A stretch of 64,000 nt of DNA from Patescibacteria group bacterium (GTDB taxonomy: Bacteria > Patescibacteriota > CPR2 > UBA1875 > CAIMLA01). The position numbers and the translations under genes are program-made. The notes beneath the pieces were generated by a model. It did no database searches. It saw only the letters and a list, made by a program, of their open reading frames with translations, and was not told the DNA's origin. This document shows, piece after piece, positions 1 to 64,000 of this stretch; within the stretch, counting starts at the first letter, position 1; every line of letters begins with the position of its first letter. Where the stretch lies: contig JBGSPL010000001.1 in the NCBI GenBank assembly GCA_041738615.1, forward strand, positions 10,706 through 74,705, given 5' to 3'.

Positions 1-1511
1 GCGGCATTTACACCGTAGGCGTAGTCGGCACGGTGAATAAAATCAATCCACTGTTTATTCAGAACGACTCTGAAAGAGCGGCGAGCGCCTTGATCTTCTC
101 CGGTCTTACAAGGGTAGAAAATGGTAATCAGGTAATTCCAGATGTCGCTAAGTCCTGGGAGGTGAAGGACGATGGGAAAACTTATCTTTTTAAACTCAAG
201 GATAATGTAAGGTGGCATGACGGGACTAAACTTACAGTAGAAGATATTATTTACACCGTAGAGTTGTTGCAGAATCCAGATACAAAGACCGGACTCGAAA
301 GTGTTTGGAAGGGCGTGAAGGCAGATAGGGTTGCAGAAAATGAGGTGAAATTTACCCTTCCGGCATCCTATCCAGGTTTCCTTTCGGTGGCAAGCCAAGC
401 TATACTTCCAAAACACCTACTCGGGGCGATTGATCCGAAAAATATAAAGATTGCGGAGTTCAACAATAACCCTGTTGGTACCGGGCCTTACGAGTTTGTC
501 CGTTTTGACCAGCTAGGGAGTCAGCAGGAAGTGATACTCAGAAAGAACGAACATTTTGCTATAGCAAAACCGTACCTCGATCAAGTAAAGATAGTGATGT
601 ACGAGAATGAGACCAAAGCCTACCAGGGCTTATCGCGTAAACAGATAGATGGTGTTTTTACCATTTCGGCAAATGACTTCAAAAACCTCGCTCAGATTAG
701 TGGGTCGAGTGTAGTGGAAAAGAAGCTCCTACCAGAGTATCAAATGGTTTACTTTAACCTGAAAAATACGATTTTGTCAGATAAGGATCTGCGCCTCGCT
801 TTAACGGGAGCCGTTGATAGGCAAGAAATTATCGACAAAGTTTTGCTCGGAAACGGGGAGAAGCAGGTAGGGATGTTGCTTCCTGGTCAGCCTGGATATA
901 ACCCTAAGATCAAGGGCACCGAATATAATCCGGAAGCCAGCAAGGCGGCCCTGGACAAGCTGGGATGGGTAGCGGGGGCAGACGGCATCAGGACAAAGGA
1001 AGGAAAGAAACTGAGCCTTAGGTTAGTTTATTCGGACATGTATGAAGAGCGAGAAGACGCAAAACTTCTTAAGTCGGAGCTTATGAAGGTGGGAGTGAGT
1101 TTGCAGCTCGAGGCTGTCAGTGAAGAGAAGATCGGCTCAAATTATATAAAACCACGCAACTTTGATCTGCTTCTAGTAACACAAAACGTAGGCTACACCA
1201 ATGATTGGTATAGTCTATGGGACTCGAGTCAGATTGCCACCCCAGGAATAAATATTAGCGGTTTTAGTGACAAGTCACTCGATAGGTTTGTGCAGCAAGT
1301 CCGTAAAAGCACAGATAAGAAGTATATTGCCGATAGGCTAAAGCAAGCTGAGCAGATCGTTATCGATCAGGCACCAGTGTTCTACATCTATCGACCAACG
1401 CACCTGTCTGCCCAGTCCCCACAGCTAAAGGGCTATGCCCAAACCAAGCTTGCGCTACCAACAGACGCACTGAGCAATGTTTATCGGTGGTATCTGAACG
1501 TAAAAAGCTAA
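1..1511 (+). CDS. ABC transporter substrate-binding protein, family 5 (peptide/nickel/oligopeptide type); 5' end cut by the window edge
   Basis: ORF 33..1511 stays open in frame back to nt 3. The spacing of the SWEVKDDGKTYLFKLKDNVRWHDG and GTGPYEFVRF motifs is typical of DppA/OppA-like family-5 SBPs. Confidence 0.8.
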   Translation, partial: GIYTVGVVGTVNKINPLFIQNDSERAASALIFSGLTRVENGNQVIPDVAKSWEVKDDGKTYLFKLKDNVRWHDGTKLTVEDIIYTVELLQNPDTKTGLESVWKGVKADRVAENEVKFTLPASYPGFLSVASQAILPKHLLGAIDPKNIKIAEFNNNPVGTGPYEFVRFDQLGSQQEVILRKNEHFAIAKPYLDQVKIVMYENETKAYQGLSRKQIDGVFTISANDFKNLAQISGSSVVEKKLLPEYQMVYFNLKNTILSDKDLRLALTGAVDRQEIIDKVLLGNGEKQVGMLLPGQPGYNPKIKGTEYNPEASKAALDKLGWVAGADGIRTKEGKKLSLRLVYSDMYEEREDAKLLKSELMKVGVSLQLEAVSEEKIGSNYIKPRNFDLLLVTQNVGYTNDWYSLWDSSQIATPGINISGFSDKSLDRFVQQVRKSTDKKYIADRLKQAEQIVIDQAPVFYIYRPTHLSAQSPQLKGYAQTKLALPTDALSNVYRWYLNVKS

Positions 1512-1531
1512 AAGTCGCGTTTGATAAACAA

Positions 1532-1560
1532 TTGACTATTGGGCGCCATTCGAGTATAAT
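1532..1560 (+). promoter_or_regulatory. sigma70-like promoter for the tRNA cluster (TTGACT-17 nt-TATAAT)
   Basis: TTGACT at 1532-1537, a 17-nt spacer, and TATAAT at 1555-1560, about 23 nt upstream of the first tRNA. Confidence 0.6.
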
Positions 1561-1582
1561 TTTCCATGCGAATCAGGGGTCT

Positions 1583-1669
1583 GCGGACGTGGCGGAATTG
1601 GTATACGCGCTAGCATGAGGGGCTAGTGGCCGCAAGGCCTTGGAGGTTCAAGTCCTCTCGTCCGCACCA
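1583..1669 (+). tRNA. tRNA-Leu(GAG)
   Basis: Hand-folded cloverleaf: acceptor GCGGACG/CGTCCGC, anticodon stem CTAGC/GCTAG with loop ATGAGGG (anticodon GAG), long variable arm, encoded CCA. Confidence 0.85.
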
Positions 1670-1682
1670 AATTTTACTTTGT

Positions 1683-1759
1683 GGGTGATTAGCTCAGCTG
1701 GTTAGAGCATCTCGTTTACACCGAGAGGGTCGGGGGTTCGAATCCCTCATCACCCACCA
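1683..1759 (+). tRNA. tRNA-Val(TAC)
   Basis: Acceptor GGGTGAT/ATCACCC, D-arm AGCTCAGCTGGTTAGAGC, anticodon loop TTTACAC (TAC), TPsiC arm GGTTCGAATCC, encoded CCA. Confidence 0.85.
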
Positions 1760-1773
1760 TATTATTACCACGC

Positions 1774-1849
<76 letters not shown>

Positions 1850-1897
1850 AAAACATTTACAATCTGGTTAATCCCACTCGTAGGGAATGCATTACGA

Positions 1898-1972
1898 GCG
1901 AGAGTAGCTTAGCGGTAGAGCGCAACCTTGCCAAGGTTGAGGTCGCGGGTTCGATCCCCGTCTCTCGCTCCA
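1898..1972 (+). tRNA. tRNA-Gly(GCC)
   Basis: Acceptor GCGAGAG/CTCTCGC, anticodon stem CAACC/GGTTG with loop TTGCCAA (GCC), encoded CCA. Confidence 0.85.
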
Positions 1973-1985
1973 TTATTGTTTATAC

Positions 1986-2059
1986 GGCCTGATGGCGGAG
2001 TGGTTACGCAGCGGTCTGCAAAACCGCGTACCCCGGTTCAATTCCGGGTCAGGCCTCCA
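1986..2059 (+). tRNA. tRNA-Cys(GCA)
   Basis: Acceptor GGCCTGA/TCAGGCC, anticodon stem GCGGT/ACCGC with loop CTGCAAA (GCA), encoded CCA. Confidence 0.85.
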
Positions 2060-2085
2060 ATTTAGAACAATAATTATCACTATTC

Positions 2086-2171
2086 GCCCGGGTGGTGGAA
2101 TGGTATACACGAAGGACTTAAAATCCTTTGATCTCACGATCTTGCGGGTTCGAGTCCCGCCCCGGGCACCA
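2086..2171 (+). tRNA. tRNA-Leu(TAA)
   Basis: Acceptor GCCCGGG/CCCGGGC, anticodon loop CTTAAAA (TAA), long variable arm, encoded CCA. Confidence 0.85.
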
Positions 2172-2243
2172 GAAAAGGCACTTTCAAGGTGTCTTTTCTT
2201 TATTGATATTGGTTAATCTTGTACTACAAAAGTAAATCTTTCG

Positions 2244-2708
2244 GTGTATAATGTTCTCATGAGTGAAAAAAGTGAAAGTCAGCTATCTGACGAATTCAAA
2301 AAAGACATTAACGAAAAACGAAAAAGTAATAATTTTCTAGGTACAGTGATAGCCTTTCTGGCAATCGCCCTGGTTTTTGGCACAGTGGGTGTCGCCGGAT
2401 ATCAGATGCTGGTTCGACCAGAATCGATAGAGAGCAAGAGTGCATCCGAGAAAATAGAGTCTAGACCAGCAGAGAAAAAAGAAGTTAAGACAGAGACACC
2501 ATCCACACCTGCGGCCACAACGCCTGCCCCGACTACACCCGCACCCGCTGCTACTACTTCGGAAACCACCTATACTGTAAAATCTGGAGACACCTGGAGC
2601 ACGATCGCAAACGCCAACGGTATCTCTTCTGCTAAACTGATGGAGTATAATGGTACTACCAGCGAAGATCTGCAGATAGGTCAAACTGTAAAATTACCAA
2701 AGAGTTAA
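2244..2708 (+). CDS. LysM peptidoglycan-binding domain protein with N-terminal TM anchor and a Pro/Thr/Ala-rich linker
   Basis: C-terminal YTVKSGDTWSTIANANGISSAKLMEYNG...LQIGQTVKLP matches a LysM domain. A hydrophobic segment sits near the N-terminus, followed by a PAATTPAPTTPAPAATT linker. Confidence 0.8.
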   Translation: MYNVLMSEKSESQLSDEFKKDINEKRKSNNFLGTVIAFLAIALVFGTVGVAGYQMLVRPESIESKSASEKIESRPAEKKEVKTETPSTPAATTPAPTTPAPAATTSETTYTVKSGDTWSTIANANGISSAKLMEYNGTTSEDLQIGQTVKLPKS

Positions 2709-2756
2709 GCAATAAATAAGCCTCTGCCGCAGTAGGACAGAGTATAGGAGAAGAAT

Positions 2757-3302
2757 ATGATTACTTGGGTCGTACTTGGAATCGTCGTTTTGGTAGCTGT
2801 AGTGGCTGTCGGGACTTACAATGGACTTATTACTCTTAAAAATCGTGTGCAGGAAGCGGCAAGCGACATAGACGTACAGTTGAAGCGTCGTTACGAGCTT
2901 ATTCCAAATTTAGTTAGCACAGTCAAGGGTTATGCAACTCACGAAAAAGAATTGCTTACCAAGGTTACTGCGGAACGCGCGGGTCTAATGAAGGGTTCAG
3001 CTAGTGATAAGATAGCGGCTAGCAATCAGATGACGGAAACTTTGAAATCTCTATTTGCGGTAGCAGAGAATTACCCAGACTTAAAAGCAAATACTAACTT
3101 TCTGCAGCTACAAGCCGATCTTACTGATACTCAGGACAAAATCATGGCCGCACAGCGTTTCTATAACGGTAATGTCCGTGATTTCAACACCAAGCTCCAG
3201 GTTTTCCCAACGAATCTTTATGGCCAGAGCCTAGGCTTTAAACCATACGAATTTATAGAGGCAGCTGAAGGCGAAAAGGCAAACGTCGAAGTAAACTTTT
3301 AG
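2757..3302 (+). CDS. lemA: LemA family protein
   Basis: N-terminal TM segment and conserved LemA blocks (YNGLITLKNRV, QLKRRYELIPNLV, AENYPDLKAN, RRFYNG, VRDFN). Confidence 0.85.
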   Translation: MITWVVLGIVVLVAVVAVGTYNGLITLKNRVQEAASDIDVQLKRRYELIPNLVSTVKGYATHEKELLTKVTAERAGLMKGSASDKIAASNQMTETLKSLFAVAENYPDLKANTNFLQLQADLTDTQDKIMAAQRFYNGNVRDFNTKLQVFPTNLYGQSLGFKPYEFIEAAEGEKANVEVNF

Positions 3303-3311
3303 TAGGGACAA

Positions 3312-4205
3312 GTGGCGACAACTTACACAAATATTACCGACAATAAGGTAAAAACGATTTTTTGGATTACCTTTTTTGTGGCTTTCATTATTGCTTTTGG
3401 TTACATCCTCTCAAAAGCCCTAGATATCGTCTGGCTTTTTCCTCTGGCGATAGGAATTGCCAGTTTTCAGGCAATATCCTCTTACTGGTGGAGCGACAAG
3501 ATAGCACTCGCAGTGAGTGGGGCCCAAGAAGTCGACAAGGCGGCTGATCCAGTCCTTTATCGTACGGTTGAAAATCTCTCCATAGCGGCGGGGTTACCAA
3601 TGCCGAGAGTCTACATTATAGAAGACGCGGCACCGAATGCCTTCGCCACAGGGAGAAACCCCGCGCATGCTGCCATCGCGGTAACTAGGGGATTACTAGA
3701 GAAGCTGACGAAGCCCGAGCTAGAGGCAGTGTTGGCGCATGAATTTTCACATATCGGGAATGATGACATCTTATTGTCTACAGCAATTGTGGTACTTGTA
3801 GGGGTTGTCGTAATGGTCTCGGACTGGTTTTTGCGAATTAGTTTCTGGGGAGGAGATGACGATAACAGGAATCCCTACATGATGCTTGTCGGGGTTTTGC
3901 TTGCATTACTGTCACCTCTATTCGCAACTTTGGTTCAGCTCGCTATCTCGCGAAAAAGAGAATTCCTCGCAGACGCAAGCGGGGCGTTACTTACCAGAAA
4001 CCCGGGTGCACTTGCCGACGCATTGGGGAAGATATCGGCAGATCAGGTGCCACTAAAACGCGCCGGTAAAGCTACTGCTCATCTCTATATTTCAAATCCC
4101 ATGAAGGAACATAAGGGGTCCACAAGAGGCTTGTTTGCTGGACTCTTTAGTACGCATCCCGACACAGAGGAGAGAGTACAGCGCTTACGCGAAATGGCAA
4201 TGTAA
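3312..4205 (+). CDS. htpX: M48-family zinc metalloprotease HtpX-like
   Basis: HEFSHI (HExxH) zinc motif, four hydrophobic segments, and the usual LemA-HtpX gene pairing. Confidence 0.8.
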   Translation: MATTYTNITDNKVKTIFWITFFVAFIIAFGYILSKALDIVWLFPLAIGIASFQAISSYWWSDKIALAVSGAQEVDKAADPVLYRTVENLSIAAGLPMPRVYIIEDAAPNAFATGRNPAHAAIAVTRGLLEKLTKPELEAVLAHEFSHIGNDDILLSTAIVVLVGVVVMVSDWFLRISFWGGDDDNRNPYMMLVGVLLALLSPLFATLVQLAISRKREFLADASGALLTRNPGALADALGKISADQVPLKRAGKATAHLYISNPMKEHKGSTRGLFAGLFSTHPDTEERVQRLREMAM

Positions 4206-4224
4206 ATAACAAAAAGGAGGATAT

Positions 4225-4839
4225 ATGGACGAGAACGAGCAAAAACCAGAAAAGGTACATTTTAGCCTGAAGCGGTTGGCTATGACCACACTCATTGTGG
4301 TTGTTACCGCTGGCGTGGTGTTTGGTATTACTTGGTTTATCCTGGACAAAATGACCAATGAAAACGAGGAAGCCAGTGATAAGCTTCGAATCGAGTTGCA
4401 AAAGCAAATCGATGAGCTCAGAGTGAAACTCAAGAAGGATGTGTCTTCGGCGGCCGCTACTGACCCGCTCGTATATGTTAATGACAAGTATAGTTTCCAG
4501 GTGACCTTCCCTACAGATTGGACAGGGTATAAACTACTGGAGAAGAATATTGAGGGATCTATGCAAACTTGGTATGTGGAGCTTCCCACAAAAGATTCAG
4601 CATGGGCAAAGGCGTCTTCCACAAATGATGCAGGACATGTAAGTCTGTTTGCTATTAGTGCATATACCGAACAGCAATGGAGCGACGTAAATTCCAATGA
4701 GAATAATACGAACACATTTATCAAGAAGATTGGTAGTTACACCTTTGCTTACTCTCACGCGCAGGCAGCGGCTTCAGACATAACTCAGTCCCAATCCGGC
4801 GAGGTCAAATCGATCATCTCTACATTTAAGGAAATCTAG
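4225..4839 (+). CDS. hypothetical membrane-anchored or secreted protein
   Basis: ORF with an AAGGAGG RBS and one N-terminal TM helix. I see no recognisable catalytic motif. Confidence 0.5.
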   Translation: MDENEQKPEKVHFSLKRLAMTTLIVVVTAGVVFGITWFILDKMTNENEEASDKLRIELQKQIDELRVKLKKDVSSAAATDPLVYVNDKYSFQVTFPTDWTGYKLLEKNIEGSMQTWYVELPTKDSAWAKASSTNDAGHVSLFAISAYTEQQWSDVNSNENNTNTFIKKIGSYTFAYSHAQAAASDITQSQSGEVKSIISTFKEI

Positions 4840-4844
4840 TAAAA

Positions 4845-4866
4845 GGCCCCAGAAGGGGCCTTTTTT
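4845..4866 (+). terminator. rho-independent terminator
   Basis: GGCCCC-AGAA-GGGGCC hairpin followed by TTTTTT. Confidence 0.8.
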
Positions 4867-4868
4867 GA

Positions 4869-6878
<2,010 letters not shown>

Positions 6879-6879
6879 T

Positions 6880-7152
6880 CTAATGCAAATTTCTAACTAG
6901 GTGACAATTCTTTTTCAGTTCGTCTTGTATGCCGTCATAGGTCTTTTGAGTCACTTCAAGGACTGGCCTTCCGGCGTACGGACCACTTGTTTCTGGTATT
7001 GGGTTTAAATTTCCAATCTCTCCATCGGGAATGATTCTGATTAGAGTAACTGATGATTCTTCCAGATATCTTTCTGCTGTCTCGTTCCCGTGTGCTCCTC
7101 GAATCACATCTGCAAAATCATGGCGGTCTCCCGCAGAATTTTCTGGTCCCAT
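6880..7152 (-). CDS. hypothetical small protein (90 aa), opposite strand to its neighbours
   Basis: Intact ORF with an AAGGAAG Shine-Dalgarno 5 nt before the ATG. No family recognised by eye. Confidence 0.4.
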   Translation of the reverse strand: MGPENSAGDRHDFADVIRGAHGNETAERYLEESSVTLIRIIPDGEIGNLNPIPETSGPYAGRPVLEVTQKTYDGIQDELKKNCHLVRNLH

Positions 7153-7208
7153 ATTCTTCCTTAAATTACGCTTAAATGTTATACTGATTTGGTAATTTAG
7201 GCAAACAG

Positions 7209-7499
7209 ATGAGCAAAATCACAGTAGAAGAAGTAGAAGCGCTTGCAAAACTTGCTCGAGTAGGACTTACGGACGAGGAAAAACGCTCTCTGGCGGCACA
7301 AATGTCAGAGATTCTTGATTATGCAAGAGCGCTCGATGAAGTCGACGTTCAGGATATAGCTCCTACGAGTCAGGTCACAGGACTTACTAATGTTTATCGT
7401 CAGGACATAATAGTCAGATCAGAGCTTTCTCGAGAAGAACTTCTTGCCAACGCCCCAGAATCCGAGGGTGGCTCCATCAAAGTAAAGGCGGTTCTGTAA
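7209..7499 (+). CDS. gatC: Asp-tRNA(Asn)/Glu-tRNA(Gln) amidotransferase subunit C
   Basis: About 96 aa, VEALAKLARVGLTDEE...LDYARALDEVDV pattern of GatC, translationally coupled to gatA. Confidence 0.85.
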   Translation: MSKITVEEVEALAKLARVGLTDEEKRSLAAQMSEILDYARALDEVDVQDIAPTSQVTGLTNVYRQDIIVRSELSREELLANAPESEGGSIKVKAVL

Positions 7500-8956
7500 T
7501 GAAGAATCTGCACGACATCCATAGTGAATTTGTAAAAGATAGTAAGTCCGTAGTTGCTCATACACAGGAATATTTGTTGCGCATGGACGAAGTAGAAGAT
7601 ACGTTGAATGCACTCGTTAGTGTAGTTGGTAAAGGGGCCCTGTCTTCTGCTCAAGAATCGGCCGAGAGATATAGTAACGGAAAGTCACTTTCTTTAGCAG
7701 ACGGTTCCGTAGCGACCATCAAGGATGTTTTCTGTACCAAGGGTGTCCGAACAACAGCGTCTTCCAAGATGCTCGAGGATTTTGTTCCACCTTATGATGC
7801 AACCGTGGTCTCCAAGCTGAAAGCCGCTGGCGTCGTCATAGCAGGTAAAAACAACTGCGACGCCTGGGCTCACGGTGCGAGTACCGAGAATTCTGATTTT
7901 GGTGTTACGGCAAATCCATATGATTTATCCAGAGTTTCGGGCGGATCATCTGGTGGCTCTGCCGCCGCGGTGGCCGCAGGGGAGTGCGATTTTTCCATTG
8001 GCTCTGACACGGGTGGCTCCATTCGGCAGCCGGCTAGTTTCTGCGGTGTTGTAGGACTCAAGCCCACCTATGGACGAGTATCCAGGTACGGCCTTATTGC
8101 CATGTCATCCTCGCTCGATTGTGTAGGCCCCATCGCCCGGTCTACTGCTGACATCGCGGCAATAATGGAGATTATTTCAGGACCAGATGAGAGAGATTCG
8201 ACCACGGTAGAGGTCGCAGTCCCAAACTACACGGAAGAGCTCGATAAACCCCTCAAGGGCAAGAAAATTGGCTGGGCAAAAGAGTTCTTTGAACTTGGAC
8301 TAAACGAGGAAATCAAGGCAGCAATTACCGCGGCTAGAGATGAATTTGTAAAGTTGGGGGCCAAGTTCGTTGAAATTAGCTTACCGAATCTCAAGTACGG
8401 CGTCCCTGTTTACTACCTTATCCAGCCGGCAGAGGTGAGCTCCAATCTGGGTCGTTTCGACGGGGTAAAGTATGGTTATAGCGCTACCGAAAGCGACAAT
8501 CTGATTGATAACTACTTCCGCTCGAGAAGCGAGGGCTTTGGTGCCGAGGCAAAGAGACGTATCATGCTTGGAACATTTGTACTCTCAGCCGGATATTATG
8601 ACGCGTATTATCTAAAAGCAATGAAGGTCCGCACCCTTATCAAGCAGGACTTCGAGGAGGCACTAAGCAAGGTAGACGTGATTCTGTCACCGGTTTCACC
8701 TGGCACCGCCTTTAAGATTGGTGAGAAGACCGAGGACCCTCTGGAGATGTATCTGGCGGATGTTTATACAGCCGCTGTGAATCTTGCAGGGAATCCAGCG
8801 ATTGCGCTACCTTGCGGTTTTGATAGCAACAAGTTGCCTATAGGGATGCAGCTCATCGGTCGCTATTTTGAGGAAGGTACGATAATGAATTTCTCGCACC
8901 AATATGAACAAACAACAAAGGGAGCCGGCTGGCGAAAGAATAAGGTGGTTATCTAA
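7499..8956 (+). CDS. gatA: Asp-tRNA(Asn)/Glu-tRNA(Gln) amidotransferase subunit A
   Basis: Amidase signature [12 protein letters not shown] and the catalytic Ser/Lys context. Confidence 0.95.
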
Positions 8957-9702
8957 TGGGTAAAAACCAGAGGTTAAAAGAACAGCGTAAAGTAGAGGGA
9001 TTGCAAAAGGAGTTAAAGAAAGAAGCTAGATGGAAGCTTACGCGTTCGATCGTAAGTGGCATCTCGGTAGGAATAATCCTTGGCTCTGCAGCATTCCTTG
9101 GAGTGAAAACCATGAATATAAAATTATTTCCTGCAAAGAAAACCGAAACGACCGCGAAAAGCTATAAGACCGGTGACCACAAATATTCCAAGGCGCCAGA
9201 TATGCAGATTGACACGGATAAAAGCTATCTTGCGAAATTCGAGACTGGACAGGGCACCTTTGAGGTGACCCTAGCCGCGAAGGATGCCCCAAAGACGGTA
9301 AACAACTTCGTGACGCTGGCTCGCGATAAATATTATGACGGTCTAACATTCCATAGAATTGTGAAGGACTTCATGATCCAGGGCGGCGACCCTGACGGCA
9401 CAGGTTCCGGAGGGCCAGGGTACAAGTTTGATGATGAAAAAGTAGTCGGTGACTATGCTCAAGGAACTATTGCGATGGCCAACAGCGGTAAGAACACCAA
9501 TGGTTCACAATTCTTTATCATGACAGGGGATTACTCTGGAGGAAAACTGCCAAAGGATTATGTGATTTTTGGCAAGGTAACTTCGGGCATGGACGTGGTG
9601 TCTAAGCTCAACCAGACTGCGACCGAGGACAACGGTTCTGGCGAAAGCTCTAAGCCCCTAGAGAAAGTTATGATAAGTAAGGTAACCATAGAGACAAAAT
9701 GA
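8956..9702 (+). CDS. cyclophilin-type peptidyl-prolyl cis-trans isomerase with an N-terminal membrane anchor
   Basis: [15 protein letters not shown] and GTIAMANSG...GSQFFI cyclophilin blocks. Start and stop codons overlap those of the neighbouring genes. Confidence 0.85.
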
Positions 9703-10154
9703 GCGCACTTGTAGTAATTTTAGCCCTTGCAGTGCTCGTAGCCCTAATTGTTGCGATCCCGATACTTGGCGGCAGTTTTGGCAAAAAGGGTAAAGTAGTA
9801 AAGCACGGTAGCGGCGTATCTTTGGATAAAAAATTTGTTCAAAGTAAATGGGCAGAAATTGAAACCACTTTTTCTCTTGGTGGCGCGTCTCATTTAAAAA
9901 GCGCCATTATGGAAGCGGACAAGCTCGTGGATCACGTACTGAAATCCAAGGGTTTACCAGGGCAAAGCATGGGGGAGAGGCTCAAGGGGGCCAAGAAGTA
10001 TTTCGCCCATTACGCTGACTATGATAATTTATGGTTCGCCCATAAAGTCCGGAATAATATCGCCCATGAAGCTGGGCATGACCTCAATGGCGGAGAAGCA
10101 AAGAGGGCAATGGACTATTTCAAAAAAGCATTGAAGCACCTAGGAGCACTGTAA
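9699..10154 (+). CDS. hypothetical membrane-anchored protein, possibly HEPN-like (Rx4H motif)
   Basis: N-terminal TM helix. [12 protein letters not shown] resembles the HEPN Rx4-6H motif. ATGA overlap with the upstream gene and TAATG overlap with gatB. Confidence 0.4.
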
Positions 10155-11629
10155 TGAATAAATACGAAGTTGTAATCGGATTAGAGGTTCATGTTCAACT
10201 AAAGACTGTGAGCAAGATGTTTTGTGGCTGCGACAACAAGTCAGTTAATGCCGAACCAAATATGAACGTTTGCCCAGTCTGCCTAGGGATGCCTGGGATG
10301 TTACCAGTAGCAAACAAGAAAGCTATAGAATGGACGTATCTCTTGGGTATGGCTCTCGGAGGCGAGATCTCGGATTACTGGAACTTCGAACGCAAAAATT
10401 ATTTTTACCCAGACCTCCCAAAAGCGTATCAGATTACCTCAGCTACAAATCCTCCTGTCATAGGTGGTGGTCTCACGGTTGTTGCCGACGGTACGGAGAG
10501 ACAAGTACGAATCCATCACATTCACCTAGAGGAGGATGCGGGTAAACTGGTACATCCTAGTGGTAAGCAGTACAGCTTGGTTGATCTAAACAGGGCCGGT
10601 ACCCCACTGATGGAAATTGTTACAGAGCCTGATCTACGTAGTGCTAGTGAGGCACGGATATTTATGCAGGACTTACAGTCGATTTTGCGTTACCTCGGCA
10701 TCTCAGATGCAAATCTAGAACAGGGAAATATGCGCTGCGATGCCAACATTAGCCTACGACCCGTAGGCCAAAAAGAATATGGCACTAGAGCTGAAATCAA
10801 GAATATCAATTCCTTCAAGATGGTGGAGAGGGCAATCAATTACGAAGTAGAACGTCAGACAGAGATTCTAGATGCTGGAGAAAAAGTGAAGCAGGAAACT
10901 CGAGGCTGGGATGACAACAAGGGGAAGACCCTCCCTCAACGTAGCAAGGAAGAGGCAAACGATTACCGATACTTTCCAGAACCCGACTTGCCTCCAGTCA
11001 AACAGGGCGGGGGGAGTATAATTGACATAGAAGCTATTGGGTCCATGCTGCCCGAGCTGCCCAAGGAAAAGGCTAGTAGGTTCCTTTCTGATTACGGTTT
11101 GTCTACTATCGACGCCGAGACCATAACCAGCGACCTTGAAACAGCGCGTTACTTTGAACAAGTATTAGAGGAAATGCCGGAAATCGCAGGCAATTCGGAA
11201 CTCGCCAAAACAAAGGCGAAAAAGGTTTCCAATTGGCTTCTTTCGGAGCTCATTGCAAAGCTAAACGAAGCCTCTACCGGTATAAGTGACACTAAGATTA
11301 ACCACAAGGATTTTGCAGCGCTCATTACACTGATTGACTCAGGGGATATTAGCGGTAAGATAGCCAAAGAAGTCTTTGCGGAAATGTTTGAGAGCGGCCA
11401 GAGTCCTGAGGCTATTGTGAAGGAGAAGGGACTGGTTCAAATCAGTGACACGGGTGCAATCGCAAAGATTGTCGAAGAGGTTGTGGCCGTTAATGAAAAA
11501 TCAGTCTCTGATTTTCGCGAAGGGAAACAACAGGCGTTCGGTTACCTAATAGGTCAGGTTATGGCAAAAACACGGGGCCAGGCAAACCCTAAGCTTGTAA
11601 ACGAAATATTACGTGAGAAACTAAAATAG
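10154..11629 (+). CDS. gatB: Asp-tRNA(Asn)/Glu-tRNA(Gln) amidotransferase subunit B
   Basis: GatB/GatE catalytic N-domain (EVVIGLEVHVQL, FCGC...C) and C-terminal YqeY-like tail. Confidence 0.95.
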   Translation: MNKYEVVIGLEVHVQLKTVSKMFCGCDNKSVNAEPNMNVCPVCLGMPGMLPVANKKAIEWTYLLGMALGGEISDYWNFERKNYFYPDLPKAYQITSATNPPVIGGGLTVVADGTERQVRIHHIHLEEDAGKLVHPSGKQYSLVDLNRAGTPLMEIVTEPDLRSASEARIFMQDLQSILRYLGISDANLEQGNMRCDANISLRPVGQKEYGTRAEIKNINSFKMVERAINYEVERQTEILDAGEKVKQETRGWDDNKGKTLPQRSKEEANDYRYFPEPDLPPVKQGGGSIIDIEAIGSMLPELPKEKASRFLSDYGLSTIDAETITSDLETARYFEQVLEEMPEIAGNSELAKTKAKKVSNWLLSELIAKLNEASTGISDTKINHKDFAALITLIDSGDISGKIAKEVFAEMFESGQSPEAIVKEKGLVQISDTGAIAKIVEEVVAVNEKSVSDFREGKQQAFGYLIGQVMAKTRGQANPKLVNEILREKLK

Positions 11630-11637
11630 GAGTCTAT

Positions 11638-12165
11638 ATGGATATTATTGCAGAGTACATTGCCGCCTTGGTAAAATTTTCAAAGATACTCCCATGGGCG
11701 ATTATTGGCCTAGTCCTCGGCTGGATTATAATCAGAATAATCATTCATTTTTTGAAACGTGCACTCAAAATTACTCGAGTTCACGCCGATCTAAGAGGTG
11801 TTATCATTACGGTCGCAAGGTTCGTGCTATGGATAGTACTTGTTATAACGATAGCGCAGGGACTTGGATTTGGAGGGCTCGCAGTCGCTTTGTCTGGTTC
11901 GGCGGCAGTTGTTGCCTTCTTTCTTTCCGCTAGTGTGGGGCCATTGCTCTCCAATCTATTCGCAGGGTTGTTTCTCGTGAGTGACCCAGATATCAAAGTA
12001 GGGATGAGAGTTACCACCAACGATGGCAAAACCACGGGCACCATCCGAGGTATAGATATGCGGAAAGTTCGAATTGAAGACGACAAAGGACTTCTGCACG
12101 TAGTCCCAAACTCATTAGTTGAAGGTACTGAGTGGATTATCTTGGATAGAAAAGACCAGAAATAG
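11638..12165 (+). CDS. small MscS-family mechanosensitive channel
   Basis: Three TM helices followed by an MscS beta-domain-like segment (GMRVTTNDGKTGTIRGIDMRKVRIEDDKG). Confidence 0.6.
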   Translation: MDIIAEYIAALVKFSKILPWAIIGLVLGWIIIRIIIHFLKRALKITRVHADLRGVIITVARFVLWIVLVITIAQGLGFGGLAVALSGSAAVVAFFLSASVGPLLSNLFAGLFLVSDPDIKVGMRVTTNDGKTTGTIRGIDMRKVRIEDDKGLLHVVPNSLVEGTEWIILDRKDQK

Positions 12166-12792
12166 ATGAGAGCGATAAGCCAAAAACCAACCGACCTTTG
12201 GAAAGAGGTCGAGCGAGCACTCGCTGAGCACACAGCCAGTGGGTATAAGATGGCGTGTATCGAAGCAGAAAAAGCTTTTTACTATAAACTGCGTGAAAGA
12301 GGGTATCCAACCAAGAACATAAAACAGGTACTGACTCTTTTTGGGTGGAAACTTTCGAATAAGGAGTCTCTTGCAAAAGCGCTGGAAAAGACCGAGCAGA
12401 TAAAGAACACTTTTGAGTACACTCTCTCTAGCTTTGAGGCAGAAGATATCGTGGCGGCATTCAAGGGTGCGGTTGATGACTTCAGTCACGCAAAAGCACT
12501 TTCCTGGCAGCGCAAACTCACGGTTTTTTGGGATAACTATGTCTCTTACAAGTCATCTTTTGCCAAAATGGCTTCGGTATCTCTTCTCCTATTTTTTCTG
12601 TCAGTGAAGTTTCTATCGTCAACCGGGATAGGCCGTCAGCTTGTCGGCGGTGTTGTGGGGATCGCAGACTTTATCTTTTCTTGGTTTCTTTTGCTACTTG
12701 CCGCTGGAGGAATAGTGGCACTACTTGCCGCCAGTGGTGTAACTTGGTTTGAGAAGCGACAGATTAAGCTAAAAGATTTAAACAATGAATAA
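12166..12792 (+). CDS. hypothetical membrane protein
   Basis: ORF in tight operon context. Soluble N-terminal part and two or three C-terminal hydrophobic helices. Confidence 0.45.
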   Translation: MRAISQKPTDLWKEVERALAEHTASGYKMACIEAEKAFYYKLRERGYPTKNIKQVLTLFGWKLSNKESLAKALEKTEQIKNTFEYTLSSFEAEDIVAAFKGAVDDFSHAKALSWQRKLTVFWDNYVSYKSSFAKMASVSLLLFFLSVKFLSSTGIGRQLVGGVVGIADFIFSWFLLLLAAGGIVALLAASGVTWFEKRQIKLKDLNNE

Positions 12793-13258
12793 ATTTAATT
12801 ACAAACAGCCATTTATTGTGGTGGGCGTATTGGCGGAACGAGACGGAAAGTTCCTATTTGTGCAGGAGGCTGACGGCCCCGACGCAGGTAAATGGAATAT
12901 TCCAGGCGGAACCCTTGACCCAGGGGAGACTCTAGCAGAAGGGGCTGTACGTGAGTTTTGTGAAGAAACAGGGCACGAGGTATCAATAGACGGGATATTG
13001 GGACTATACTACATCACTAAAGAGTATCCAGAGTGGGAAAGTAATGCCCTTCGGGTAGTATTTCGCGGCGTCGTGGGCGAGAAAACTTCTCAACCGTCTG
13101 AGGATATCATTCAGACAAGGTGGGTGGATAGCAAGGAAGTCCAGGGGGCGCTAAGAGACGAGATTAGAAGCAAAGACATAACGGTAATGGTTAAGGATTT
13201 TCAGGAAGATAAGATACTTCCTCTGGATATCATCAATTACCACAAGGAGAAGGCATGA
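12785..13258 (+). CDS. NUDIX hydrolase
   Basis: Nudix box GGTLDPGETLAEGAVREFCEETG. Confidence 0.9.
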   Translation: MNKFNYKQPFIVVGVLAERDGKFLFVQEADGPDAGKWNIPGGTLDPGETLAEGAVREFCEETGHEVSIDGILGLYYITKEYPEWESNALRVVFRGVVGEKTSQPSEDIIQTRWVDSKEVQGALRDEIRSKDITVMVKDFQEDKILPLDIINYHKEKA

Positions 13259-13803
13259 TCCATTTTATTACAGGGAATCCAGGAAAACTAAAAGAAGTAA
13301 GGGAAATACTTGGTAATATCCAGATAGAACAGTTGGACATTGACCTACCAGAGATTCAGGAGCTTGATCCGCACAAAGTAATTGCCGCCAAGCTTGCAGA
13401 GGCTCGTAAACATCACAAGGGTGAGATGATAGTAGAGGACACTTCGCTATATCTCGACGCTTTGGGTGGGAAATTACCTGGTCCATTTATCAAGTGGTTT
13501 CTGGAAAGTTTGGGAGCCGAGGGTATTGCAGAGATTGCTACCAGGTACGGAATTCACGGGGCTAAGGCAACCAATCTACTTGGCTACATGGATGCCAATG
13601 GAAACGTAAAGTTTTTTGAGGGTAGCATCAAAGGGAACGTGGTTTATTCTCGCGGAGCCAATGGTTTTGGTTGGGATCCTATATTTCAGCCAGATAAATA
13701 TATCAAGACTATGGCCCAGCTCACAGGCGAAGAGAAGAATAAGATTAGTCATAGACGAATTGCGCTAGAAAAACTTAGGGAGTACCTCGGTGGCAGACGC
13801 TAG
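13255..13803 (+). CDS. rdgB: non-canonical purine NTP pyrophosphatase (RdgB/Ham1 family)
   Basis: ITGNPGK, EDTSL, FGWDPIF and SHR motifs of the Ham1 family. Confidence 0.9.
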   Translation: MIHFITGNPGKLKEVREILGNIQIEQLDIDLPEIQELDPHKVIAAKLAEARKHHKGEMIVEDTSLYLDALGGKLPGPFIKWFLESLGAEGIAEIATRYGIHGAKATNLLGYMDANGNVKFFEGSIKGNVVYSRGANGFGWDPIFQPDKYIKTMAQLTGEEKNKISHRRIALEKLREYLGGRR

Positions 13804-14116
13804 GTATTTAGTTGTTGAGACGACAGTCGATTCGGCCGCAGAAGCAGATAAATTAGCTTTATTGGTGCTGGATTTTCGTTTGGGTGCATGCGTGCAGGTA
13901 ATTCCTGGGGTCAGTAGTAAGTACTTCTGGAAAGATAAAATTGAGGAAGCGGGTGAGTTTATTCTACGAATAAAGAGTCGGGAAGATAAATATGACGCCT
14001 TAGAGACGTTGATTCTCGCTAATCATCCATATGAAATACCAGAAATAATTGCCGCAAAGGTAAAGAAAATTTCAAAAGGCTACGCCAACTGGCTAGACAC
14101 CGAACTAGACCGCTAA
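13790..14116 (+). CDS. cutA: divalent-cation tolerance protein CutA
   Basis: About 108 aa, HPYEIPEII CutA1 signature. Confidence 0.8.
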   Translation: MADARYLVVETTVDSAAEADKLALLVLDFRLGACVQVIPGVSSKYFWKDKIEEAGEFILRIKSREDKYDALETLILANHPYEIPEIIAAKVKKISKGYANWLDTELDR

Positions 14117-14257
14117 AACAACACAAAAACCGCACTTAATCAAGACTTGTTAGCCCCTAAATAAGGGGCTAAAATAGGTATAGATTTGAGGTGTTCACAC
14201 TACTTTGTAGGGGAACCTTTTATCATAATGGTTCTATTTTTTGTATAAGGGGGAATA

Positions 14258-17200
14258 TTGTCCGCAGCTAAGCCAAAATTTGTTCATTTGCACGTTCATA
14301 CTCATTACTCTCTCCTCGACGGGATGGGCAAAATTCCCGACTACTTGGATCGGGCGAAGGCGCTTGGTATGCCGGCGATGTCTATTACCGACCACGGTGT
14401 TATGTACGGTGCAATCGAGTTCTACAAAGAGGCCAAGAAGCGCGATATCAAACCAATCATTGGATGCGAGTGCTACGTTGCTCCACGGACACTTCACGAT
14501 AAAGAAGCCAGAATCGATAATAGGCCACACCATTTGGTACTACTTGCCAAGAATAACACCGGCTACAAGAATTTGATGAAGCTGGTTACCATCGCCCATA
14601 TCGATGGCTACTATTACAAACCGAGGATCGATAAGGATACTCTGCGGCAGCACTCGGAGGGCCTAATCGGGATGTCTGCATGTCTCAACGGGGAACCTGC
14701 GCGAAATGTTATGAATGGGGATTACGAAAAGGCAAAGGCAGCAGCTCTAGAATACGAAGAAATCTTCGGTAAAGACCACTATTATTTGGAGCTTCAGGAT
14801 CAGCCAGGTGCAGAAGAGCAAACGAGAGCCAACGAGGGCCTCAAGAAGATTGCCAAAGAAACAGGGATTGGACTTGTCGTTACAAATGATGTTCACTACG
14901 TGAACAAAGATGACGCAGAGGCTCAAGACATCCTGCTCTGCGTACAAATGGGCAAGACAGTAAACGACGAAGATCGCATGAAAATGACGATGGACAACAG
15001 TATGCGTACTTACGAGGACCTGTTGGAAGCATTTCCAGACGTTCCCGAGGCTTTCGAAAATACGGTGAAGATAGCTGAAATGTGTGATGTCAGTATAGAG
15101 CTTGGGGGCATCCTGATTCCTGACTACCCAGTCCCAGCAGGTTTCACGGTTAGTGCCTATCTGGAAAAACTTGTAAACGAGGGGGTTTCAAAACGCTACA
15201 AGGAGCGCACACCGGAGCTTGAGGAGCGTTTGAAGTACGAGCTTGGCGTGATAGAACGTATGGAATACCAGGGCTATTTCTTGATAGTTCAGGATTATGT
15301 GAACTGGGCCAAAGACCAAGGAATCATTGTAGGCCCAGGCCGCGGATCAGCGGCTGGATCAGTAGTGGCATACGCGCTAGGGATTGTAGATCTCGAACCG
15401 ATGCAGTATGACCTCCTTTTCGAGAGATTCCTAAATCCAGACCGTATATCCATGCCTGACGTAGATATGGACTTTGCGGATGACAGACGCCATGAGGTAA
15501 TCTCTTATGTAACGGAGAAGTATGGCCAGGATAAGGTGGCACAAATCATAACCTTTGGAACGATGAAGGCTCGCAATGCAATTCGCGATGTAGGACGAGC
15601 ACTCGGTATGGTTTATGGTGATGTGGACCGAGTGGCAAAGATGGTTCCTGAGGTCCTCAACATTCGTCTCAAGGAAGCCCTAGAGACAGGACCAGAGCTG
15701 AGGAAGGCATATAACGAAGAGCCGGAGATCAAGCACCTTATTGATCTAGCGATGAGACTCGAGGGTGTAGCGCGTCATAGTTCTACCCACGCTTGTGCTG
15801 TTGTGATTTCTCGTGACCCCCTGGTCGAGTATGCTCCTCTGCAAAAGGCAACCAAAGGTGATATCGCCATCAATACACAATACGAGATGCACGCGATTGA
15901 AGATCTTGGTCTGCTCAAAATGGACTTCCTGGGTCTTTCCAACCTGACTGTCCTAAACAATGCGATGCGCATAGTCCGCAAGGTATATGGCGATGAGATA
16001 GACCTTTATACCTTACCGACCGACGATAAGAAGACGTATCAACTGCTTTCAAAAGGAGAAACTACTGGTGTTTTCCAATTGGAATCTGCAGGGATGAAGC
16101 GATATATCAAAGAACTAAAGCCTACGGTTTTTGAAGATATCATAGCGATGGTTGCTCTGTATCGCCCAGGTCCTATGGAGAACATCCCTGAGTTTATTGC
16201 TCGTAAGCATGGTAAAAAAGCGATTAAGTATCAGCATCCATTGATGGAGACGGCGCTCAAGAATACTTATGGAATTACCGTATATCAGGAACAGGTCATG
16301 CAGATTTCGAAGGATCTGGGCGGGTTTACTGGGGGACAGGCAGATACTTTGCGTAAGGCTATTGGGAAAAAGATCTCAAAACTGCTCAAGCAGATGCGCA
16401 CAGAATTCGTAGACGGTGCAAAACGTGAACACGATGTACCGCCAAAACTAGGCAACGAGATCTTTGACGGTTGGGAAGCCTTTGCTTCTTACGCTTTCAA
16501 TAAATCTCACGCTGCTTGTTATGCCCTGATTTCATATTGGACAGCGTATCTGAAGGCACACTATCCGGCAGGCTTTATGGCTGCACTGATGACCTCTGAT
16601 TATGGAAATATGGATCGCATTACCATAGAGATCGACGAGTGTCAAAGAATGGGGATCGAGGTTCTTCCCCCCGATGTGAATGAATCATTTGCCGAGTTTG
16701 GCGTCGTTAAAGATACGGGTAAGATTCGTTTTGGTCTCATGGCTGTAAAGAACGTGGGTAAAGGCCCTATAGAAGCTATCCTTGCAGCTCGCGAGGAGGG
16801 TGGCAAATTTGTCTCGATTGAGGATTTTGCCCGACGTGTTCATACGTCAGAGGTCAACAAAAAGATGTTGGAGTCACTCATCAAGTGCGGTGCCATGGAT
16901 TGCCTGGGAGATCGAGGTACATTACTTTCCAATATGGAACGTATCCTAATGTTTAGTACTAAATCGCAAGGCAGCGCCGCAAGCGGGCAGATAGACCTTT
17001 TTGGTGGTCAGGGGATAGAGATGCCACCGCTCAAGCTAGAGCCAGCGCCACGGAAGCTGACAACTCGGGAGCTTCTAGGCTGGGAAAAGGAACTCCTCGG
17101 CATCTATATATCGGCGCACCCCATAAACGAGTACAAAGAGATTTTAATAAAAAATAACATTACCCCGATAGTAGAGCTCACAGAAGAAATGAATAATCAG

Positions 17201-17728
17201 ACCGTTCGGATAGGTGGAATTCTCGTTACCTTGCAGAAGATACAGACCAGAAATAAGCAAACTATGTTTTTTGCGGGATTCGAAGACCACACTGGAAAGA
17301 CAGAGCTGATTGTGTTCCCGAAAATTATCGAAGAAGACGGGATGGACAACTGGGTGATTGGAAAGGCGCTGCTTGTCAGAGGTAAGGTAAGCACCAAAGA
17401 TGCGATGGTAAAGGTAATTGTAGACAAGGCATTAACACTGGAGGGGAGCAATATGATAGGAGAAGACGTTCAGGTGGTGGACCCGCTAATCAATCAATCA
17501 GTTCAGATGGATTCAGATGGGACTGTAAGTATCTATATTCCACGGGGAACGGTGAACGAGGCTTTAAATGACATCAAATATAAGCTAGCAGCTAACAAGG
17601 GAGAAACCCCGGTCGTTGTTTATGTACCAAATGGCGCCACTGGACCCAAGAAGGTGAAGCTACCATTCGGAATCGCCTATAGTGAGAAGCTAGCTGAATC
17701 GATAAGAAAACGATTAAACGCGAACTAA
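14258..17728 (+). CDS. dnaE: DNA polymerase III alpha subunit DnaE (TTG start)
   Basis: PHP domain HLHVHTHYSLLDG, polymerase core, and an OB-fold near the C-terminus. GGGGG SD 4 nt upstream of the TTG. Confidence 0.95.
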   Translation: MSAAKPKFVHLHVHTHYSLLDGMGKIPDYLDRAKALGMPAMSITDHGVMYGAIEFYKEAKKRDIKPIIGCECYVAPRTLHDKEARIDNRPHHLVLLAKNNTGYKNLMKLVTIAHIDGYYYKPRIDKDTLRQHSEGLIGMSACLNGEPARNVMNGDYEKAKAAALEYEEIFGKDHYYLELQDQPGAEEQTRANEGLKKIAKETGIGLVVTNDVHYVNKDDAEAQDILLCVQMGKTVNDEDRMKMTMDNSMRTYEDLLEAFPDVPEAFENTVKIAEMCDVSIELGGILIPDYPVPAGFTVSAYLEKLVNEGVSKRYKERTPELEERLKYELGVIERMEYQGYFLIVQDYVNWAKDQGIIVGPGRGSAAGSVVAYALGIVDLEPMQYDLLFERFLNPDRISMPDVDMDFADDRRHEVISYVTEKYGQDKVAQIITFGTMKARNAIRDVGRALGMVYGDVDRVAKMVPEVLNIRLKEALETGPELRKAYNEEPEIKHLIDLAMRLEGVARHSSTHACAVVISRDPLVEYAPLQKATKGDIAINTQYEMHAIEDLGLLKMDFLGLSNLTVLNNAMRIVRKVYGDEIDLYTLPTDDKKTYQLLSKGETTGVFQLESAGMKRYIKELKPTVFEDIIAMVALYRPGPMENIPEFIARKHGKKAIKYQHPLMETALKNTYGITVYQEQVMQISKDLGGFTGGQADTLRKAIGKKISKLLKQMRTEFVDGAKREHDVPPKLGNEIFDGWEAFASYAFNKSHAACYALISYWTAYLKAHYPAGFMAALMTSDYGNMDRITIEIDECQRMGIEVLPPDVNESFAEFGVVKDTGKIRFGLMAVKNVGKGPIEAILAAREEGGKFVSIEDFARRVHTSEVNKKMLESLIKCGAMDCLGDRGTLLSNMERILMFSTKSQGSAASGQIDLFGGQGIEMPPLKLEPAPRKLTTRELLGWEKELLGIYISAHPINEYKEILIKNNITPIVELTEEMNNQTVRIGGILVTLQKIQTRNKQTMFFAGFEDHTGKTELIVFPKIIEEDGMDNWVIGKALLVRGKVSTKDAMVKVIVDKALTLEGSNMIGEDVQVVDPLINQSVQMDSDGTVSIYIPRGTVNEALNDIKYKLAANKGETPVVVYVPNGATGPKKVKLPFGIAYSEKLAESIRKRLNAN

Positions 17729-17747
17729 AATCAATCTATATTTTTGG

Positions 17748-17768
17748 GAGCCCGCGAGGGCTCTTTTT
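17748..17768 (+). terminator. rho-independent terminator after dnaE
   Basis: GAGCCC-GCGA-GGGCTC hairpin followed by TTTTT. Confidence 0.8.
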
Positions 17769-17779
17769 GGATAAAAGTC

Positions 17780-17808
17780 TTGTGCAAAGAGGGGATTTGT
17801 GTTATAAT
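17780..17808 (+). promoter_or_regulatory. promoter with extended -10 (TTGTGC-17-TGtTATAAT) driving GC-rich cassette 1
   Basis: TATAAT at 17803-17808 preceded by TGn. Weak -35 TTGTGC 17 nt upstream. Confidence 0.5.
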
Positions 17809-17932
17809 CTTTTTTGTCAATCTGTACCCAAACCAATCGATTGGAGGATGAGGCCGATGCCTCACGATGCAAGTCCGTAGGATGGTCCTGCCCAAAGAGG
17901 GGACCAGAAACTACGGAAGTAATAGGGGAACC

Positions 17933-18139
17933 ATGTTCCAGACGGAAGATGAGCGGCGTATGTCGCTCGAACAGGCGCTTCGTGAAGTCGAGTACTTCAT
18001 CGCCAAGGGCGAAGCCTATATTAGGGAGCACGTTGATCACCTGGTGAAGGTTCTTACCCCGCATCACGAGGAGCCGGCTATCCAGGAGTTCGTCTCCAAC
18101 TACCAGATCGAGCTTGCAACCGAGACCGTCGAGTCGTAG
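17933..18139 (+). CDS. hypothetical small protein (68 aa) in GC-rich cassette 1
   Basis: AGGGGAA SD, then ATG at 17933. The predicted protein has helical character (MSLEQALREVEYFIAKGEAYIREHVDHLVKV...). The ORF-track start at 17867 lacks an SD. Confidence 0.45.
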   Translation: MFQTEDERRMSLEQALREVEYFIAKGEAYIREHVDHLVKVLTPHHEEPAIQEFVSNYQIELATETVES

Positions 18140-18157
18140 CCGAAAGGAACTGTAGTC

Positions 18158-18376
18158 ATGACGGGGTCCACTTGCACTGAAAGCACGCATGTCCCGCTTG
18201 CAGAGGCTGATCCGCTCACCCTCGCGCGTCGCATGATGCGACACTACGTGGAGGGTGAACACAACCGTCCGATGTCGGACATCTGCAAGCGAGTCTACGC
18301 AGGCTGGATGCGTGATCACGTCAGTGATCCCGACATCGCCGCCTTCGTGGAACTTCACGGTCTTCAGGCTGCCTAG
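18158..18376 (+). CDS. hypothetical small protein (72 aa) in GC-rich cassette 1
   Basis: AAAGGAA SD upstream of the ATG, 18 nt after the previous stop. No family recognised. Confidence 0.4.
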   Translation: MTGSTCTESTHVPLAEADPLTLARRMMRHYVEGEHNRPMSDICKRVYAGWMRDHVSDPDIAAFVELHGLQAA

Positions 18377-18527
18377 CGGTCTGATCGATTAGGTTTACTG
18401 ACTTCCAGGCAACCCGTGATGGGTCCCTGAGGAAGATAGAGGTTGGTAAGGTGGAATACACTGTCCCGTAGGTGATTGTTCCGAGCTTTCGGAGCATGAT
18501 ATGGCGCAGTCCCACCCGACCCATTAT

Positions 18528-18561
18528 GAGCACAAATGCGAAAGAGCGTTTGTGCTCTTTT
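18528..18561 (+). terminator. rho-independent terminator closing cassette 1
   Basis: GAGCACAAA-(12 nt loop)-TTTGTGCTC hairpin followed by TTTT. Confidence 0.7.
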
Positions 18562-18578
18562 CGTTATAGACAAAATGA

Positions 18579-18607
18579 TTGACTATCGGCCAATATTTAG
18601 CTATAAT
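18579..18607 (+). promoter_or_regulatory. sigma70-like promoter for rplS (TTGACT-17-TATAAT)
   Basis: TTGACT at 18579-18584 and TATAAT at 18602-18607. Confidence 0.6.
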
Positions 18608-18665
18608 AGTTCTCGCGTATTTAGTCCGCGAACAACCATAAATTTCGAACGGACAGGGAGTAGTT

Positions 18666-19340
18666 ATGAAAGCAATCGAAGCTATGAATCAGAAAATGTT
18701 GAAGAACGTACCAGAGCTAAAGCCTGGTGATACTGTTCGCGTACACACCAAGATCATCGAGGGTAGCAAGGAACGTATCCAGGTATTTGAGGGAGTTGTA
18801 CTTAGGGTAAAGGGTGGTGGAATCAATCAGACTTTCACTGTTCGTAAGCTTTCGTATGGTATTGGCGTAGAGCGTACTTTCCTTATTCAGTCACCAAAGG
18901 TAGCAAAGATCGAAATAAAGAAGAGAGCCAACGTTCGTCGTGCATATCTTACTTATCTACGCGCACTTCGTGGTAAGGCAGCCAAGCTTAAGGACCTCAA
19001 GTTTGACGCCCTGGCAGCAAACTATGTAGAACCAGAGCTTACAGCAGAGGATCTCGCGCCAGCAGCTGAGGAAATTACCGACGAGGCAATCACAGAGATT
19101 ATTGCGGAGGAGGCAGCAGAGGAAGCTGTTATTTCAGAAGAGGTTTCTACTGAAGACATCGCAGAAGCTGAGAATAGCGAAGAGGCCAAGGATGAGCCCA
19201 CTGACGCCGCTGAGACAGATCACCAGGTTGCCCAGGAAGAGGAAGTAGAGGCTGGAATTGAAAAAGCCGAAGCAGACCTTGAAAAGGGTAAGGATGGTGA
19301 AGGAGCCACAGCCGAGAAAACAGTCGAAGACGTACAATAA
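18666..19340 (+). CDS. rplS: 50S ribosomal protein L19 with a roughly 110-aa acidic C-terminal extension
   Basis: The N-terminal ~115 aa match L19 ([22 protein letters not shown]...). The C-terminus is E/A/D-rich and low-complexity. Confidence 0.9.
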
Positions 19341-19355
19341 TTATTACTTTAAAAA

Positions 19356-19377
19356 GAGCCCAGACGGGCTCTTTTTT
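19356..19377 (+). terminator. rho-independent terminator after rplS
   Basis: GAGCCC-AGAC-GGGCTC hairpin followed by TTTTTT. Confidence 0.8.
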
Positions 19378-19394
19378 GATGGTATAATCAATCT

Positions 19395-20015
19395 ATGAAA
19401 AGACCCAACCTCAAAAGAGAAAAACAGCTTTGGTCGGAAGGCATACTAAATATTGGGGGTATTGACGAAGCGGGGCGTGGTGCCTGGGCAGGACCAGTAG
19501 TCGCGGCCGTGGTCGTGCTACCAGAAGGCCACAAGCAGCACCGTAAGGTCGCTGATTCTAAGTTGCTCTCTGCCGCACAAAGAGCCGAGCTTTATGAATT
19601 TATTACAGACAACGCGCTAGACTTTGGAATTGGTATTGTCTCGCACCAAGTTATTGACGAGATAGGGATCCTAGCTGCCACGAAACTTGCAGCAAAACAG
19701 GCAGTCGAAATGCTAAGAGACCCGCCAGAATACTTGCTTTGTGACGCATTAGATCTAAATCAACAGATATCAGTGAGCCAGGAAGCTATCATAAAGGGTG
19801 ATCAAAAGATTTATTCAATTTCTTGTGCTTCTATTCTAGCTAAGGTTACCAGAGATAATCTTATGTCTTCCTTAGGCGGAGAGTATGATTGTTATGAATT
19901 CTCCAGGCATAAAGGCTATGGGACCAAGTTGCATCGGGAGAATCTACGCAAATACGGGGTTTCAGACATACATAGACTTAGCTATAAGCCAGTGAAGGCG
20001 CTTCTCGGTGAGTAG
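19395..20015 (+). CDS. rnhB: ribonuclease HII
   Basis: GIDEAGRGAWAGPVVAA catalytic motif. Confidence 0.9.
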   Translation: MKRPNLKREKQLWSEGILNIGGIDEAGRGAWAGPVVAAVVVLPEGHKQHRKVADSKLLSAAQRAELYEFITDNALDFGIGIVSHQVIDEIGILAATKLAAKQAVEMLRDPPEYLLCDALDLNQQISVSQEAIIKGDQKIYSISCASILAKVTRDNLMSSLGGEYDCYEFSRHKGYGTKLHRENLRKYGVSDIHRLSYKPVKALLGE

Positions 20016-20361
20016 AGAGGCGGGAAACATAGGCGAAGACGAGGCAGTGATTGTCCTTCAGAATGCTGGCTATCAGATACTAGAGAGAAATTTCTTTGCC
20101 CGGGTAGGTGAGATTGACGTAGTTGCACTGGACGGGAAGACAGTTTGTTTTGTTGAGGTTAAGAAACGTGCCTATGATAGTTTTGGTGGCGGTGCAGCGG
20201 CCATTAGTAAAACAAAAATTCAGAAGATTCTGAAATCGGCAAAAAGATATCTGTACAACAATAACTTGCTAGATAGGGATTATCGCCTGGACGCAGTAAT
20301 TATTAGTGGTAGCACGGAGCCGGAGATTATCAAGAATATCTATACCGAGGGGATGTCCTAA
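20008..20361 (+). CDS. yraN: YraN/UPF0102 family endonuclease
   Basis: GEIDVVALDGKTVCFVEVKKR core. Confidence 0.8.
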   Translation: MSREAGNIGEDEAVIVLQNAGYQILERNFFARVGEIDVVALDGKTVCFVEVKKRAYDSFGGGAAAISKTKIQKILKSAKRYLYNNNLLDRDYRLDAVIISGSTEPEIIKNIYTEGMS

Positions 20362-20362
20362 C

Positions 20363-20391
20363 TTGACAAGACCAAGTCTTTCACGTAGAAT
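20363..20391 (+). promoter_or_regulatory. sigma70-like promoter upstream of nusA (TTGACA-17-TAGAAT)
   Basis: Perfect -35 at 20363-20368 and TAGAAT at 20386-20391. Confidence 0.6.
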
Positions 20392-20409
20392 ATTTAGGTA
20401 CAGAGATTT

Positions 20410-20440
20410 GTCGGGTTCCGTAGCGGAATGCGACTTTTTT
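20410..20440 (+). terminator. intrinsic-terminator-like hairpin plus T6 in the nusA leader (candidate attenuator)
   Basis: GTCGGGTTCCG-TAG-CGGAATGCGAC followed by TTTTTT, about 20 nt downstream of the promoter and 60 nt before the nusA ATG. Confidence 0.5.
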
Positions 20441-20498
20441 GTTCAAAAGAGGAAAATTAAATAATATGGCCCAATAAAGGGCTAAGAAGGAGAGACCC

Positions 20499-21917
20499 AT
20501 GAATGCAGGTTTTGCAGATGCAATAAAACAAATATGTGAAGAAAAGAATATTTCGCAAGAAGTTGTGATGGAAACTATAGAGGCAGCTCTTGCGGCAGCT
20601 TATAAAAAAGATTTTGGTAGTAAGGAGCAAGAGGTTCGAGTAGAGCTAAATGCCGATACTGGCGAAGTCGTAGTATTTATCCAGAAAGAAGTTGTTGACG
20701 AGGTAGAGAACGAAGCCACTCAGATTGAGGTGACGAAGGCTAACATGTTCAAAAAAGGTGCCGTAGTCGGAGATACGATTGAGATAAAGGATCTTCCATC
20801 GGATTTTGGACGAATTGCTGCGCAGACTGCGAAGCAAGTTATTATTCAGCGTATTCGCGAGGCAGAGCGTGATATGGTCTTTGGCGAATACAAAGACAAA
20901 GAAGGCGAAGTTGTAAACGGTTCTGTTCAGAGGGTAGAGGGCAATAACGTCATTGTCGATATGGGTAAAGCCGCTGGGATTCTTTTTCCAAACGAGCAGA
21001 TTCAAGGCGAGCGTTACTATGCCGGCCAAAGGCTCAAGTTCTTTGTAGTCCGTGTCGAGCAAACAAACAAGGGGCCTCAGATTGTAATATCACGTTCTCA
21101 CCCTGGTTTGGTAAAGCGCCTTTTTGAGTTAGAAGTGCCAGAAATCCTTTCAGGAATTGTTGAGATCAAAGCGATTGCACGTGAGGCCGGGCAGAGGACC
21201 AAGATGGCTGTAGTCAGCAACCAAGAGGGCGTAGACCCCGTTGGTTCTTGTGTTGGTCAGCGTGGGGTTCGTGTACAGGCCGTTATGAATGAGATCGGTG
21301 ATGAGAAAATCGATATCATTCTCTGGGATGAAGACGAAAAAACCTTTATTTCAAACGCGCTTTCACCAGCCAAGGTAAACAAGATCGAGCTCAATGAAGA
21401 TGACAAAAAAGCCGAAGTTACAGTACCAGAGGATCAACTTTCTCTTGCTATCGGTAAGAGCGGTCAAAATGTCCGTCTTGCAGCTAAGCTTACGGGTTGG
21501 AATGTTGACATCAAGGGAGCTGATGATTCTGGTGTAGAGGCTGCAGCAAATGTACTTCGTCCAGTTGAAGATAAACGCGATCTAGAGGCAGAGCTACTAA
21601 AAGCCGTAGAAGGAGTTGAGGCACCCACATCTGACGTCGTTACAGAAGCTTCCGAAGAGGTAATTGAAACACCCGAGATAGCTGAAAGCAGCGAGCCTAC
21701 AGCCGGGTCAGAGATGATTACCGAGGATTCTATGGAAGACAACGCTGAGAATCCAGAAGTTTCTGCAGTTACCGAAGAACCTGCTATCGAAGATGTGGCG
21801 AGCGAACCCGTAGCAGAAGATATAACTCCACCTGTGGTAGAACCCGAAAATGGTGTGGATGAAATAGCTGAGCTGCTAGAAGAAGAAAAAGTCGAAGAGG
21901 CAGCGAAGCCAGAATAA
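20499..21917 (+). CDS. nusA: transcription termination/antitermination factor NusA with an acidic C-terminal tail
   Basis: S1 and KH1/KH2 regions (GVDPVGSCVGQRGVRVQAV). The C-terminal ~100 aa are E/A/P-rich. Confidence 0.9.
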   Translation: MNAGFADAIKQICEEKNISQEVVMETIEAALAAAYKKDFGSKEQEVRVELNADTGEVVVFIQKEVVDEVENEATQIEVTKANMFKKGAVVGDTIEIKDLPSDFGRIAAQTAKQVIIQRIREAERDMVFGEYKDKEGEVVNGSVQRVEGNNVIVDMGKAAGILFPNEQIQGERYYAGQRLKFFVVRVEQTNKGPQIVISRSHPGLVKRLFELEVPEILSGIVEIKAIAREAGQRTKMAVVSNQEGVDPVGSCVGQRGVRVQAVMNEIGDEKIDIILWDEDEKTFISNALSPAKVNKIELNEDDKKAEVTVPEDQLSLAIGKSGQNVRLAAKLTGWNVDIKGADDSGVEAAANVLRPVEDKRDLEAELLKAVEGVEAPTSDVVTEASEEVIETPEIAESSEPTAGSEMITEDSMEDNAENPEVSAVTEEPAIEDVASEPVAEDITPPVVEPENGVDEIAELLEEEKVEEAAKPE

Positions 21918-21989
21918 ATAGTATTCCTCGGAGTTGAAGTTTGGGTATCCAAACCGCAGTACAGTGATTTGCGAAAACAGGGAGGAAAA

Positions 21990-24476
21990 ATGAACAACCA
22001 ATTTGATAGATTCTCGGAAGATGCCAGACAGGCGATGATTCTCGCTCAAGAGTATGCGCAGTCTAGCGGTATTCGAGTAATCGATACTGCGTATATGTTG
22101 CTTGGATTTTCTAAAATCAAGGAGTCGGTAGCGGGCGAGATACTTGCAGAATTTGGGCTCAGTCCAGAAGTAGTTGAGAGTATAATCGTTCCAGGCAACA
22201 AGGTTGTCACGGGAGCAGAGGTGCAGACCGGCCTTTCCTATAGTGCACAGAAAACTTTAGAACTGGCCTTTACAATTGCCATGAAGTACGGGGACAACTT
22301 TATCGGTACCGAACATATCCTGATGGCCATGCTGGGCCAGGACAACTCGGAGGCCTACCTTCTAATGCGCAGAATCGGGCTGGAACCAGAAGCGATTCTG
22401 GCTCGAGTAAAAGAATATTTTGCCAGCGACAATACGGATTACTCGGACGAAATGGCAGATCTTATGGGCTACTCTCAGCCAAAGTCCAAAGAAGCTAACA
22501 AGAAAGAGTCAATCCTCGAGCAGTACAGCGTAAATCTGACACAGAAGGCAAAGAACGGGGAGCTAGATCCAGTGATCGGCCGCGAAAAAGAAATTTCTCG
22601 TCTGACCTCAATCCTGAATCGAAGAACGAAGAACAACCCGGTGCTTATTGGGGAGCCAGGAGTAGGGAAGACTGCGATAGTCGAAGGTCTAGCCCAAAGG
22701 ATTGCCGATGAAAGTGTCCCTGATTTACTCTCTGGCAAGCAAGTCCTGATTTTGGACCTACCGGGTGTGGTCGCGGGTACAAAGTTTCGCGGTGAGTTCG
22801 AGGATAGACTGATCAAGATTGTTGCAGAAGCAAAGAAGAACAAGGAAGCAATTCTCTTTATTGACGAGATCCACAATCTCGTTGGTGCTGGAGCCGCAGA
22901 GGGCGCAATAGATGCCGCGAATATTCTGAAACCAGCTCTTTCTAGAGGTGAGGTCCAGGTTATTGGTGCTACCACCCTGAATGAGTACAGGAAGTATATC
23001 GAGAAGGATTCGGCACTGGAGCGACGCTTCCAGCCCATTATCGTGCCCGAGACTACCGAGGAGGAAACATATCAAGTTCTCATGGGGCTACGTCCAAAGT
23101 ATGAGGATTTTCATCATGTGAAGATTACCGATGGAGCTATCGGTGCTGCGACGAAGCTCGCGAAAAGATATATTAGCGATAGATTTCTACCAGACAAGGC
23201 GATCGACCTCATTGATGAGGCGGCTTCTCTTATGAAGATCCAAAAGGGGAAGCTTCCCAGTACGATTGCAAAGCTAGAACGGGAAATTAAGTCGATTACT
23301 CAGAAAAAGGAAGAGGCAGCCATAGCGGAGGATTTCGCCAGGGCCGCAGAGCTCAAACAAAAAGAGGCGATTTTGGAAACTAAGCTGCGGAACACCAAGG
23401 AGAGAGAGGGGGTTTCCGAAGATAAGCGCCCAGTGATCACTGAAGATAATATTGCCGAGGTAATATCCATTTCTACGGGCATTCCGCTCACAAGGCTCGT
23501 CCAAAAAGAGTCAGAAAGTTTGTTGCGCCTAGAAGAGAGATTGCAAAAGCAGGTCATAGGGCAGGACGAGGCAGTAAAGATCATCGCCAGTGCTATCAGG
23601 AGAGCCCGTACTGGGGTTTCAGATGCAGGTAGACCCATCGGGTCATTTGTTTTCTTGGGTCCCACTGGTGTCGGTAAAACAGAGCTCGCTAGAGTTCTCG
23701 CCAAGGAAATGTTTGGTGATGTAGAAGCCTTGGTAAAAATTGATATGTCTGAGTTTATGGAGAAGCATAATGTTTCACGCCTGGTCGGAGCACCAGCGGG
23801 ATACGTAGGCTACGAGGAGAGCGGGCAACTGACCGAAAAGATCAGACGTAGACCATATTCTGTGATTTTGCTCGATGAGATAGAAAAGGCGCATCCAGAT
23901 GTTTTCAACCTTTTACTACAGATATTTGAGGACGGATACCTTACAGATGCCAAGGGTACTCGCGTTGATTTCCGCAATACCGTCATCATCATGACGAGTA
24001 ACATCGGTGCCCACTGGCTTGGTAAGGAGGCTAAGCTTGGCTTTACTGCTACTTCTGCTTCCGCCGCGAGACAATTAGAGGAAACCCATGAGAAGAATGT
24101 GGGGCTGATATTTGACGATATGAAAAAACACTTTAAACCGGAGTTTCTGAATAGGCTGGACAAGGTAGTGGTCTTTAGAACGCTTACCACGAAGAGCATT
24201 AAAAAAATTGTTAATCTTCAACTTGCGGAGCTTGCTGGGCGGCTGAAGCAAAAGAACATTACGGTTAATGTCGCCGAGAATGCCAAGAAATTTCTAGTGG
24301 AGAAGGGCTATGACGCAGAGAATGGGGCGCGACCTTTGGCTCGAGTGATTCAGAATCTGATAGAGGACCCGCTAGCAAACGGCTTACTTTCCGGCGAGTT
24401 TAGAGACGGAGACACAATCTCCATCCTGCGAGAAGGCAAGGAAATCAGGTTGTACGTGCTAGAAACGGTCCGTTAA
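21990..24476 (+). CDS. clpC: ATP-dependent Clp protease ATP-binding subunit ClpC-like
   Basis: Clp_N repeats and two AAA+ modules (GEPGVGKT, GPTGVGKT). GGAGG SD before the ATG at 21990. The ORF track's earlier TTG lacks an SD. Confidence 0.9.
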   Translation: MNNQFDRFSEDARQAMILAQEYAQSSGIRVIDTAYMLLGFSKIKESVAGEILAEFGLSPEVVESIIVPGNKVVTGAEVQTGLSYSAQKTLELAFTIAMKYGDNFIGTEHILMAMLGQDNSEAYLLMRRIGLEPEAILARVKEYFASDNTDYSDEMADLMGYSQPKSKEANKKESILEQYSVNLTQKAKNGELDPVIGREKEISRLTSILNRRTKNNPVLIGEPGVGKTAIVEGLAQRIADESVPDLLSGKQVLILDLPGVVAGTKFRGEFEDRLIKIVAEAKKNKEAILFIDEIHNLVGAGAAEGAIDAANILKPALSRGEVQVIGATTLNEYRKYIEKDSALERRFQPIIVPETTEEETYQVLMGLRPKYEDFHHVKITDGAIGAATKLAKRYISDRFLPDKAIDLIDEAASLMKIQKGKLPSTIAKLEREIKSITQKKEEAAIAEDFARAAELKQKEAILETKLRNTKEREGVSEDKRPVITEDNIAEVISISTGIPLTRLVQKESESLLRLEERLQKQVIGQDEAVKIIASAIRRARTGVSDAGRPIGSFVFLGPTGVGKTELARVLAKEMFGDVEALVKIDMSEFMEKHNVSRLVGAPAGYVGYEESGQLTEKIRRRPYSVILLDEIEKAHPDVFNLLLQIFEDGYLTDAKGTRVDFRNTVIIMTSNIGAHWLGKEAKLGFTATSASAARQLEETHEKNVGLIFDDMKKHFKPEFLNRLDKVVVFRTLTTKSIKKIVNLQLAELAGRLKQKNITVNVAENAKKFLVEKGYDAENGARPLARVIQNLIEDPLANGLLSGEFRDGDTISILREGKEIRLYVLETVR

Positions 24477-24526
24477 CTCTTGATTAATCCTATCTTTGGC
24501 CACAAAATGAAATAATAGGAGACCAG

Positions 24527-25474
24527 ATGGATTCAGTAATATTTATAATATTTGTTCTTGTCGCGATGGTCGCCAGTATTTTCTTGTTGCTTGAAGTTTT
24601 TTCGCGGCCACCGCTCAAGCATATCTTTTTTGGTCTAGTCTCTGTCATCCTCGGTCTGATTGTCGGCACGCTTCTAGCAGACCCACTTTCGAAATTGCCG
24701 TCTTTTTGGGGAGAATATTTGCCACTAGCAGTCAGTCTTGCTTTTGCGATTGCAGGACTTTTGCTCTACCGAAAGCTTGTCCCGACCATTGACCACTGGA
24801 TTGATTCTATTGTGGAGATGTTTGGTATTGGTGGTCTGGCCGCAGCTCTGGGTGTCGGACAGCACCGTTCACTAGCAAATGATGTGGTTGTTGATACATC
24901 CGCGATCATAGACGGCCGAGTCCTTTGCATCGCTAGACTTGGCTATTTGCCGCAAAAAGTCGTTGTGCCGCGATTCGTGCTTTCAGAAATACAGAATATC
25001 GCGGATTCGAAAGATTCCGATCGAAGAAACAAGGGCAAACGAGCACTCTTGGTAGTGGAGGAGCTCAAGGGGATCAAGGGCGTTCTCTTCAGAGTTGCAG
25101 ATGATGATTTTACTCAGATCCAAGAGGTAGATACAAAATTAGTTTTACTTACCAAAAAACTTCATGCGCAGCTTATGACAACTGATTACAATCTAAATAA
25201 GGTCGCAGCGGCCGAGAACATCAAAGTGTTAAACGTGAACGAACTCGCCCAACAATTACGAGCCCAGTTACTTCCTGGGGACGAGATTACGATACGTTTG
25301 GTTCATTTGGGTAAGGATAAATCCCAGGCCGTTGGGTATTTGCCCGACGGTACAATGGTAATTGTTGAGAACGCGGGTAATATGCTCGACAAGGAAGTTA
25401 CCGTGAAGATTGTTAGGGCAATCCAGACAGCTGCAGGAAAGATGTATTTCTCTAAACTAAGGAATAAAAAATGA
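24527..25474 (+). CDS. membrane-anchored PIN + TRAM domain protein (YacL-like)
   Basis: Two or three N-terminal TM helices, a PIN-like core (VVDTSAIIDGRV...), and a C-terminal TRAM-like beta domain. Confidence 0.65.
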   Translation: MDSVIFIIFVLVAMVASIFLLLEVFSRPPLKHIFFGLVSVILGLIVGTLLADPLSKLPSFWGEYLPLAVSLAFAIAGLLLYRKLVPTIDHWIDSIVEMFGIGGLAAALGVGQHRSLANDVVVDTSAIIDGRVLCIARLGYLPQKVVVPRFVLSEIQNIADSKDSDRRNKGKRALLVVEELKGIKGVLFRVADDDFTQIQEVDTKLVLLTKKLHAQLMTTDYNLNKVAAAENIKVLNVNELAQQLRAQLLPGDEITIRLVHLGKDKSQAVGYLPDGTMVIVENAGNMLDKEVTVKIVRAIQTAAGKMYFSKLRNKK

Positions 25475-26334
25475 TTCAGATACAAGAAAATGTAGCTCTA
25501 GCAAAATATACAACTCTGGGTGTCGGCGGCGATGCGGACTATCTTGCCGTTGTAGAGTCCCGCGACGAGGTTTTGGAAGCTCTGGATTACGGGTATCGAC
25601 AGAAAATCAAATCTGTTGTCTTGGGGGGTGGTAGTAACGTTTTGGTTTCCGATAAAGGTTTTGCAGGACTAGTGATAATTAATAAGGCTACACAGCATGC
25701 ACAGAAGGGCGAAATACTGTACGCAGAAAGTGGGGCTAGTCTTACCAAGGTTGCTAGTCAGACTCTCGATAATGGTTACTTAGGGTTTGAGTTTGGAATA
25801 GGGATCCCGGGTACCATTGGCGGTGCAGTGGCGGGGAATGTTGGCACAAAAATAGGGAATGTTTCGGATATTTTAGTTTCCGCGGAGGTGTGGCACGACG
25901 GCAAGATTGAGAACTTACCCGGGGATAGTTTTGATTTCGATTATCGGTATTCAAGCATCAAAGGCAAACCCGAATACGTTGTCTTGTCGGCAAAATTTCG
26001 GCTGCAAGAAGGCGATACCCATGCCGCCAAAGAGCAAGTGCGAACGGAAATCACGAGGAGAGCAGGCTCCTACAAGGGCAAAACTGCAGGTAGCTACTTT
26101 AAGAATCCAGAAGGAGACAAGAGCGCTGCCGAGCTCATTGACTCACTTGGTCTTAAGGGTTATAGAATCGGTGGAGCAGAAGTTAGTACCAATCATGCAA
26201 ACGTATTTCGCAATATAGAGAATGCAACGGCAAAGGATTTTTTCGAGCTTGAACATTATGTTGTTCGAAAGGTTCAAGATAAATTCGGCGTTCTATTGGT
26301 TCCGGAAGTTATAAAAATAGGGGACTTTAAATAA
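25471..26334 (+). CDS. murB: UDP-N-acetylenolpyruvoylglucosamine reductase MurB
   Basis: FAD-binding N-domain (LGGGSNVLVSD), MurB C-domain, ATGA overlap with the upstream gene. Confidence 0.85.
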   Translation: MIQIQENVALAKYTTLGVGGDADYLAVVESRDEVLEALDYGYRQKIKSVVLGGGSNVLVSDKGFAGLVIINKATQHAQKGEILYAESGASLTKVASQTLDNGYLGFEFGIGIPGTIGGAVAGNVGTKIGNVSDILVSAEVWHDGKIENLPGDSFDFDYRYSSIKGKPEYVVLSAKFRLQEGDTHAAKEQVRTEITRRAGSYKGKTAGSYFKNPEGDKSAAELIDSLGLKGYRIGGAEVSTNHANVFRNIENATAKDFFELEHYVVRKVQDKFGVLLVPEVIKIGDFK

Positions 26335-26642
26335 AACAAGGAGTCACCTTGGGCATGTGTTCGCGAAAACACATGGTTCCTCACTGACTCCGACACAGCT
26401 AGAGCCTATTTAGGGCAACTAGCGAAACGCATCTCTCCTTTGTTTGACCATCCGTACTCACTTGGGGTCCGTAACTCTCAATGTTTCTAACATTGGCTTT
26501 TTGTATTCACCAATGTTTTCCGCATCAAGTCGAGCTCGTGGCTCCAGCCTTGGCAAATAAGACCTCCAGTCAAACCGGGAGAAGTTTACCAACCATTTGA
26601 TTGGCAAGCCACTCACGGCAACTGAAAGTATTTTAACATAAA

Positions 26643-26681
26643 AAACAAAGTGGCGTCATGCATATTTGCGCCACTTTGTTT
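26643..26681. terminator. 13-bp-stem hairpin between convergent genes (candidate bidirectional terminator)
   Basis: AAACAAAGTGGCG-(13 nt)-CGCCACTTTGTTT, flanked by A-run and T-run. Confidence 0.55.
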
Positions 26682-26701
26682 CGCTTGCCTTGATCAAGGG
26701 C

Positions 26702-29374
26702 CTAGCTGACCGTTATCGTAATTGTAGCTGTGGTGGATTTACCATTACTGTCTGTGACCACTGCCTTCACCTTTTTACTGCCTGCGGTTACAGCTGTGAA
26801 TTTAGCCGTATAGGTAGATCCAGAAGGGGCAGCGTCTACAGTGGTGCCGTCAATTGTAACCTGGGCAGTCTTCACTGTTGCTTGCGTATCTATAGTGAGG
26901 ACTACATCTACCTTTGGACCCACTACTACCTGTCCTTCGGTCGGCGATTTGATTACAACAGTCGGCGCCACTGATACAACCTCACAGGTGTCTGTTGCAA
27001 TGGTACCAGGGTCGGTAGAGAAGCCGCTGGCAGCGGCCCAAGCTGCTATAGGAGCAAACCAACGGGAGTATGCCCCATCTGTTGATGGAATCTCCGCAGT
27101 CACAGCTCCGACAGTCCTAGTCTCGATATCGCCAGCAGCTGGTGGACAAGTATCGTTAATTCTCTTCCCAGTAAGTTTATTGATTTTAATCTCGGATGAG
27201 CCTCCAGAATATTCTGGAATTTTATACCAGGAAGGGAAGATGTCAGTAGCTGTTTTGCCGCCAGTACCAGACTTGCGTCCAGTGATAGCATCAATCGTAA
27301 CTGTCTTTATGCCACTTGGTCTACTGAATTGTTCTACTGTCGATCCGGCAAGAGCTTTGGTCATAAAGTCGTGCCAGATAGGAGCCGCTGCAAAGGCACC
27401 ACCACCAGAAGTCATCGGGGTGCCATCGTTATTACCGGACCAGACACCAGCCACAAGGCTTGGGGTATACCCCATAGTCCAGGCGTCTTTGTAGCTGTTT
27501 GTTGTACCGGTTTTGGCTGCTGCTGGCCTACCACTGAGGGATAGGGCACTTCCAGCCCCAAAAGTTCTGGCACGAGTGGCGTCGTCAGAAAGTACATTGT
27601 TCATGAGGTACGCGACTTGTGGGTCTAGCACTGTCTTCCCGGATTTTTGTTTGTACTCGTCAAGCACTTTCCCTCTGCTGTCCTCGATGCGGACAAACCA
27701 CGAAGGATCTTGTTTTACTCCGTTGTTTGCAAATACACCATAAGCATTTGTCATATCGAGGAGCTTTACCTCACCAGCCCCAAGCACTAGTGAAAGGCCG
27801 TACTGGCTAGGGTCGTTGAGAGTGGTGATGCCCATGGCGTGCGCTGTATCGATCGTCTCTTTCATGCCGCCGACATAAAGTGTCTTTACCGCCGGGATAT
27901 TCAATGAGTTTTGTAGTGCAGTCCTCATCGTTACCGGGCCCCAGAAACCACCGCTGTAATTCTGCGGGATGTAACCGCCTCCAAAGTCCGTCTGGACGTC
28001 GTATAGGATGCTTCCAGGTCCCCAATTTGCTCCCTTCCAAGCGGTGGCATAAGCAAATGGTTTGAATGAAGAGCCTGGTTGTCTATCGGATGTGGCGATG
28101 TTTACTTGCCCGTCAATCTCTTGGTTGAAGTAGTCTCTGCTCCCGACCATGGCCAGAATCTGTCCAGTCTTTGGGTCCATAGCAACGAGCCCTGCATTGG
28201 TAGCCCCGTAATTGCGTTTGTTTTTGTCGACGTTGATAGCTATCGCTTCCTCGGCTGCTTTCTGTTTCTCTATGTCGAGACTGGTGTAGACCTTGAGCCC
28301 GCCGGTATTGACGACGTTTTCACCGTATTTTGCAACGAGCTGTTCTTTTACATACATTACAAAGTGAGGTGCCTCGATCGAGCCGTATGGGTTATTCGAG
28401 AAGTTTAGTTTCTCAGCCTTGGCGGCTTTACCTTCATCTTTGGTAATGTATTTTTGCTCAACCATCAGGTCGATAATTAGATCTTTCCTAGCCATCAATG
28501 CATCTAGGTGTGTGCCAAAAGGAGAGTAGTAGGTAGGCGCATTTGGGAGCGCAGCAAGGGTCGCACTTTCTGCGATAGTTAGATCCTTCATGTCCTTGTT
28601 GAAGAAAGTTTTGGAAGCCACCTTGATACCGTATGCATTGGAGCCATAAGGAATTTCATTAAGATACATTTTGAGGATGTCGTCTTTCTTGTACATCTGC
28701 TCGATTTCCATCGAGAGAATTAGCTCCTTGATCTTACGGGTAAAGGAGTACTCGTTGGTGAGAATCGCGTTCTTTACGAACTGTTGTGTGATGGTAGACC
28801 CACCACCACTGCCAGACTTGTGAGTAAGCACACCGGTAAAGGCACGACCGATTCCAAAGATGTCGAAGCCGCCGTGTTTGTAAAAATTCTTATCCTCTAT
28901 GGAGAGGGTAGCGTTCTTTACGGACTTTGGAATCTCATCCCAGCTGGCAAGAATTCTGTTCTGGTCACCATGAATTTCGAAAAGTAGCTTGCCGTTGCGG
29001 TCAAATATCTGGGTCGATTGAGCCGACATTTTGGCATTTATTTTGTCAGGACTTGGTAGGTCCTTGGAGAACCAGAGGAACATTGCACAGAGAAGCGCAA
29101 AACCGATAAGGGCTGCAAAGCCAACCTTCTTCAGCCCTTCACGGGTAGTAAAAAGGTATTTTATATAGTTTTTTACTTTTTTAAAATCAAAATTCTTAAA
29201 AACCCCAGCTAGGCTCATATGTTTCGGAGTAGACCCACCTCTCGTTGGTCTGTTCTTTGTCCCTTGAGGCTTCGAGAAAGTATTTGCTACTGCCTTTCTT
29301 GCGCTGCGCGCTTTCTTGGGCATAATGTTGTACTTTTGGCTTGAGAATCTAGAACTTCGTTTGCCGAATGGCAT
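26702..29374 (-). CDS. class A penicillin-binding protein (glycosyltransferase + transpeptidase) with a C-terminal Ig-like extension
   Basis: GT51 motif EDKNFYKHGG. TP motifs SSFKP, SLN, KTGTT. AAGGAG SD 7 nt before the ATG. The last ~150 aa are Thr/Val-rich beta-strand repeats. Confidence 0.9.
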   Translation of the reverse strand: MPFGKRSSRFSSQKYNIMPKKARSARKAVANTFSKPQGTKNRPTRGGSTPKHMSLAGVFKNFDFKKVKNYIKYLFTTREGLKKVGFAALIGFALLCAMFLWFSKDLPSPDKINAKMSAQSTQIFDRNGKLLFEIHGDQNRILASWDEIPKSVKNATLSIEDKNFYKHGGFDIFGIGRAFTGVLTHKSGSGGGSTITQQFVKNAILTNEYSFTRKIKELILSMEIEQMYKKDDILKMYLNEIPYGSNAYGIKVASKTFFNKDMKDLTIAESATLAALPNAPTYYSPFGTHLDALMARKDLIIDLMVEQKYITKDEGKAAKAEKLNFSNNPYGSIEAPHFVMYVKEQLVAKYGENVVNTGGLKVYTSLDIEKQKAAEEAIAINVDKNKRNYGATNAGLVAMDPKTGQILAMVGSRDYFNQEIDGQVNIATSDRQPGSSFKPFAYATAWKGANWGPGSILYDVQTDFGGGYIPQNYSGGFWGPVTMRTALQNSLNIPAVKTLYVGGMKETIDTAHAMGITTLNDPSQYGLSLVLGAGEVKLLDMTNAYGVFANNGVKQDPSWFVRIEDSRGKVLDEYKQKSGKTVLDPQVAYLMNNVLSDDATRARTFGAGSALSLSGRPAAAKTGTTNSYKDAWTMGYTPSLVAGVWSGNNDGTPMTSGGGAFAAAPIWHDFMTKALAGSTVEQFSRPSGIKTVTIDAITGRKSGTGGKTATDIFPSWYKIPEYSGGSSEIKINKLTGKRINDTCPPAAGDIETRTVGAVTAEIPSTDGAYSRWFAPIAAWAAASGFSTDPGTIATDTCEVVSVAPTVVIKSPTEGQVVVGPKVDVVLTIDTQATVKTAQVTIDGTTVDAAPSGSTYTAKFTAVTAGSKKVKAVVTDSNGKSTTATITITVS

Positions 29375-29528
29375 ATTATGGCTCCTTGCCGAGTCGGTAT
29401 TCGCCGACTGATCGGCTTAATCTTTGATTTTATCTATAAAAAGTGTGTATAATTACTGCGTGAAGCTACCTAAGTAGGCTGAACAAATTATACTTAATTT
29501 ACGAACAAACTGTCAAGGAAGGTATAGG

Positions 29529-30713
29529 ATGAAAGAATTCGAAGAACTACTTACCCGTGGGGTTGGGGAAGTCTTTGTAAAAGCCGAGCTCGAAAAGGCT
29601 CTCAAGCTTGGGAAGCCGTTACGCATTTATTATGGAGTAGATCCTTCTGGTCCGATGATCCATCTCGGGCACGCAGTACATCTACGCAAGCTTGCACTCT
29701 TACAGAAGCTTGGGCACAAAATCATTTTTCTTATCGGCGATTTTACGGGGATGATTGGGGACCCAACCGACAGGAATGCAGTTCGGCAGCCACTCACGCG
29801 CGAACAGGTACTCGAGAATGCCGCTACCTACCAAAGACAAGTGGAGAAGTTTCTTGATTTCGGTGGCAAGAATCCAGTGGAGGTCCGATTCAATAGCGAG
29901 TGGAATGACGCCCTGGGATTCAAGGACCTTATCCAGCTTTCTAGCGGCTTTACAGTGCAGCAGCTTTTAGAGCGCGACATGTTTCAAAATAGACTTAAGG
30001 AGCAGAAACCCATCGGCCTTCATGAGTTTCTCTACCCTGTAGTTCAGGGCTATGACGCCGTGATGCTCGATGCGGATGTTCAGATAGGCGGAACCGATCA
30101 GACTTTCAACATGCTTCAGGGGAGGCAGCTGATGCGTTCGATGAGAAACAAGCTCCAGATGGTGATGACTCTTACTTTGCTCGAAGGAACCGATGGACGC
30201 AAAATGAGTAAAAGCTTCAATAATGTCATCGCCGTAGAGGATGCACCAAACGAGATGTTCGGTAAGGTAATGTCTCTTAAAGACGAGCTAATCATCCAGT
30301 ACTTCACGCTTACAACCGACGTTGTACTCTCAGAGGTGAAGAAAATCGAGAAGCAGCTTGCCGAGGGAATGAACCCAAGAGATGCCAAGGTAAAGCTTGG
30401 GAAAGAGATTGTGAAGCTATACCACAGTGAAAAGGAGGCCGAGGAGGCTTACCTAGCTTTTCAACAGGTTTTTGTAAAAAATGAGCTCCCTGACGAGATG
30501 GAAGAAGTAGAGGTTCTGGATAAGAATTGGCCACTTGCTGAGCTCCTTCATCACGCGGATCTCGTGTCCTCGAAGACCGAGGGACGCAGAATGATAGAGC
30601 AGGGCGGTGTACGTGTCGACGGCGCCGTCATTGGTGATCGTGAAGCAACGGTACGACCAAAGTCGGGTACGGTATTTCAGGTTGGTAAGCGAAAGTTCAT
30701 AAAGATAAAATAA
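29529..30713 (+). CDS. tyrS: tyrosine--tRNA ligase
   Basis: HLGH and KMSKS motifs, C-terminal S4-like domain. Confidence 0.95.
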   Translation: MKEFEELLTRGVGEVFVKAELEKALKLGKPLRIYYGVDPSGPMIHLGHAVHLRKLALLQKLGHKIIFLIGDFTGMIGDPTDRNAVRQPLTREQVLENAATYQRQVEKFLDFGGKNPVEVRFNSEWNDALGFKDLIQLSSGFTVQQLLERDMFQNRLKEQKPIGLHEFLYPVVQGYDAVMLDADVQIGGTDQTFNMLQGRQLMRSMRNKLQMVMTLTLLEGTDGRKMSKSFNNVIAVEDAPNEMFGKVMSLKDELIIQYFTLTTDVVLSEVKKIEKQLAEGMNPRDAKVKLGKEIVKLYHSEKEAEEAYLAFQQVFVKNELPDEMEEVEVLDKNWPLAELLHHADLVSSKTEGRRMIEQGGVRVDGAVIGDREATVRPKSGTVFQVGKRKFIKIK

Positions 30714-32876
30714 ATGGATCTAAAGACGCCAATAGTTGAAGTAGCTGGTATCGGCGAGGGTCATGCGAAGCTCCTCGCTGCTCTTGGCATAGAAACTATC
30801 GAGGATTTGCTTTGGCATTTGCCTCGTCGTTGGGATGACTACTCCAACGTACTGCCGATAAACCAAATCAAGCCAGGTGTAGCGGTGAGTGTTCGTGGTA
30901 AGGTAGCGCAAATAGAGAATCGACGAATTCGGGGTGGCAAATACCTTACCCAAGCCTTGATTTCTGACGGCACTGGTCTGCTAAAAGCGGTTTGGTTCAA
31001 TCAGCCGTTCTTGACGAAAAATATTCACGTGGACGACGACATCTTTCTTGCAGGAGTCGTAGAGTTTAGTTTTGGCAGTATCCAGATGCAAAGCCCAAGC
31101 TACGAGAAGATGAGCGCTGAAGATGGCGAGACAATCCACGTGGGCCGCATCGTACCCGTATATCCAGAGACCGCAGGAGTTACTAGTAAGTGGCTGCGCA
31201 ATAAGATTCAGCCACTGATGAAATATATGTATAGCATCAAGGATTATCTCCCCGAAAGCGTAAAGACCGAGGAGAAGCTTATTGACCTGCCAGCAGCAGT
31301 ACGACAAATGCATTTTCCGGAAAACGAGGAGCAGCTTGCAAAAGCCCGGGAACGCATCGATTTTGATGAGATGTTTCTTTTACAGGCGGCAGTACTCGGC
31401 AGCAAAAAGAACCTCAAAAAAGAGCGCGCAATTGCAGTACCTTTTGATGAAGAATTGATCAAAAAATTTGTTCAAAATTTGGGATTCGAGCTCACGGTGG
31501 CACAAAAGAAATCGGCTTGGGATATCCTTCGCGATGTTGCTAAGGGGGAGCCCATGAATAGGCTGCTCCAGGGAGATGTCGGGAGTGGTAAGACAGTGGT
31601 GGCGGCCATGGCGATGCTCGATGTCGCAGCGTCTGGTTCTCAGGCAGCTTTACTTTGCCCCACTGAGATACTAGCGAAACAGCACTATGCCAAGATCTCC
31701 GAAATGTTAAAGCCCTTCGAGATGGAATGTGTGCTCCTTACTGGTAGTACTCCCAAAGAGGAGCGAATCGAGATTCTTACCAAGATTCGAGATGGGGAAG
31801 TGAAGGTCATCATCGGTACCCATGCGATATTGGAAAAGAAAGTCGAATTTTGGCGACTTGCACTGGCTATAGTGGACGAACAGCATCGATTTGGTGTGGC
31901 ACAACGGGCTGCCCTCAAGAAGGAGAACGCGAATAGTAGCACCATTCCTCACTTTCTAGCAATGACAGCAACACCAATTCCTCGCACACTTTCACTTACT
32001 GTTTATGGAGACCTAGACGTTTCTATTATTTACGAATTACCCCCTGGGAGACAGAGGGTGCTCACTAGACTGGTCCCAGAGGCGAAGCGAAATGATAGCT
32101 ACGAGTTTATTCGCAAAGAAGTAGAGTCTGGTAGGCAAGTTTATGTTGTGTGCCCGCTAGTGCAGGAGAAGGAAACCCTAGAGGTTAACAATTTGCCTTC
32201 AGATGAGGCAGAGGTTGAGAAAGAAGGTGGCCTCATGCTTTTTGGGAAAGACGAAGCCCCGGCCGTTTCTGGAGCAGAATTATCAGAAAAAGAACGCAAA
32301 TCAGTGATGAATGAGTATGAGAAGCTCTCTCGAAATGTTTTTCCACAAATGAAAGTTGATTACATTCATGGTCAGCTGAAAACAGCAGAGAAAGAGTTGG
32401 CAATGAGCCGTTTTATATCGGGCGAAACGAAAATCCTTGTCTCTTCTTCGGTTATTGAGGTGGGAGTTGACGTTCCAAATGCCACTATTATTGTTATTGA
32501 GGATGCCGAACGCTTCGGTCTTTCCCAGCTACATCAGTTTCGGGGACGGGTAGGTCGCGGTGCGCATCAGTCGTACTGCCTCCTTTTCACGAAGTCCAAG
32601 AGTGACATAGCTCAGCGAAGATTGGAGGCACTAGTGCACACCGATAATGGTTTCAAGCTAGCAGATACTGATCTTGAGATGCGCGGTCCCGGGGATTTCA
32701 TTGGCGGTAGACAACATGGGTTACCCGACATTAGTATGAGAAACCTGATGAATACGGAGCTGATTAGTCGATGTCGCGAAGCGGCAAAGAGATTTTATAC
32801 TCATGCAGATCTATCCGAATACCCATTACTTGCGGCAAGATCAGCTAAGTATACCAGTGTATTAACCCTGGAGTAG
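30714..32876 (+). CDS. recG: ATP-dependent DNA helicase RecG
   Basis: Wedge domain plus helicase motifs (GDVGSGKT, DEQHRFG). Confidence 0.9.
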   Translation: MDLKTPIVEVAGIGEGHAKLLAALGIETIEDLLWHLPRRWDDYSNVLPINQIKPGVAVSVRGKVAQIENRRIRGGKYLTQALISDGTGLLKAVWFNQPFLTKNIHVDDDIFLAGVVEFSFGSIQMQSPSYEKMSAEDGETIHVGRIVPVYPETAGVTSKWLRNKIQPLMKYMYSIKDYLPESVKTEEKLIDLPAAVRQMHFPENEEQLAKARERIDFDEMFLLQAAVLGSKKNLKKERAIAVPFDEELIKKFVQNLGFELTVAQKKSAWDILRDVAKGEPMNRLLQGDVGSGKTVVAAMAMLDVAASGSQAALLCPTEILAKQHYAKISEMLKPFEMECVLLTGSTPKEERIEILTKIRDGEVKVIIGTHAILEKKVEFWRLALAIVDEQHRFGVAQRAALKKENANSSTIPHFLAMTATPIPRTLSLTVYGDLDVSIIYELPPGRQRVLTRLVPEAKRNDSYEFIRKEVESGRQVYVVCPLVQEKETLEVNNLPSDEAEVEKEGGLMLFGKDEAPAVSGAELSEKERKSVMNEYEKLSRNVFPQMKVDYIHGQLKTAEKELAMSRFISGETKILVSSSVIEVGVDVPNATIIVIEDAERFGLSQLHQFRGRVGRGAHQSYCLLFTKSKSDIAQRRLEALVHTDNGFKLADTDLEMRGPGDFIGGRQHGLPDISMRNLMNTELISRCREAAKRFYTHADLSEYPLLAARSAKYTSVLTLE

Positions 32877-32877
32877 T

Positions 32878-33294
32878 ATGGAAACAAATCTAGAGGAAGC
32901 AAAGAAGTCTAAGATTCGCGAACAGGTCGGGATTTTGTTGGTTTGTTTGGTACTTGCTGGAAGTGGGGTGCTCCTGCTCAAGGAAAAACCAGAATCTGGG
33001 ACTATGAGCTTTTCTTCTGGCAATGGCAAGGTTTTGGAAGCCAATTCGAACGCATCTACGAAATCATCAGCCAATTCCTCAGCAGCTGAGCCAGCAATTT
33101 CGACGAAGATAAATATAAACACGGCTTCGCTCGAAGATTTAGATAAACTCCCCGGGGTTGGTCCAGCAACGGCACAGAAAATAATCGATTATCGAAACCA
33201 GAACGGACTGTTTCCGAGCATTGAGGCTATTGATGGCGTCTCTGGTATTGGCCCCTCGAAGTACTCACAAATGAAAGACATGATAAGTATTTAG
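32878..33294 (+). CDS. comEA: ComEA-family helix-hairpin-helix DNA-binding protein
   Basis: TM anchor plus HhH motif INTASLEDLDKLPGVGPATAQKIIDYR. Confidence 0.85.
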   Translation: METNLEEAKKSKIREQVGILLVCLVLAGSGVLLLKEKPESGTMSFSSGNGKVLEANSNASTKSSANSSAAEPAISTKININTASLEDLDKLPGVGPATAQKIIDYRNQNGLFPSIEAIDGVSGIGPSKYSQMKDMISI

Positions 33295-33305
33295 CTAGAT
33301 ATTAC

Positions 33306-33334
33306 TTGAAATAATTCCATTTTTGGCTTAGAAT
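33306..33334 (+). promoter_or_regulatory. sigma70-like promoter (TTGAAA-17-TAGAAT) for the PurH-domain cassette
   Basis: TTGAAA at 33306-33311 and TAGAAT at 33329-33334. Confidence 0.55.
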
Positions 33335-33368
33335 GCCCTCACGCTGTCAGCTGGAGGGAGGGTTGTTA

Positions 33369-33971
33369 ATGGAAAAGCGACATGCGTTGCTCTCTGTCTT
33401 TGACAAGACGGGGATTGTTGAGTTCGCAACTGGACTCGTGAGTTTCGGTTTCGTGTTGATTGCCTCAGGGGGTACTGCGGCGGTTTTGCGCGAGGCTGGG
33501 CTCGAAGTGATTGATACGGCCGACCTTGTTGGTGGCCCGATTCTCGGGCATCGTGTCGTCACGCTGTCTCGCGAGATTCACGCCGGTATCCTGGCCAAGG
33601 ACAACGAGGAGGACCGAGCGGAGCTTGCACGGCTCGGCATCAACTTCATCGATCTCGTGGGGGTAGACCTTTACCCGCTCGAAGGTATGGTCGAGAAGGA
33701 AGGGGTCACAGAGGCGGAGGTCATCGAGATGACTGATGTCGGTGGTCCGACGATGCTACATGCGGCCGCAAAGGGTCGCCGCATTGTGGTCACACCTCAG
33801 GACTACGATGAGGTCCTCGACTGGCTCGGTCAGGACGAGCCTGACCCTGTCGAGTTCCGGCGGAATCTGGCCTTCGTGGCAGAACTCACGGCACTGGAGC
33901 ACCTCGAAGCCTCGGCTGCGTACATCGCCAAGGTTGCGGGGATCGAATTCGTCGACGACGAGGAGGACTAG
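33369..33971 (+). CDS. stand-alone PurH-type IMP cyclohydrolase (MGS-like) domain protein
   Basis: Clear similarity to the N-terminal domain of bifunctional PurH (ALLSVFDKTGIVEFA, ASGGTA, GGPILGHRVVTL..HAGIL, VDLYPLE, DVGGPTMLHAAAKG). GGAGGGAGGG SD 5 nt before the ATG at 33369. No AICAR-transformylase domain follows. Confidence 0.75.
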   Translation: MEKRHALLSVFDKTGIVEFATGLVSFGFVLIASGGTAAVLREAGLEVIDTADLVGGPILGHRVVTLSREIHAGILAKDNEEDRAELARLGINFIDLVGVDLYPLEGMVEKEGVTEAEVIEMTDVGGPTMLHAAAKGRRIVVTPQDYDEVLDWLGQDEPDPVEFRRNLAFVAELTALEHLEASAAYIAKVAGIEFVDDEED

Positions 33972-34000
33972 TCCGCGTCAGAACGTGCAACTGCACGACC

Positions 34001-34036
34001 GGGTCCGCTATACCCCTAGCGGACCCTCTTCATTTT
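34001..34036 (+). terminator. hairpin terminator after the PurH-domain gene
   Basis: GGGTCCGCTA-TACCCC-TAGCGGACCC (10-bp stem) followed by TCTTCATTTT. Confidence 0.6.
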
Positions 34037-34043
34037 GATACTG

Positions 34044-34072
34044 TTGAAAAGAGCAGAGAATTATAGTAAAAT
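34044..34072 (+). promoter_or_regulatory. promoter for tRNA-Leu(TAG) (TTGAAA-17-TAAAAT)
   Basis: TTGAAA at 34044-34049 and TAAAAT at 34067-34072, about 20 nt upstream of the tRNA. Confidence 0.5.
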
Positions 34073-34093
34073 AGTCCAAGTCTCACGTACCGT

Positions 34094-34178
34094 GCCTCGG
34101 TGGTGAAACTGGTATACACGCTAGTTTTAGGAACTAGTGCCGCAAGGCGTGGAGGTTCGATTCCTCTCCGAGGCACCA
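34094..34178 (+). tRNA. tRNA-Leu(TAG)
   Basis: Acceptor GCCTCGG/CCGAGGC, anticodon stem CTAGT/ACTAG with loop TTTAGGA (TAG), long variable arm, encoded CCA. Confidence 0.85.
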
Positions 34179-34312
34179 CTTTTACGACAAATATCTTCGA
34201 TTTTTGTGGGGACGAGGGAAACAGAGAGAAGATAATGGGGCCGTTTGGGCCTTTTTTCATTACTTCCTAGATATGGTATTATTTATAGCAGAATAACCAA
34301 AGGAGAACTGAA

Positions 34313-34624
34313 GTGGGTGAATTTGACCAACCAGATGGAAGTGATTTTGTAGCAGCGCCAGTGGAGTTAGCAGAAGTTAGTGACTCATCAGAGACAGTTA
34401 GACCAGAGCCCTTGTTTGGCAAGCAAAACGTTGTTGACTTTGCGCTTGATGGTAATCCAACGGAAGATTTTCAAAAAGTTGGAGCTATAGATACGTATCA
34501 TTTTGATGAAACAACCAGCTCCTGGAAATATAATATCAAGGAGGAGGGCACAGGGACTTTACACTTAGATGTAGATGAATCGCTGATATATATTGAGGAT
34601 CTGGGAATTGAGAGGAGCAAATAA
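34313..34624 (+). CDS. hypothetical acidic protein (103 aa)
   Basis: ORF with an AAGGAG SD and a GTG start. Its stop codon overlaps the trxA start. No family recognised. Confidence 0.45.
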   Translation: MGEFDQPDGSDFVAAPVELAEVSDSSETVRPEPLFGKQNVVDFALDGNPTEDFQKVGAIDTYHFDETTSSWKYNIKEEGTGTLHLDVDESLIYIEDLGIERSK

Positions 34625-34941
34625 TGCTTACACTAACAGATGAGAATTTTGAAGCAGAAGTTTTGCAGAGCAAAACGCCAGTAATAGTTGACTTTTTTGC
34701 AGAATGGTGCGGACCTTGCAAGATGATGGGGCCTATCTTCGAAGAGGTTGGCGCAAAATATGAAGGCAAAGTGAAATTTGTGAAGGTTAACGTAGACGAA
34801 GCACGTGAGACTGCCATGAAATATGGTGTGATGAGCATCCCCACGGTAATTACATATAGGGGCGGGGAAGTCGCTGAGACCATGGTAGGGCTTCAGGACG
34901 AAACCGCACTAGCTGCTAAGGCAGAGGAACTGCTAAGGTAA
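34624..34941 (+). CDS. trxA: thioredoxin
   Basis: WCGPC active site, about 105 aa. Confidence 0.95.
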   Translation: MLTLTDENFEAEVLQSKTPVIVDFFAEWCGPCKMMGPIFEEVGAKYEGKVKFVKVNVDEARETAMKYGVMSIPTVITYRGGEVAETMVGLQDETALAAKAEELLR

Positions 34942-34952
34942 ATTAAATTCTA

Positions 34953-35000
34953 GGAATGCAGGAACCCCTTCCTGTCATTCCGACCGGAGTGGAGGAATCT
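34953..35000. repeat. composite hairpin repeat of the GTCATTCC...GGAATC family (member R5)
   Basis: GGAATGCAGGAA-CCCC-TTCCTGTCATTCC-GACCGGAGTGGA-GGAATC, immediately after the trxA stop. Confidence 0.6.
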
Positions 35001-35061
35001 CGGTAAAAGAGATCTTTCGACTACGCTCGAGATGACATAAGGGGTTTTGTGAAGGAGAAAG

Positions 35062-36348
35062 ATGAACGTAACACGAGAAAATCTAAAAGACGGTAAAGTA
35101 AAACTAACCATCGAGGTTGAGGCAGGGAAGATTGTTCTGGCGTCCGACCAGGTGTATGCAAAGCTAGCACCTACAGTAAAAGTAGCGGGTTTCCGTCCTG
35201 GTAAAGCCCCAAAGAACATCGTCGAGAAAGAAATTGGTACAGAGCGATTTGAAGCTGAAATTTTGGATATCCTCCTTCCTCAGACTTATTACGAAGCAGT
35301 GATGCAGGAGAAGCTAGAGGTTGTTGGCGCTCCCGAGGTAAAACTTGTGAAGTTTGTACCTACAGACGGCCTTACCTATGAGGCAGTGGTTGAGATTATG
35401 CCAGAAATCGTGATTCCAGAACTCAAGAAAGTTTCTGTCAAAAAGCAAAAAGTAGAAGTGAAAAAAGAGGAAGTTCAGGAAGTTCTTGCCGACCTTGCAA
35501 AGCAGCTTCAGAAATTTCAAGTGGTCGAGCGCGTTGCCAAGAAGGGCGACCGCGTAGAAATCGACTTTGATGGCTACCTCAAAGGGCTACCTTTTGACGG
35601 TGGTAAGAGCCAGAATCATCCTCTAGTACTAGGTTCAGGTTCTTTTATCTATGGATTTGAGGAGCAGCTCGAGGGGGTTAAGGCCAATGACGAAAAAGAT
35701 GTCGAGGTCACATTCCCCAAGGATTATCACGCCGAAAATCTAAAGGGTGAGAAAGTCACCTTTAAGGTCAAGGTTCATACAGTAGAAGAAATTATCCTTC
35801 CAGAAATCAATGATGCTTTTGCCAAGGAGGTTGGAACATTCAAGGACCTGGATACCTTAAAGGCAGATATCGAGAAGCAACTTCTCTTTACTAAAGAAAC
35901 TCAGGAGAGGCATCGTCTCGAGGACGAAATCCTGACTGCAATTGCCGAAAAGGCGAAGTTTGCAGTACCTCAGGGGCTAGTTACTCAGGAACAGCATCGT
36001 TTGATGCACGATGCCGAAAACAACTTGGCGCAGCAGGGGATGCAGATGGCGCAGTACCTCGAAATGATCAAGAAAACTCCAGAAGAGGTCGAAGCCGAGA
36101 TGAAGCCAGAGGCAGAGAAACGGGTGAAGGTCGGAATGATTCTGACTCAAGTGGCCAAAGATGGTGGATACAAGGCTACCGAGGTAGAGATTGCAAAAGC
36201 TGTAGAGGATCGTATCAAGTCACATCCAGAAGCCCAGGCCGAGGAAGCACGTAAATACTATGAGTCTCATGACGGTCAGCACGCTCTAGAGAATGCGATT
36301 ATAGGGACGAAAGTTCTGGATTACCTATTAGAAACCTGCAGTAAATAA
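35062..36348 (+). CDS. tig: trigger factor
   Basis: Ribosome-binding N-domain, central FKBP-like PPIase domain and C-terminal arm. Confidence 0.9.
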   Translation: MNVTRENLKDGKVKLTIEVEAGKIVLASDQVYAKLAPTVKVAGFRPGKAPKNIVEKEIGTERFEAEILDILLPQTYYEAVMQEKLEVVGAPEVKLVKFVPTDGLTYEAVVEIMPEIVIPELKKVSVKKQKVEVKKEEVQEVLADLAKQLQKFQVVERVAKKGDRVEIDFDGYLKGLPFDGGKSQNHPLVLGSGSFIYGFEEQLEGVKANDEKDVEVTFPKDYHAENLKGEKVTFKVKVHTVEEIILPEINDAFAKEVGTFKDLDTLKADIEKQLLFTKETQERHRLEDEILTAIAEKAKFAVPQGLVTQEQHRLMHDAENNLAQQGMQMAQYLEMIKKTPEEVEAEMKPEAEKRVKVGMILTQVAKDGGYKATEVEIAKAVEDRIKSHPEAQAEEARKYYESHDGQHALENAIIGTKVLDYLLETCSK

Positions 36349-36363
36349 ACATAACTATCCAAA

Positions 36364-36392
36364 GAAGCCGTATATAAGTGCGGCTTCTTTTT
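36364..36392 (+). terminator. rho-independent terminator after tig
   Basis: GAAGCCG-(10 nt)-CGGCTTC followed by TTTTT. Confidence 0.75.
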
Positions 36393-36436
36393 GCTTGTGG
36401 TAAAATATTACTACTCGAATACGAAAGGGGAACACC

Positions 36437-37039
36437 ATGAACGAAAGAAACCAAATCCTGATACCGACTGTGATTCAGAAAACCTCGCTAGGGGAGAGGG
36501 CTTACGATATTTATAGCAAGCTTCTCGAGGATCGCATCATTTTTCTCGGGACGGGGATAGACGACACTGTCGCAAATATAGTAATAGCTCAGCTTCTTTA
36601 TCTTGAGAGCGTCGACACCAAGAAGGACATCACGATGTATATCAATAGCCCCGGTGGAAGCGTCAGCTCTGCTATGGCCATCCTGGATACTATGAATTTT
36701 GTTGGCCCAGATGTTTCTACCGTCTGTATCGGTATGGCAGCTAGTGCAGCAGCGGTACTTCTCTCGGCTGGTAAGAAGGGGAAGCGCTTTACCTTGCCAA
36801 ACTCCAGGGTTCTTATACACCAACCTCTTGTAGAAGGTATGGGCGGACAAGCAACTGATATAGAGATACATACCAAGGAGCTGCTTCGTATCAAGAAAGA
36901 GCTTGCAACTATTCTGTCCAATAATACCGGGCAGTCTATGACGAAGATTAATAACGATGTGGAGCGCGACTATATTCTCTCAGCTGAGGAAGCGAAGAAG
37001 TATGGCCTAGTAGACGAAATAATTAGAAAGAGGAAATAG
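36437..37039 (+). CDS. clpP: ATP-dependent Clp protease proteolytic subunit ClpP
   Basis: Catalytic Ser context [11 protein letters not shown] and His/Asp blocks. Confidence 0.95.
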
Positions 37040-37999
37040 ATGAAACTTCGAGAGATTTACGAGCTTTTTGTCGAAAAGGGTATACAGAACGACCCCCGTG
37101 AAGAGACACGGATAGAGAAGCTACTCGCAAGCGAGAAGAAGAAATACGACAAGTTGGAGAAGGACGAGGAACAGTATTATGACAAAGAACGTCTGGTAAA
37201 TCCATTTGCGGATACGCGCATTCTTACAGGTGACGAAAACACCGACGTAAAGCGCATTTTGGTTGGCGTCGATATGGAAGTAGGGGAAGTCCTGCTTGCC
37301 GACCGACTTACCGAGAAAGGGCAACAGATTGACCTAATTTTGGCACACCATCCAGAGGGTACCGCCCTGGCTGCGCTTAGCGATGTTATGAATATCCAGT
37401 CGGATGTCTTGAATCTTTATGGCGTCCCTATCAATGTGGCAGAGGGGACCATCGCAGGTAGGATCTCCGAGGTATCCCGTGGTATTGCTCCAGTGAATCA
37501 CCAACGAGCCGTGGACGCAGCTAGACTGCTCGGTTTCCCTATGATGTGCTCGCATACTGTGGCTGACAACATGGTGTACACCTTTGTTAAAGACATTATG
37601 GAAAAGAAAAAACCCGATACGGTGGGTGAGGTGTTAGATCTACTTATGGAAATACCGGAGTATCGGGAAGGCAAGAAGCTAGGCGCAGGTCCACGGCTAT
37701 TTACGGGAAACAAGGAGAATAGAGCGGGTAAGATCGCAGTTACCGAGATGACAGGCGGTACTAGTGGTGCTAAGGAAATGTTTGAGAAGATGTCACACGC
37801 CGGAATCGGAACCATCATCGGGATGCACATGGGCGAGGAACACCGCAAAGAGGCCGAGAAGAATCACCTGAACGTAGTTATCGCTGGACACATGGCCTCT
37901 GATTCTCTCGGCATGAACCTACTTCTCGACGAAATCGAGAAAAAGGGAGTGGAAATTGTCCCAGTTTCTGGGCTGCTTAGAGTAAGTCGAAATAGTTGA
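37040..37999 (+). CDS. Nif3-like dinuclear metal centre protein (GTP cyclohydrolase 1 type 2 homologue), tentative
   Basis: LILAHHPEG and VIAGHMASDSLGMN resemble the HH.. and AGHxxSE metal-binding motifs of the Nif3/YbgI/YqfO family. N-terminal coiled-coil-like extension. Confidence 0.5.
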   Translation: MKLREIYELFVEKGIQNDPREETRIEKLLASEKKKYDKLEKDEEQYYDKERLVNPFADTRILTGDENTDVKRILVGVDMEVGEVLLADRLTEKGQQIDLILAHHPEGTALAALSDVMNIQSDVLNLYGVPINVAEGTIAGRISEVSRGIAPVNHQRAVDAARLLGFPMMCSHTVADNMVYTFVKDIMEKKKPDTVGEVLDLLMEIPEYREGKKLGAGPRLFTGNKENRAGKIAVTEMTGGTSGAKEMFEKMSHAGIGTIIGMHMGEEHRKEAEKNHLNVVIAGHMASDSLGMNLLLDEIEKKGVEIVPVSGLLRVSRNS

Positions 38000-38024
38000 C
38001 ATCGCGCCCCTTTTAGTGTAAATT
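37996..38024 (+). promoter_or_regulatory. promoter for rpoBC (TTGACA-17-TAAATT)
   Basis: Perfect -35 at 37996-38001 and TAAATT at 38019-38024, followed by a ~140-nt leader containing the inverted repeat AAAAGAAAA...TTTTCTTTT. Confidence 0.5.
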
Positions 38025-38166
38025 TTGTAGTACAGCTTAACGGAATAAAAGAAAAACGGGAGTCGAAAATACCGATTCCTTGCTCTTTTCTTTTATGGGC
38101 ACTACAACGAGAATAACGAATTACCCTTATATATAAGTAAAATCATTAATTAAGGAGCGAGCTTTT

Positions 38167-41100
38167 ATGGCCAAAAAATCGCTAGAATTCGCGTCATCGT
38201 CAAAGACGGGTCGCAAATATCTCAACCCATCCCCGGACGTTCTGCAGCTACCAAACTTGACAGAAGTCCAAACAGACAGCTTCAACTGGTTCATTCGAGA
38301 GGGACTAGCAGAGCTGTTCGAAGAGGTTTCACCTCTAGACGACTACACCGGCAAGCTAATGTCCATCTCTTTCAAGGACTACTGGCTTGGCGACCCCAAG
38401 TACTCAGAGCTAGTCTCTAAGGAGAAGAAAGTTACCTACGAAGCACCTCTAAAGGCAAACGTAGAGCTTACGATCAAAGAGACCGGCAAAAAGAAAATCC
38501 AAGAAGTTTTTCTTGGTGATATGCCCGTGATGACAGGTCGCGGTACTTTTATTATTAATGGTGTAGAGCGCGTTGTCGTTTCACAGCTAGTACGTTCCCC
38601 AGGAGTTTACTTCACCTCAGAAGAGCTCACAGCGGGAACTTTTTTTGGCGCCAAGGTTATTCCTGGACGCGGTGCATGGCTCGAAATCGAGACAGCGCCT
38701 CAGGATGGCATCTACGCCAAGATCGATCGCAAGCGTAAGATTCCTATTACCACATTACTTCGTGCTTTCGGTTACTCTACTGACGAGGAAATTAAAGCTC
38801 TGTTCCATGATGTAAACACCAACAAAGAGCGTGACTACATCGCAAACACTCTCGAAAAGGATCCTTCACGCAATCAGGGTGAGGCATTCGTAGAAGTTTA
38901 CAAACGTATTCGTCCAGGGGATTTGGCCACCGTGGAGAATGCTCGCAGCTTTATCGAAGGTATGTTCTTCGACGTGAAGAAATATGACCTCTCTCGTGTT
39001 GGTCGTTACAAGACCAACAAACGTCTTGGCGTTGACATCAAGAATGTTCGTGCCAACCGTGCCTTCCGCAAGGAAGACTTAGTCGCTATCGTTAAGGAAA
39101 TTATTCGTTTGAACAATGAAGGTGGCGTCGCTGACGACATCGACCATATGGGTAACCGTCGTGTTCGTACTGTTGGAGAACTTATCCAGCAGAAGTTCCG
39201 CATCGGTCTGACTCGTACCGAACGTAACATAAAAGATCGTATGTCTATCTATGACACCGAGACAGTTACGGCGTCTCAACTTATCAATGTGCGTCCAATC
39301 GTCGCATCGGTTCGCGAGTTCTTTGCTAGTTCACAGCTTTCACAGTTTATGGACCAAACAAATCCTCTTACAGAGCTCGCTCACAAGCGTCGTCTGTCCT
39401 CTCTGGGGCCAGGCGGACTCTCACGTGAACGTGCTGGTTTTGAGGTTCGTGACGTTCACAAGACTCACTACGGTCGCATCTGTCCTATTGAGACTCCAGA
39501 AGGACCGAACATTGGTCTTGTAAACTCACTCGCATCATTTGCAAAGATCAACAGCTATGGCTTCATCGAGACTCCATATCGAGTGGTTGAGAAGGACAAA
39601 AATGGCAAGCCTTGCGCTACTGGCAAGATTGTTTACCTTGCTGCCGATGATGAGGAAAACAGCATTATCGCTCAGGCTACTACACTAGTAGATGAAAAAG
39701 GTCATTTTGTTAGCGCTACTGCTATTGCTCGTCGACACGGGGAAGCGGACGAAGTCCCTGTCGCCGAAGTTGACTATATCGACGTCGCTACAGAGCAACC
39801 AGTAAGCATCTCGACCTCATTGATTCCTTTTGTAGAACACGATGATGCACGTCGCGCGCTGATGGGTGCCAACATGCAACGTCAGGCTGTTTCGGTTGTG
39901 AAGCCACAGGCTCCAATCGTTGGTACTGGTAACGAAGCTAAGGTAGCGGAAGACTCTGGACAGATTGTTCAGGCAAAAGCTGCAGGTGAAATCGTTGCTG
40001 TATCTGCGGACACAATCAAGATTAAATATACAGACGGCAAGGAAGAAATTATCCTTCTGAACAAGTTTGCCCAGACCAATTCCGATACTTGTATCAATCA
40101 ACATCCACGCGTTGCGACAGGCCAGAAAGTAAAGAAGGGTGACCTTCTTGCTGACGGCGCTGCTACCGAAGGTGGTGAGCTAGCACTGGGACAGAATGTG
40201 CTGGTTGGTTACATGACTTGGCAGGGTAACAACTTCGAGGATGCTATCGTCCTTTCACAGAGACTAGTGGAAGATGATCGTTATACATCTATCCATCTAG
40301 AAGAGTTCCACATCGACGTGCGCGACACTAAGCTCGGGCCAGAGGTTATCACTCGTGATATCCCAAATGTTGGTGATGAGGCACTTCGCGACCTAGACGA
40401 AGAGGGTATTATCCGTGAAGGCGCCGAAGTCGTTGCTGGTGACATTCTAGTTGGAAAGATTACACCAAAGGGAGAGACCGAGCTTACAGCAGAGGAGCGC
40501 CTATTGCGTGCTATCTTCGGTGAGAAGGCTCGTGACGTAAAAGATAGCTCACTTCGTGTTCCACCTGGAGTACACGGCAAGATCATAAGCATTGGCACCA
40601 AGTCTCGCGACAAGGGTGACGAGCTTCCAGCCGGTGTTATCACTCAGGTTTATGTCATGATTGCTCAGATGCGCAAGATTGCGGTCGGAGACAAGATGGC
40701 AGGACGTCATGGTAACAAGGGCGTTATCGCGCGTATTCTTCCTATCGAAGATATGCCATACCTAGAGGACGGCACTCCACTAGATGTGCTTCTAAATCCA
40801 CAAGGTATTTCATCTCGTTTGAACTTTGGCCAGGTGCTCGAAACTCATCTTGGTTGGGCTGCAGCTGCGCTTGGTATCACCATCGCGTCTCCAGTATTCA
40901 ACGGAGTAAAAGTAGATCAGATCAAGCAGCTTCTAGGCGAGGCCGGACTAGCAGAGGACGGTCGTTCACAGCTTTACGACGGACGTACTGGCGAACCATT
41001 TGCAGAACGTACTGTTGTTGGTTACAAATACTTCTTGAAGCTTCTTCACCTAGTCGAAGACAAGATTCACGCTCGTTCTATCGGGCCGTACGCTATGGTT

Positions 41101-41562
41101 ACTCAGCAGCCACTTGGTGGTAAAGCTCAGTTTGGTGGCCAGAGATTCGGTGAGATGGAAGTATGGGCACTTGAGGCATATGGTGCCGCTCATACCCTAC
41201 AAGAAATTCTGACTATCAAATCCGACGATGTTATCGGCCGTTCCAAGGCTTACGAGTCTACGATCAAGGGTGAGGACATCAAGGAGCCACGAGTTCCAGA
41301 GTCCTTCAACGTTCTTGTAAAAGAGCTTCAGGGCTTGGGTCTAGAAGTAGACCTCATCCAAGAGGACAAGACAGGCGACGTTGCCATAGAAGCAGAGAAG
41401 CTTATCGAAGAGAGCTACGAAGAGAATATCAGGGAGCTCAAAGGACAGCCCCTAATGGTAGGGGACCGTGCCGAGGACGAGTTACCTGCAGTTGATGTCG
41501 ATGCCGACAAAGCGATAGACGACTTTGAAGTACTAGAAGAAATGCCTCAGGGCGAGAAATAG
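38167..41562 (+). CDS. rpoB: DNA-directed RNA polymerase subunit beta
   Basis: Conserved beta-subunit blocks along the full length ([20 protein letters not shown] and others). Confidence 0.97.
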
Positions 41563-41576
41563 GCGAGGAGAGAAAA

Positions 41577-44500
41577 GTGATATTACAAGAAACAAGAAAC
41601 GAGAACTTCAAGGCGATTAAGCTTTCGATAGCTTCTCCAAAACACATTCTCGATTGGTCACACGGCGAAATTACGAAGCCTGAGACTATTAACTACCGCA
41701 CACTAAAGCCAGAAAAGGACGGCCTTTTCTGCGAAAAGATTTTCGGCCCTGCAAAGGACTGGGAATGTTACTGTGGTAAGTACAAAAGAATCCGCTACAA
41801 AGGCGTAATCTGCGATCGTTGTGGAGTCGAGGTTACTCGCTCTATCGTTCGACGTGAGCGCATGGGCCACATCAAGCTTGCAGTGCCAGTAACCCATATC
41901 TGGTTCCTCCGTGGTGTACCTTCATCAATCGGTCTTACTCTCAATCTCTCAGCCCGCGACCTCGAGAAGGTGGCTTACTTTGCAAATTACATTATTCTCA
42001 CAGTGGATGATGATGCAAAACAGGCAGCGAAAAAGAAGATCGACGAAGAGTTCAAGGCTCGTAAGGCCGAGATCGAAGCAACCGAAAAGGATGCCGAAGC
42101 TCGTCAGCAGCAGATTGATGATCTAGAACAGTTCCGTACTACAGCACGCGATGATCTAAACCAGATTAGTCCGCTCGAGATTATCTCCGAATCTAAATAT
42201 CGTGATTTCTCACTGAAATTTGGCGAAGTATTTACTGCAAGTATCGGTGCCGAAGCTATCAAGACTCTACTGGAGAAGGTTGATTTAGATAAACTTGTAG
42301 AAACACTACGTATAGAAGTCGATGCCTCACAGGGTGTAAAACGCAAGAAAGCGATCAAGCGCCTCAAGCTTATCGAGGGATTTGTAAGCGCCGGGATTAG
42401 GCCTGAGTGGATGATTATGACTGTAATGCCAGTAATTCCACCAGATCTTCGCCCTATGGTTCAGCTCGACGGTGGTCGTTTTGCGACATCTGACCTAAAC
42501 GACCTTTATCGTCGTGTTATCAACAGAAATACTCGTCTCAAGAAACTACTCGACATGGATGCCCCTGAGGTTATCTGCCGCAACGAGAAGCGCATGCTTC
42601 AAGAGGCAGTAGATGCCCTTATCGACAACTCTGCACGTCGCGACAAGAACGTTTCTATGGCTACAAACCGCAAGAAACTACGTTCACTCGCAGACATGCT
42701 CAAGGGTAAACAGGGTCATTTCCGCCAGAACCTACTAGGGAAACGTGTGGACTACTCTGGCCGTTCGGTTATCGTAGTTGGTCCTCATCTAAAGCTAGAC
42801 CAGTGTGGTCTACCAAAGATGATGGCCCTCGAGCTCTTCAAGCCATTTGTTATCAGTAAGCTTATCCTTGACGGGATTGCACACAATGTAAAGAGTGCAA
42901 GTCGTATGATAGAGCGTAGTCGCACCGAAGTTTGGGATGCCCTAGACTCAGTGATTACTGGCAAGTACGTGCTCCTAAATCGTGCTCCTACCTTGCACCG
43001 TCTCGGTATTCAGGCTTTCAAGCCAGTACTGATCGAAGGTAAGGCTATCCAGATTCATCCGCTAGTTTGTTCGGCTTTCAACGCCGACTTCGACGGAGAC
43101 CAAATGGCGGTTCACGTTCCTTTGTCTGCAAAAGCACAAAAGGAAGCCGCTGAAATCATGCTTTCTACGAAGAACCTACTGAAGCCAGCCGCTGGTGAGC
43201 CAGTCGTAAAGCCTTCTCAGGATATCGTACTCGGTATCTACTGGATGACAGTAGATGTAGCTGAGGACCGTGCAGTAAAGGCCTACTCTTCAAAAGAAGA
43301 GGTTATCTCGGCATTTGACCTTGGCGAGCTAAGGGTTCGCAGCAAGGTGAAGCTAATGATCGACGGCGTTCTCACTGAGACAACTGTCGGCCGTATCTTC
43401 TTCAACGAAATTCTCCCAGTAGGTTTTGGCTTCATGAATGAAGAAATGACCTCCAAGAAACTAACAGCCGTTATCGAGCGTATCTTCGTAGATTACGGTT
43501 CAGACGAGACTGTAAAGTTCGTAGACAAGATGAAGGACCTCGGATTTGAGTTTTCGACGCTGTCTGGTATCTCTATGTCGATGGACGATTTCCAAATTCC
43601 AGAGTCCAAGGGCGCAATTCTTGCTAAGTTTGAAGAGAAGGAAAAGCAAGTCTTTGCTCAGTACAGTCAAGGTATGATTACTGGCGATGAGCGCTATGCC
43701 AAGATTCTAGAAATCTGGATGGAAGCTCGTGACGAAGTCATGAAAGCCATGGCTAAAGACATGGATCAGGCCAGCTCTGCTGCCGTCATGATGAATTCTG
43801 GTGCTCGTGGTAACCTCTCTCAGATGGCTCAGATGGCCGGCATGAAGGGTCTCGTGGTGAACGCTTCCGGTCGTACAATCGAGTTCCCAATCAAGTCCAA
43901 CTACAAGGAAGGTCTTTCTTCTCTAGAATACTTCTCATCAACACATGGCGCACGTAAAGGTCTTTCCGATACGGCCCTTAAGACTTCTGACTCTGGATAC
44001 CTCACTCGTCGTCTGGTAGACGTTTCTCAGGAAGTCGTTGTTACCGAGAAGGACTGTGGTACTAAGAATGGTACTGTAATCACCAAGACAGAATCTAAGA
44101 AAATTGGTGAAGATTTCTCCGCTCGCGTTATCAGCCGCGTACTTGCAAAAGAAGCCGTGGATGAGAAAACTGGTGAGATTATCCTGAAGAAGGGGACTCT
44201 TATCGGTACCGACGAGTTCGCCAAGCTAGATAACGCTCAGATTACAGAAGTTACTATCCGTTCTGCGCTCACTTGTGAGTCAGAGTGGGGCATCTGCCAA
44301 CACTGCTACGGTTCCGACCTGGCACGTGGTGGTCTTATCGCTCTCGGTGAAGCGGTCGGCATTATCGCTGCGCAATCTATCGGCGAGCCTGGAACTCAGC
44401 TAACGATGAGAACGTTCCATGCAGGTGGTATCGCTGGCGTTGATATTACCCAGGGTCTACCTCGTGTAGAGGAGCTTTTCGAGGCTCGTCAGCCAAAGGG

Positions 44501-45323
44501 ACAGGCAATCCTTGCCGAGATCTCTGGCAAGATTGTGATCACAAACGCCAATGGTAAACACAAGATTGACATCGTCTCAGACGTACTTTCAGAGGATGTT
44601 TATGACATGACTGGTCTGACACCAGAGGTCAAGAACAATCAAACTGTTGCCATCAAGGACGTTCTTGCTACCAAGGACGGTAAGAAGCCTGTAAAGGCCA
44701 AGAACGCTGGTATCGTCAAAATCAAAGATGGCGCACTACGCGTAGTCCGCGACGCTGAGATCAAGAGCTACGAAGTCCCTCAGCAAGTTGGCGTTTACGT
44801 CAAGGATGGCGACTCTGTAGAGGTTGGTCACCAGATTACCGAAGGTTCTTGGAATCTACAAGACGCTCTGAAGCTGATGGGTGAAAACGCTGTCGAGCGC
44901 TACATCATGACCGAAGTTCAGCAGACCTATGCTTCACAAGGTCAGACGATCAACGACAAGCACATCGAAATTATCATCCGTCAGATGTTCTCACGTTGCC
45001 GCATCGACGAGGCAAACGACACTAGCTTCATTGCTGGCGAAATCGTTTCTCGTTCTGCTATGCAGCGTACGAACAACAAGACAAAGAAAGAGAAGAAGAA
45101 GATCGCCGAGTTTACTAACCTTCTGCTCTCAATCACCAAAGTATCCATTACTACCGATAGCTTCCTCTCCGCTGCTTCCTTCCAGGAAACTAGCAGGGTA
45201 CTTATTAGCGCCGCTGTAGCCGGCAAGGTCGACGAACTCAAGGGTCTTAAAGAGAATGTGATTATTGGTAAGCTGATTCCAGCCGGAACGGGCTTTGCTC
45301 AATCATTGCAAAAGAACAAATAA
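41577..45323 (+). CDS. rpoC: DNA-directed RNA polymerase subunit beta'
   Basis: Zinc-binding CxxC..CxxC, catalytic NADFDGDQM, trigger loop and jaw regions. Confidence 0.97.
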   Translation: MILQETRNENFKAIKLSIASPKHILDWSHGEITKPETINYRTLKPEKDGLFCEKIFGPAKDWECYCGKYKRIRYKGVICDRCGVEVTRSIVRRERMGHIKLAVPVTHIWFLRGVPSSIGLTLNLSARDLEKVAYFANYIILTVDDDAKQAAKKKIDEEFKARKAEIEATEKDAEARQQQIDDLEQFRTTARDDLNQISPLEIISESKYRDFSLKFGEVFTASIGAEAIKTLLEKVDLDKLVETLRIEVDASQGVKRKKAIKRLKLIEGFVSAGIRPEWMIMTVMPVIPPDLRPMVQLDGGRFATSDLNDLYRRVINRNTRLKKLLDMDAPEVICRNEKRMLQEAVDALIDNSARRDKNVSMATNRKKLRSLADMLKGKQGHFRQNLLGKRVDYSGRSVIVVGPHLKLDQCGLPKMMALELFKPFVISKLILDGIAHNVKSASRMIERSRTEVWDALDSVITGKYVLLNRAPTLHRLGIQAFKPVLIEGKAIQIHPLVCSAFNADFDGDQMAVHVPLSAKAQKEAAEIMLSTKNLLKPAAGEPVVKPSQDIVLGIYWMTVDVAEDRAVKAYSSKEEVISAFDLGELRVRSKVKLMIDGVLTETTVGRIFFNEILPVGFGFMNEEMTSKKLTAVIERIFVDYGSDETVKFVDKMKDLGFEFSTLSGISMSMDDFQIPESKGAILAKFEEKEKQVFAQYSQGMITGDERYAKILEIWMEARDEVMKAMAKDMDQASSAAVMMNSGARGNLSQMAQMAGMKGLVVNASGRTIEFPIKSNYKEGLSSLEYFSSTHGARKGLSDTALKTSDSGYLTRRLVDVSQEVVVTEKDCGTKNGTVITKTESKKIGEDFSARVISRVLAKEAVDEKTGEIILKKGTLIGTDEFAKLDNAQITEVTIRSALTCESEWGICQHCYGSDLARGGLIALGEAVGIIAAQSIGEPGTQLTMRTFHAGGIAGVDITQGLPRVEELFEARQPKGQAILAEISGKIVITNANGKHKIDIVSDVLSEDVYDMTGLTPEVKNNQTVAIKDVLATKDGKKPVKAKNAGIVKIKDGALRVVRDAEIKSYEVPQQVGVYVKDGDSVEVGHQITEGSWNLQDALKLMGENAVERYIMTEVQQTYASQGQTINDKHIEIIIRQMFSRCRIDEANDTSFIAGEIVSRSAMQRTNNKTKKEKKKIAEFTNLLLSITKVSITTDSFLSAASFQETSRVLISAAVAGKVDELKGLKENVIIGKLIPAGTGFAQSLQKNK

Positions 45324-45364
45324 TCTGTTAAAATCTATAAGATTTTCAAAGGAAAAGGGAAAAT

Positions 45365-45772
<408 letters not shown>

Positions 45773-45877
45773 TTAAACTATAAATAAATGCAGTGCTATT
45801 AGCTGCTCCGCCACGTAGAGAGCAGCTAAAGTATTCATCGAGAGCAGGGCAAATCCTGACTCTTACGAAGGAGAAGT

Positions 45878-46354
45878 ATGCCAAGAGATCCTAGAAAAGT
45901 AGAAAAAAGAATCCTGTTACCAGACGCAAAGTATGGTAGCGTTATCGTGTCTAAATTCATCAATAAGGTAATGCTCGACGGCAAGAAAAGCCTAGCCCAG
46001 AATCTAGTGTATGGCGCTATGGAAGAAGCCGAGAAGAAAGTTGGTAAGCCAGCTCTAGAAATCTTCGAGACTGCAGTCAAGAATGTTTCGCCAGTGGTTC
46101 AAGTAAAGTCTCGCCGTATTGGGGGCGCAACTTATCAGGTGCCTATGGAAGTGAAGGGTGATCGTCGTATGCACTACGGCTTTAGCTGGATTCGTGACGC
46201 TGCCCGCAACCGAAAGGGGATGGACTTCTCAAAGGCACTCGCCCTTGAACTTGTTGATGCCTACAACAGCATCGGTATCGCCATGAAGAAAAAGGAAGAT
46301 ACTCACCGTATGGCAGAAGCCAACAAGGCCTTTGCTCACTTTGCACGTTACTAA
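45878..46354 (+). CDS. rpsG: 30S ribosomal protein S7
   Basis: Conserved S7 sequence, in str operon order. Confidence 0.95.
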   Translation: MPRDPRKVEKRILLPDAKYGSVIVSKFINKVMLDGKKSLAQNLVYGAMEEAEKKVGKPALEIFETAVKNVSPVVQVKSRRIGGATYQVPMEVKGDRRMHYGFSWIRDAARNRKGMDFSKALALELVDAYNSIGIAMKKKEDTHRMAEANKAFAHFARY

Positions 46355-46360
46355 GTAACC

Positions 46361-46396
46361 TATTTGTCATTCCCGTGGAAGCGGGAATCTATAAAA
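46361..46396. repeat. hairpin repeat R1 (tGTCATTCCcg-TGGAAG-cgGGAATCtataaaa)
   Basis: ATTCCCG/CGGGAAT stem starting 7 nt after the rpsG stop. Confidence 0.6.
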
Positions 46397-46420
46397 CAAA
46401 CTAAATGAAATTGGAGGCGT

Positions 46421-48511
46421 ATGCCTAGAGAATATTCACTCGAAAACACAAGAAACATCGGAATTGCCGCTCATATCGATGCTGGTAAAACCACTGTAAC
46501 CGAGCGTATCCTATACTATACTGGTCGTACTCATAAGATCGGTGAAGTGCACGAGGGTGCAGCTACTATGGACTGGATGGAGCAGGAGCAGGAGCGTGGT
46601 ATTACTATCACATCCGCAGCGACTACTTGTTTTTGGGCTGGTCATCGTATCAACATTATTGACACACCAGGTCACGTAGACTTTACCGTAGAGGTAGAGC
46701 GTTCTTTGCGCGTATTAGACGGTGCGGTCGTAGTATTTGACGGTAAAAATGGTGTAGAGCCTCAGTCCGAGACTGTATGGCGCCAGGCCGATAAATATCA
46801 TGTTCCACGTATCGCTTTTGTAAACAAACTTGACGCTATCGGCGGCGATTTCTATATGTCGCTGGAATCTATCAAGGAACGTCTCGGTGCCAATGCAGTT
46901 GCTATGCAGCTGCCTATCGGTATGGAGTCTGGCTTCTCTGGTGTTGTAGACCTCATGGAGATGCGTTCGATCAACTACGGTAACGAGGATATGGGCAAAG
47001 AGCAGCATATCGCCGAGATTCCTGCTGACATGCTCGACAAGGCCAATGAATATCGCGCTATTATGGTAGAGAAAATTGCCGAAACCGACGACGCTCTTCT
47101 CGAGAAGTTCTTCGACGGCAAGGAAATCACTGTACCAGAACTCAAGGCTGCGCTTCGCAAGGCTACTATCGCCAACGAAATCGTGGGTGTTTTTGCCGGT
47201 ACTGCGCTTAAAAACAAGGGTGTTCAGCCAATGCTTGACGCCGTTATCGATTATTTGCCAAACCCGCTCGAGGTTCCTGCCGCTCATGGTGAGGACCCAA
47301 AGACTGGCGAGGAAGTAGCAGTAGAGAGTACCGATGATGGTCCTTTCTGTGGTCTTGTTTTCAAGATTGCTGCCGACCCATTCGTCGGTAAGCTTGCTTT
47401 CTTGCGTGTTTATCGTGGTCGCCTTGCTTCTGGAAGTTACGTTCTAAACGTAGCCACTGGGGAGAAAGAGCGTATCGGACGTATCGTTCGCATGCACGCC
47501 AACACCCGCGAAGAAGTGAGTGAAGTTTTCTCAGGCGAGATCGCTGCTGCAGTAGGTCTCAAGAATACTCTTACCGGTAACACTATTTGTGATCCTACCC
47601 ACCCAGTATTGCTCGAGAATATTACTTTCCCAGAGCCTGTGATTCAGGTTGCCATCGAGCCAAAGACCAAGGCCGACCAAGAGAAGATGGGCATCGCCCT
47701 CTCTCGTCTCGCCGAGGAAGATCCTACTTTCCGCGTCCATACCGATGAAGAAACAGGCCAGACTATCATAGCTGGTATGGGTGAGCTTCACCTCGACATT
47801 CTTGTCGACCGTATGAAACGCGAGTTCAAGGTAGAAGCAAACGTAGGTAAACCTCAGGTTGCTTACCGTGAGTCTATCAAGGGCAAGGTTAAACAGGAAG
47901 GTAAGTTCGTACGTCAATCTGGTGGACGTGGTCAATATGGTCATGTTTGGATCGAGATTGAGCCTAACGAAGAAGGTCTAGGATTCGAGTTCATCAATAA
48001 GATTGTTGGTGGCGCGATTCCAAAGGAATACATCAATCCAGTACAGAACGGTATCCGTGAAGCACTAGACAACGGTGTTATTGCTGGTTATCCAGTAGTA
48101 GACGTCAAGGTTACTCTCTATGACGGTTCATTCCACGAGGTAGACTCGAACGAAATGGCCTTCAAGATTGCTGGTTCCATGGCGCTTCAGGAGGGTGTCC
48201 GCAAGGCGACTCCTATTATTCTAGAACCAATTATGAAGGTAGAAGTTACCGTACCGGAAGAGTATATGGGTGATATTATGGGAGACCTCAACTCGAAGCG
48301 TGGACGCATTCAGCAGATGTCGGACCGCGGCAATGCCAAGATCGTAGACGCTTTCGTCCCACTAGCTGAGATGTTTGGCTACGCTACAAACTTGCGTTCT
48401 ATGACTCAGGGTCGTGGCACTAGTACAATGGAATTTGACCACTACGAAGAAGTTCCAGGAAACGTGGCTGCTGAGATTATCGCGAAGCGTGGTAAGAAAC
48501 AGGCAGAATAA
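46421..48511 (+). CDS. fusA: elongation factor G
   Basis: G-domain motifs [18 protein letters not shown], and domains II-V. Confidence 0.97.
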
Positions 48512-48518
48512 CCCCCAT

Positions 48519-48555
48519 CACGTCATTCCGGACCTGATCCGGAATCTATACAAAA
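48519..48555. repeat. hairpin repeat R2 (cGTCATTCCgg-ACCTGAT-ccGGAATCtatacaaaa)
   Basis: ATTCCGG/CCGGAAT stem starting 8 nt after the fusA stop. Same flanks as R1. Confidence 0.6.
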
Positions 48556-48580
48556 AGACCTCAGAAATGAGGTCTTTTTG
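48556..48580 (+). terminator. rho-independent terminator after fusA
   Basis: AGACCTCA-GAAA-TGAGGTCT followed by TTTT. Confidence 0.8.
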
Positions 48581-48590
48581 ATATCTAGTA

Positions 48591-48625
48591 TATTTGTCGT
48601 TCCTGGTCGTAAGCCAGGGATCCTC
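48591..48625. repeat. hairpin repeat R3 (tatttGTCgTTCCtgg-TCGTAAG-ccagGGAtCC)
   Basis: About 30 of 34 positions match R4 at 52078..52108. Confidence 0.55.
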
Positions 48626-48659
48626 CCCTTGGCTTGCCTTGCTAAAGCAAGGCATTCAC

Positions 48660-48689
48660 GATACTTTTGTCCATAGTCACAAAAGTATC
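48660..48689. repeat. perfect 11-bp-stem hairpin GATACTTTTGT-(8 nt)-ACAAAAGTATC
   Basis: Perfect inverted repeat. Sister element at 52214..52241. Confidence 0.6.
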
Positions 48690-48878
48690 CAAAAAGACAT
48701 TATAAATGCGGCGGTCTGAGGACCTTCGCAGCGGACAGTCATGCCTGAGCGGCTTGGGTTTAGTCAAATTGCGATCTCTCACAAATCTATAGGATTGGCC
48801 GTTGTAGTACACGCATTTTATTAATCTCACGTCCTAGGCCCTCCAGACACGTTACAGGGCAAGTTAACGTCAAAATCA

Positions 48879-48907
48879 TTGATTATTGCTCTATTTTGGC
48901 ATATAAT
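48879..48907 (+). promoter_or_regulatory. near-consensus promoter (TTGATT-17-TATAAT) at the head of GC-rich cassette 2
   Basis: TTGATT at 48879-48884 and TATAAT at 48902-48907. Confidence 0.6.
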
Positions 48908-48960
48908 CGCGGTCAGTAGTTTACAGAGCATGGGTTGACTTGCCCAGAGAGGGGAATCGT

Positions 48961-49131
48961 ATGCCGCAAGAAACTGCTGCTCCGGCTTGGATCGGATGGG
49001 TGCTCCTTCTAATCCCCACCGCCATGATCTTCATTGGACCCATGGCGTACAAGAGGCGCGATGACGTAAGAGCTTCGTGGCAAAGGCCGTCAGAGGATGA
49101 GATTAACCGATCGATTGGGTATCGCGGTTAG
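48961..49131 (+). CDS. small hydrophobic protein (56 aa, one TM helix), cassette 2
   Basis: GAGAGGGG SD 7 nt before the ATG at 48961. Sequence WIGWVLLLIPTAMIFIGPMAY followed by a basic tail. Confidence 0.4.
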   Translation: MPQETAAPAWIGWVLLLIPTAMIFIGPMAYKRRDDVRASWQRPSEDEINRSIGYRG

Positions 49132-49196
49132 CCCCGTCTGATAGGTAGTCAAAGGCGAGCGCGCCCCCCGGTGCGCACCTGACGAGAAGAGGGGAC

Positions 49197-49328
49197 ATGA
49201 AGAGGATACTGAGTGATTTGTGGTGGACCTTGGTGGTCTACCTGGTCTGCTCCATTGTCTGGGCCGTTTGTGGCCTGGCTTCGGTCGGGATCGTTCCTGA
49301 CCAGATTGGCGCCGACGAAGGCGCCTAG
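49197..49328 (+). CDS. small hydrophobic peptide (43 aa, one TM helix), cassette 2; not in the ORF track
   Basis: ATG at 49197 after AAGAGGGG. MKRILSDLWWTLVVYLVCSIVWAVCGLASVGIVPDQIGADEGA. Confidence 0.35.
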   Translation: MKRILSDLWWTLVVYLVCSIVWAVCGLASVGIVPDQIGADEGA

Positions 49329-49347
49329 CGCCAGAATGGAGTAGACC

Positions 49348-49593
49348 GTGAGTAAGGTCATAGTCTCCCTGCCGGGAGGTAAGGCGATATTCACAGAGGA
49401 GCTTCCTCGGGAAGCAACGACGGTTTCCGTCGAGTATGCCCAGAGGCTCGTGGATCAGCTCGGGAAGACCGACGGGAGGAACTACCAGCTGTGCACTAAG
49501 CCTCAAGTCGCGAGCGACGAGGACGAGGAGCGCAATCTGCTTCCTGGAGATGTTCTCATCAGCATCGCCGATTTTGGTCCTCGTACAAACTGA
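49348..49593 (+). CDS. hypothetical protein (81 aa, GTG start), cassette 2
   Basis: GGAG SD 6 nt before the GTG. No family recognised. Confidence 0.4.
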   Translation: MSKVIVSLPGGKAIFTEELPREATTVSVEYAQRLVDQLGKTDGRNYQLCTKPQVASDEDEERNLLPGDVLISIADFGPRTN

Positions 49594-49658
49594 GGCCGTC
49601 CACGGCACATCCAAACGCATGTTGGGATGTCGCCGGTGGCGGCCTCTCAACATATATA

Positions 49659-49687
49659 TTGTCAAGAATGCTTATCCATAGTAAGAT
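49659..49687 (+). promoter_or_regulatory. candidate internal promoter (TTGTCA-17-TAAGAT)
   Basis: AT-rich 60-nt spacer inside the GC-rich cassette. Moderate match to consensus. Confidence 0.35.
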
Positions 49688-49753
49688 ATCGCCATCGACG
49701 TTAGTGTCACTTGTGTGCGCCTAGCGGCGTGCACCTACCAAGGGGGGGCGGGG

Positions 49754-50233
49754 ATGATGAAACGCTGGTTACTCGACGGCTTGCAAGTGCTTGTGTTGTC
49801 AGCCGTACTGACAGCGGCTTGTTACGCGCCGGTTTTTGCCGGCATCTGGCTCTACGGGGTCATCGGGGGCTTGAACCTGTTCGTACTGTTCCTGGCTGTG
49901 GCTGTTGTGGCCATTCGCATCGCACTCTCACCACATGGTTTCGTTGAGCGTTCAGCGGACCTGTGGCTTGCAGCTGTGGGCATGTCGCTCGCGGCGCTTG
50001 AGATGTGGAAGCCGCTTCTCACTACAGTCGTCTGCTGCGAGTACTTCATGTTCATGGCAGTGCTCGGCTACGGTGCTCCAGTCTGGTTGCTCGGACTTCC
50101 GGTCGCGATTTGGCCGGTACTGCCACTGCTGGTTTTGGCCAGCACGTTGCTTCTCGGGATGTTCATCATGCTGGAGGCAGAGGGCGACGAATTCTCCGAC
50201 ACCAGCGAGCTGGCGCGGTCGTTCGGCCACTAG
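49754..50233 (+). CDS. hypothetical polytopic membrane protein (about 159 aa, 4-5 TM helices), cassette 2
   Basis: AGGGGGGG SD before the ATGATG at 49754. Strongly hydrophobic with an acidic C-terminus. Confidence 0.5.
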   Translation: MMKRWLLDGLQVLVLSAVLTAACYAPVFAGIWLYGVIGGLNLFVLFLAVAVVAIRIALSPHGFVERSADLWLAAVGMSLAALEMWKPLLTTVVCCEYFMFMAVLGYGAPVWLLGLPVAIWPVLPLLVLASTLLLGMFIMLEAEGDEFSDTSELARSFGH

Positions 50234-50304
50234 GGACACCAGTGTCTCAGGTTCCGGAGGTCCTGCAACGTAGGTTGTGGGGCCTCCGGAAGAGAGAAAA
50301 ATAC

Positions 50305-50333
50305 TTGCACAAAGTAGTGATATATAGTAATAT
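50305..50333 (+). promoter_or_regulatory. promoter for tuf (TTGCAC-17-TAATAT)
   Basis: TTGCAC at 50305-50310 and TAATAT at 50328-50333, with a 110-nt AT-rich leader. Confidence 0.45.
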
Positions 50334-50444
50334 TTGTAAGCCAAATGAATACATATCCACCACGTCACGAAGGACGGGGGGATTTAAAGTGTATTACAAG
50401 AATATTAAACAAAATTAACAAAGTAAAACTTACAAGGAGACCAA

Positions 50445-51620
50445 ATGGCTGAAGTTTATAAGAGAGACAAGCCCCATGTAAACGTTGGTACTATCGGACA
50501 CGTTGACCATGGTAAGACAACCCTGACCGCTGCAATTACATCGGTACTTGCAAAGAAAGGCCTAGCTACCGCTAGAAAGTTTGCCGACATCGACAACGCT
50601 CCAGAAGAGCGAGAACGTGGTATTACTATTGCTACTTCTCACCAAGAGTACGAGACAGAGAAGCGTCATTATGCGCACGTTGACTGTCCTGGACATGCCG
50701 ACTACGTAAAGAACATGATCACTGGTGCTGCACAGATGGACGGCGCTATCTTGGTTGTGGCAGCTACTGACGGTCCTATGCCTCAGACTCGTGAGCACAT
50801 CCTACTTGCTTACCAAGTTGGTGTTCCACAGATTGTAGTTTACATGAACAAATGTGACATGGTTGATGATGCAGAGATGCTTGACCTCGTCGAGATGGAA
50901 ATTCGTGAGCTTCTTACTAAGTACAAATATGATGGTGACAACACACCTATCATTCGTGGTTCAGCCCTCAAGGCGCTTGAAGGCGATGCTAAGTACGAAG
51001 AGTCAATCATGGAGCTTATGAACGCTCTTGATACATACATCCCAGAGCCTACTCGTGATACCGACAAACCTTTCATGATGGCTGTAGAGGACGTTTTCTC
51101 TATCAAGGGTCGTGGTACAGTTGCTACTGGTCGTATCGACCGTGGTGTTGTTAAGATCAACGACGAAGTAGAAATCATTGGTATTAAGCCTACTCGCAAG
51201 ACTGTTGTTACTGGTATCGAGATGTTCAAGAAACAGCTCGAGCAGGGACAAGCTGGTGACAATGCTGGTTTGCTACTACGCGGTATTGAAAAGAACGACA
51301 TTGAGCGTGGTATGGTTCTAGCAAAGTCTGGTTCTATCACACCTCATACAGAGTTTGACGCTGAAGTATACGTTCTTACCAAAGAAGAAGGCGGACGACA
51401 TACTCCTTTCTTCAAGGGTTACAAACCTCAGTTCTACATCCGTACAACTGACGTAACTGGTGAGATCGAATTCGAAGGCGAAATGGTTATGCCTGGCGAT
51501 AACGTCAAGATGGCCGTTAAGCTTATCCAGCCAATCGCTATCGAAGAGGGTCTTCGCTTCGCAATCCGCGAAGGTGGCCGTACAGTTGGCGCTGGTGTAG
51601 TTACCAAGATCAAGAAATAG
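50445..51620 (+). CDS. tuf: elongation factor Tu
   Basis: [18 protein letters not shown] motifs and domains II/III. Confidence 0.97.
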
Positions 51621-51629
51621 ATTCACACA

Positions 51630-51651
51630 GATCCCCGCGCAAGCGGGGATC
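51630..51651. repeat. GC-rich hairpin R6 (GATCCCCGC-GCAA-GCGGGGATC) after tuf
   Basis: 9-bp perfect stem followed by TTATAATAAC and no U-run. Flanks resemble R1/R2. Confidence 0.5.
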
Positions 51652-51713
51652 TTATAATAACTAAAACTTATAGATAGCAGGGCACTTTGACCCTGGGAAC
51701 TAGAAGGAGACAC

Positions 51714-52034
51714 ATGGCTGAGAAAAACGAAAAACAGAGGATCCGAATCAAACTAAAGGCGTACGACAACAAGATTATCGACCAGTCGACAACACAGATA
51801 ATCGAGACAGCAGTGCGCAGTGGTGCTAAGGTGGCGGGACCTATCCCACTACCAACAGATAGGACTCCTATCACTGTAAACCGCGCGAGCAACGTCAACA
51901 AGAACGCACGAGAACAGTTTGAGATGCGGGTGCACAAGCGCCTCATAGATATCACTGACTTCACAGCGAAGACAGTGGACAGTCTGATGAGTCTCTCACT
52001 TCCAGCCGGAGTAGACATCGAAATCAAAATGTAA
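51714..52034 (+). CDS. rpsJ: 30S ribosomal protein S10
   Basis: GAAGGAGA SD before the ATG at 51714. S10 signature [11 protein letters not shown]. The ORF-track start at 51687 lacks an SD. Confidence 0.95.
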
Positions 52035-52043
52035 TAGTAAAAA

Positions 52044-52064
52044 AGCCCCTTCGGGGGCTTTTTT
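52044..52064 (+). terminator. rho-independent terminator immediately after rpsJ
   Basis: AGCCCC-TTCG-GGGGCT followed by TTTTT. Confidence 0.8.
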
Positions 52065-52077
52065 GATTACCGGTATA

Positions 52078-52108
52078 TTGTCATTCCTGGTAGTAAGTCA
52101 GGGACCCA
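52078..52108. repeat. hairpin repeat R4 (tGTCATTCCtgg-TAGTAAG-tcagGGAcCC)
   Basis: Near-identical to R3. Confidence 0.55.
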
Positions 52109-52118
52109 GCCTTTCCAA

Positions 52119-52146
52119 CGTCATTGCGAGCGAAGCGCGGCAATCT
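52119..52146. repeat. hairpin repeat R8 (cGTCATTgCgagc-GAAGC-gcgGCAATCtccc)
   Basis: Same architecture, with ATTGC/GCAAT replacing ATTCC/GGAAT. Confidence 0.45.
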
Positions 52147-52153
52147 CCCTGTC

Positions 52154-52178
52154 CGTCATTCCATCGTAGACTGGAATC
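52154..52178. repeat. hairpin repeat R7 (cGTCATTCCatc-GTAGAC-tGGAATCc)
   Basis: ATTCCA/TGGAAT stem. Confidence 0.55.
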
Positions 52179-52213
52179 CATTACTAGCGGATTAATCTTA
52201 GCGTTATTCCTTC

Positions 52214-52241
52214 GATACCTTTCTCTTGAAAGAAAGGTATC
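52214..52241. repeat. perfect 11-bp-stem hairpin GATACCTTTCT-CTTGAA-AGAAAGGTATC
   Basis: Perfect inverted repeat with the same GATAC...GTATC ends as 48660..48689. Confidence 0.6.
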
Positions 52242-52379
52242 CCAAAGTTCAAGAAAAATCGAACTCCCTCGTCTCTGTACGAAATTTTACTGAGCAAGCT
52301 CGCAATAATTTCTAGCATTCGACGATAGCCGGGCGCGCGGCACCGAGCGATTTTTCGGGGGAGTTGGAAGCGAATATTA

Positions 52380-52408
52380 TTGACAAAACGGCAATTTAGT
52401 ATTAAATT
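52380..52408 (+). promoter_or_regulatory. promoter at the head of GC-rich cassette 3 (TTGACA-17-TAAATT)
   Basis: Perfect -35 at 52380-52385. The TAAATT -10 is identical to the rpoB promoter -10. Confidence 0.5.
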
Positions 52409-52482
52409 ATAGTGTCGTCATAGCCCCGATGGCTATTTCGACGCACGTTGACGTTAATTCACGACACCAGGAGGTGTTTGCG

Positions 52483-52935
52483 GTGCCAAACGCTGGTCCT
52501 CGCACCGAAAAGACGGCCGGCGTGAAGCGGCCGAACTGTTTTTGGGTGGCTGTCTTCGAGGTGCTTACCGGTGGGAAGAAGTACCGCGTTGATTTCGCGG
52601 TGAGTCGTTCACAGAAGGACGCCTATCTGGCGGATGGTCACGATTCCTCTGTCGATCGCAACTACTCTCATCTGATATGCGCAAAGCTCAGGGATGAGCA
52701 CGGAGTTATCGTTGAGATTCTTGCACCGAGCCAGTTTCGCTTGATTGAGTTCCATTCACGCGATGCCGGTTCGATGTCCACCGAGGAGTTGGCCCGAATC
52801 ATGCGACGGACCGAGAAGAACACCGCCGAGACTGCTGCAATCGTGGCTGCTCACAACGATAAGAAGGCGGCCAAAGAGAAGGCTAAACGCCAGAGGATAA
52901 CCCGTACTGGAGATGGGCAAGCCGAGCTCTTCTAG
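52483..52935 (+). CDS. hypothetical protein (150 aa, GTG start), cassette 3 gene A
   Basis: AGGAGG 8 nt before the GTG at 52483, in frame with the ORF-track ORF 52429..52935. Lys/Ala-rich C-terminus. No family recognised. Confidence 0.45.
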   Translation: MPNAGPRTEKTAGVKRPNCFWVAVFEVLTGGKKYRVDFAVSRSQKDAYLADGHDSSVDRNYSHLICAKLRDEHGVIVEILAPSQFRLIEFHSRDAGSMSTEELARIMRRTEKNTAETAAIVAAHNDKKAAKEKAKRQRITRTGDGQAELF

Positions 52936-53010
52936 CCTTTGGCTCGCGCTCACAAGGATTTGCGTTTAGGGATGTGCCCAAACGTGAAACAGCACAGAGA
53001 GGGGAGTCGC

Positions 53011-53334
53011 GTGAACGAGCTGGAGCAGTTCTACGCGCATTTGCGGTTCTTCATCCGTGAAGGGCCGAAGTACGTCGTTCCTGGCAAGGAGAGTTGCCCC
53101 GAGGTTACCCTCGACACTCTCGTAAGGCAGGGCATGGAGCTCGAGCCTGAGCTTTGGGGCAATGAGACACAGACTCGCGAGATCATCTTTGGACTTCGCG
53201 GCATGGACCTCGCAGCCTGGGAGGTTTTTGCTCGCAAGAATCCCGAGGGTTTCAAGCGGCTCAAGTCGGCCTACGACTACGAGGAGGCGTTCCATATCGC
53301 GATGTCTCGCGAAGAGGCCGCCAAGAAACGCTAG
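53011..53334 (+). CDS. hypothetical protein (107 aa, GTG start), cassette 3 gene B
   Basis: GAGGGGAG SD 4 nt before the GTG at 53011, in frame with ORF 52939..53334. No family recognised. Confidence 0.4.
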   Translation: MNELEQFYAHLRFFIREGPKYVVPGKESCPEVTLDTLVRQGMELEPELWGNETQTREIIFGLRGMDLAAWEVFARKNPEGFKRLKSAYDYEEAFHIAMSREEAAKKR

Positions 53335-53344
53335 TGACGTCAAC

Positions 53345-53393
53345 GTCGACGACCGTGGGCGGTGGGGGAAACCCCGCTGCCCACGTCGACCAA
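53345..53393. repeat. 49-bp GC-rich hairpin-forming direct repeat, copy 1
   Basis: GTCGACGACCGTGGGCGGTGGGGGAAACCCCGCTGCCCACGTCGACCAA. GTCGACG/CGTCGAC outer stem, imperfect inner stem around a GAAA loop. Confidence 0.8.
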
Positions 53394-53460
53394 TTTAATA
53401 CTCTATATGGTACGAACAGTGCCACCAACGACGTCAAACCCCAGGAAGGGGTGTGGCTTT

Positions 53461-53883
53461 ATGACTGCAGGAATCGAGGAACTCATCCGAATCATCAACG
53501 ATTCGCGTGAGGGCAAGCATTTCGAGCTGACGTCACTGACTGTGATGTTGCTTACCGAAGGTAAACCGGACGGGGTCTTCTCTAGCTCGGTTCCCTTCCG
53601 CTACATCATCGAGTGCCTTCTCGACGGGTTTGAAGGCGCTTGGGTCAACGTACTCAGCGAGCGTCACCTCGACGAGGGGTACCAGGAGCTGTTGGCCCTG
53701 ACACCGTTTGGTGGTAAGCAGCTGCTCTTTGCCACTCACACTTCAGTGGGCCTTTCTTTGGAAGGGTTCGAGTTCCTGATGTGGGACGACGAGGGACACC
53801 TGCGGACACCCGAACGGGTAAAGGCTCAGTTCGGCAACGATGCCCTGGGTTGGCTTGAAGCCTGGGTTTACGAAGCTTCCTAG
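53461..53883 (+). CDS. hypothetical protein (140 aa), cassette 3 gene C, bracketed by the 49-bp repeats
   Basis: AGGAAGGGG SD about 10 nt before the ATG at 53461. Acidic. No family recognised. Confidence 0.45.
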   Translation: MTAGIEELIRIINDSREGKHFELTSLTVMLLTEGKPDGVFSSSVPFRYIIECLLDGFEGAWVNVLSERHLDEGYQELLALTPFGGKQLLFATHTSVGLSLEGFEFLMWDDEGHLRTPERVKAQFGNDALGWLEAWVYEAS

Positions 53884-53889
53884 CTTGAC

Positions 53890-53938
53890 GTCGACGACCG
53901 TGGGCGGTGGGGGAAACCCCGCTGCCCACGTCGACCAA
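53890..53938. repeat. 49-bp GC-rich hairpin-forming direct repeat, copy 2
   Basis: 49 of 49 identical to copy 1. Ends 5 nt before the rplC promoter -35. Confidence 0.8.
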
Positions 53939-53943
53939 AATAG

Positions 53944-53972
53944 TTGACATTTGTGAGTATTTTATATACAAT
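53944..53972 (+). promoter_or_regulatory. promoter for the rplC-led S10/spc block (TTGACA-17-TACAAT)
   Basis: TTGACA at 53944-53949 and TACAAT at 53967-53972, followed by a ~120-nt leader. Confidence 0.55.
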
Positions 53973-54090
53973 TGTTCTTGCGTAAAAAGATATATTCGCA
54001 AAAAACCATCGGGGGATGGGCAAGTCTACACAAGGTTGTAGAAACTGTCTGTCTGTCGAATAGTATTATATTGATTAAAAAGGATGAACA

Positions 54091-54714
54091 ATGAAGGCAT
54101 TGATCGGTAAGAAAATCGGAATGACTCACATCTTTGACGAGAAGGGTACTGTTGTACCCGTGACCGTTGTAGAGGCGGGTCCATGTACTGTTGTTCAGGT
54201 GAAAACACCAGAAGTTGACGGCTATAGCGCTGTTCAGCTCGGTTTTGGCTTGGACAAACGTATCAACAAGCCACTGGCCGGGCACGTCAAGAGCTCTGGC
54301 GCAGTGCCAAAAGTGCTTCGCGAGTTTGACCTCGTAGAGGTAGCTCCCGAGGGGGAAGAAGCGGTAACCATCAAGGTTGGCGACGTTATTGGCGTCGATA
54401 CCTTCGAAGTTGGCCAGCTTCTAGCTGCTACAGGGACTTCTAAAGGCAAAGGTTTCGCAGGTACTGTAAAGCGTCACAACTTTACGACCGGACCAAAGAC
54501 TCATGGCTCACACAACTATCGTGCGCCAGGATCAATCGGTGCTGGTTACCCACAACACGTCATGAAGGGCATGCGTATGGCAGGCCACATGGGTGCCGAG
54601 AAGGTAACTGTGAAGAACCTAGAAATTATTAGTATCGATAAAGAAAACAATACACTTGCGATTAAGGGAGCTATTCCTGGTCCACGCAAGGGGATTGTGG
54701 TGCTGAGAGGTTAA
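54091..54714 (+). CDS. rplC: 50S ribosomal protein L3
   Basis: L3 signature and operon position. Confidence 0.95.
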   Translation: MKALIGKKIGMTHIFDEKGTVVPVTVVEAGPCTVVQVKTPEVDGYSAVQLGFGLDKRINKPLAGHVKSSGAVPKVLREFDLVEVAPEGEEAVTIKVGDVIGVDTFEVGQLLAATGTSKGKGFAGTVKRHNFTTGPKTHGSHNYRAPGSIGAGYPQHVMKGMRMAGHMGAEKVTVKNLEIISIDKENNTLAIKGAIPGPRKGIVVLRG

Positions 54715-55331
54715 TGATGAAGATTGCAGTATACGATACAAAAGGCACAAAACAGGCAGACAAGGACGTAAAAGTCACTTTATTTGATGCTCCAGTAAAT
54801 CCAGCTCTTATTCACGAAGTTGTTACCGCACAGCTTGCAGCACGTCGTGCCGCTAGCGCCAAGGTAAAGACTCGCGCCGAAGTTTCCGGTGGTGGTAAGA
54901 AGCCTTATGCCCAGAAGGGTACAGGCCGCGCTCGTACTGGTTCTATCCGCAACCCGCTATGGCGTGGTGGTGGTACAACCTTCGGACCTACAGGGATTCA
55001 GAATTTCACTCTCAAGGTTCTCAAGAAGAAGCGCTCTGGCGCCGTACTTTCCTCACTTGCAACACGCAAGGACAATTCTGTAGTCCTAGATAAGTTTGAG
55101 TTTACAAAGACCAAGGATTTCGCCCTAGCAATCGAGAAAATCGCTACTGGCAAGAAGCTCGTCGTCATGACTGGCCTTACCGAGCAGGCAATCTTGGTGT
55201 CACGTAATCTTTCAAACGTTCGCGTATGTGATTACCGTAACCTAAATGTTTATGACATTCTCTGGTCCGACACAATTGTTTTTGTGGCTGATGCACTAGA
55301 GAAGACAAACGAAGTATTGGGGGCCAAATAA
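54714..55331 (+). CDS. rplD: 50S ribosomal protein L4
   Basis: L4 signature and operon position. Confidence 0.95.
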   Translation: MMKIAVYDTKGTKQADKDVKVTLFDAPVNPALIHEVVTAQLAARRAASAKVKTRAEVSGGGKKPYAQKGTGRARTGSIRNPLWRGGGTTFGPTGIQNFTLKVLKKKRSGAVLSSLATRKDNSVVLDKFEFTKTKDFALAIEKIATGKKLVVMTGLTEQAILVSRNLSNVRVCDYRNLNVYDILWSDTIVFVADALEKTNEVLGAK

Positions 55332-55615
55332 TGAAACAGTTAAGCGTCCTAAAGCGACCAGTAATCTCAGAAAAAAGCTTTGCCTCGGCAGACCTCGGCA
55401 AGTACGTATTTGTAGTTGATATTGACGCTACAAAGACCGAAATCGCTCAAGCCGTTGAGAAGGCTTTCTCGGTTCATGTTATTGCCGTAAATACCGTTAT
55501 TATCGCTGGTAAGATCAAGAAGTTTGGTAAGTCTTTCGGTAAGAGAAGTGATTTTAAAAAAGCTATCGTCACCATCAAAAAGGGTGAAACGATAGAGGAC
55601 TTTAAGGGAATTTAG
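55331..55615 (+). CDS. rplW: 50S ribosomal protein L23
   Basis: L23 signature and operon position. Confidence 0.9.
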   Translation: MKQLSVLKRPVISEKSFASADLGKYVFVVDIDATKTEIAQAVEKAFSVHVIAVNTVIIAGKIKKFGKSFGKRSDFKKAIVTIKKGETIEDFKGI

Positions 55616-55617
55616 AG

Positions 55618-56457
55618 ATGGGTATCAGATTAGTAAAACCAACTAGCAACGCAAGACGCGGCATGTCCGTCGACGATTTTGCCGATATTACAAAAAAGAG
55701 CCCCGAGAAGTCACTGACATTCGGCCTCAAAAGCCAAGCTGGCCGTAACTCTCAGGGCAAGATTACCGTTCGTCACCGTGGTGGTGGTGTAAAGCGCCTT
55801 TATCGCTTTATCGACCTAAAGATGCTGGGCAACACTACTGTTACTGTAGAGTCTATCGAGTACGATCCAAATCGTTCCGCTCGTATTGCTCTTGTGACCC
55901 GCGAAGATGGCAAGAAAGCCTACATCGTTGCACCTATCGGAGTGACTGTGGGTGCCAAGCTTGCATTCGGTGAAGACGCAGAAATCCGCACAGGAAACCG
56001 CAAGGTACTTCGCGACATCCCAGTCGGTACCATCGTTTATGCAGTAGAGATGCAGCCTGGCAAAGGCGCACAGCTCGCTCGCTCCGCAGGTACCAAAGCT
56101 CAAATTATGGCGAAAGAAGCAGGAATGGTTCAGATCAAGTTGCCTTCTGGCGAAATCCGTCTTGTTTCTGAGAATTGTGGTGCTTCTATCGGTACTGTAT
56201 CAAATTCAGATCATAGTAACATCAAGGTTGGTAAGGCTGGACGTACTCGTCACATGGGTTTCCGTCCTTCCGTCCGTGGTAAGGCTATGAACCCTGTAGA
56301 CCACCCACATGGTGGTGGTGAGGGTGGTACTTCGATCGCGCTTATGGGCGGACCAAAGACACCTTGGGGTGCTAAGGCTCTGGGTCTAAAGACTAGAAAT
56401 AAGAAGAAATTATCAAGTAAGTATATTGTTAAAGGCCGCAAAAAGGGCCGAAGGTAA
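55618..56457 (+). CDS. rplB: 50S ribosomal protein L2
   Basis: Conserved L2 sequence (GRNSQGKITVRHRGGG, HPHGGGEG). Confidence 0.97.
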   Translation: MGIRLVKPTSNARRGMSVDDFADITKKSPEKSLTFGLKSQAGRNSQGKITVRHRGGGVKRLYRFIDLKMLGNTTVTVESIEYDPNRSARIALVTREDGKKAYIVAPIGVTVGAKLAFGEDAEIRTGNRKVLRDIPVGTIVYAVEMQPGKGAQLARSAGTKAQIMAKEAGMVQIKLPSGEIRLVSENCGASIGTVSNSDHSNIKVGKAGRTRHMGFRPSVRGKAMNPVDHPHGGGEGGTSIALMGGPKTPWGAKALGLKTRNKKKLSSKYIVKGRKKGRR

Positions 56458-56466
56458 GGGGTAAAG

Positions 56467-56739
56467 ATGTCTAGATCACTGAAAAAAGGTCCATATATAG
56501 ACGAACGCCTCGTGCGTAAGGTTGATGCTCTCGGGAACGACAAAAAGGTTATCAAGACCTGGTCTCGTGCCGCTGTCATCATTCCTGAGTTTGTAGGCCA
56601 CACTTTTGCGGTTCACAACGGCAAAGAGCACACACCGGTTTTCGTTTCTGAAAACATGGTAGGTCATCGTCTCGGTGAATTTTCACCAACACGTAAGTTC
56701 CGTGGTCACGGTGGTAAGCTCGCGAAGGGGAAGAAGTAA
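56467..56739 (+). CDS. rpsS: 30S ribosomal protein S19
   Basis: S19 signature. Confidence 0.95.
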
Positions 56740-57155
56740 TGGAAGTACGCGCAGTAGAGAAATATATTCGTATCTCCCCAAAGAAAGCTCGTTTGGTTGC
56801 TGATATTGTTCGTGGGCAGAATGCAGTTTCTGCGATGACCACACTGAAGTTCACACCAAAGAAAGCCGCTGGGATTATCAGCAAAGCTATCAATTCTGCA
56901 GTTGCAAACGCAGTCAACAACTTTGGTCTAGTTCGTGAAGAGCTAGTAATCACCAAGCTTACAGTTGACCAAGGCCCAAGCCTAAAGCGTTTCCGACCAC
57001 GTTCAAAGGGTATGGCTTCACCGCTTCTAAAGCGCACTAGCCACATCATCGTCGTGGTTTCTGGAGCTGAGGCAAAAGAAGTGAAAAAGGCAGCCAAGGC
57101 TGAAGCTAAAGAAGTGAAGAAAGCTGTCAAAGCTACTCCAGAGGAGGTCAAGTAA
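56739..57155 (+). CDS. rplV: 50S ribosomal protein L22 with a Lys/Ala/Glu-rich C-terminal tail
   Basis: L22 core plus an AKEVKKAAKAEAKEVKKAVKA tail. Confidence 0.9.
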   Translation: MEVRAVEKYIRISPKKARLVADIVRGQNAVSAMTTLKFTPKKAAGIISKAINSAVANAVNNFGLVREELVITKLTVDQGPSLKRFRPRSKGMASPLLKRTSHIIVVVSGAEAKEVKKAAKAEAKEVKKAVKATPEEVK

Positions 57156-57820
57156 TGGGACATAAAGTAAATCCAATCAGTTTCCGTCTACAAGTTAGTA
57201 AGAATTGGTCTTCTCGTTGGTTTTCCAAACGTGACTATGCAAAACTTCTACTCGAAGACATCATGATTCGTCGTTTTATCCTCAAAGAGCTTGGAATGCG
57301 TGCCGGTATTGCAAATGTTGAGATTGAGCGTAATGCCAATCAGGTTAGCATTAGCATTCACACTGCAAAGCCAGGGGTTGTTATCGGTCGTGGTGGCGCA
57401 GGGGCTACAGAGCTTAAAGCAAAGCTTGCCAAGCTTACAACTGGCAAAATCAAAGACATCAATGTTTTTGAAGTCAAGAACCCAGATACCAACGCTCAGA
57501 TTATTGCAGACAATATTGCACAGCAGCTAGAGCGTCGTATCGCCTTCAAGCGCGCAATGCGTCAGGCAGTAGAGAAGGCACAACGTGCCGGAGTAAAGGG
57601 TGTCAAGATCATGGTTGGCGGACGTTTGAACGGTGCTGAGATTGCTCGCTCTGAGTTTGTTATCAAGGGTAAGATCCCACTAGCTACTATTGACGCTGAT
57701 ATCAAATACGCTACCAGTCGCGCCAAGACCACTTACGGTATCATCGGTGTCAAAGTTTGGGTTTTCACTGGAATGATCGAAAAGAAGAAGAAATCGGAGG
57801 CTACTGATGTTACAGCCTAA
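57155..57820 (+). CDS. rpsC: 30S ribosomal protein S3
   Basis: KH and S3-C domains. Confidence 0.95.
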
Positions 57821-58238
57821 GAAAACCAAGTATCGCAAGATGCAGAAAAATCCTCAAACCGGAAAAGCCGGGAGAGGGACCAACATCGACTTTGGTAAGT
57901 ACGCAATCAAGGCTCTAGAGCCAGCCTGGATTACCTCACGTCAGATAGAAGCCGCTCGTCGCGCAATGACTCGTTATATCAAACGTGGTGGCAAGATCTG
58001 GATCCGAATTTTCCCAGACAAGCCTATCACCAAGAAACCAAACGAAGTCCGCATGGGAAGTGGTAAGGGTAATATCGACCACTATGCAGCCGTCGTGAAG
58101 CCAGGAAGAATCCTCTTCGAGATGGATGGTGTATCACCAGAAATCGCTCGCGAAGCACTACGCCTCGCAAAACATAAGTTACCAATCAAAACCAAGATTA
58201 TTGTGAAAGATTCTGGGGGAGATAGCGATGAAAGCTAA
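57807..58238 (+). CDS. rplP: 50S ribosomal protein L16
   Basis: L16 signature. Confidence 0.95.
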
Positions 58239-58476
58239 AGAACTAGTAGAAAAGGACGTAAAAAGCCTACAAAAATTGCTAGCCGATACTGAGGCTAAGC
58301 TCCTAAAGGATCGTTTCGCTATCGCTGGTCGGGAGCTCACAAACGTGAGCGAGGTTGCAAAAAGCCGAAAGCTTATCGCTCAGATCAAAACCGTTCTACG
58401 TGAGCGCGAGATCTTTGAAGTAGAGAAAGCTAATCAGCCTTCGCATGAAGCTACGGCTGACAAGGGGGAGAAGTAA
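58228..58476 (+). CDS. rpmC: 50S ribosomal protein L29
   Basis: Size and position. Helical, Lys-rich. Confidence 0.85.
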
Positions 58477-58477
58477 G

Positions 58478-58729
58478 ATGAAAAGAACACTAACAGGTAA
58501 AGTTGTTTCAGACAAGATGGAGAAGACTATTGTTGTTCTCGTTGATCGCGTCAAAGAACACCCGCTTTACAAGAAAAAATATAGCGTTTCTACTAAGTTC
58601 GCTGCTCATGACGAGGCTGGTAAGGCCAAAACAGGGGACATGGTCGTGATTGAAGAATCCCGTCCATTATCCGCGACCAAACGTTGGTCACTTGTGAAAG
58701 TCCTGACGGAGAAGGATTTGGAGAAATAA
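58478..58729 (+). CDS. rpsQ: 30S ribosomal protein S17
   Basis: AGGGGGAG SD before the ATG at 58478. S17 core [15 protein letters not shown]. The ORF-track start at 58445 would overlap rpmC by 32 nt. Confidence 0.9.
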
Positions 58730-58730
58730 G

Positions 58731-59099
58731 ATGATTCAGCATATGACAAGATTAAAGGTTGCTGACAACACTGGCGCGAAAGAAGTTCTTTGCATCAAGG
58801 TTCTCGGTGGCTCCAAGAGACGTTACGCAAGACTTGGGGACATTATCACATGTTCCGTCAAGTCCGCACTTCCTGGTGGAAACGCCAAGAAAAAGGAAGT
58901 TTGCAAGGCGGTAGTAGTTCGGATCAGTAAAGATTTTATCCGCAAAGACGGAAGTACCATCAAGTTTGATGACAATGCAGTAGTCCTGATTGATAAGAAT
59001 AACCAGCCTAGAGGTACTCGTATCTTCGGCCCAGTTGCTCGCGAGCTTCGCGAGAAGGGCTACATGAAGATCGTTTCTCTAGCGCCAGAAGTATTGTAG
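58731..59099 (+). CDS. rplN: 50S ribosomal protein L14
   Basis: [17 protein letters not shown] signature. Confidence 0.97.
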
Positions 59100-59107
59100 G
59101 AACGAAT

Positions 59108-59422
59108 ATGAAGATTCAAAAAAACGACAAAGTATACATTACTGCCGGTAAGGACAAGGGTAAGACCGGTGAAGTTAGCAAGGTCCTCGTTCGTGATAAC
59201 AAGGTAATAGTTGCTGGTATCAATCTAGTCAAGAAGGCTGTTAAGCCAAGCAAGAAAAACGCTGCTGGTGGAATCCTGGAGATTGCCAAGCCTCTCTCAC
59301 TTTCCAATGTAGCACTTGTTTGTCCGAAGTGCGGCAAGCCTGCACGCATCGGCTATAGTATCGCTAAAGACGGCAAAAAGGCACGTTTGTGCAAGAAATG
59401 CCAAGCGATTGTGAAGGAGTAA
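59108..59422 (+). CDS. rplX: 50S ribosomal protein L24
   Basis: KOW motif and operon position. Confidence 0.9.
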   Translation: MKIQKNDKVYITAGKDKGKTGEVSKVLVRDNKVIVAGINLVKKAVKPSKKNAAGGILEIAKPLSLSNVALVCPKCGKPARIGYSIAKDGKKARLCKKCQAIVKE

Positions 59423-59425
59423 CAG

Positions 59426-59965
59426 ATGGCACGAATGAAAGATTTATATAAAGACAAGGTTGCCGCTCTTCTTCAGACCGAATTCGGCTACAAGAATGTC
59501 AACATGATCCCCAAGGTCACTAAGGTAGTTATCAATGCCGGCGTTGGCCGTGCATCCGCTGACACCAAGGCCCTAGACCCAGTAATCGCTGGCCTTACCA
59601 AGATTGCAGGGCAAGCACCTGTTATCAACAAGGCACGCAAGTCTATCGCTGGATTCAAGATTCGTGAAGGTATGAATATTGGTGCCAGCGTCACCCTACG
59701 TGGAGAGCGTATGTACGAGTTCCTAGATCGCCTAGTAAACGTTACGTTGCCTCGTGTTCGCGACTTCCGCGGTATCAAAGGTAACGCTTTCGACGGACAT
59801 GGTAATTACTCACTAGGTATCAAAGAGTATGGTGTATTCCCAGAAATTAGCTTCGAAGAAGCCGTAAACACCTTTGGACTACAGGTAAATGTAGCCACTA
59901 GCGCAAAAACAGACGCTGAAGGCAAGGCCCTACTGACTAAACTTGGTTTTCCATTTAAGGATTAG
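59426..59965 (+). CDS. rplE: 50S ribosomal protein L5
   Basis: L5 signature. Confidence 0.95.
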   Translation: MARMKDLYKDKVAALLQTEFGYKNVNMIPKVTKVVINAGVGRASADTKALDPVIAGLTKIAGQAPVINKARKSIAGFKIREGMNIGASVTLRGERMYEFLDRLVNVTLPRVRDFRGIKGNAFDGHGNYSLGIKEYGVFPEISFEEAVNTFGLQVNVATSAKTDAEGKALLTKLGFPFKD

Positions 59966-59974
59966 AGGATAGAG

Positions 59975-60160
59975 ATGGCAAAGAAATCGTTAATCGCAAA
60001 AGCAAAGAAAACGCCAAAGTTTTCAAGCAGATCTTATACCCGTTGTGCACTATGTGGTCGTCCACACGGATATCTGCGCAAATTCGACATGTGTCGTATT
60101 TGTTTTAGAGAGCTAGCAAGCAAGGGAGAAATCCCTGGTGTAACCAAATCAAGCTGGTAA
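59975..60160 (+). CDS. rpsZ: 30S ribosomal protein S14 type Z (zinc-binding)
   Basis: 61 aa with a CxxC...CxxC motif. Confidence 0.95.
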
Positions 60161-60171
60161 GGAGTAACATT

Positions 60172-60549
60172 ATGGCAACAACAGATCCAATTGCAGATAT
60201 GCTGACACGTATCCGAAATGCACGAATGGTGCACAAGGAAAGCGTTGTTATTCCTGCATCAAAGCTAAAAATCGAGATCCTAAAGGTCTTAAAAACTGAA
60301 GGTTATATCGGTGAATTTTCACTTGAGAACAGCGGCGCAACTATCCTCGCGAATATCATGGGCACAGATACCAAGAAATTGGTGCGTGTTTCCAAGCCAG
60401 GTCGTCGTGTATACGTCGGCAAGGAAGAGATTCCAAGAGTACTTCAGGGTCATGGTTTGGTCATCATCTCTACCTCAAAGGGAGTTATGAGCGGCAAATC
60501 GGCCAAAAAGCTCGGTCTCGGTGGCGAATTAATCTGTAAAGTTTGGTAG
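60172..60549 (+). CDS. rpsH: 30S ribosomal protein S8
   Basis: [13 protein letters not shown] signature. Confidence 0.97.
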
Positions 60550-60558
60550 GAGAGTAAT

Positions 60559-61095
60559 ATGTCAAGAATAGGAAGATTACCAATTACGTTACCAAGCGGT
60601 GTTTCAGTCGAGATTAGTGGACAGAGCATCAAAGTTACTGGCCCTCGCGGCGAGCTTTCATATGAGTACAGCGACAAGATTGCGGTTACTCAGAATGAAA
60701 ACACACTCTTAGTTACCAGAACCGTTGAGGACCCTACAAGCGCTGAGCTTTATGGTTTAGTTCGAACACTTATCAACAACATGGTTGTTGGTGTTTCTGA
60801 GGGCTTCAAGAAGGAACTTGAGATTAATGGTATCGGTTATCGTGCCGCAGTTTCTGGTTCCAAGCTTACCCTGAACCTTGGCTACTCACATCCAATCGAG
60901 TTTATTGCTCCAGCCGGCATTACAATTGCCGTGGAGAAGAACATTGTTACTGTATCTGGCGTTGACAAGCAACTTGTCGGCCAGACTTCAGCTGAAATCA
61001 GGGCATTTCGTAAACCAGAGCCTTACAAAGGTAAGGGCGTTAAATATGTAACCGAGACTATCAGGCGCAAGGCTGGTAAGACGGGTGCGAAGTAA
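60559..61095 (+). CDS. rplF: 50S ribosomal protein L6
   Basis: L6 signature. Confidence 0.95.
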   Translation: MSRIGRLPITLPSGVSVEISGQSIKVTGPRGELSYEYSDKIAVTQNENTLLVTRTVEDPTSAELYGLVRTLINNMVVGVSEGFKKELEINGIGYRAAVSGSKLTLNLGYSHPIEFIAPAGITIAVEKNIVTVSGVDKQLVGQTSAEIRAFRKPEPYKGKGVKYVTETIRRKAGKTGAK

Positions 61096-61101
61096 GGAGC
61101 T

Positions 61102-61449
61102 ATGATGCTAGAGAGATTTATAAAGAAAGATCGTCGCAAAAATCGTATTCGTAGCAAGATATTCGGTACGGCTCTTCGCCCACGTTTATCCGTAAGCGTT
61201 AGTAACCTGCACATCATTGCTCAGGTTATAAATGATGAAGCCGGAAACACCATAGCTTATACAAGCGATTTACTGCTAGCCGCTAAGGGTACAAAAACCG
61301 AGAAAGCTGCGGCTGTTGGTGCTGCTATCGCAGAGCTAGCAAAGAAAGCCAAGATCAAGTCAGTGGTTTTTGATCGCGGTGGTAAGCTATATCACGGTAG
61401 GGTAAAGGCTCTTGCCGAAGCAGCGCGTACTAACGGGCTAGAATTTTAG
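61102..61449 (+). CDS. rplR: 50S ribosomal protein L18
   Basis: L18 signature. Confidence 0.9.
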
Positions 61450-61454
61450 GAGTT

Positions 61455-61991
61455 ATGATGAGAGATACAAACCCAAGAGACAGAAAAAATCAGGAATTTG
61501 GTGAAGCACCAGAGTTCGAAGAAAAGGTAGTTTCTATCGACCGTGTTACTCGCGTAGTAAAGGGCGGACGTAGACTACGTTTCCGCGCGACTGTAGTTGT
61601 TGGAAACAAAAAGGGCAAAGTCGGAGTTGGTGTAGACAAGGGTAACGAAGTTATGACAGCAGTCCAAAAGGCTGTAGCACGTGCAAAACGTGACATGATC
61701 GAGGTAAACCTAACAGGTACTACTATCGCTCATGAGCTTTCCGCTCGTAAGGGTGGGGCGTATGTTTTCCTAAAGCCAGCTTCTGAAGGTACCGGAGTTA
61801 TCGCCGGTGGGGCCGTTCGTGCCGTACTGGAAGCCGCTGGAGTCCGTGATATCCTATCCAAAATGATTGGCTCAAATTCCAAAATCAACAATGCATATGC
61901 CACAATTTTGGCACTTAAAGACCTAAAGGCTACACCGGTTTCTTCGAAGACAAAAGTCGAGAAGGTTGTAGTAGAAGACGAGGCCAAATAA
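61455..61991 (+). CDS. rpsE: 30S ribosomal protein S5
   Basis: S5 dsRBD and C-domain. Confidence 0.95.
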
Positions 61992-62449
61992 TGAAATTAG
62001 AATCACTTTTTGGAAATATCAAGCAAGATAATAAGCGCGTAGGTCGCGGTATTGGTTCCGGTAAGGGTAAGACCGCTGGTCGTGGTACCAAGGGTCAGCT
62101 TTCCCGAACTGGTAAAAAGATTCGTCCCGGTTTCGAGGGTGGACAGCTTCCACTTGCACAGCGCGTGCCAAAGAAGCCTGGTTTCAAGGCTCTTACAGCC
62201 AAGGCTACTACCTTGCCTCTTGATAAGTTCAATCACCTAAAGAAGGGGAGCAAAGTTACTGTTGAGACCCTGGTTGCCGAAGGCATGATTGCAAATATTC
62301 GCGCAAGGTACAAGGTTGTCCTTAGCACTAAATACACTAATGAACTTGTTTTCGATCTAGAAAAAATGAGTGAAGCCGCAAGACTTGTTGCTACACCAGT
62401 GAAGAAGACCGAAAAGGTTGCCGAAAAAGCCACTACTGATAAAAACTAA
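61991..62449 (+). CDS. rplO: 50S ribosomal protein L15, directly after S5 with no L30 gene between them
   Basis: L15 signature [19 protein letters not shown]. Confidence 0.95.
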
Positions 62450-62478
62450 ACCTCATATTTGAGGAAGGGGGATATCTG

Positions 62479-63789
62479 ATGGGCTACTTAAAGAAAATAT
62501 TTGCGAGTCGTGATCTACTCAAGAAGATTGCCTATGTTATGGGTCTTCTGCTCGTATATCGCGTTATTTCGCATATTCCAATTCCTGGTCCAGATCCAGC
62601 TCTGGTACGTCAGTTTCTCTCGACGACTTTCTCTAGTAACGCAGTGCTCTCTTTTCTCGACATCTTTTCCGGAGGGAGTATAAGCCGTTTTTCTATTGCC
62701 ATGCTGGCCGTAGGCCCATACATCACGGCTTCTATTATTATGCAGCTTCTCACTATTATCGTCCCTAGCTTTGAAAGCCTTTCGAAAGAGGGGGAGCAGG
62801 GACGCAACAAGATCAATCAATACTCACGACTTATTGCGATTCCGATCGCTCTAGTAGAGGGCTTTGGTATGATTAGGCTCCTTCAGAGTGCGAGTAGCGG
62901 TGCAAACCTTACATTCTTAAACAACCTTAGTATTTGGCAGTGGTCGATAATGCTTACTAGTATCACCGCTGGTACCATGCTTCTTATGTGGCTCGGCGAG
63001 CTCATTACAGAGAAGGGGATTGGTAATGGAATCAGTATGATTATCTTTGCCGGTATCATCGCTAGGCTACCACAGACTATCGGTCAACAGATTCAAAAGC
63101 TTTTTATCGGCGAATTCCAAAGCACCGAACTAGTGAAAATTTTGGCTGTTGCAGTACTGGCAGTGGTAGTTATCGGTCTCATCGTACTAATTACCGAGGC
63201 GCTGCGCAAAATTCCGATTTCCTATGCCAAAAAGATGCGTGGCGATAAGCTCTACGGTGGTATCGACACTTTTTTGCCACTCCGGCTCAATATGTCAGGA
63301 GTTATCCCAATCATTTTCGCGAGCGCTTTTATGAATGTGCCTTCTATGATTGGCTTCCTGTCTAGTGCTAAGACCGCGTGGCTTGCCAGCAGTGCCAAAT
63401 GGATTCAGACGACATTTGCACCAAGTACAAACCCCTACGCAGTGGCGCTATTTCTCCTGGTATTTACCTTTACGTTCTTTTCTACCTTTATCTACTTTAA
63501 GCCCAACGAGGTAGCAGAGAATCTACAAAAACAAGGAGGATTTATCCCAGGCATTCGTCCAGGGACTCAGACCGAGAAGTACCTAAACTTTATGATCAAC
63601 CGTATTACACTATGGGGCGCAATGTTCCTATCGCTCATCGCGGTACTCCCATTTGCCCTAAAACCACTCACAGGTGACGCCAATCTGACAGTAGGCGGCA
63701 CAGGGGTCCTGATTGTAGTGGGTGTTGCTATCGAGATCAAGAATCAACTTGATGCGCAGCTAATCACTAGAAGCTACGATGAGTTCTAG
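62479..63789 (+). CDS. secY: protein translocase subunit SecY
   Basis: Ten TM segments and conserved SecY blocks. Confidence 0.95.
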   Translation: MGYLKKIFASRDLLKKIAYVMGLLLVYRVISHIPIPGPDPALVRQFLSTTFSSNAVLSFLDIFSGGSISRFSIAMLAVGPYITASIIMQLLTIIVPSFESLSKEGEQGRNKINQYSRLIAIPIALVEGFGMIRLLQSASSGANLTFLNNLSIWQWSIMLTSITAGTMLLMWLGELITEKGIGNGISMIIFAGIIARLPQTIGQQIQKLFIGEFQSTELVKILAVAVLAVVVIGLIVLITEALRKIPISYAKKMRGDKLYGGIDTFLPLRLNMSGVIPIIFASAFMNVPSMIGFLSSAKTAWLASSAKWIQTTFAPSTNPYAVALFLLVFTFTFFSTFIYFKPNEVAENLQKQGGFIPGIRPGTQTEKYLNFMINRITLWGAMFLSLIAVLPFALKPLTGDANLTVGGTGVLIVVGVAIEIKNQLDAQLITRSYDEF

Positions 63790-63860
63790 AAAACTCTTGT
63801 CAAAAGGCCCCAAGATGTGTATAATTTATAACTGTCACGAGAAGGACATAGTAAACAGTA

Positions 63861-64000
63861 ATGAGTGAAACAAAGGAAGTAATTGAACTGACAGGAACCG
63901 TCCTTGAGACCCTTCCGAACGCAATGTTTCGGGTAGAGCTAGAGAACGGGCATGTTATTTTAGCGCATATTTCAGGAAAAATGAGAATGCACTATATAAA
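63861..64000 (+). CDS. infA: translation initiation factor IF-1, 3'-truncated by the window edge
   Basis: [31 protein letters not shown] matches the S1-like IF-1 fold. No adk, map or rpmJ lies between secY and infA. Confidence 0.85.

Follow-up and report, generated by a model that had tools for sequence, protein, structure and literature searches.

A probable 43-residue membrane-peptide gene in a GC-rich islet between the fusA and tuf genes

An open reading frame (ORF) of 43 codons located between fusA and tuf is very probably a real coding gene for a single-pass membrane peptide, and comparison of its sequence with that of the related species L003 showed that the frame is under purifying selection. 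Read from the same sequences, the peptide gene was shown to be the first cistron of a predicted three-gene unit with products of 43, 81 and 158 aa. The best reading of the peptide, to which we give an even chance, is that it is a small membrane partner that is co-expressed with the predicted ubiquitin-like and multi-TM proteins of this unit and is probably associated with them. The original prediction for this locus had described two small single-TM peptides behind a consensus promoter and had read them as type I toxins or, more loosely, as membrane-active regulators. Both ORFs were recovered, each with one hydrophobic segment and one Shine-Dalgarno (SD)-like motif, and the 43-aa peptide is better described by the looser reading, as a membrane-active regulator or partner, than as a type I toxin.

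The window, i.e. the whole 64-kb stretch of DNA that was analysed, has the gene order rpoB-rpoC-rpsL-rpsG-fusA-islet-tuf-rpsJ-second islet-rplC. Two gaps in this order have a raised GC content of ~58% (48.9-50.3 kb and 52.4-53.9 kb). The first of these belongs to the 1.9-kb islet between fusA (46421-48511) and tuf (50445-51620), which at ~58% GC stands out from a background of ~47% and holds four co-oriented ORFs of 56, 43, 81 and 158 aa. The end of fusA is marked by a strong terminator hairpin (48551-48580, + strand) composed of a 13-bp perfect stem followed by a T-run, with 97% identity in L003, which sets the islet apart as one or more transcription units of its own. Its right edge is formed by the tuf leader/promoter region (50299-50444, + strand), with identities of 97% in L003 and 77% in L008. 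The islet is an accessory, GC-rich segment with its own promoter or promoters.

An islet occurs at the same site in three related assemblies: L002, a 1-kb Logan contig; L003, an NCBI metagenome-assembled genome (MAG); and L008, the NCBI MAG GCA_964511435.1. The related genome GCA_964501135.1 was recovered through its RpsG protein and the conserved tuf leader, while exact look-ups of EF-Tu and RpsL returned no further genome. Among the samples that contain these genomes are SRR28170474 and ERR3839025. An assembly chimera was ruled out by the presence of the islet at the same junctions in four assemblies from different samples, and a single 1-kb contig that spans fusA, the membrane gene and tuf also argues against it.

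The 43-aa peptide gene and its neighbours

The 43-aa gene (49197-49328, + strand) starts with ATG at 49197, ends with TAG at 49328 and is preceded by the SD sequence GAGGGG. Its product contains a single hydrophobic segment (best 19-residue Kyte-Doolittle window 2.39, residues 12-30) between an N-terminal MKR and the acidic tail PDQIGADEGA, and the net charge is negative, with 2 K+R against 4 D+E. No signal-peptide cleavage motif was found in the peptide. The L003 homologue (13957/13963-14094, 45/43 aa depending on the start) shares 58% identity with it, and the invariant residues are LSDLWWTxVVYLVC, in the N-terminal half of the helix, and the terminal DEGA. In both genomes that carry it the peptide gene lies directly upstream of the 81-aa gene, with a spacer of 19 nt in the window and 20 nt in L003.

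In a single pairwise comparison of 43 codons, for a family known from two genomes, the Nei-Gojobori dN/dS of the peptide gene between the window and L003 was 0.33 after JC correction (pS 0.54, pN 0.26); the neighbouring genes gave 0.19-0.25 (81 aa) and 0.21-0.50 (158 aa). The raw pN/pS was lowest in the frame of the ORF, at 0.48, the other five frames giving 0.60-1.25 (Fisher's exact p=0.008), and the tblastx score was also highest in this frame. Furthermore, GC at the three codon positions was 0.55/0.43/0.75, as in the neighbouring genes, and 0.55/0.39/0.82 in the L003 orthologue, which was called as a 43-aa gene by an independent gene caller on the Logan contig L007. Searches of JGI metagenomes with alignments of the 43-aa and 81-aa families found nothing further. 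The original prediction had named conservation in relatives as a test of both small ORFs; the 43-aa frame passes it through its conserved counterpart in L003, whereas the 56-aa ORF has no homologue.

The second gene of the unit (49348-49593, + strand; GTG start) encodes an acidic soluble protein of 81 aa with homologues in L003 (64%) and L008 (53%). An AF2 model made from the three sequences reached a pLDDT of 85 and has the element order b-b-a-b-(b)-a-b, matching ubiquitin in both size and order. Nearly all of the top Foldseek matches among PDB structures and viral models were to ubiquitin, SUMO and other ubiquitin-like (Ubl) domains, including that of EccD5, albeit all of them weak (E 0.04-0.3; TM mostly 0.3-0.45, best 0.55-0.59). 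On these weak matches, the assignment of a beta-grasp (ubiquitin-like) fold to the 81-aa protein is suggestive only. The C-terminus consists of a conserved FGPR and a variable tail without Gly-Gly. Searches of Pfam and of PDB sequences gave no match to YukD, ThiS/MoaD or ubiquitin profiles, and the 81-aa profile itself matched none of the PDB sequences. An exhaustive HMMER search with the family returned one true relative (P0010); a repetitive acidic protein of 4244 aa that also appeared, with an E value of 1e-4 summed over 15 repeats, was rejected as a compositional/repeat artefact.

The third gene (49757-50233, + strand) encodes a multi-TM membrane protein of 158 aa whose C-terminal tail is acidic and whose hydrophobic stretches are consistent with about four TM segments. 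The motifs ExWK and VEY are conserved in it. Its homologue in L002 is 59% identical by BLASTP and 53-54% identical by global alignment, and that in L003 is 35-36% identical. The AF2 model of this protein (pLDDT 54.6) was too poor to use, and a search of the genome collection with the membrane-protein alignment found nothing. The islet proteins form singleton clusters among about 15 billion proteins, and no islet ORF gave a significant match in Pfam, NCBIfam, PADLOC or PHROGs.

The set of genes present in the islet differs from one relative to the next. In L002 the fusA end and terminator are followed by the promoter and leader hairpin, then by a 160-aa membrane homologue and tuf, so that the membrane gene stands alone and the 56-aa, 43-aa and 81-aa ORFs are all absent. 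L003 has an islet of two parts, the first comprising the same promoter, three ORFs of 78 (a membrane ORF), 82 and 106 aa, and a terminator, and the second a further copy of the promoter and hairpin, the 45/43-aa peptide, an 86-aa gene homologous to the 81-aa gene and a 179-aa membrane gene, the last two of which overlap by ATGA. In L008 the promoter and hairpin are followed by an unrelated ORF of 103 aa with two TM segments, then by the 81-aa homologue (82 aa in L008), a 60-aa CxxCxGxG ORF and tuf, and there is no homologue of the 158-aa protein. In total, the 81-aa gene is found in three genomes, the membrane gene in three and the 43-aa peptide in two. The peptide is accompanied by partners in 2/2 of the genomes that have it, but partners occur without the peptide in L002 and L008, which means that the three parts need not form an obligate complex.

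Promoters, leader hairpins and the 56-aa ORF

The consensus promoter of the original prediction was borne out. It is a sigma-70-type site, TTGATT-17-TATAAT (48879-48907, + strand), that matches the consensus at 10/12 positions and is the best site of the region. TTGATT-N13-GGCATATAAT is present at the equivalent position twice in L003 (12859 and 13868) and once in L008 (9569), and this recurrence shows, at the sequence level, that the promoter has been conserved in both of these related Saccharibacteria MAGs. The small ORFs had been placed directly downstream of the promoter, which is accurate for the 56-aa ORF, whose start is 54 nt from the -10 box, but not for the 43-aa ORF, whose start is 290 nt away.

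A GC-rich leader hairpin, GAGCGCGCC-CCCC-GGTGCGCACCT (49157-49180, + strand), immediately precedes the SD of the 43-aa gene. It is paralogous to a second copy, GTGTGCGCC-TAGC-GGCGTGCACCT (49713-49736, + strand), that precedes the 158-aa gene, and to leaders in L002, L003 and L008. The shared motif GTGCGCNCC-N4-GGNGCGCACCT has two copies in the window versus 0.02 expected by chance, and is found ahead of unrelated first ORFs in all three relatives. Changes in the stem among the copies are mostly G-U wobbles, a pattern that fits an RNA hairpin but is no proof of one, a DNA operator being equally possible.

Within the islet there is also an internal promoter-like site, TTGTCA-17-TAAGAT (49659-49687, + strand), with a counterpart in L002. 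This counterpart, read by eye as TTGTCC-17-TAATAT, is the sole promoter-like site ahead of the membrane gene in L002. On the 3' side of the membrane gene is a hairpin with an 18-bp stem (50252-50291, + strand; -38 kcal/mol, z=-6), which is present in L002 as well and is followed by the tuf leader. An Rfam scan of 44-55 kb gave two sub-threshold chance matches and nothing else.

The 56-aa ORF (48961-49131, + strand) runs from ATG at 48961 to TAG at 49131 behind the SD motif GAGAGGGG. It has one predicted TM segment (best 19-residue Kyte-Doolittle window 2.01, residues 11-29) and a C-terminal tail that begins with KRR. A 56-codon open frame is by itself not unusual at this G+C content. The ORF falls in a window-specific segment of 240 bp (48908-49146) that separates the promoter from the leader hairpin, and no counterpart of this segment was found in L002, L003 or L008 at either the DNA or the protein level. 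The ORF is strain-specific and is unproven as a gene.

There is a substantial chance, somewhat short of even, that the 56-aa ORF does not represent a gene, the segment being instead a long inserted 5' leader of the 43-aa/81-aa transcript in which the open frame is fortuitous. The peptide has no homologue among 5.8 billion protein clusters, no gene caller reported the ORF on either assembly, and its codon-position GC is flat (0.54/0.51/0.60). The segment is missing from the three relatives, the promoter and the hairpin being only 12-23 nt apart in L003 and L008, and the region has many open frames of such a length. Against this, the ORF combines an ATG, a well-spaced SD-like motif and a TM-like segment, a combination that it shares only with the 43-aa ORF. 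When both strands of the 64-kb window were scanned for ATG-started ORFs of 40-70 aa, 90 were counted; a TM-like segment was present in 4/90 and an SD-like motif, counted at 5-14 nt upstream of the start, in 10/90; the two coincided in 2/90, exactly the 56-aa and 43-aa ORFs. Furthermore, the slot behind the promoter opens with a small, unrelated TM ORF preceded by an SD in two of the relatives (78 aa in L003, 103 aa in L008).

If it is a gene, the 56-aa ORF would be the occupant of a variable 'first slot' just behind the conserved promoter. It is possibly translated and, equally unproven, its translation could help to free the SD that precedes the 43-aa ORF. This SD is paired, in the minimum-energy fold, with a CCCC tract just 3' of the 56-aa stop codon, at a z of -1.75 that is not significant; were the pairing to form, it may couple the 56-aa and 43-aa ORFs.

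Toxin, bacteriocin or membrane partner

The type I toxin-antitoxin reading holds that one or both peptides depolarise the membrane and that their translation is checked by an antisense RNA; it is very unlikely here. What the peptides have in common with Hok, Ldr, TisB, Fst and BsrG is their small size (below ~60 aa), one hydrophobic TM helix, a strong promoter and structure near the ribosome-binding site, represented by the GC-rich hairpin just upstream of the 43-aa SD and by the pairing of that SD with the CCCC tract, for which z is only -1.75. A promoter-like site on the minus strand (49710-49683, 9/12 match), the only one on that strand in the region, could also be taken to drive an antisense RNA. 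However, this site is in the spacer between the 81-aa and 158-aa genes, a spacer that is missing from L003, where the two genes overlap, and no minus-strand promoter-like site was found near the L003 orthologue of the peptide gene, so that no antisense promoter-like site is conserved between the window and L003. Nor did any toxin family (Hok/Gef, Ldr, TisB, Fst, Ibs, ShoB etc.) match above noise in Pfam, NCBIfam or PADLOC.

The setting of the 43-aa gene also differs from that of type I toxins, which are stand-alone and often multicopy cistrons. The gene opens a conserved multi-gene unit, with the 81-aa gene 19-20 nt downstream, and neither the 43-aa nor the 56-aa peptide has a paralogue within the 64-kb window. 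The charged tails on which the toxin prediction had drawn are present in both peptides, but they are not alike: that of the 56-aa ORF is of mixed charge, whereas that of the 43-aa peptide is acidic, which counts against a type I toxin.

A second possibility, quite unlikely although less so than a type I toxin, is a leaderless-bacteriocin-like effector with its immunity protein. Here the Trp-rich 43-aa peptide, and perhaps the first-slot peptides, would be aimed at other cells, possibly the host bacterium among them, and the multi-TM protein would confer self-immunity. In favour of this reading, Saccharibacteria are epibionts. The 43-aa peptide is Trp-rich and hydrophobic and is without a signal-peptide cleavage motif, a small polytopic membrane protein is encoded in its neighbourhood, and the first slot is subject to non-homologous replacement between relatives, as in polymorphic toxin/immunity loci. 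Leaderless bacteriocins, however, are strongly cationic Trp-rich peptides of 40-55 aa with an adjacent immunity/transporter gene, whereas the 43-aa peptide is net negative and the islet has no transporter gene. Moreover, no peptide accompanies the membrane gene in L002, and a dN/dS of 0.33 gives no sign of diversifying selection.

The membrane-partner reading accommodates the operon context of the 43-aa peptide most readily, with its membrane topology, physical association and function being what we infer from these features. The basic N-terminus would probably be cytoplasmic, the Trp-rich TM helix would carry a conserved Asp (Asp7), near the conserved Trp9-10, and the short acidic C-terminal tail ends in the conserved DEGA. 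The peptide, co-expressed with the 81-aa and 158-aa proteins, would assemble with both in the membrane as a small subunit that assists or stabilises them, comparable to KdpF or CydX, and would not be a self-contained toxin under RNA control.

KdpF of kdpFABC, CydX of cydABX and AcrZ are likewise single-pass peptides of 30-50 aa that are encoded in the same transcription unit as their partners and are conserved together with them, as the 43-aa peptide is in the 2/2 genomes that have it, and KdpF is a first cistron, as is the 43-aa peptide. As a single-pass peptide of fewer than 50 aa in the operon of its presumed partners, the 43-aa product shares the setting of this KdpF/CydX-type class, which is a functional class and not a sequence family. 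None of these peptides has a sequence relationship to the 43-aa peptide and, unlike theirs, its partners are orphans that vary as a set between relatives, with which its association is only inferred.

For the 81-aa protein, the nearest likeness is to YukD and the N-terminal Ubl domain of EccD from type VII secretion, which are also of ~80 residues, have the order b-b-a-b-b-a-b that is predicted here, and are encoded beside membrane proteins. The fold matches are nevertheless weak, Pfam gave no YukD or ubiquitin match, the C-terminal Gly-Gly is lacking, and the neighbourhood has no FtsK-type ATPase or other type VII genes.

Origin of the islet and exchange between relatives

A phage or mobile-element remnant without a cellular role, for example a moron or a holin-like lysis cassette inserted in the str operon, is a very slim prospect. 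Like phage morons and other small islets, the islets here are made of self-contained promoter-gene-hairpin units of deviant G+C content, are located between conserved genes and vary in presence and content between relatives; in the second islet the 140-aa ORF is enclosed by a perfect repeat. However, no match was found to the whole fusA-tuf islet in phage and plasmid DNA collections or to the 81-aa alignment in viral contigs, PHROGs matches were insignificant, and no integrase or transposase ORF is present in the islet. Unlike morons, the islets are embedded in the str/S10 cluster of ribosomal genes, in a reduced genome, and carry no mobility genes, and their high GC3 persists in spite of saturated synonymous divergence. 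The fusA-tuf islet is furthermore orthologous and under purifying selection across species at this divergence, which argues against a remnant without function.

Several minor observations concern the wider region. A repeat element of ~55 bp (48575-48630, + strand) has a second copy at 52060-52114, directly after the rpsJ terminator, i.e. two copies in the window versus 0 expected. The 140-aa ORF of the second islet is flanked by a repeat of 51 bp that is perfect. No tRNA gene was found near the islet. An 18-nt likeness between the SD regions at 48942-48959 and 52992-53009 was considered as a sign of shared origin and was dropped, with ~0.4 chance matches estimated by the author for the region.

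Small membrane proteins are routinely missed by annotation, and the collection that was searched contains no called protein for either of the two small ORFs of the window. The 43-aa gene adds one sequence-validated, lineage-restricted example of a small membrane protein in Saccharibacteria. Its context is more unusual than the peptide itself, since orphan, GC-rich and self-promoted cassettes are found within the conserved str/S10 cluster of a reduced genome and vary between close relatives.

We offer as a speculative and rather improbable extension that the fusA-tuf and rpsJ-rplC spacers are recombination-fed 'expression slots' of a Saccharibacteria clade. A module of promoter and GC-rich leader hairpin would drive interchangeable orphan cassettes, mostly encoding small membrane proteins, which would be swapped between lineages with the ultra-conserved flanking translation genes serving as homology arms. 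The products, including the 43-aa peptide and its ubiquitin-like and multi-TM partners, would then serve the epibiotic lifestyle as factors of the cell surface or membrane. If such slots are general in the clade, they would offer a practicable entry point for studies of the accessory functions of epibionts and of the ways in which such genomes gain genes.

The comparison with relatives bears on how the islet has diverged. Islet GC3 is 0.6-0.8 in all four genomes versus about 0.45 in the host, and synonymous divergence of the islet among the genomes approaches or exceeds saturation (dS 1-1.9). In the comparison of the window with L003, identity is 95-96% for tuf (dS 0.23) and about 88% for rpoC, while fusA codons ~120-420 have a protein identity of only 38-75%; this uneven identity indicates that the region is a recombination mosaic. 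The high GC3 despite saturated dS, the mosaic fusA, the near-identical tuf and the differences in whole cassettes between relatives fit the expression-slot proposal, and the GC3 and mosaic patterns are compatible with, but do not prove, cassette exchange through translation-gene homology arms.

Mosaic structure of fusA

Protein identity between the window and L003, a related metagenome-assembled genome from NCBI, reaches 96-99% for rpoC and 98-100% for tuf, whereas in the middle third of fusA (codons ~120-420, 46780-47680) it is only 38-75%. Compared with L003, fusA is mosaic; dS between the two is 1.5 for fusA versus 0.23 for tuf, and the pattern indicates recombination with a divergent lineage.

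Repeated elements around the first islet

A GC-rich palindrome or hairpin, GTGCGCGCC-N4-GGCGCGCACCT, occurs twice in the first islet, the GC-rich stretch between fusA and tuf (49157-49180 and 49713-49736), and is conserved in the related assemblies L002 (~183-206), L003 (~13914-13939 and ~12912-12930) and L008 (GCA_964511435.1; 9621-9644). It is placed between the promoter and Shine-Dalgarno sequence of several unrelated islet ORFs and is absent from Rfam; it may act either as an RNA leader or as an operator. The islet promoter is also flanked by a 12-nt inverted repeat, GGGCAAGTTAAC / GTTGACTTGCCC (48857-48868 and 48934-48945, 92% complementary), whose left-arm region (AGGGCAAxTT) is kept in both L003 and L008. 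Further upstream lies a perfect 10-bp inverted repeat, GATACTTTTG-N10-CAAAAGTATC (48660-48689), of which no counterpart was seen in L003. In L008, the slot of the islet membrane protein, after the homologue of the 81-aa gene, is occupied by a 60-aa ORF (L008 10267-10449) with two CxxC motifs (CPECHG and CWKCFGSG) reminiscent of DnaJ-type zinc fingers.

A second islet between rpsJ and rplC

Another islet of high GC content (52400-53940, ~55-58%) lies between rpsJ and rplC and comprises three orphan ORFs, none of which gave family matches. The 168-aa ORF (52429-52935) and the GTG-initiated 107-aa ORF (53011-53334) have L003 homologues at 59% and 64% amino acid identity, with dN/dS of 0.19 and 0.30, respectively. 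The third ORF, of 140 aa (53461-53883), has on each side one copy of a perfect 51-bp direct repeat (53343-53393 and 53888-53938), whose calculated fold is a long hairpin with an energy of -39 kcal/mol and a z-score of -6.4. Since L003 carries this hairpin in single copy and lacks the 140-aa ORF, the arrangement looks like a cassette insertion or a duplication at the hairpin.

The left edge of both islets, directly 3' of the fusA and rpsJ terminators, is marked by a ~55-bp repeat (~80% identical; 48575-48630 and 52060-52114, also L003 16860-16902) that contains a TTCCTGG..CCAGG hairpin; in all of the 64-kb window it occurs just twice. The rpsJ-rplC spacer also has a ~135-bp intergenic repeat (86% identical; 52221-52357; L003 1007-1139 and ~17060-17200), which in L003 is found additionally between clpP and a NIF3-like gene, where the window is without any spacer.

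Follow-up and report, generated by a model that had tools for sequence, protein, structure and literature searches.

A probable moron-like array of GC-rich orphan gene cassettes with exchangeable cargo in a fixed slot before the rplC promoter in a clade of Saccharibacteria

Organization of the rpsJ-rplC region

The window analyzed here, a 64-kb stretch of a bacterial chromosome, covers the str-S10 region, with rpoC, rpsL, rpsG, fusA, tuf, and r-protein genes as neighbors of the segment described below. All features are on the + strand. The genes for ribosomal proteins S10 (rpsJ, 51714..52034, taken from the ORF list and from a Pfam Ribosomal_S10 match on an identical protein) and L3 (rplC, 54091..54714; Pfam Ribosomal_L3) form the boundaries of this segment and are separated by 2,056 bp, from the rpsJ end at 52034 to the rplC start at 54091. 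Past rpsJ there is an intrinsic terminator with a GC stem, a UUCG loop, and a T run (52040..52066; -19.7 kcal/mol, z = -3.96), followed by three short REP-like hairpins with GTCATTSC heads (52080..52180; starts at 52080, 52120, and 52155), a motif that is also found 3' of rpsG, fusA, and a gene near position 34974. Next comes a conserved noncoding block (52205..52375), which contains two hairpins, at 52214-52241 and at 52328-52357; the second is GC rich and, with its T run, resembles a terminator. This block shows ~80% identity in the relatives L002 and L094 and is kept in L094 although the cargo genes there are unrelated.

The predicted cassette promoter, TTGACA-17-TAAATT (52380..52408; 10 of 12 matches in a consensus scan), is near-identical in L002 and conserved in L094 and L095. 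Beside the predicted transcription start, the sequence contains a 5'-UTR stem-loop (52414..52442); equivalent hairpins with other stems are present in L002, L094, and L095, and the one in L095 is part of the minimum-energy fold. Three ORFs follow, each with a Shine-Dalgarno (SD) sequence ahead of its start: ORF1 (52483..52935, GTG start), ORF2 (53011..53334, GTG start), and ORF3 (53461..53883, ATG start). A hairpin repeat (copy 1, 53343..53393) and a spacer that includes the ORF3 5' UTR (53394..53460) lie between ORF2 and ORF3, and a second copy of the repeat (53888..53938) ends 5 nt before the predicted promoter of the rplC operon, TTGACA-17-TACAAT (53944..53972; 11 of 12 matches), which is conserved in every locus of the clade that was read. 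The rplC leader has a conserved stem-loop (54009..54059) of 17 pairs, 5 of them with compensatory changes, in 7 genomes; an Rfam search with it gave no match. The promoter and terminator calls are consensus matches backed by conservation.

A preliminary description of this DNA had reported, from inspection of the letters, a spacing of ~2.05 kb, a terminator near 52044-52064, a tract of hairpin repeats after rpsJ, promoters at 52380 and 53944 (the latter 5 nt after a repeat), and three ORFs of 150, 107, and 140 aa with SD sequences. All of these were recovered at or near the positions given, and the hairpin tract resolved into the REP-like hairpins and the conserved noncoding block. We regard the segment as a genuine protein-coding accessory transcription unit that would be insulated on both sides from the ribosomal genes.

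Coding potential and predicted products

A coding signal, whose absence would have spoken against the preliminary description, is present. In the comparison of the window with L002, ORF1 has a dN/dS of 0.19 and ORF2 one of 0.30, versus <0.02 for the flanking genes, and an excess of differences at the third codon position in the annotated frames is seen in 5 independent pairs, including ORF3 against its homologue in L084. Remote protein homologues are detected at E values of 1e-13 to 1e-31, with 30-43% identity and conserved motifs; the ORF2 homologue in L084 is weak (E values of 2e-4 to 2e-3). There is next to no probability that the islet is a noncoding, GC-rich array of structured RNA and hairpins, in which a low density of stop codons creates spurious ORFs. 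Long ORFs are indeed found on both strands of such islets, ORF1 to ORF3 share one frame with open spacers, and folding z-scores of whole units are strongly negative (-5.6 and -6.2), but the selection on the encoded proteins, their homologues, and the SD sequences speak for genes, and the local structure of the coding parts barely rises over background.

ORF1 encodes a basic protein of 150 aa (pI 9.5; family P0008, P0009, P0010) with a small alpha/beta core at residues 20-93 (AF2 model, core pLDDT of 85-91), a Lys/Ala/Glu-rich helix, and a C-terminal G-Q-x-x-L-F motif. This motif is invariant in 5 of 5 family members, at or near the C terminus in 4, and its position 2 is not Leu. Sliding-clamp-binding proteins bind DnaN through a terminal QL[SD]LF-type pentapeptide, which we take the QxxLF end of ORF1 to resemble. 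ORF2 encodes an acidic protein of 107 aa with a homologue in L002 and a weak one in L084, and ORF3 one of 140 aa (pI 4.5; family P0004, P0005, P0007). All three products are soluble, fast evolving, and restricted to the clade; those of ORF2 and ORF3 are small and acidic.

As in the preliminary description, no known family was recognized. Comparisons of ORF1 to ORF3 with Pfam (0 families), PADLOC (0 families), PHROGs (insignificant hits), and PDB sequences gave no match, NCBIfam gave only subthreshold matches (E values of 0.03 and 0.1, with bit scores far under the cutoff), none of the curated toxin, antitoxin, or defense protein models in PADLOC, Pfam, and NCBIfam matched, and no relatives of the ORF families were found in IMG/VR or INPHARED. 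These results make it quite improbable that the array is a conflict module of a known type, such as a toxin-antitoxin or antiphage operon with a basic ORF1 and acidic ORF2 and ORF3 kept at a safe site. The small basic and acidic gene pairs, their rapid evolution, their presence/absence variation, and the clamp-peptide-like end of ORF1 would fit such a module, but in loci L086-L091 ORF1 is found alone, with neither ORF2 nor ORF3.

It is rather unlikely that ORF1, and perhaps ORF2 and ORF3, are lineage-specific translation factors, ribosome associated or regulating the operon, that are kept next to rplC for their function. ORF1 is only 56-61% identical in genomes whose S10 and L3 are 100% identical, none of the three families was found in the clade members L092, L094, and L095, the unit comes with a promoter of its own and with a hairpin ahead of rplC, and its codon usage is opposite to that of the r-protein genes. 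Fold scores were under significance, and the combination of similarity and r-protein-like conservation expected of an eL20/LX-like ribosomal protein was not found. We regard the cassette proteins as putative accessory factors of the conflict type and not as components of the translation machinery.

Base composition

The G+C shift that had been estimated by eye is borne out by computation: GC is 0.55-0.58 in ORF1 to ORF3 versus 0.41-0.51 in the flanking genes, and codon usage follows suit, with GC3 of 0.62-0.75 versus 0.42-0.58 in the neighbors. The shift is not peculiar to this genome. In 13 of 13 loci with an L3 at least 65% identical, an islet of ~0.53-0.63 GC lies just upstream of rplC, in hosts of 0.36-0.49 GC, and its GC peak exceeds that of rplC-rplD by 0.10-0.23; the excess averages +0.025 over 111 more distant loci (95th percentile, +0.076). 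Neither local RNA structure nor GC2 accounts for the steady islet GC of ~0.59, and no outside donor was found beyond the clade or in IMG/VR.

The window has two sister slots of the array. The GC-rich islet between fusA and tuf (48879..50300) carries two promoters and genes for small membrane peptides, an 81-aa protein, and a 159-aa multipass membrane protein, with homologues in the same slot of L002. The islet between dnaE and rplS (17790..18400) comprises a promoter of its own along with two small ORFs.

The slot and its cargo in related genomes

The preliminary description had assumed that rpsJ and rplC are normally adjacent. This holds for non-CPR outgroups (gaps of 18-128 bp) but not for the class studied here: among the fetched loci with both genes, 44, the window and L002 included, have a gap of at least 500 bp, with a maximum of 4.9 kb and ordinary genes inside. 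The junction is usually split in Saccharimonadia, and adjacency is not conserved there.

An exhaustive HMMER search of 1.84e9 representatives returned only 6 relatives of the ORF families, and all those with usable context lie between rpsJ and rplC or inside such an array. The family members P0008, P0009, and P0010 (ORF1) are all directly upstream of rplC, as is P0004 (ORF3) in L084/L085. At the same place and with the same GC, L002 has ORF1 and ORF2, L084/L085 have ORF2 and ORF3, and L086-L091 have ORF1. The relatives thus share gene families, position, and GC with the window, a result that the preliminary description had itself named as a refutation of its insertion reading. The module must therefore have been in place before these genomes diverged and is no recent acquisition here. 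What stands of the earlier idea of an acquired module is the distinct composition, the promoter of its own, and the split between rpsJ and rplC; the "acquired" flavor survives in another form, as the slot before rplC is a long-lived site of turnover of GC-rich orphan cargo.

Evidence of this turnover comes from a clade sample of ~9 distinct genomes or contigs, mostly MAGs or short contigs. The UTRs of one L094 unit (L094a) and of L095 are 82-84% identical, whereas the ORFs between them are unrelated, their nucleotide identity (29.5%) being at the level of the codon-shuffle null. L172 has an ORF3-family gene placed after a platform of the type seen in the other L094 unit (L094b). The hairpin and ORF3 5' UTR of the window are 73% identical to positions 653-762 of L172, where an unrelated ORF lies downstream. 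Each unit has its own conserved promoter in the window (52380), both L094 units, L095, and L172, and hairpin or platform copies are repeated within a genome in the window and in L094. Part of the cargo differences could reflect divergence past recognition, not replacement.

Hairpin repeats and the absence of ORF3 from the closest relative

ORF3 is bracketed by a direct repeat whose two copies are identical at 51 of 51 positions, with 0 matches in shuffles; the preliminary description had the identity right and gave the length as 49 bp. The element occurs twice in 64 kb, both times in the array. It folds into a 13-bp stem with two G-U pairs and a GAAA loop, an outer GTCGAC stem, and a 4-nt bulge, and lacks a U tract. 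The G-U pairs make the + strand fold the more stable one (-39.4 kcal/mol, versus -31.3 kcal/mol for the - strand). The flanks of the hairpin are ACGTCGACGACC ... ACGTCGACC, with no GTTRRRY core. The sequences that follow the two cassette hairpins, CCAATTTAAT and CCAAAATAG, do not form the U tract of a canonical terminator, which the rpsJ terminator has. The architecture (an outer 6-bp stem, a 4-nt bulge, and an inner stem of 11-13 bp) is kept in the window, L084, and L172, with the same flanks and different stem sequences. Of two independent short-read contigs that end near the repeat, L001 and apparently L003, the former begins inside repeat copy 2.

The closest relative, L002, lacks ORF3 and has a single, hybrid hairpin, flanked on the left as copy 1 is and on the right as copy 2 is. 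The outgroup L084 has the order ORF2-hairpin-ORF3-rplC. Given this order and the hybrid flanks in L002, a deletion in L002 is a simpler reading than the insertion of ORF3 suggested by the preliminary description. Most likely, the two hairpin repeats recombined and ORF3 was thereby lost from L002, an event for which homologous recombination of the ordinary kind is sufficient.

Recent horizontal insertion of a foreign three-gene module between adjacent rpsJ and rplC, with ORF3 arriving last through a repeat-generating insertion, would agree with the high GC3, the separate promoter, the orphan genes, and the perfect repeat around an ORF3 that is absent from L002. It is largely refuted by synteny and is a very improbable reading: ORF1 and ORF2 are at the same place in L002, where the dS of ORF2 (0.71) is within the range of the flanks; ORF2 and ORF3 homologues stand in the same order before rplC in L084 and ORF1 homologues before rplC in L086-L091; the junction is split in most Saccharimonadia; and the 1.84e9 representatives contained no donor.

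Complementarity between 5' and 3' untranslated regions

A 10-nt element upstream of ORF1, ACGTTGACGT (52445..52454), is complementary to ACGTCAACGT (53337..53346), which is located past ORF2 and abuts hairpin copy 1 (shuffle p = 0.004). The ORF3 unit has a similar 9-nt pair, CGACGTCAA (53429-53437) in the spacer and TTGACGTCG (53885..53893; p = 0.005), and its long-range helix is present in the minimum-energy fold. In the 11 units found upstream of rplC, the complements are 10, 9, 8, 6, 8, 12, 7, 9, 9, 8, and 9 nt long and differ in sequence. Complementarity of 8-12 nt is seen in 9 of the 11 (shuffle p of <0.001 to 0.03), versus a longest 5'-3' complement of 7 nt among 59 core genes. The element sequences covary between genomes, and the long-range helix is part of the minimum-energy folds of whole units. 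The 5' elements begin 18 to 48 nt before the start codon, upstream of the SD sequence, so that the predicted pairing would not cover the ribosome-binding site. Such complementarity is absent from the fusA-tuf and dnaE-rplS islets, and the platform model therefore leaves some islets uncovered. The complementary elements could also be a DNA-level inverted repeat instead of an RNA pairing.

Comparison with known systems

The closest likeness is to the "morons" of lambdoid and Mu-like phages, extra units of DNA between conserved genes (PMC4378225). As in morons, one or a few ORFs are flanked by a promoter of their own and a terminating hairpin, they are placed between genes that are adjacent in relatives (here, the outgroups), their composition is unlike that of the neighbors, and they vary in presence between close relatives. 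Unlike morons, the units reside in a bacterial chromosome with no phage genes nearby, in a fixed slot that is filled in every member of the clade; they share a UTR and hairpin frame with 5'-3' complementarity, and their GC offset lasts over deep divergence and so is not a mark of recent arrival.

The array also resembles integron arrays in its tandem small ORFs, many of them orphans, each with an imperfect hairpin behind it that is conserved more in structure than in sequence, in cargo order and content that vary between relatives, and in the independent assortment of cargo and site (L094a versus L095; L172 versus the window and L094). If the GTCGAC-stem hairpin were a folded single-strand recombination site served by a recombinase encoded elsewhere, this would explain the modular, shuffled cargo, the copies within a genome, and the constant architecture with variable stems. 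Such an integron-like system seems unlikely to us: the window has no IntI or attI; the hairpin lacks RYYYAAC/GTTRRRY cores; the cassettes have promoters and conserved 5' UTRs of their own with no common Pc; no excision circles were seen; exchange boundaries lie no more than ~10 nt from the start and stop codons; and the family members all stay in one chromosomal slot. In addition, the G-U asymmetry of the hairpin favors RNA on the coding strand, and the deletion in L002 needs only the repeats.

Pairing between 5' and 3' regions also occurs in other bacterial mRNAs, such as hbs of B. subtilis and the hok mRNA with its fold-back element. In Staphylococcus aureus, the icaR mRNA is regulated by 5'UTR-3'UTR base pairing (PMC3868564). 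Like icaR, the cassettes have a short 3'-UTR element that is complementary to their own 5' UTR and adjoins a 3' hairpin, and the predicted fold loops the mRNA. Unlike in icaR, the 5' element is upstream of the SD sequence, not over it, and the predicted pairing is common to a set of exchangeable cassettes, not to one gene. REP/BIME hairpins and U-less ("I-shaped") terminators are likewise stable GC hairpins past stop codons, repeated within a genome, that can stabilize upstream mRNA and serve as recombination substrates between copies; the 51-bp element differs from REP/BIME in its restriction to the array, its conserved outer-stem flanks, and its coupling to a complementary 5' element. Finally, the locus is similar to flexible genomic islets in that conserved core genes of relatives enclose, at a constant position, an accessory content that varies, yet it is very small (0.4-2 kb), lies within the genome's most conserved operon cluster, and combines a uniform, host-independent GC with a conserved expression frame.

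Proposed organization and mechanism

Our preferred reading, to which we assign a probability of roughly 0.6, is a clade-specific, moron-like array of GC-rich orphan cassettes in a fixed slot before the rplC promoter, with a conserved expression frame and exchangeable cargo. The rpsJ terminator would halt upstream transcription, and the sigma-70-type promoter at 52380 would launch an mRNA with a 5' stem-loop, in which a short 5'-UTR element may pair with an element just past the stop codon and each unit would be closed by a long GC hairpin that lacks a U tract. Together, this 5'-3' helix and the hairpins at the two ends might yield a closed mRNA, nuclease resistant or processed by RNase, which would set cargo expression independently of the r-protein operon, while rplC would restart from its own promoter and structured leader. 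In this reading, promoter, UTRs, and hairpin form a conserved "platform" and the ORFs a swappable cargo. As the platforms are repeated within and between genomes, recombination between them would delete, add, and reshuffle cargo. Between genomes, natural transformation is a likely route, with the ultraconserved flanking genes or the platforms as homology arms. Against this reading, Pfam scans of the cassette ORFs and the nonhousekeeping ORFs found no recombinase or transposase in the 64-kb window, so that the exchange mechanism is inferred.

More tentatively, and at less than even odds, the locus may represent an undescribed cassette system of Saccharibacteria in the str-S10 region, defined by a frame of promoter, 5' stem-loop, 5' element, SD block, complementary 3' element, and U-less hairpin, with ORFs that are swapped almost up to their start and stop codons (~10 nt at most remaining) and no integron-type recombinase involved, mRNAs closed by 5'-3' pairing, and a cargo pool of ~59% GC that is independent of the host.

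Implications

Saccharibacteria are epibionts with reduced genomes. Most of their lineage-specific genes lack a known function, and to our knowledge almost nothing has been reported on gene gain and gene exchange in this group. One clade keeps its turnover pool of fast-evolving orphans at a constant position just before the rplC promoter, where it is easy to locate, and such orphan genes are prime candidates for functions in host interaction or conflict. The assumption that rpsJ and rplC are adjacent is unsafe in this class, a caution for arguments from synteny. Seemingly vertical genes here hold a GC 10-23 points over that of the genome across deep divergence, and the means by which they do so can now be addressed. 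The parts of the expression frame (promoter, UTR pairing, and hairpin) are defined well enough to be tested directly and may be borrowed as genetic tools, and Saccharibacteria can now be transformed (PMC10633639).

Organization of the rpsJ-rplC interval

The window represents a chromosome segment of a member of the Saccharibacteria (class Saccharimonadia) and encodes rpoB/C, rpsL/G, fusA, tuf, rpsJ, and the S10-spc ribosomal genes; its genome is present in sample SRR28170474. The rpsJ gene ends at position 52034 and is followed by a canonical terminator with a T run (52040-52066; -19.7 kcal/mol), three short REP-like hairpins with GTCATTSC heads, a motif also found 3' of rpsG and fusA, a noncoding block (52205-52375), and a TTGACA-17-TAAATT promoter at 52380. 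Three ORFs, each with its own Shine-Dalgarno (SD) sequence, come next: ORF1 (52483-52935), ORF2 (53011-53334), and ORF3 (53461-53883). A perfect 51-bp direct repeat occupies 53343-53393 and 53888-53938, and a near-consensus rplC promoter lies at 53944, 5 nt past the second repeat copy, with rplC itself starting at 54091. The cassette, terminator, promoters, and repeats of the preliminary description were all located in the sequence; the sole correction concerns the hairpin repeat, whose two copies are identical, as stated, but measure 51 bp rather than 49 bp.

REP-like hairpins (GTCATTSC ... GSAATC) are found at positions 34974, 46366, 48522, 48596, 52080, 52120, and 52155, in each case right behind the stop codon or terminator of a gene (rpsG, fusA, rpsJ, or one near 34.9 kb). 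The noncoding block is better conserved than the cassette ORFs. One hairpin lies in it at 52214-52241 and a second, a terminator-like GC hairpin followed by a T run, at 52328-52357; the block may encode a small RNA or serve the cassette promoter as a regulatory region. The rplC leader contains a stem-loop (54009-54059) of 17 pairs, 5 of which show compensatory changes among seven genomes of the clade. This stem-loop, a candidate r-protein autoregulatory leader placed before rplC rather than rpsJ, matches no Rfam family, and an Rfam search (E values up to 1) over 48.4 to 54.3 kb returned two matches, both at chance level.

Composition and coding status of the ORFs

The G+C content across the three ORFs is 0.55 to 0.59, compared with 0.41 to 0.51 in the neighboring genes, and the shift is located at synonymous sites (GC3 of 0.62 to 0.75, with ordinary GC2), which bears out the compositional difference claimed for the cassette. 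In the closest relative, L002 (GCA_964501135.1), S10 and L3 are 100% identical to those of the window; ORF1 and ORF2 are 56 to 65% identical, with dN/dS ratios of 0.19 and 0.30, respectively, and the flanking genes show dN/dS below 0.02 at dS of 0.2 to 0.8. Third codon positions hold most of the differences in five independent gene pairs. By these comparisons, the cassette ORFs are genes. Their products are all soluble, basic in the case of ORF1 (pI 9.5) and acidic for ORF2 and ORF3.

ORF1, ORF2, and ORF3 lie in a single reading frame with open spacers, broken only by TAG and TAG-TGA (52483-53883); likewise, homologs of ORF2 and ORF3 in the comparison locus L084 (positions 532-1584) share one frame across a 237-nt open spacer. 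An ORF1-ORF2-ORF3 fusion produced by TAG read-through was considered and dropped, as each ORF has its own SD sequence and the excess of TAG stops (9 of 10 genes in GC-rich islets versus 18 of 55 core genes) is in keeping with the GC3 bias.

An ORF1 model built with three homologs contains a confident 75-residue beta-beta-alpha-alpha-beta core (pLDDT 85 to 91), together with a helical stretch rich in Lys, Ala, and Glu and a flexible tail. Invariant features of the family are a PNCxWVA motif and G-Q-x-x-L-F near the C terminus; the latter resembles a sliding-clamp-binding peptide, which we take as a lead only. A single-sequence AlphaFold model of ORF3 was unusable (pLDDT 39.7).

Homologs and ancestry of the three families

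Searches of Pfam, PHROGs, PADLOC, and NCBIfam with all cassette ORFs gave nothing usable, in line with the first impression that they belong to no recognizable family. A word-indexed search of 5.8e9 proteins recovered nothing but self matches for the three ORFs, and PDB sequence profiles gave nothing significant for the ORF1 and ORF3 families. With profiles of all three families, no member turned up in 80 GTDB species loci or in 80 JGI loci from outside the clade; IMG/VR lacks the ORF1 and ORF3 families, and INPHARED matched ORF1 only at E values of 0.1 or higher. The sole informative matches came when the three concatenated proteins were run exhaustively with HMMER against 1.84 billion representatives, which yielded six relatives: P0004, P0005, and P0007 for ORF3 and P0008, P0009, and the cluster member P0010 for ORF1, with none for ORF2. 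P0004 is encoded directly 5' of rplC in L084/L085 (L3, 82% identical to that of the window), and P0008, P0009, and P0010 directly 5' of rplC in L086 to L091 (S10, ~83%; L3, 66 to 70% identical). In L084, a weak ORF2 homolog stands immediately ahead of the ORF3 homolog. From these contexts, the order ORF1-ORF2-ORF3-rplC is therefore collinear across lineages. The gene families are orphans tied to the slot before rplC, and the module is older than the split between the window and L002.

The order in L002 is ORF1, ORF2, a single hairpin, and the rplC promoter; the left flank of this hairpin corresponds to window copy 1 and the right flank to copy 2. With L084 as the outgroup, a 545-bp deletion in L002 through recombination between the repeats would be the parsimonious reading, rather than an insertion in the window.

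The assumption that rpsJ and rplC are normally adjacent fails in this class: 44 fetched loci having both genes, the window and L002 included, show a gap of at least 500 bp and up to 4.9 kb. The genes in these wide gaps are ordinary ones (NUDIX, CTP synthase, idi, and a small membrane protein); in non-CPR genomes from the same search, the gaps are 18 to 128 bp. The notion of a recently acquired module in a conserved locus is only partly supported: it holds for the distinct G+C content and separate promoter but, judging from synteny, neither for recent arrival nor for conserved adjacency. No donor of the cassette genes was found in the 1.84 billion representatives or in IMG/VR. Among 80 Saccharimonadia and outgroup species (L004 to L083), the lengths of the tuf-rpsJ, fusA-tuf, and rpsJ-rplC spacers all differ greatly, from 20 bp to 4.9 kb, and a membrane protein of 87 to 111 aa recurs between rpsJ and rplC in 18 species.

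GC-rich islets across the clade

In 13 of 13 loci whose L3 shares at least 65% identity with that of the window (assemblies in NCBI, ENA, JGI, and Logan that stand for roughly eight genomes), a GC peak lies within 1 kb upstream of rplC, 0.10 to 0.23 above rplC-rplD; the excess averages +0.025 among 111 more distant loci (95th percentile, +0.076). The peak is steady at 0.53 to 0.63 against host G+C of 0.36 to 0.49, and GC3 is 0.63 to 0.76 in ORF1 orthologs and 0.24 to 0.49 in the adjoining r-protein genes. Local RNA structure is not the cause of this host-independent value of ~59%, for which no donor was found: the coding parts have local z-scores of -1.36 versus -0.77 for core genes, a marginal gap, and a service of the GC richness to RNA structure was dropped as an explanation.

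Similar islets occupy the fusA-tuf gap in the window, L002, L086, and L095 and the dnaE-rplS gap in the window; ordinary genes of these gaps (e.g., HD-domain proteins and prs) have host-like G+C. The fusA-tuf islet of the window (48879-50300) has two promoters and encodes membrane peptides of 56 and 43 aa, an 81-aa protein, and a 159-aa multipass membrane protein, the last two with homologs in the same slot of L002; in L086, this slot holds five unrelated GC-rich ORFs (GC3 of 0.66 to 0.84). The dnaE-rplS islet (17790-18400) lies behind the dnaE terminator and contains a promoter of its own and two small ORFs (17933-18139 and 18158-18376); a new rplS promoter comes next. A GC-rich gene at 33333-33971 (GC3 of 0.68), between comEA (32878-33294) and tRNA-Leu, encodes only the PurH N-terminal/MGS-like domain and resembles phage PurH2-type genes (~40 to 46% identity). 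At the contig end of L084 (1-200, minus strand), an aldehyde-dehydrogenase-like fragment (0.57 GC) adjoins the cassette array; it could reflect a chimeric assembly or one more foreign gene.

Independent assortment of platform and cargo

From the noncoding block through the promoter to the start of the 5' untranslated region (UTR), the window, L002, and L094 are ~80% identical, and the ORFs of L094 and L095 are unrelated to ORF1 to ORF3. This distinguishes a platform (the frame of promoter, UTRs, and hairpin) from its cargo (the ORFs carried in it). L094a, a unit of L094, and its counterpart in L095 come from genomes with S10 proteins 97% identical. The two units have 5' UTRs 82% identical and the 3' UTR plus hairpin 83 to 84% identical, whereas their ORFs, 366 nt each, are unrelated, with a nucleotide identity of 29.5% that equals the codon-shuffle null; homology ends within ~10 nt of the start and stop codons. 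Locus L172 is a mosaic: an ORF3-family gene stands behind the platform that precedes L094b in L094 (79% identical), and behind that gene the window-type hairpin and ORF3 5' UTR (73% over 113 nt) stand before an unrelated 93-aa ORF, followed by an L094c-family gene (E value of 2e-32). Cargo and platform therefore assort independently.

Repeated platforms would recombine, leading to gain, loss, and shuffling of cargo. Homologous exchange between genomes is plausible because natural competence is established for Saccharibacteria (PMC10633639), comEA is present in the window, and fusA of L002 is mosaic; the window encodes no recombinase. The fusA comparison (L002 4126-6210 versus window 46421-48511) involves two otherwise near-identical genomes: residues ~100 to 400 are 38 to 72% identical and both ends are 86 to 100% identical, and fusA of the more distant L092, L094, and L095 is 92 to 94% identical to that of the window throughout. 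This suggests that the divergent segment of L002 was imported by recombination.

RNA-like features of the frame

Every unit closes with a long GC hairpin that lacks a U tract, with folding energies of -26 to -45 kcal/mol for the 3' regions. The window hairpin has a 13-bp stem with two G-U pairs, a GAAA loop, and an outer GTCGAC stem with a 4-nt bulge, and it is more stable on the coding strand than on the opposite one (-39.4 versus -31.3 kcal/mol). In L084 and L172, the flanks and geometry are kept and the stem sequences differ. Neither hairpin type occurs in IMG/VR, where a 17-mer from the SD block has 25 single matches, about the chance expectation by our own estimate.

In 9 of 11 units upstream of rplC, a 5' element located 18 to 48 nt ahead of the start codon is complementary over 8 to 12 nt to a 3' element that abuts the hairpin 1 to 19 nt past the stop (shuffle p from <0.001 to 0.03); by the same measure, 59 core genes of the window reach 7 nt at most. 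The elements vary in sequence between genomes: ACGTTGACGT in the ORF1-ORF2 unit and CGACGTCAA in the ORF3 unit of the window, ACGTCGAT in L086, GAACGTTTGAGT in L088, TTTTGTACC in L092, and GAACGTCGA in L094a and L095. Being common to L094a and L095, they belong to the platform and not to the cargo. A reading of the ACGTCGAC motif as a protein operator or terminal inverted repeat was dropped, as the complementarity persists in L088 and L092 despite unrelated sequences and L094a and L095 have the elements, but not the cargo, in common. When whole units are folded at minimum energy, the long-range helix forms together with the 5' stem-loop and the 3' hairpin (z-scores of -6.2 and -5.6). The mRNA would thus be closed at both ends and stabilized or processed; the complementarity could conceivably be an inverted repeat at the DNA level instead. 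It was looked for in the fusA-tuf and dnaE-rplS islets and not found there. An interaction between the 5' and 3' UTRs of one transcript has a precedent in the icaR mRNA (PMC3868564).

Overall interpretation

The best-supported reading is a cassette array of autonomous transcription units, moron-like by the published definition of morons (PMC4378225), that share a conserved expression frame and occupy a fixed slot before rplC in one clade of Saccharibacteria. The arrangement can be seen as a variant on morons, cassette arrays, and mRNAs with paired 5' and 3' UTRs. No description of it was found in the searchable literature, and there is a non-trivial chance that it represents a distinct cassette system.

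Follow-up and report, generated by a model that had tools for sequence, protein, structure and literature searches.

The GC-rich repeat that occurs twice around one small gene in this 64,000-nt stretch of DNA (the window) is, with somewhat better than even confidence, a linker hairpin, that is, an intercistronic or terminal RNA element and recombination linker in a modular array whose ORFan cassettes are small, rich in GC, and quick to evolve. In a clade of Candidatus Saccharibacteria, this array lies in the interval from the terminator of rpsJ to the promoter of rplC. It is a linker-punctuated ORFan cassette array in a cellular genome, and neither of the labels that an earlier note on this DNA had given the repeat, attC-like and REP-like, is right. 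Saccharibacteria are ultrasmall epibionts with very reduced genomes, and their gain of new genes is poorly understood. Full-text literature searches returned no description of such an array in this group.

Gene order and content of the island

The locus reads fusA, a GC-rich stretch, tuf, rpsJ with its terminator, a promoter-like site, genes A and B, the first hairpin, gene C, the second hairpin, a promoter, a conserved leader, and then rplC with the rest of the S10/spc cluster. The GC-rich island (A, B, hairpin, C, hairpin) is therefore placed between the terminator of rpsJ and the promoter of rplC. The features, in window coordinates, are as follows.

46421-48511, fusA (gene map)
About 48900-50250, GC-rich stretch in the fusA-tuf gap (gene map)
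50445-51620, tuf (gene map)
51714-52034, rpsJ (gene map)
52039-52064, + strand, canonical rpsJ terminator (A-tract, GC stem, T-tract); left edge of the gap, with the same arrangement in the empty gap of L022
52380-52408, + strand, promoter-like site TTGACA-17-TAAATT ahead of gene A; conserved in L002
52429-52935, + strand, gene A, ORFan of 168 aa, first gene of the island
53011-53334, + strand, gene B, ORFan of 107 aa; GTG start with ribosome-binding site; 64% identical to its L002 homologue
53343-53393, + strand, linker hairpin copy 1, 51-nt exact repeat; 9 nt past the gene B stop codon; covariance model score 68.4 bits
53394-53460, + strand, 5' region of cassette C; AT-rich spacer, homologous to an inter-cassette region of L009
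53461-53883, + strand, gene C, the bracketed cassette gene, 140 aa; rare family without known domain
53888-53938, + strand, linker hairpin copy 2; 4 nt past the gene C stop codon, ending 5 nt ahead of the -35 box of the rplC promoter
53944-53972, + strand, rplC promoter-like site TTGACA-17-TACAAT, 11/12 matches; right edge of the gap, conserved in all relatives

The site at 52380-52408 is likely the promoter of the entire island. No consensus sigma-70 promoter was found in the 5' region of cassette C (53394-53460). This region contains a GACGTC palindrome motif at 53430-53435, and the Shine-Dalgarno sequence of gene C lies within a small stem (ACCCC/GGGGT, 53438-53452).

The three island genes differ in composition from their surroundings: their GC content is 0.55-0.58 (GC3 0.63-0.75), while the window as a whole has 0.47 and rplC 0.50. 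The same shift is seen in every lineage, where cassette genes have a GC content of 0.51-0.60 and rplC one of 0.42-0.50. Genes A, B, and C gave nothing significant in Pfam, PHROGs, NCBIfam, or PADLOC, and scans of the relatives' cassette proteins against Pfam, NCBIfam, and PADLOC were likewise empty. Word-index protein searches with B and C returned only the query. Three real relatives of gene C (37-55% identity) emerged from an exhaustive HMMER search, two of whose six matches were tandem-repeat artefacts. The predicted structure of gene C is reasonably confident (pLDDT 80) and had no significant structural neighbour. Relatives of gene B were not found in viral contigs, gene C had no match in phage records by tblastn, and the island had none in plasmids by blastn.

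The homologues of gene C occupy comparable positions. In L007/L008 the homologue lies directly ahead of the rplC promoter and is preceded by a hairpin of the linker family as well as by homologues of A and B. In L010 it is followed by a family hairpin and then the rplC promoter. In L009 it takes second place in the array, with a family hairpin and a further two small genes behind it.

The repeat pair and its fold

The repeat had been described as a 49-mer in two exact copies, at 53345-53393 and 53890-53938. Both copies were confirmed, with 0 matches expected in shuffles, although the identity was found to run 2 nt further to the left. The true length is thus 51 nt (53343-53393 and 53888-53938), and the start-to-start spacing of these direct repeats is 545 nt. 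The statement that the repeat occurs nowhere else in the 64 kb held as well, since no third copy was recovered with up to three mismatches or by the covariance model of the hairpin family. The copies were also said to flank gene C exactly. This is correct at the 3' side, where the hairpin starts 4 nt after the stop codon, but not at the 5' side, where a 67-nt 5'UTR intervenes.

Folded as RNA, the + strand of each copy reaches -39.4 kcal/mol (z -6.6 and -7.4). The imperfect palindrome with a GAAA loop reported from the letters is reproduced in this fold, which consists of a 6-bp outer stem (GUCGAC/GUCGAC), a 4-nt 5' bulge (GACC), and a 13-bp inner stem that includes two G.U pairs. The minus strand RNA folds less well (-31.3 kcal/mol, z -2.8). 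As DNA the same asymmetry is present, the bottom strand reaching -16.4 and the top strand -21.3 kcal/mol, and the bottom strand of the hairpin contains A.C mismatches. The window copies are followed by the tails CAAUUUAAU and CAAAAUAG, neither of which holds a U-tract, and a terminator scan of the window called neither copy. A search of positions 48000-55000 against Rfam gave no significant family; its sole matches (E 0.056 and 0.17) were far under the gathering scores.

A family of framed hairpins

Ten distinct hairpins from seven loci make up the family to which the repeat belongs. They share a frame of fixed feet, GACGTCGAC...GTCGACC, around different inner stems. The feet ACGTCGAC... and ...CGTCGACC are found in 10/10 variants, and 4/7 outer pairs never vary, so that the feet are nearly invariant and more conserved than a stem requires. 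Besides the feet, the hairpins have a 4-nt 5' bulge and a variable inner stem that is G-rich on one side and C-rich on the other. Standard pairs fill 93.8% of cells compared with 84.4% in shuffles, and 0/500 shuffles reached the observed value. Moreover, compensatory (double) changes were found at six pairs, and slid controls paired at only 34-53%.

All copies lie on the gene strand, and where the end of the upstream gene is known the hairpin starts 0-13 nt from its stop codon. The + strand is the better-folding strand in 8/10 variants, with G.U accounting for 15/178 pairs, and the covariance model scores + strand sites at 52-73 bits against 11-21 bits for the reverse strands. A U-tract follows the hairpin in some relatives, namely in L009 (CUUUUUUAU) and L007 (CUUUUAC).

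The family is restricted in its location. The covariance model was run over 123.6 kb (the window and related loci) and a further 78.4 kb from lineages with other cargo, and no copy was found outside the rpsJ-rplC gap; the L009 copy was counted with the gap because its contig shares the gap's gene-1 end and terminator. A frame-based pattern recovered three loci in metagenomes. L019 and L021 lie in the rpsJ-rplC gap, as seen from inspection of their flanks, and the sequence of L020 equals that of L019. A pattern scan of representative genomes matched one Saccharibacteria site, in a related MAG. Matches of Prescottella and Streptomyces to a degenerate form of the hairpin pattern were rejected as chance matches.

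Each cassette has a common anatomy. A 5'UTR with the palindrome TTGACGTCRA is followed by a Shine-Dalgarno sequence in a small stem, an ORF of 90-170 aa, and the hairpin. The conserved 5'UTR is 65-100 nt long in each cassette, and a GACGTCGA motif is located about 25-30 nt ahead of the start codon in every case. There is also a resemblance between the hairpin's 5' arm and the 5'UTR with its ribosome-binding site. No consensus promoter was found in the framed linkers (window 53394-53460 and the L019 linkers before genes 3-5); consensus promoters are present only at array heads and ahead of rplC.

Arrays and gap states in related lineages

In other lineages the rpsJ-rplC gap was found to hold between 0 and 5 different genes, and the gap is a hotspot. 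The longest array, in L019, places five ORFans in a row from rpsJ to rplC. Its gene 1 is followed by a different terminator and a promoter, and genes 2-5 are each followed by a framed hairpin (four hairpins). After each of the three internal hairpins comes a spacer within an 82-nt repeat (70-88% identical) that ends in the palindrome TTTGACGTCGARC, and the ribosome-binding site and start codon of the next gene follow. Genes 3 and 5 are trailed by hairpins (6027-6075 and 7123-7171) that are 98% identical and enclose two cassettes, much as the repeat pair encloses gene C in the window.

Comparison across loci showed similar hairpins beside dissimilar genes. The window hairpin is 87.5% identical to the L019 hairpin at 5526-5581, and the L010 hairpin is 96% identical to the one at L019 6478-6530; in both cases the flanking genes are unrelated. 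In lineages with unrelated cassette genes the hairpins are the sole similar DNA inside the arrays, and the types of inner stem are reassorted relative to the flanks (L010 compared with L019).

Further states of the gap were found by using RplC relatives as anchors.

RplC identity 86%, L022-25: gap empty, terminator then promoter
RplC identity 77%, L026-29: radical-SAM, aminotransferase, and NUDIX genes with a 106-aa ORFan
RplC identity 72%, L030/31: a single ORFan
RplC identity 72%, L033: a DEAD-box helicase gene with a 100-aa ORFan

In the filled gaps of these other-cargo lineages, a strong GC-rich hairpin, of different sequence, closes the last gene just ahead of the rplC promoter. Since the hairpins of distant lineages do not have the GTCGAC frame, the frame may reflect simple shared ancestry. 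Wherever a locus shows both flanks, the array is directly bordered by rpsJ and rplC, and no integrase adjoins any array seen.

Presence and absence of the gene C cassette

The earlier note had proposed a search for empty sites, and one was found in L002, a related Saccharibacteria genome with an identical RpsJ. Here rpsJ is followed by A, B, one hairpin, the same promoter, and rplC, and gene C is absent. By blastn, window 50299-53393 aligns with L002 8582-11726 and window 53888-62513 with L002 11677-20321. The single L002 hairpin thus aligns to both window copies, and exactly 545 bp, comprising gene C and one copy of the hairpin, are absent.

Population-level variation of the bracketed gene had been named as a further point to check, and cassettes were found present and absent in two contigs of one sample, L009 and L032. 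They agree through the end of gene 1 and its terminator, beyond which they differ. L032 continues to the rplC promoter, while L009 continues to a promoter, the gene C homologue, a framed hairpin, and more genes. This difference is presence/absence variation inside one community.

Logan contigs of SRR28170474 were identical to the window over the stretches inspected. They stop inside the hairpin on both sides, which is the usual behaviour of an assembler at a repeat. The identity between repeat copies ends exactly at the hairpin edges in two independent cases, the window and L019.

Proposed role of the hairpin and routes of exchange

We infer that the hairpin functions at the level of the sense-strand transcript. 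Within an array it would hinder 3' exonucleases between cistrons and in part attenuate transcription, and at the array end it may shield the rplC promoter from read-through. Because the linkers have no consensus promoter, gene C and genes 3-5 of L019 would be read through the hairpins, gene C from the promoter ahead of gene A. Together with the lack of a U-tract on the window copies, this need for read-through makes an efficient terminator unlikely. Non-consensus promoters hidden in the linkers would change this reading of the RNA role.

We further infer that the hairpins, as the DNA shared between unrelated cassettes, serve as recombination linkers. The identical pair in the window could be the footprint of one cassette gain or loss by crossover inside the hairpin, with the single-hairpin state of L002 as the other allele. 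Direct repeats of this kind, identical over 51 nt and with a spacing of 545 bp, are known to be readily deleted through RecA-dependent recombination or replication slippage. Loss of gene C would most likely have followed such a homology-driven route, RecA-mediated or by slippage between the repeats, and gain would require recombination with incoming DNA. Whole islands might also be swapped after DNA uptake, with tuf-rpsJ and rplC as homology arms. The feet shared between unlike hairpins are only 7-9 nt long, however, which is too short for efficient recombination by RecA and is suggestive of microhomology events or of a sequence-specific protein. The near-invariant feet, the reassorted stems, the recurring GACGTCGA motif, and the likeness of the 5' arm to the 5'UTR likewise leave room for a sequence-specific protein, whether recombinase or regulator, and for this reason an integron-like alternative was kept.

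Alternative explanations

According to that alternative, the hairpin is the attC-like site of a new integron-like system, in which a recombinase encoded elsewhere recognizes the folded hairpin by its feet and asymmetric bulge and inserts or excises promoterless cassettes. The earlier note had likened the repeat to an attC site, and part of this comparison stood: the cassette behaves as a unit in the L002 indel, whose bounds are exactly those of a hairpin site, co-oriented small ORFs form arrays in which each is closed by an imperfect palindrome whose feet are conserved and whose centre varies, and the framed linkers have no consensus promoter. The sharp limits of copy identity in two cases, the reassortment of inner stems, and foot conservation well beyond the needs of a stem point the same way. 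The likeness failed at the consensus of the feet and at a neighbouring integrase, and the strand preference fits it poorly. The feet GTCGAC(G)/(C)GTCGACC do not fit the attC R'' (RYYYAAC) and R' (GTTRRRY) sequences, GTCGACC differing from the latter at positions 3 and 6, and the hairpin has one 4-nt asymmetric bulge rather than the canonical pattern of single extrahelical bases. In addition, the top strand folds better than the mismatched bottom strand, and the site (47-51 nt) is under the usual size range of attC. The absence of an integrase from the window, also claimed from the letters, was upheld: the gene map is one of housekeeping genes, and Pfam assigned 10 unclear ORFs either to non-recombinase families or to none. 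Arrays with both flanks visible sit directly between rpsJ and rplC, in non-framed lineages too, and related lineages have unframed hairpins in the same role. An integron-like system is thus considered unlikely. A broader form of the idea is held to be similarly doubtful, namely that Saccharibacteria (CPR) possess an as yet undescribed, integron-like gene-capture system between the tuf-rpsJ and rplC operons, in which framed hairpins (GACGTCGAC-stem-GTCGACC) would be folded recombination sites for a recombinase elsewhere or for host machinery, and promoterless ORFan cassettes would be shuffled within and between lineages.

The hairpin could instead be an ordinary gene-end terminator that was duplicated by chance, either because gene C arrived with a near-identical terminator or because one was converted by the other, with no role in mobility. 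It is GC-rich, sense-strand specific, and located 0-13 nt past a stop codon, a U-tract follows it in L009 and L007, and every island in the rpsJ-rplC and fusA-tuf gaps is closed by a strong GC-rich hairpin immediately ahead of the native promoter. A gene-end hairpin of Prescottella even fits the same degenerate pattern by chance. Yet the window copies have no U-tract and were not called in the terminator scan, whereas the native terminators of this genome are canonical in form, and efficient termination would leave gene C and genes 3-5 of L019 without a promoter. The occurrence of one hairpin family beside unrelated genes in different lineages, and the coincidence of indel edges with the hairpin, also speak against a plain terminator, which is accordingly judged improbable. 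Far less probable still is a dispersed palindrome of the REP, BIME, or MITE type, or a target-site duplication of a transposon with gene C as its cargo. The intergenic position of an imperfect palindrome and the direct repeats around a gene speak for this reading, which is now largely refuted. The window, at 64 kb, has two copies, and the covariance model, applied to about 200 kb of related sequence, saw copies solely in the rpsJ-rplC gap and on the linked L009 contig. The public pattern scans agree, with one Saccharibacteria site among representative genomes and three loci in metagenomes, of which the two with inspected flanks lie in the gap. As these searches found no copy outside the gap, the hairpin is not REP-like. 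Moreover, there is no transposase or RAYT gene, gene C is not surrounded by terminal inverted repeats, and a 51-nt repeat greatly exceeds the target duplications known.

Comparison with known systems

As a linker of cassettes, the hairpin can be compared with several described elements, of which the PeSLs of T4-like phages appear to be the closest working analogue. In these phages, conserved polyG...polyC stem-loop modules flank small ORFans in hyperplastic regions between core genes. Related genomes differ by indels with edges in the modules, no dedicated recombinase is known, and the stem-loop insulates transcription. PeSL mini-circles were shown by experiment, and the authors knew of no cellular example (PMC2839356, PMC4122927). 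The Saccharibacteria array shares this arrangement, in that a stem-loop module flanks ORFans in a variable region and indel edges fall in the module. It differs in that PeSLs contain a strong sigma-70 early promoter, whereas the framed linkers have none by consensus and copy 2 abuts the rplC promoter. PeSLs also belong to phage genomes, while the present array lies in a cellular chromosome between ribosomal operons.

Phage morons are similar in being genes of deviant composition between two conserved genes, with a terminator-like hairpin and, as at the array head here, their own promoter. They are thought to insert by illegitimate recombination without conserved linkers (PMC2839356). In the present arrays, by contrast, one linker family is common to unrelated cassettes, and most cassettes have no consensus promoter of their own. 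The rAID-1 orphan-immunity arrays of Bacteroidales, described as reminiscent of integrons, likewise consist of small genes that run in one direction, have a skewed GC content, and are separated by repetitive sequences, but they have a 5' XerD-like recombinase and homologues of immunity genes, neither of which was found here (bioRxiv 10.1101/471110).

Integron arrays resemble the locus in their promoterless-looking, co-oriented ORFs, which end in palindromes, are read from an upstream promoter, and show single-cassette differences bounded by the site. They are unlike it in having an adjacent intI/attI, R''/R' feet, and a longer site; here the top strand folds better than the bottom one, and each cassette has a conserved 5'UTR. 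In enterobacterial operons, a sense-strand intercistronic hairpin of the REP/BIME type can protect the upstream mRNA from 3' exonucleases and attenuate read-through. REPs exist in hundreds of dispersed copies and are tied to RAYT transposases, whereas the linker hairpin family is confined to one locus.

The locus is a defined hotspot between two highly conserved operons, at which small genes of foreign composition are joined by a shared hairpin linker and vary between close relatives. If the linker mediates exchange, it would be either the cellular equivalent of the PeSL shuffling of T4-like phages or an integron-like system that has no integrase beside it. A pool of fast-evolving accessory proteins, possibly involved in host or phage interactions, would also be indicated, and one short motif would suffice to track it. 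If the hairpin is merely a terminator, the locus still shows that the ribosomal protein cluster can hold a variable island, a feature capable of fragmenting assemblies and of upsetting the synteny of marker genes.

Viral matches and neighbouring elements

A phage origin of the hairpin was considered and rejected, since the hairpin pattern is absent from viral contigs. Eight viral matches to a loose frame pattern were attributed to chance; they lie inside coding regions of high-GC phages and have weak folds. The covariance model found no framed hairpin in the fusA-tuf gap, and the island there thus uses other hairpins. An AT-richer family of small palindromes, distinct from the linker hairpin, is also present nearby.

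Shine-Dalgarno Region of the Cassette Genes

A short stem contains or adjoins the Shine-Dalgarno sequence of each cassette gene listed below, in the rpsJ-rplC gap. It lies directly downstream of the palindrome TTGACGTCRA and covaries among the cassettes (CACC/GGTG, CCCC/GGGG, and TCCC/GGGA). The stems are located as follows, L019 being a relative with five ORFan genes in a row in this gap:

Window 53438-53452, Shine-Dalgarno stem
L019 5210-5225, Shine-Dalgarno stem
L019 5643-5656, Shine-Dalgarno stem
L019 6143-6157, Shine-Dalgarno stem
L019 6594-6607, Shine-Dalgarno stem

In its 5' arm, the framed hairpin (the linker hairpin with GTCGAC feet that follows the cassette genes) resembles the cassette 5'UTR and ribosome-binding site (TTGACGTCGAnnACCGnnGGGGTG; compare L019 6475-6510 with 6579-6614). 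Given this resemblance, the 3' arm could have a second pairing partner in the Shine-Dalgarno region downstream.

The rplC Leader and Gap Cargo

A leader of roughly 120 nt runs from the rplC promoter to the start codon (window 53975-54090) and is kept across nine lineages in which RplC identity ranges from 71 to 100%. Its stem, in which UCGGGGGAU... pairs with ...CUGUCUGUCGA, has four covarying pairs. Matches to Rfam numbered zero, and the leader is a candidate ribosomal-protein autoregulatory element. In other Saccharibacteria lineages, the rpsJ-rplC gap carries enzymes instead of ORFans:

L026-L029 (loci of one lineage) 1942-4290, radical SAM protein, DegT-type aminotransferase, and NUDIX protein
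L033 (locus of another lineage) 4116-5336, DEAD-box helicase

The fusA-tuf Island

Another island of small ORFs, GC-rich (GC 0.58), occupies the fusA-tuf gap (window 48900-50250), and the tuf promoter follows immediately past its last hairpin. Two of its ORFs are each followed by a strong sense-strand hairpin:

49348-49593, 81-aa ORF
49596-49645, sense strand, hairpin after an island ORF
about 49755-50233, membrane protein
50252-50291, sense strand, hairpin after an island ORF (-35.6 kcal/mol, without a U-tract)

The covariance model of the framed-hairpin family found no framed hairpins in this island. Cargo of the gap differs in related loci, with four ORFs in L002, three in L030, and one in L022.

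Other Repeats and Hairpins

Directly past the rpsJ and fusA terminators lie short palindromes that are AT-richer and repeated (GTCATTCC...GGAAT and GTCATTGCGAGCGAAGCGCGGCAATC):

52080-52190, repeats on the rpsJ side
48590-48620, repeats on the fusA side

They were found again in a related genome (L002 10397-10560) and are a separate, REP/MITE-like family. The window holds two more strong GC-rich hairpins:

33976-34030, after an MGS-like gene, within a locally GC-rich kilobase (33001-34000, GC 0.54)
18211-18260, minus strand, near 18.2 kb

The related contig L008 opens (1-60) with an inverted, partial copy of the hairpin region; the palindrome probably gave rise to it during assembly, as an artefact.
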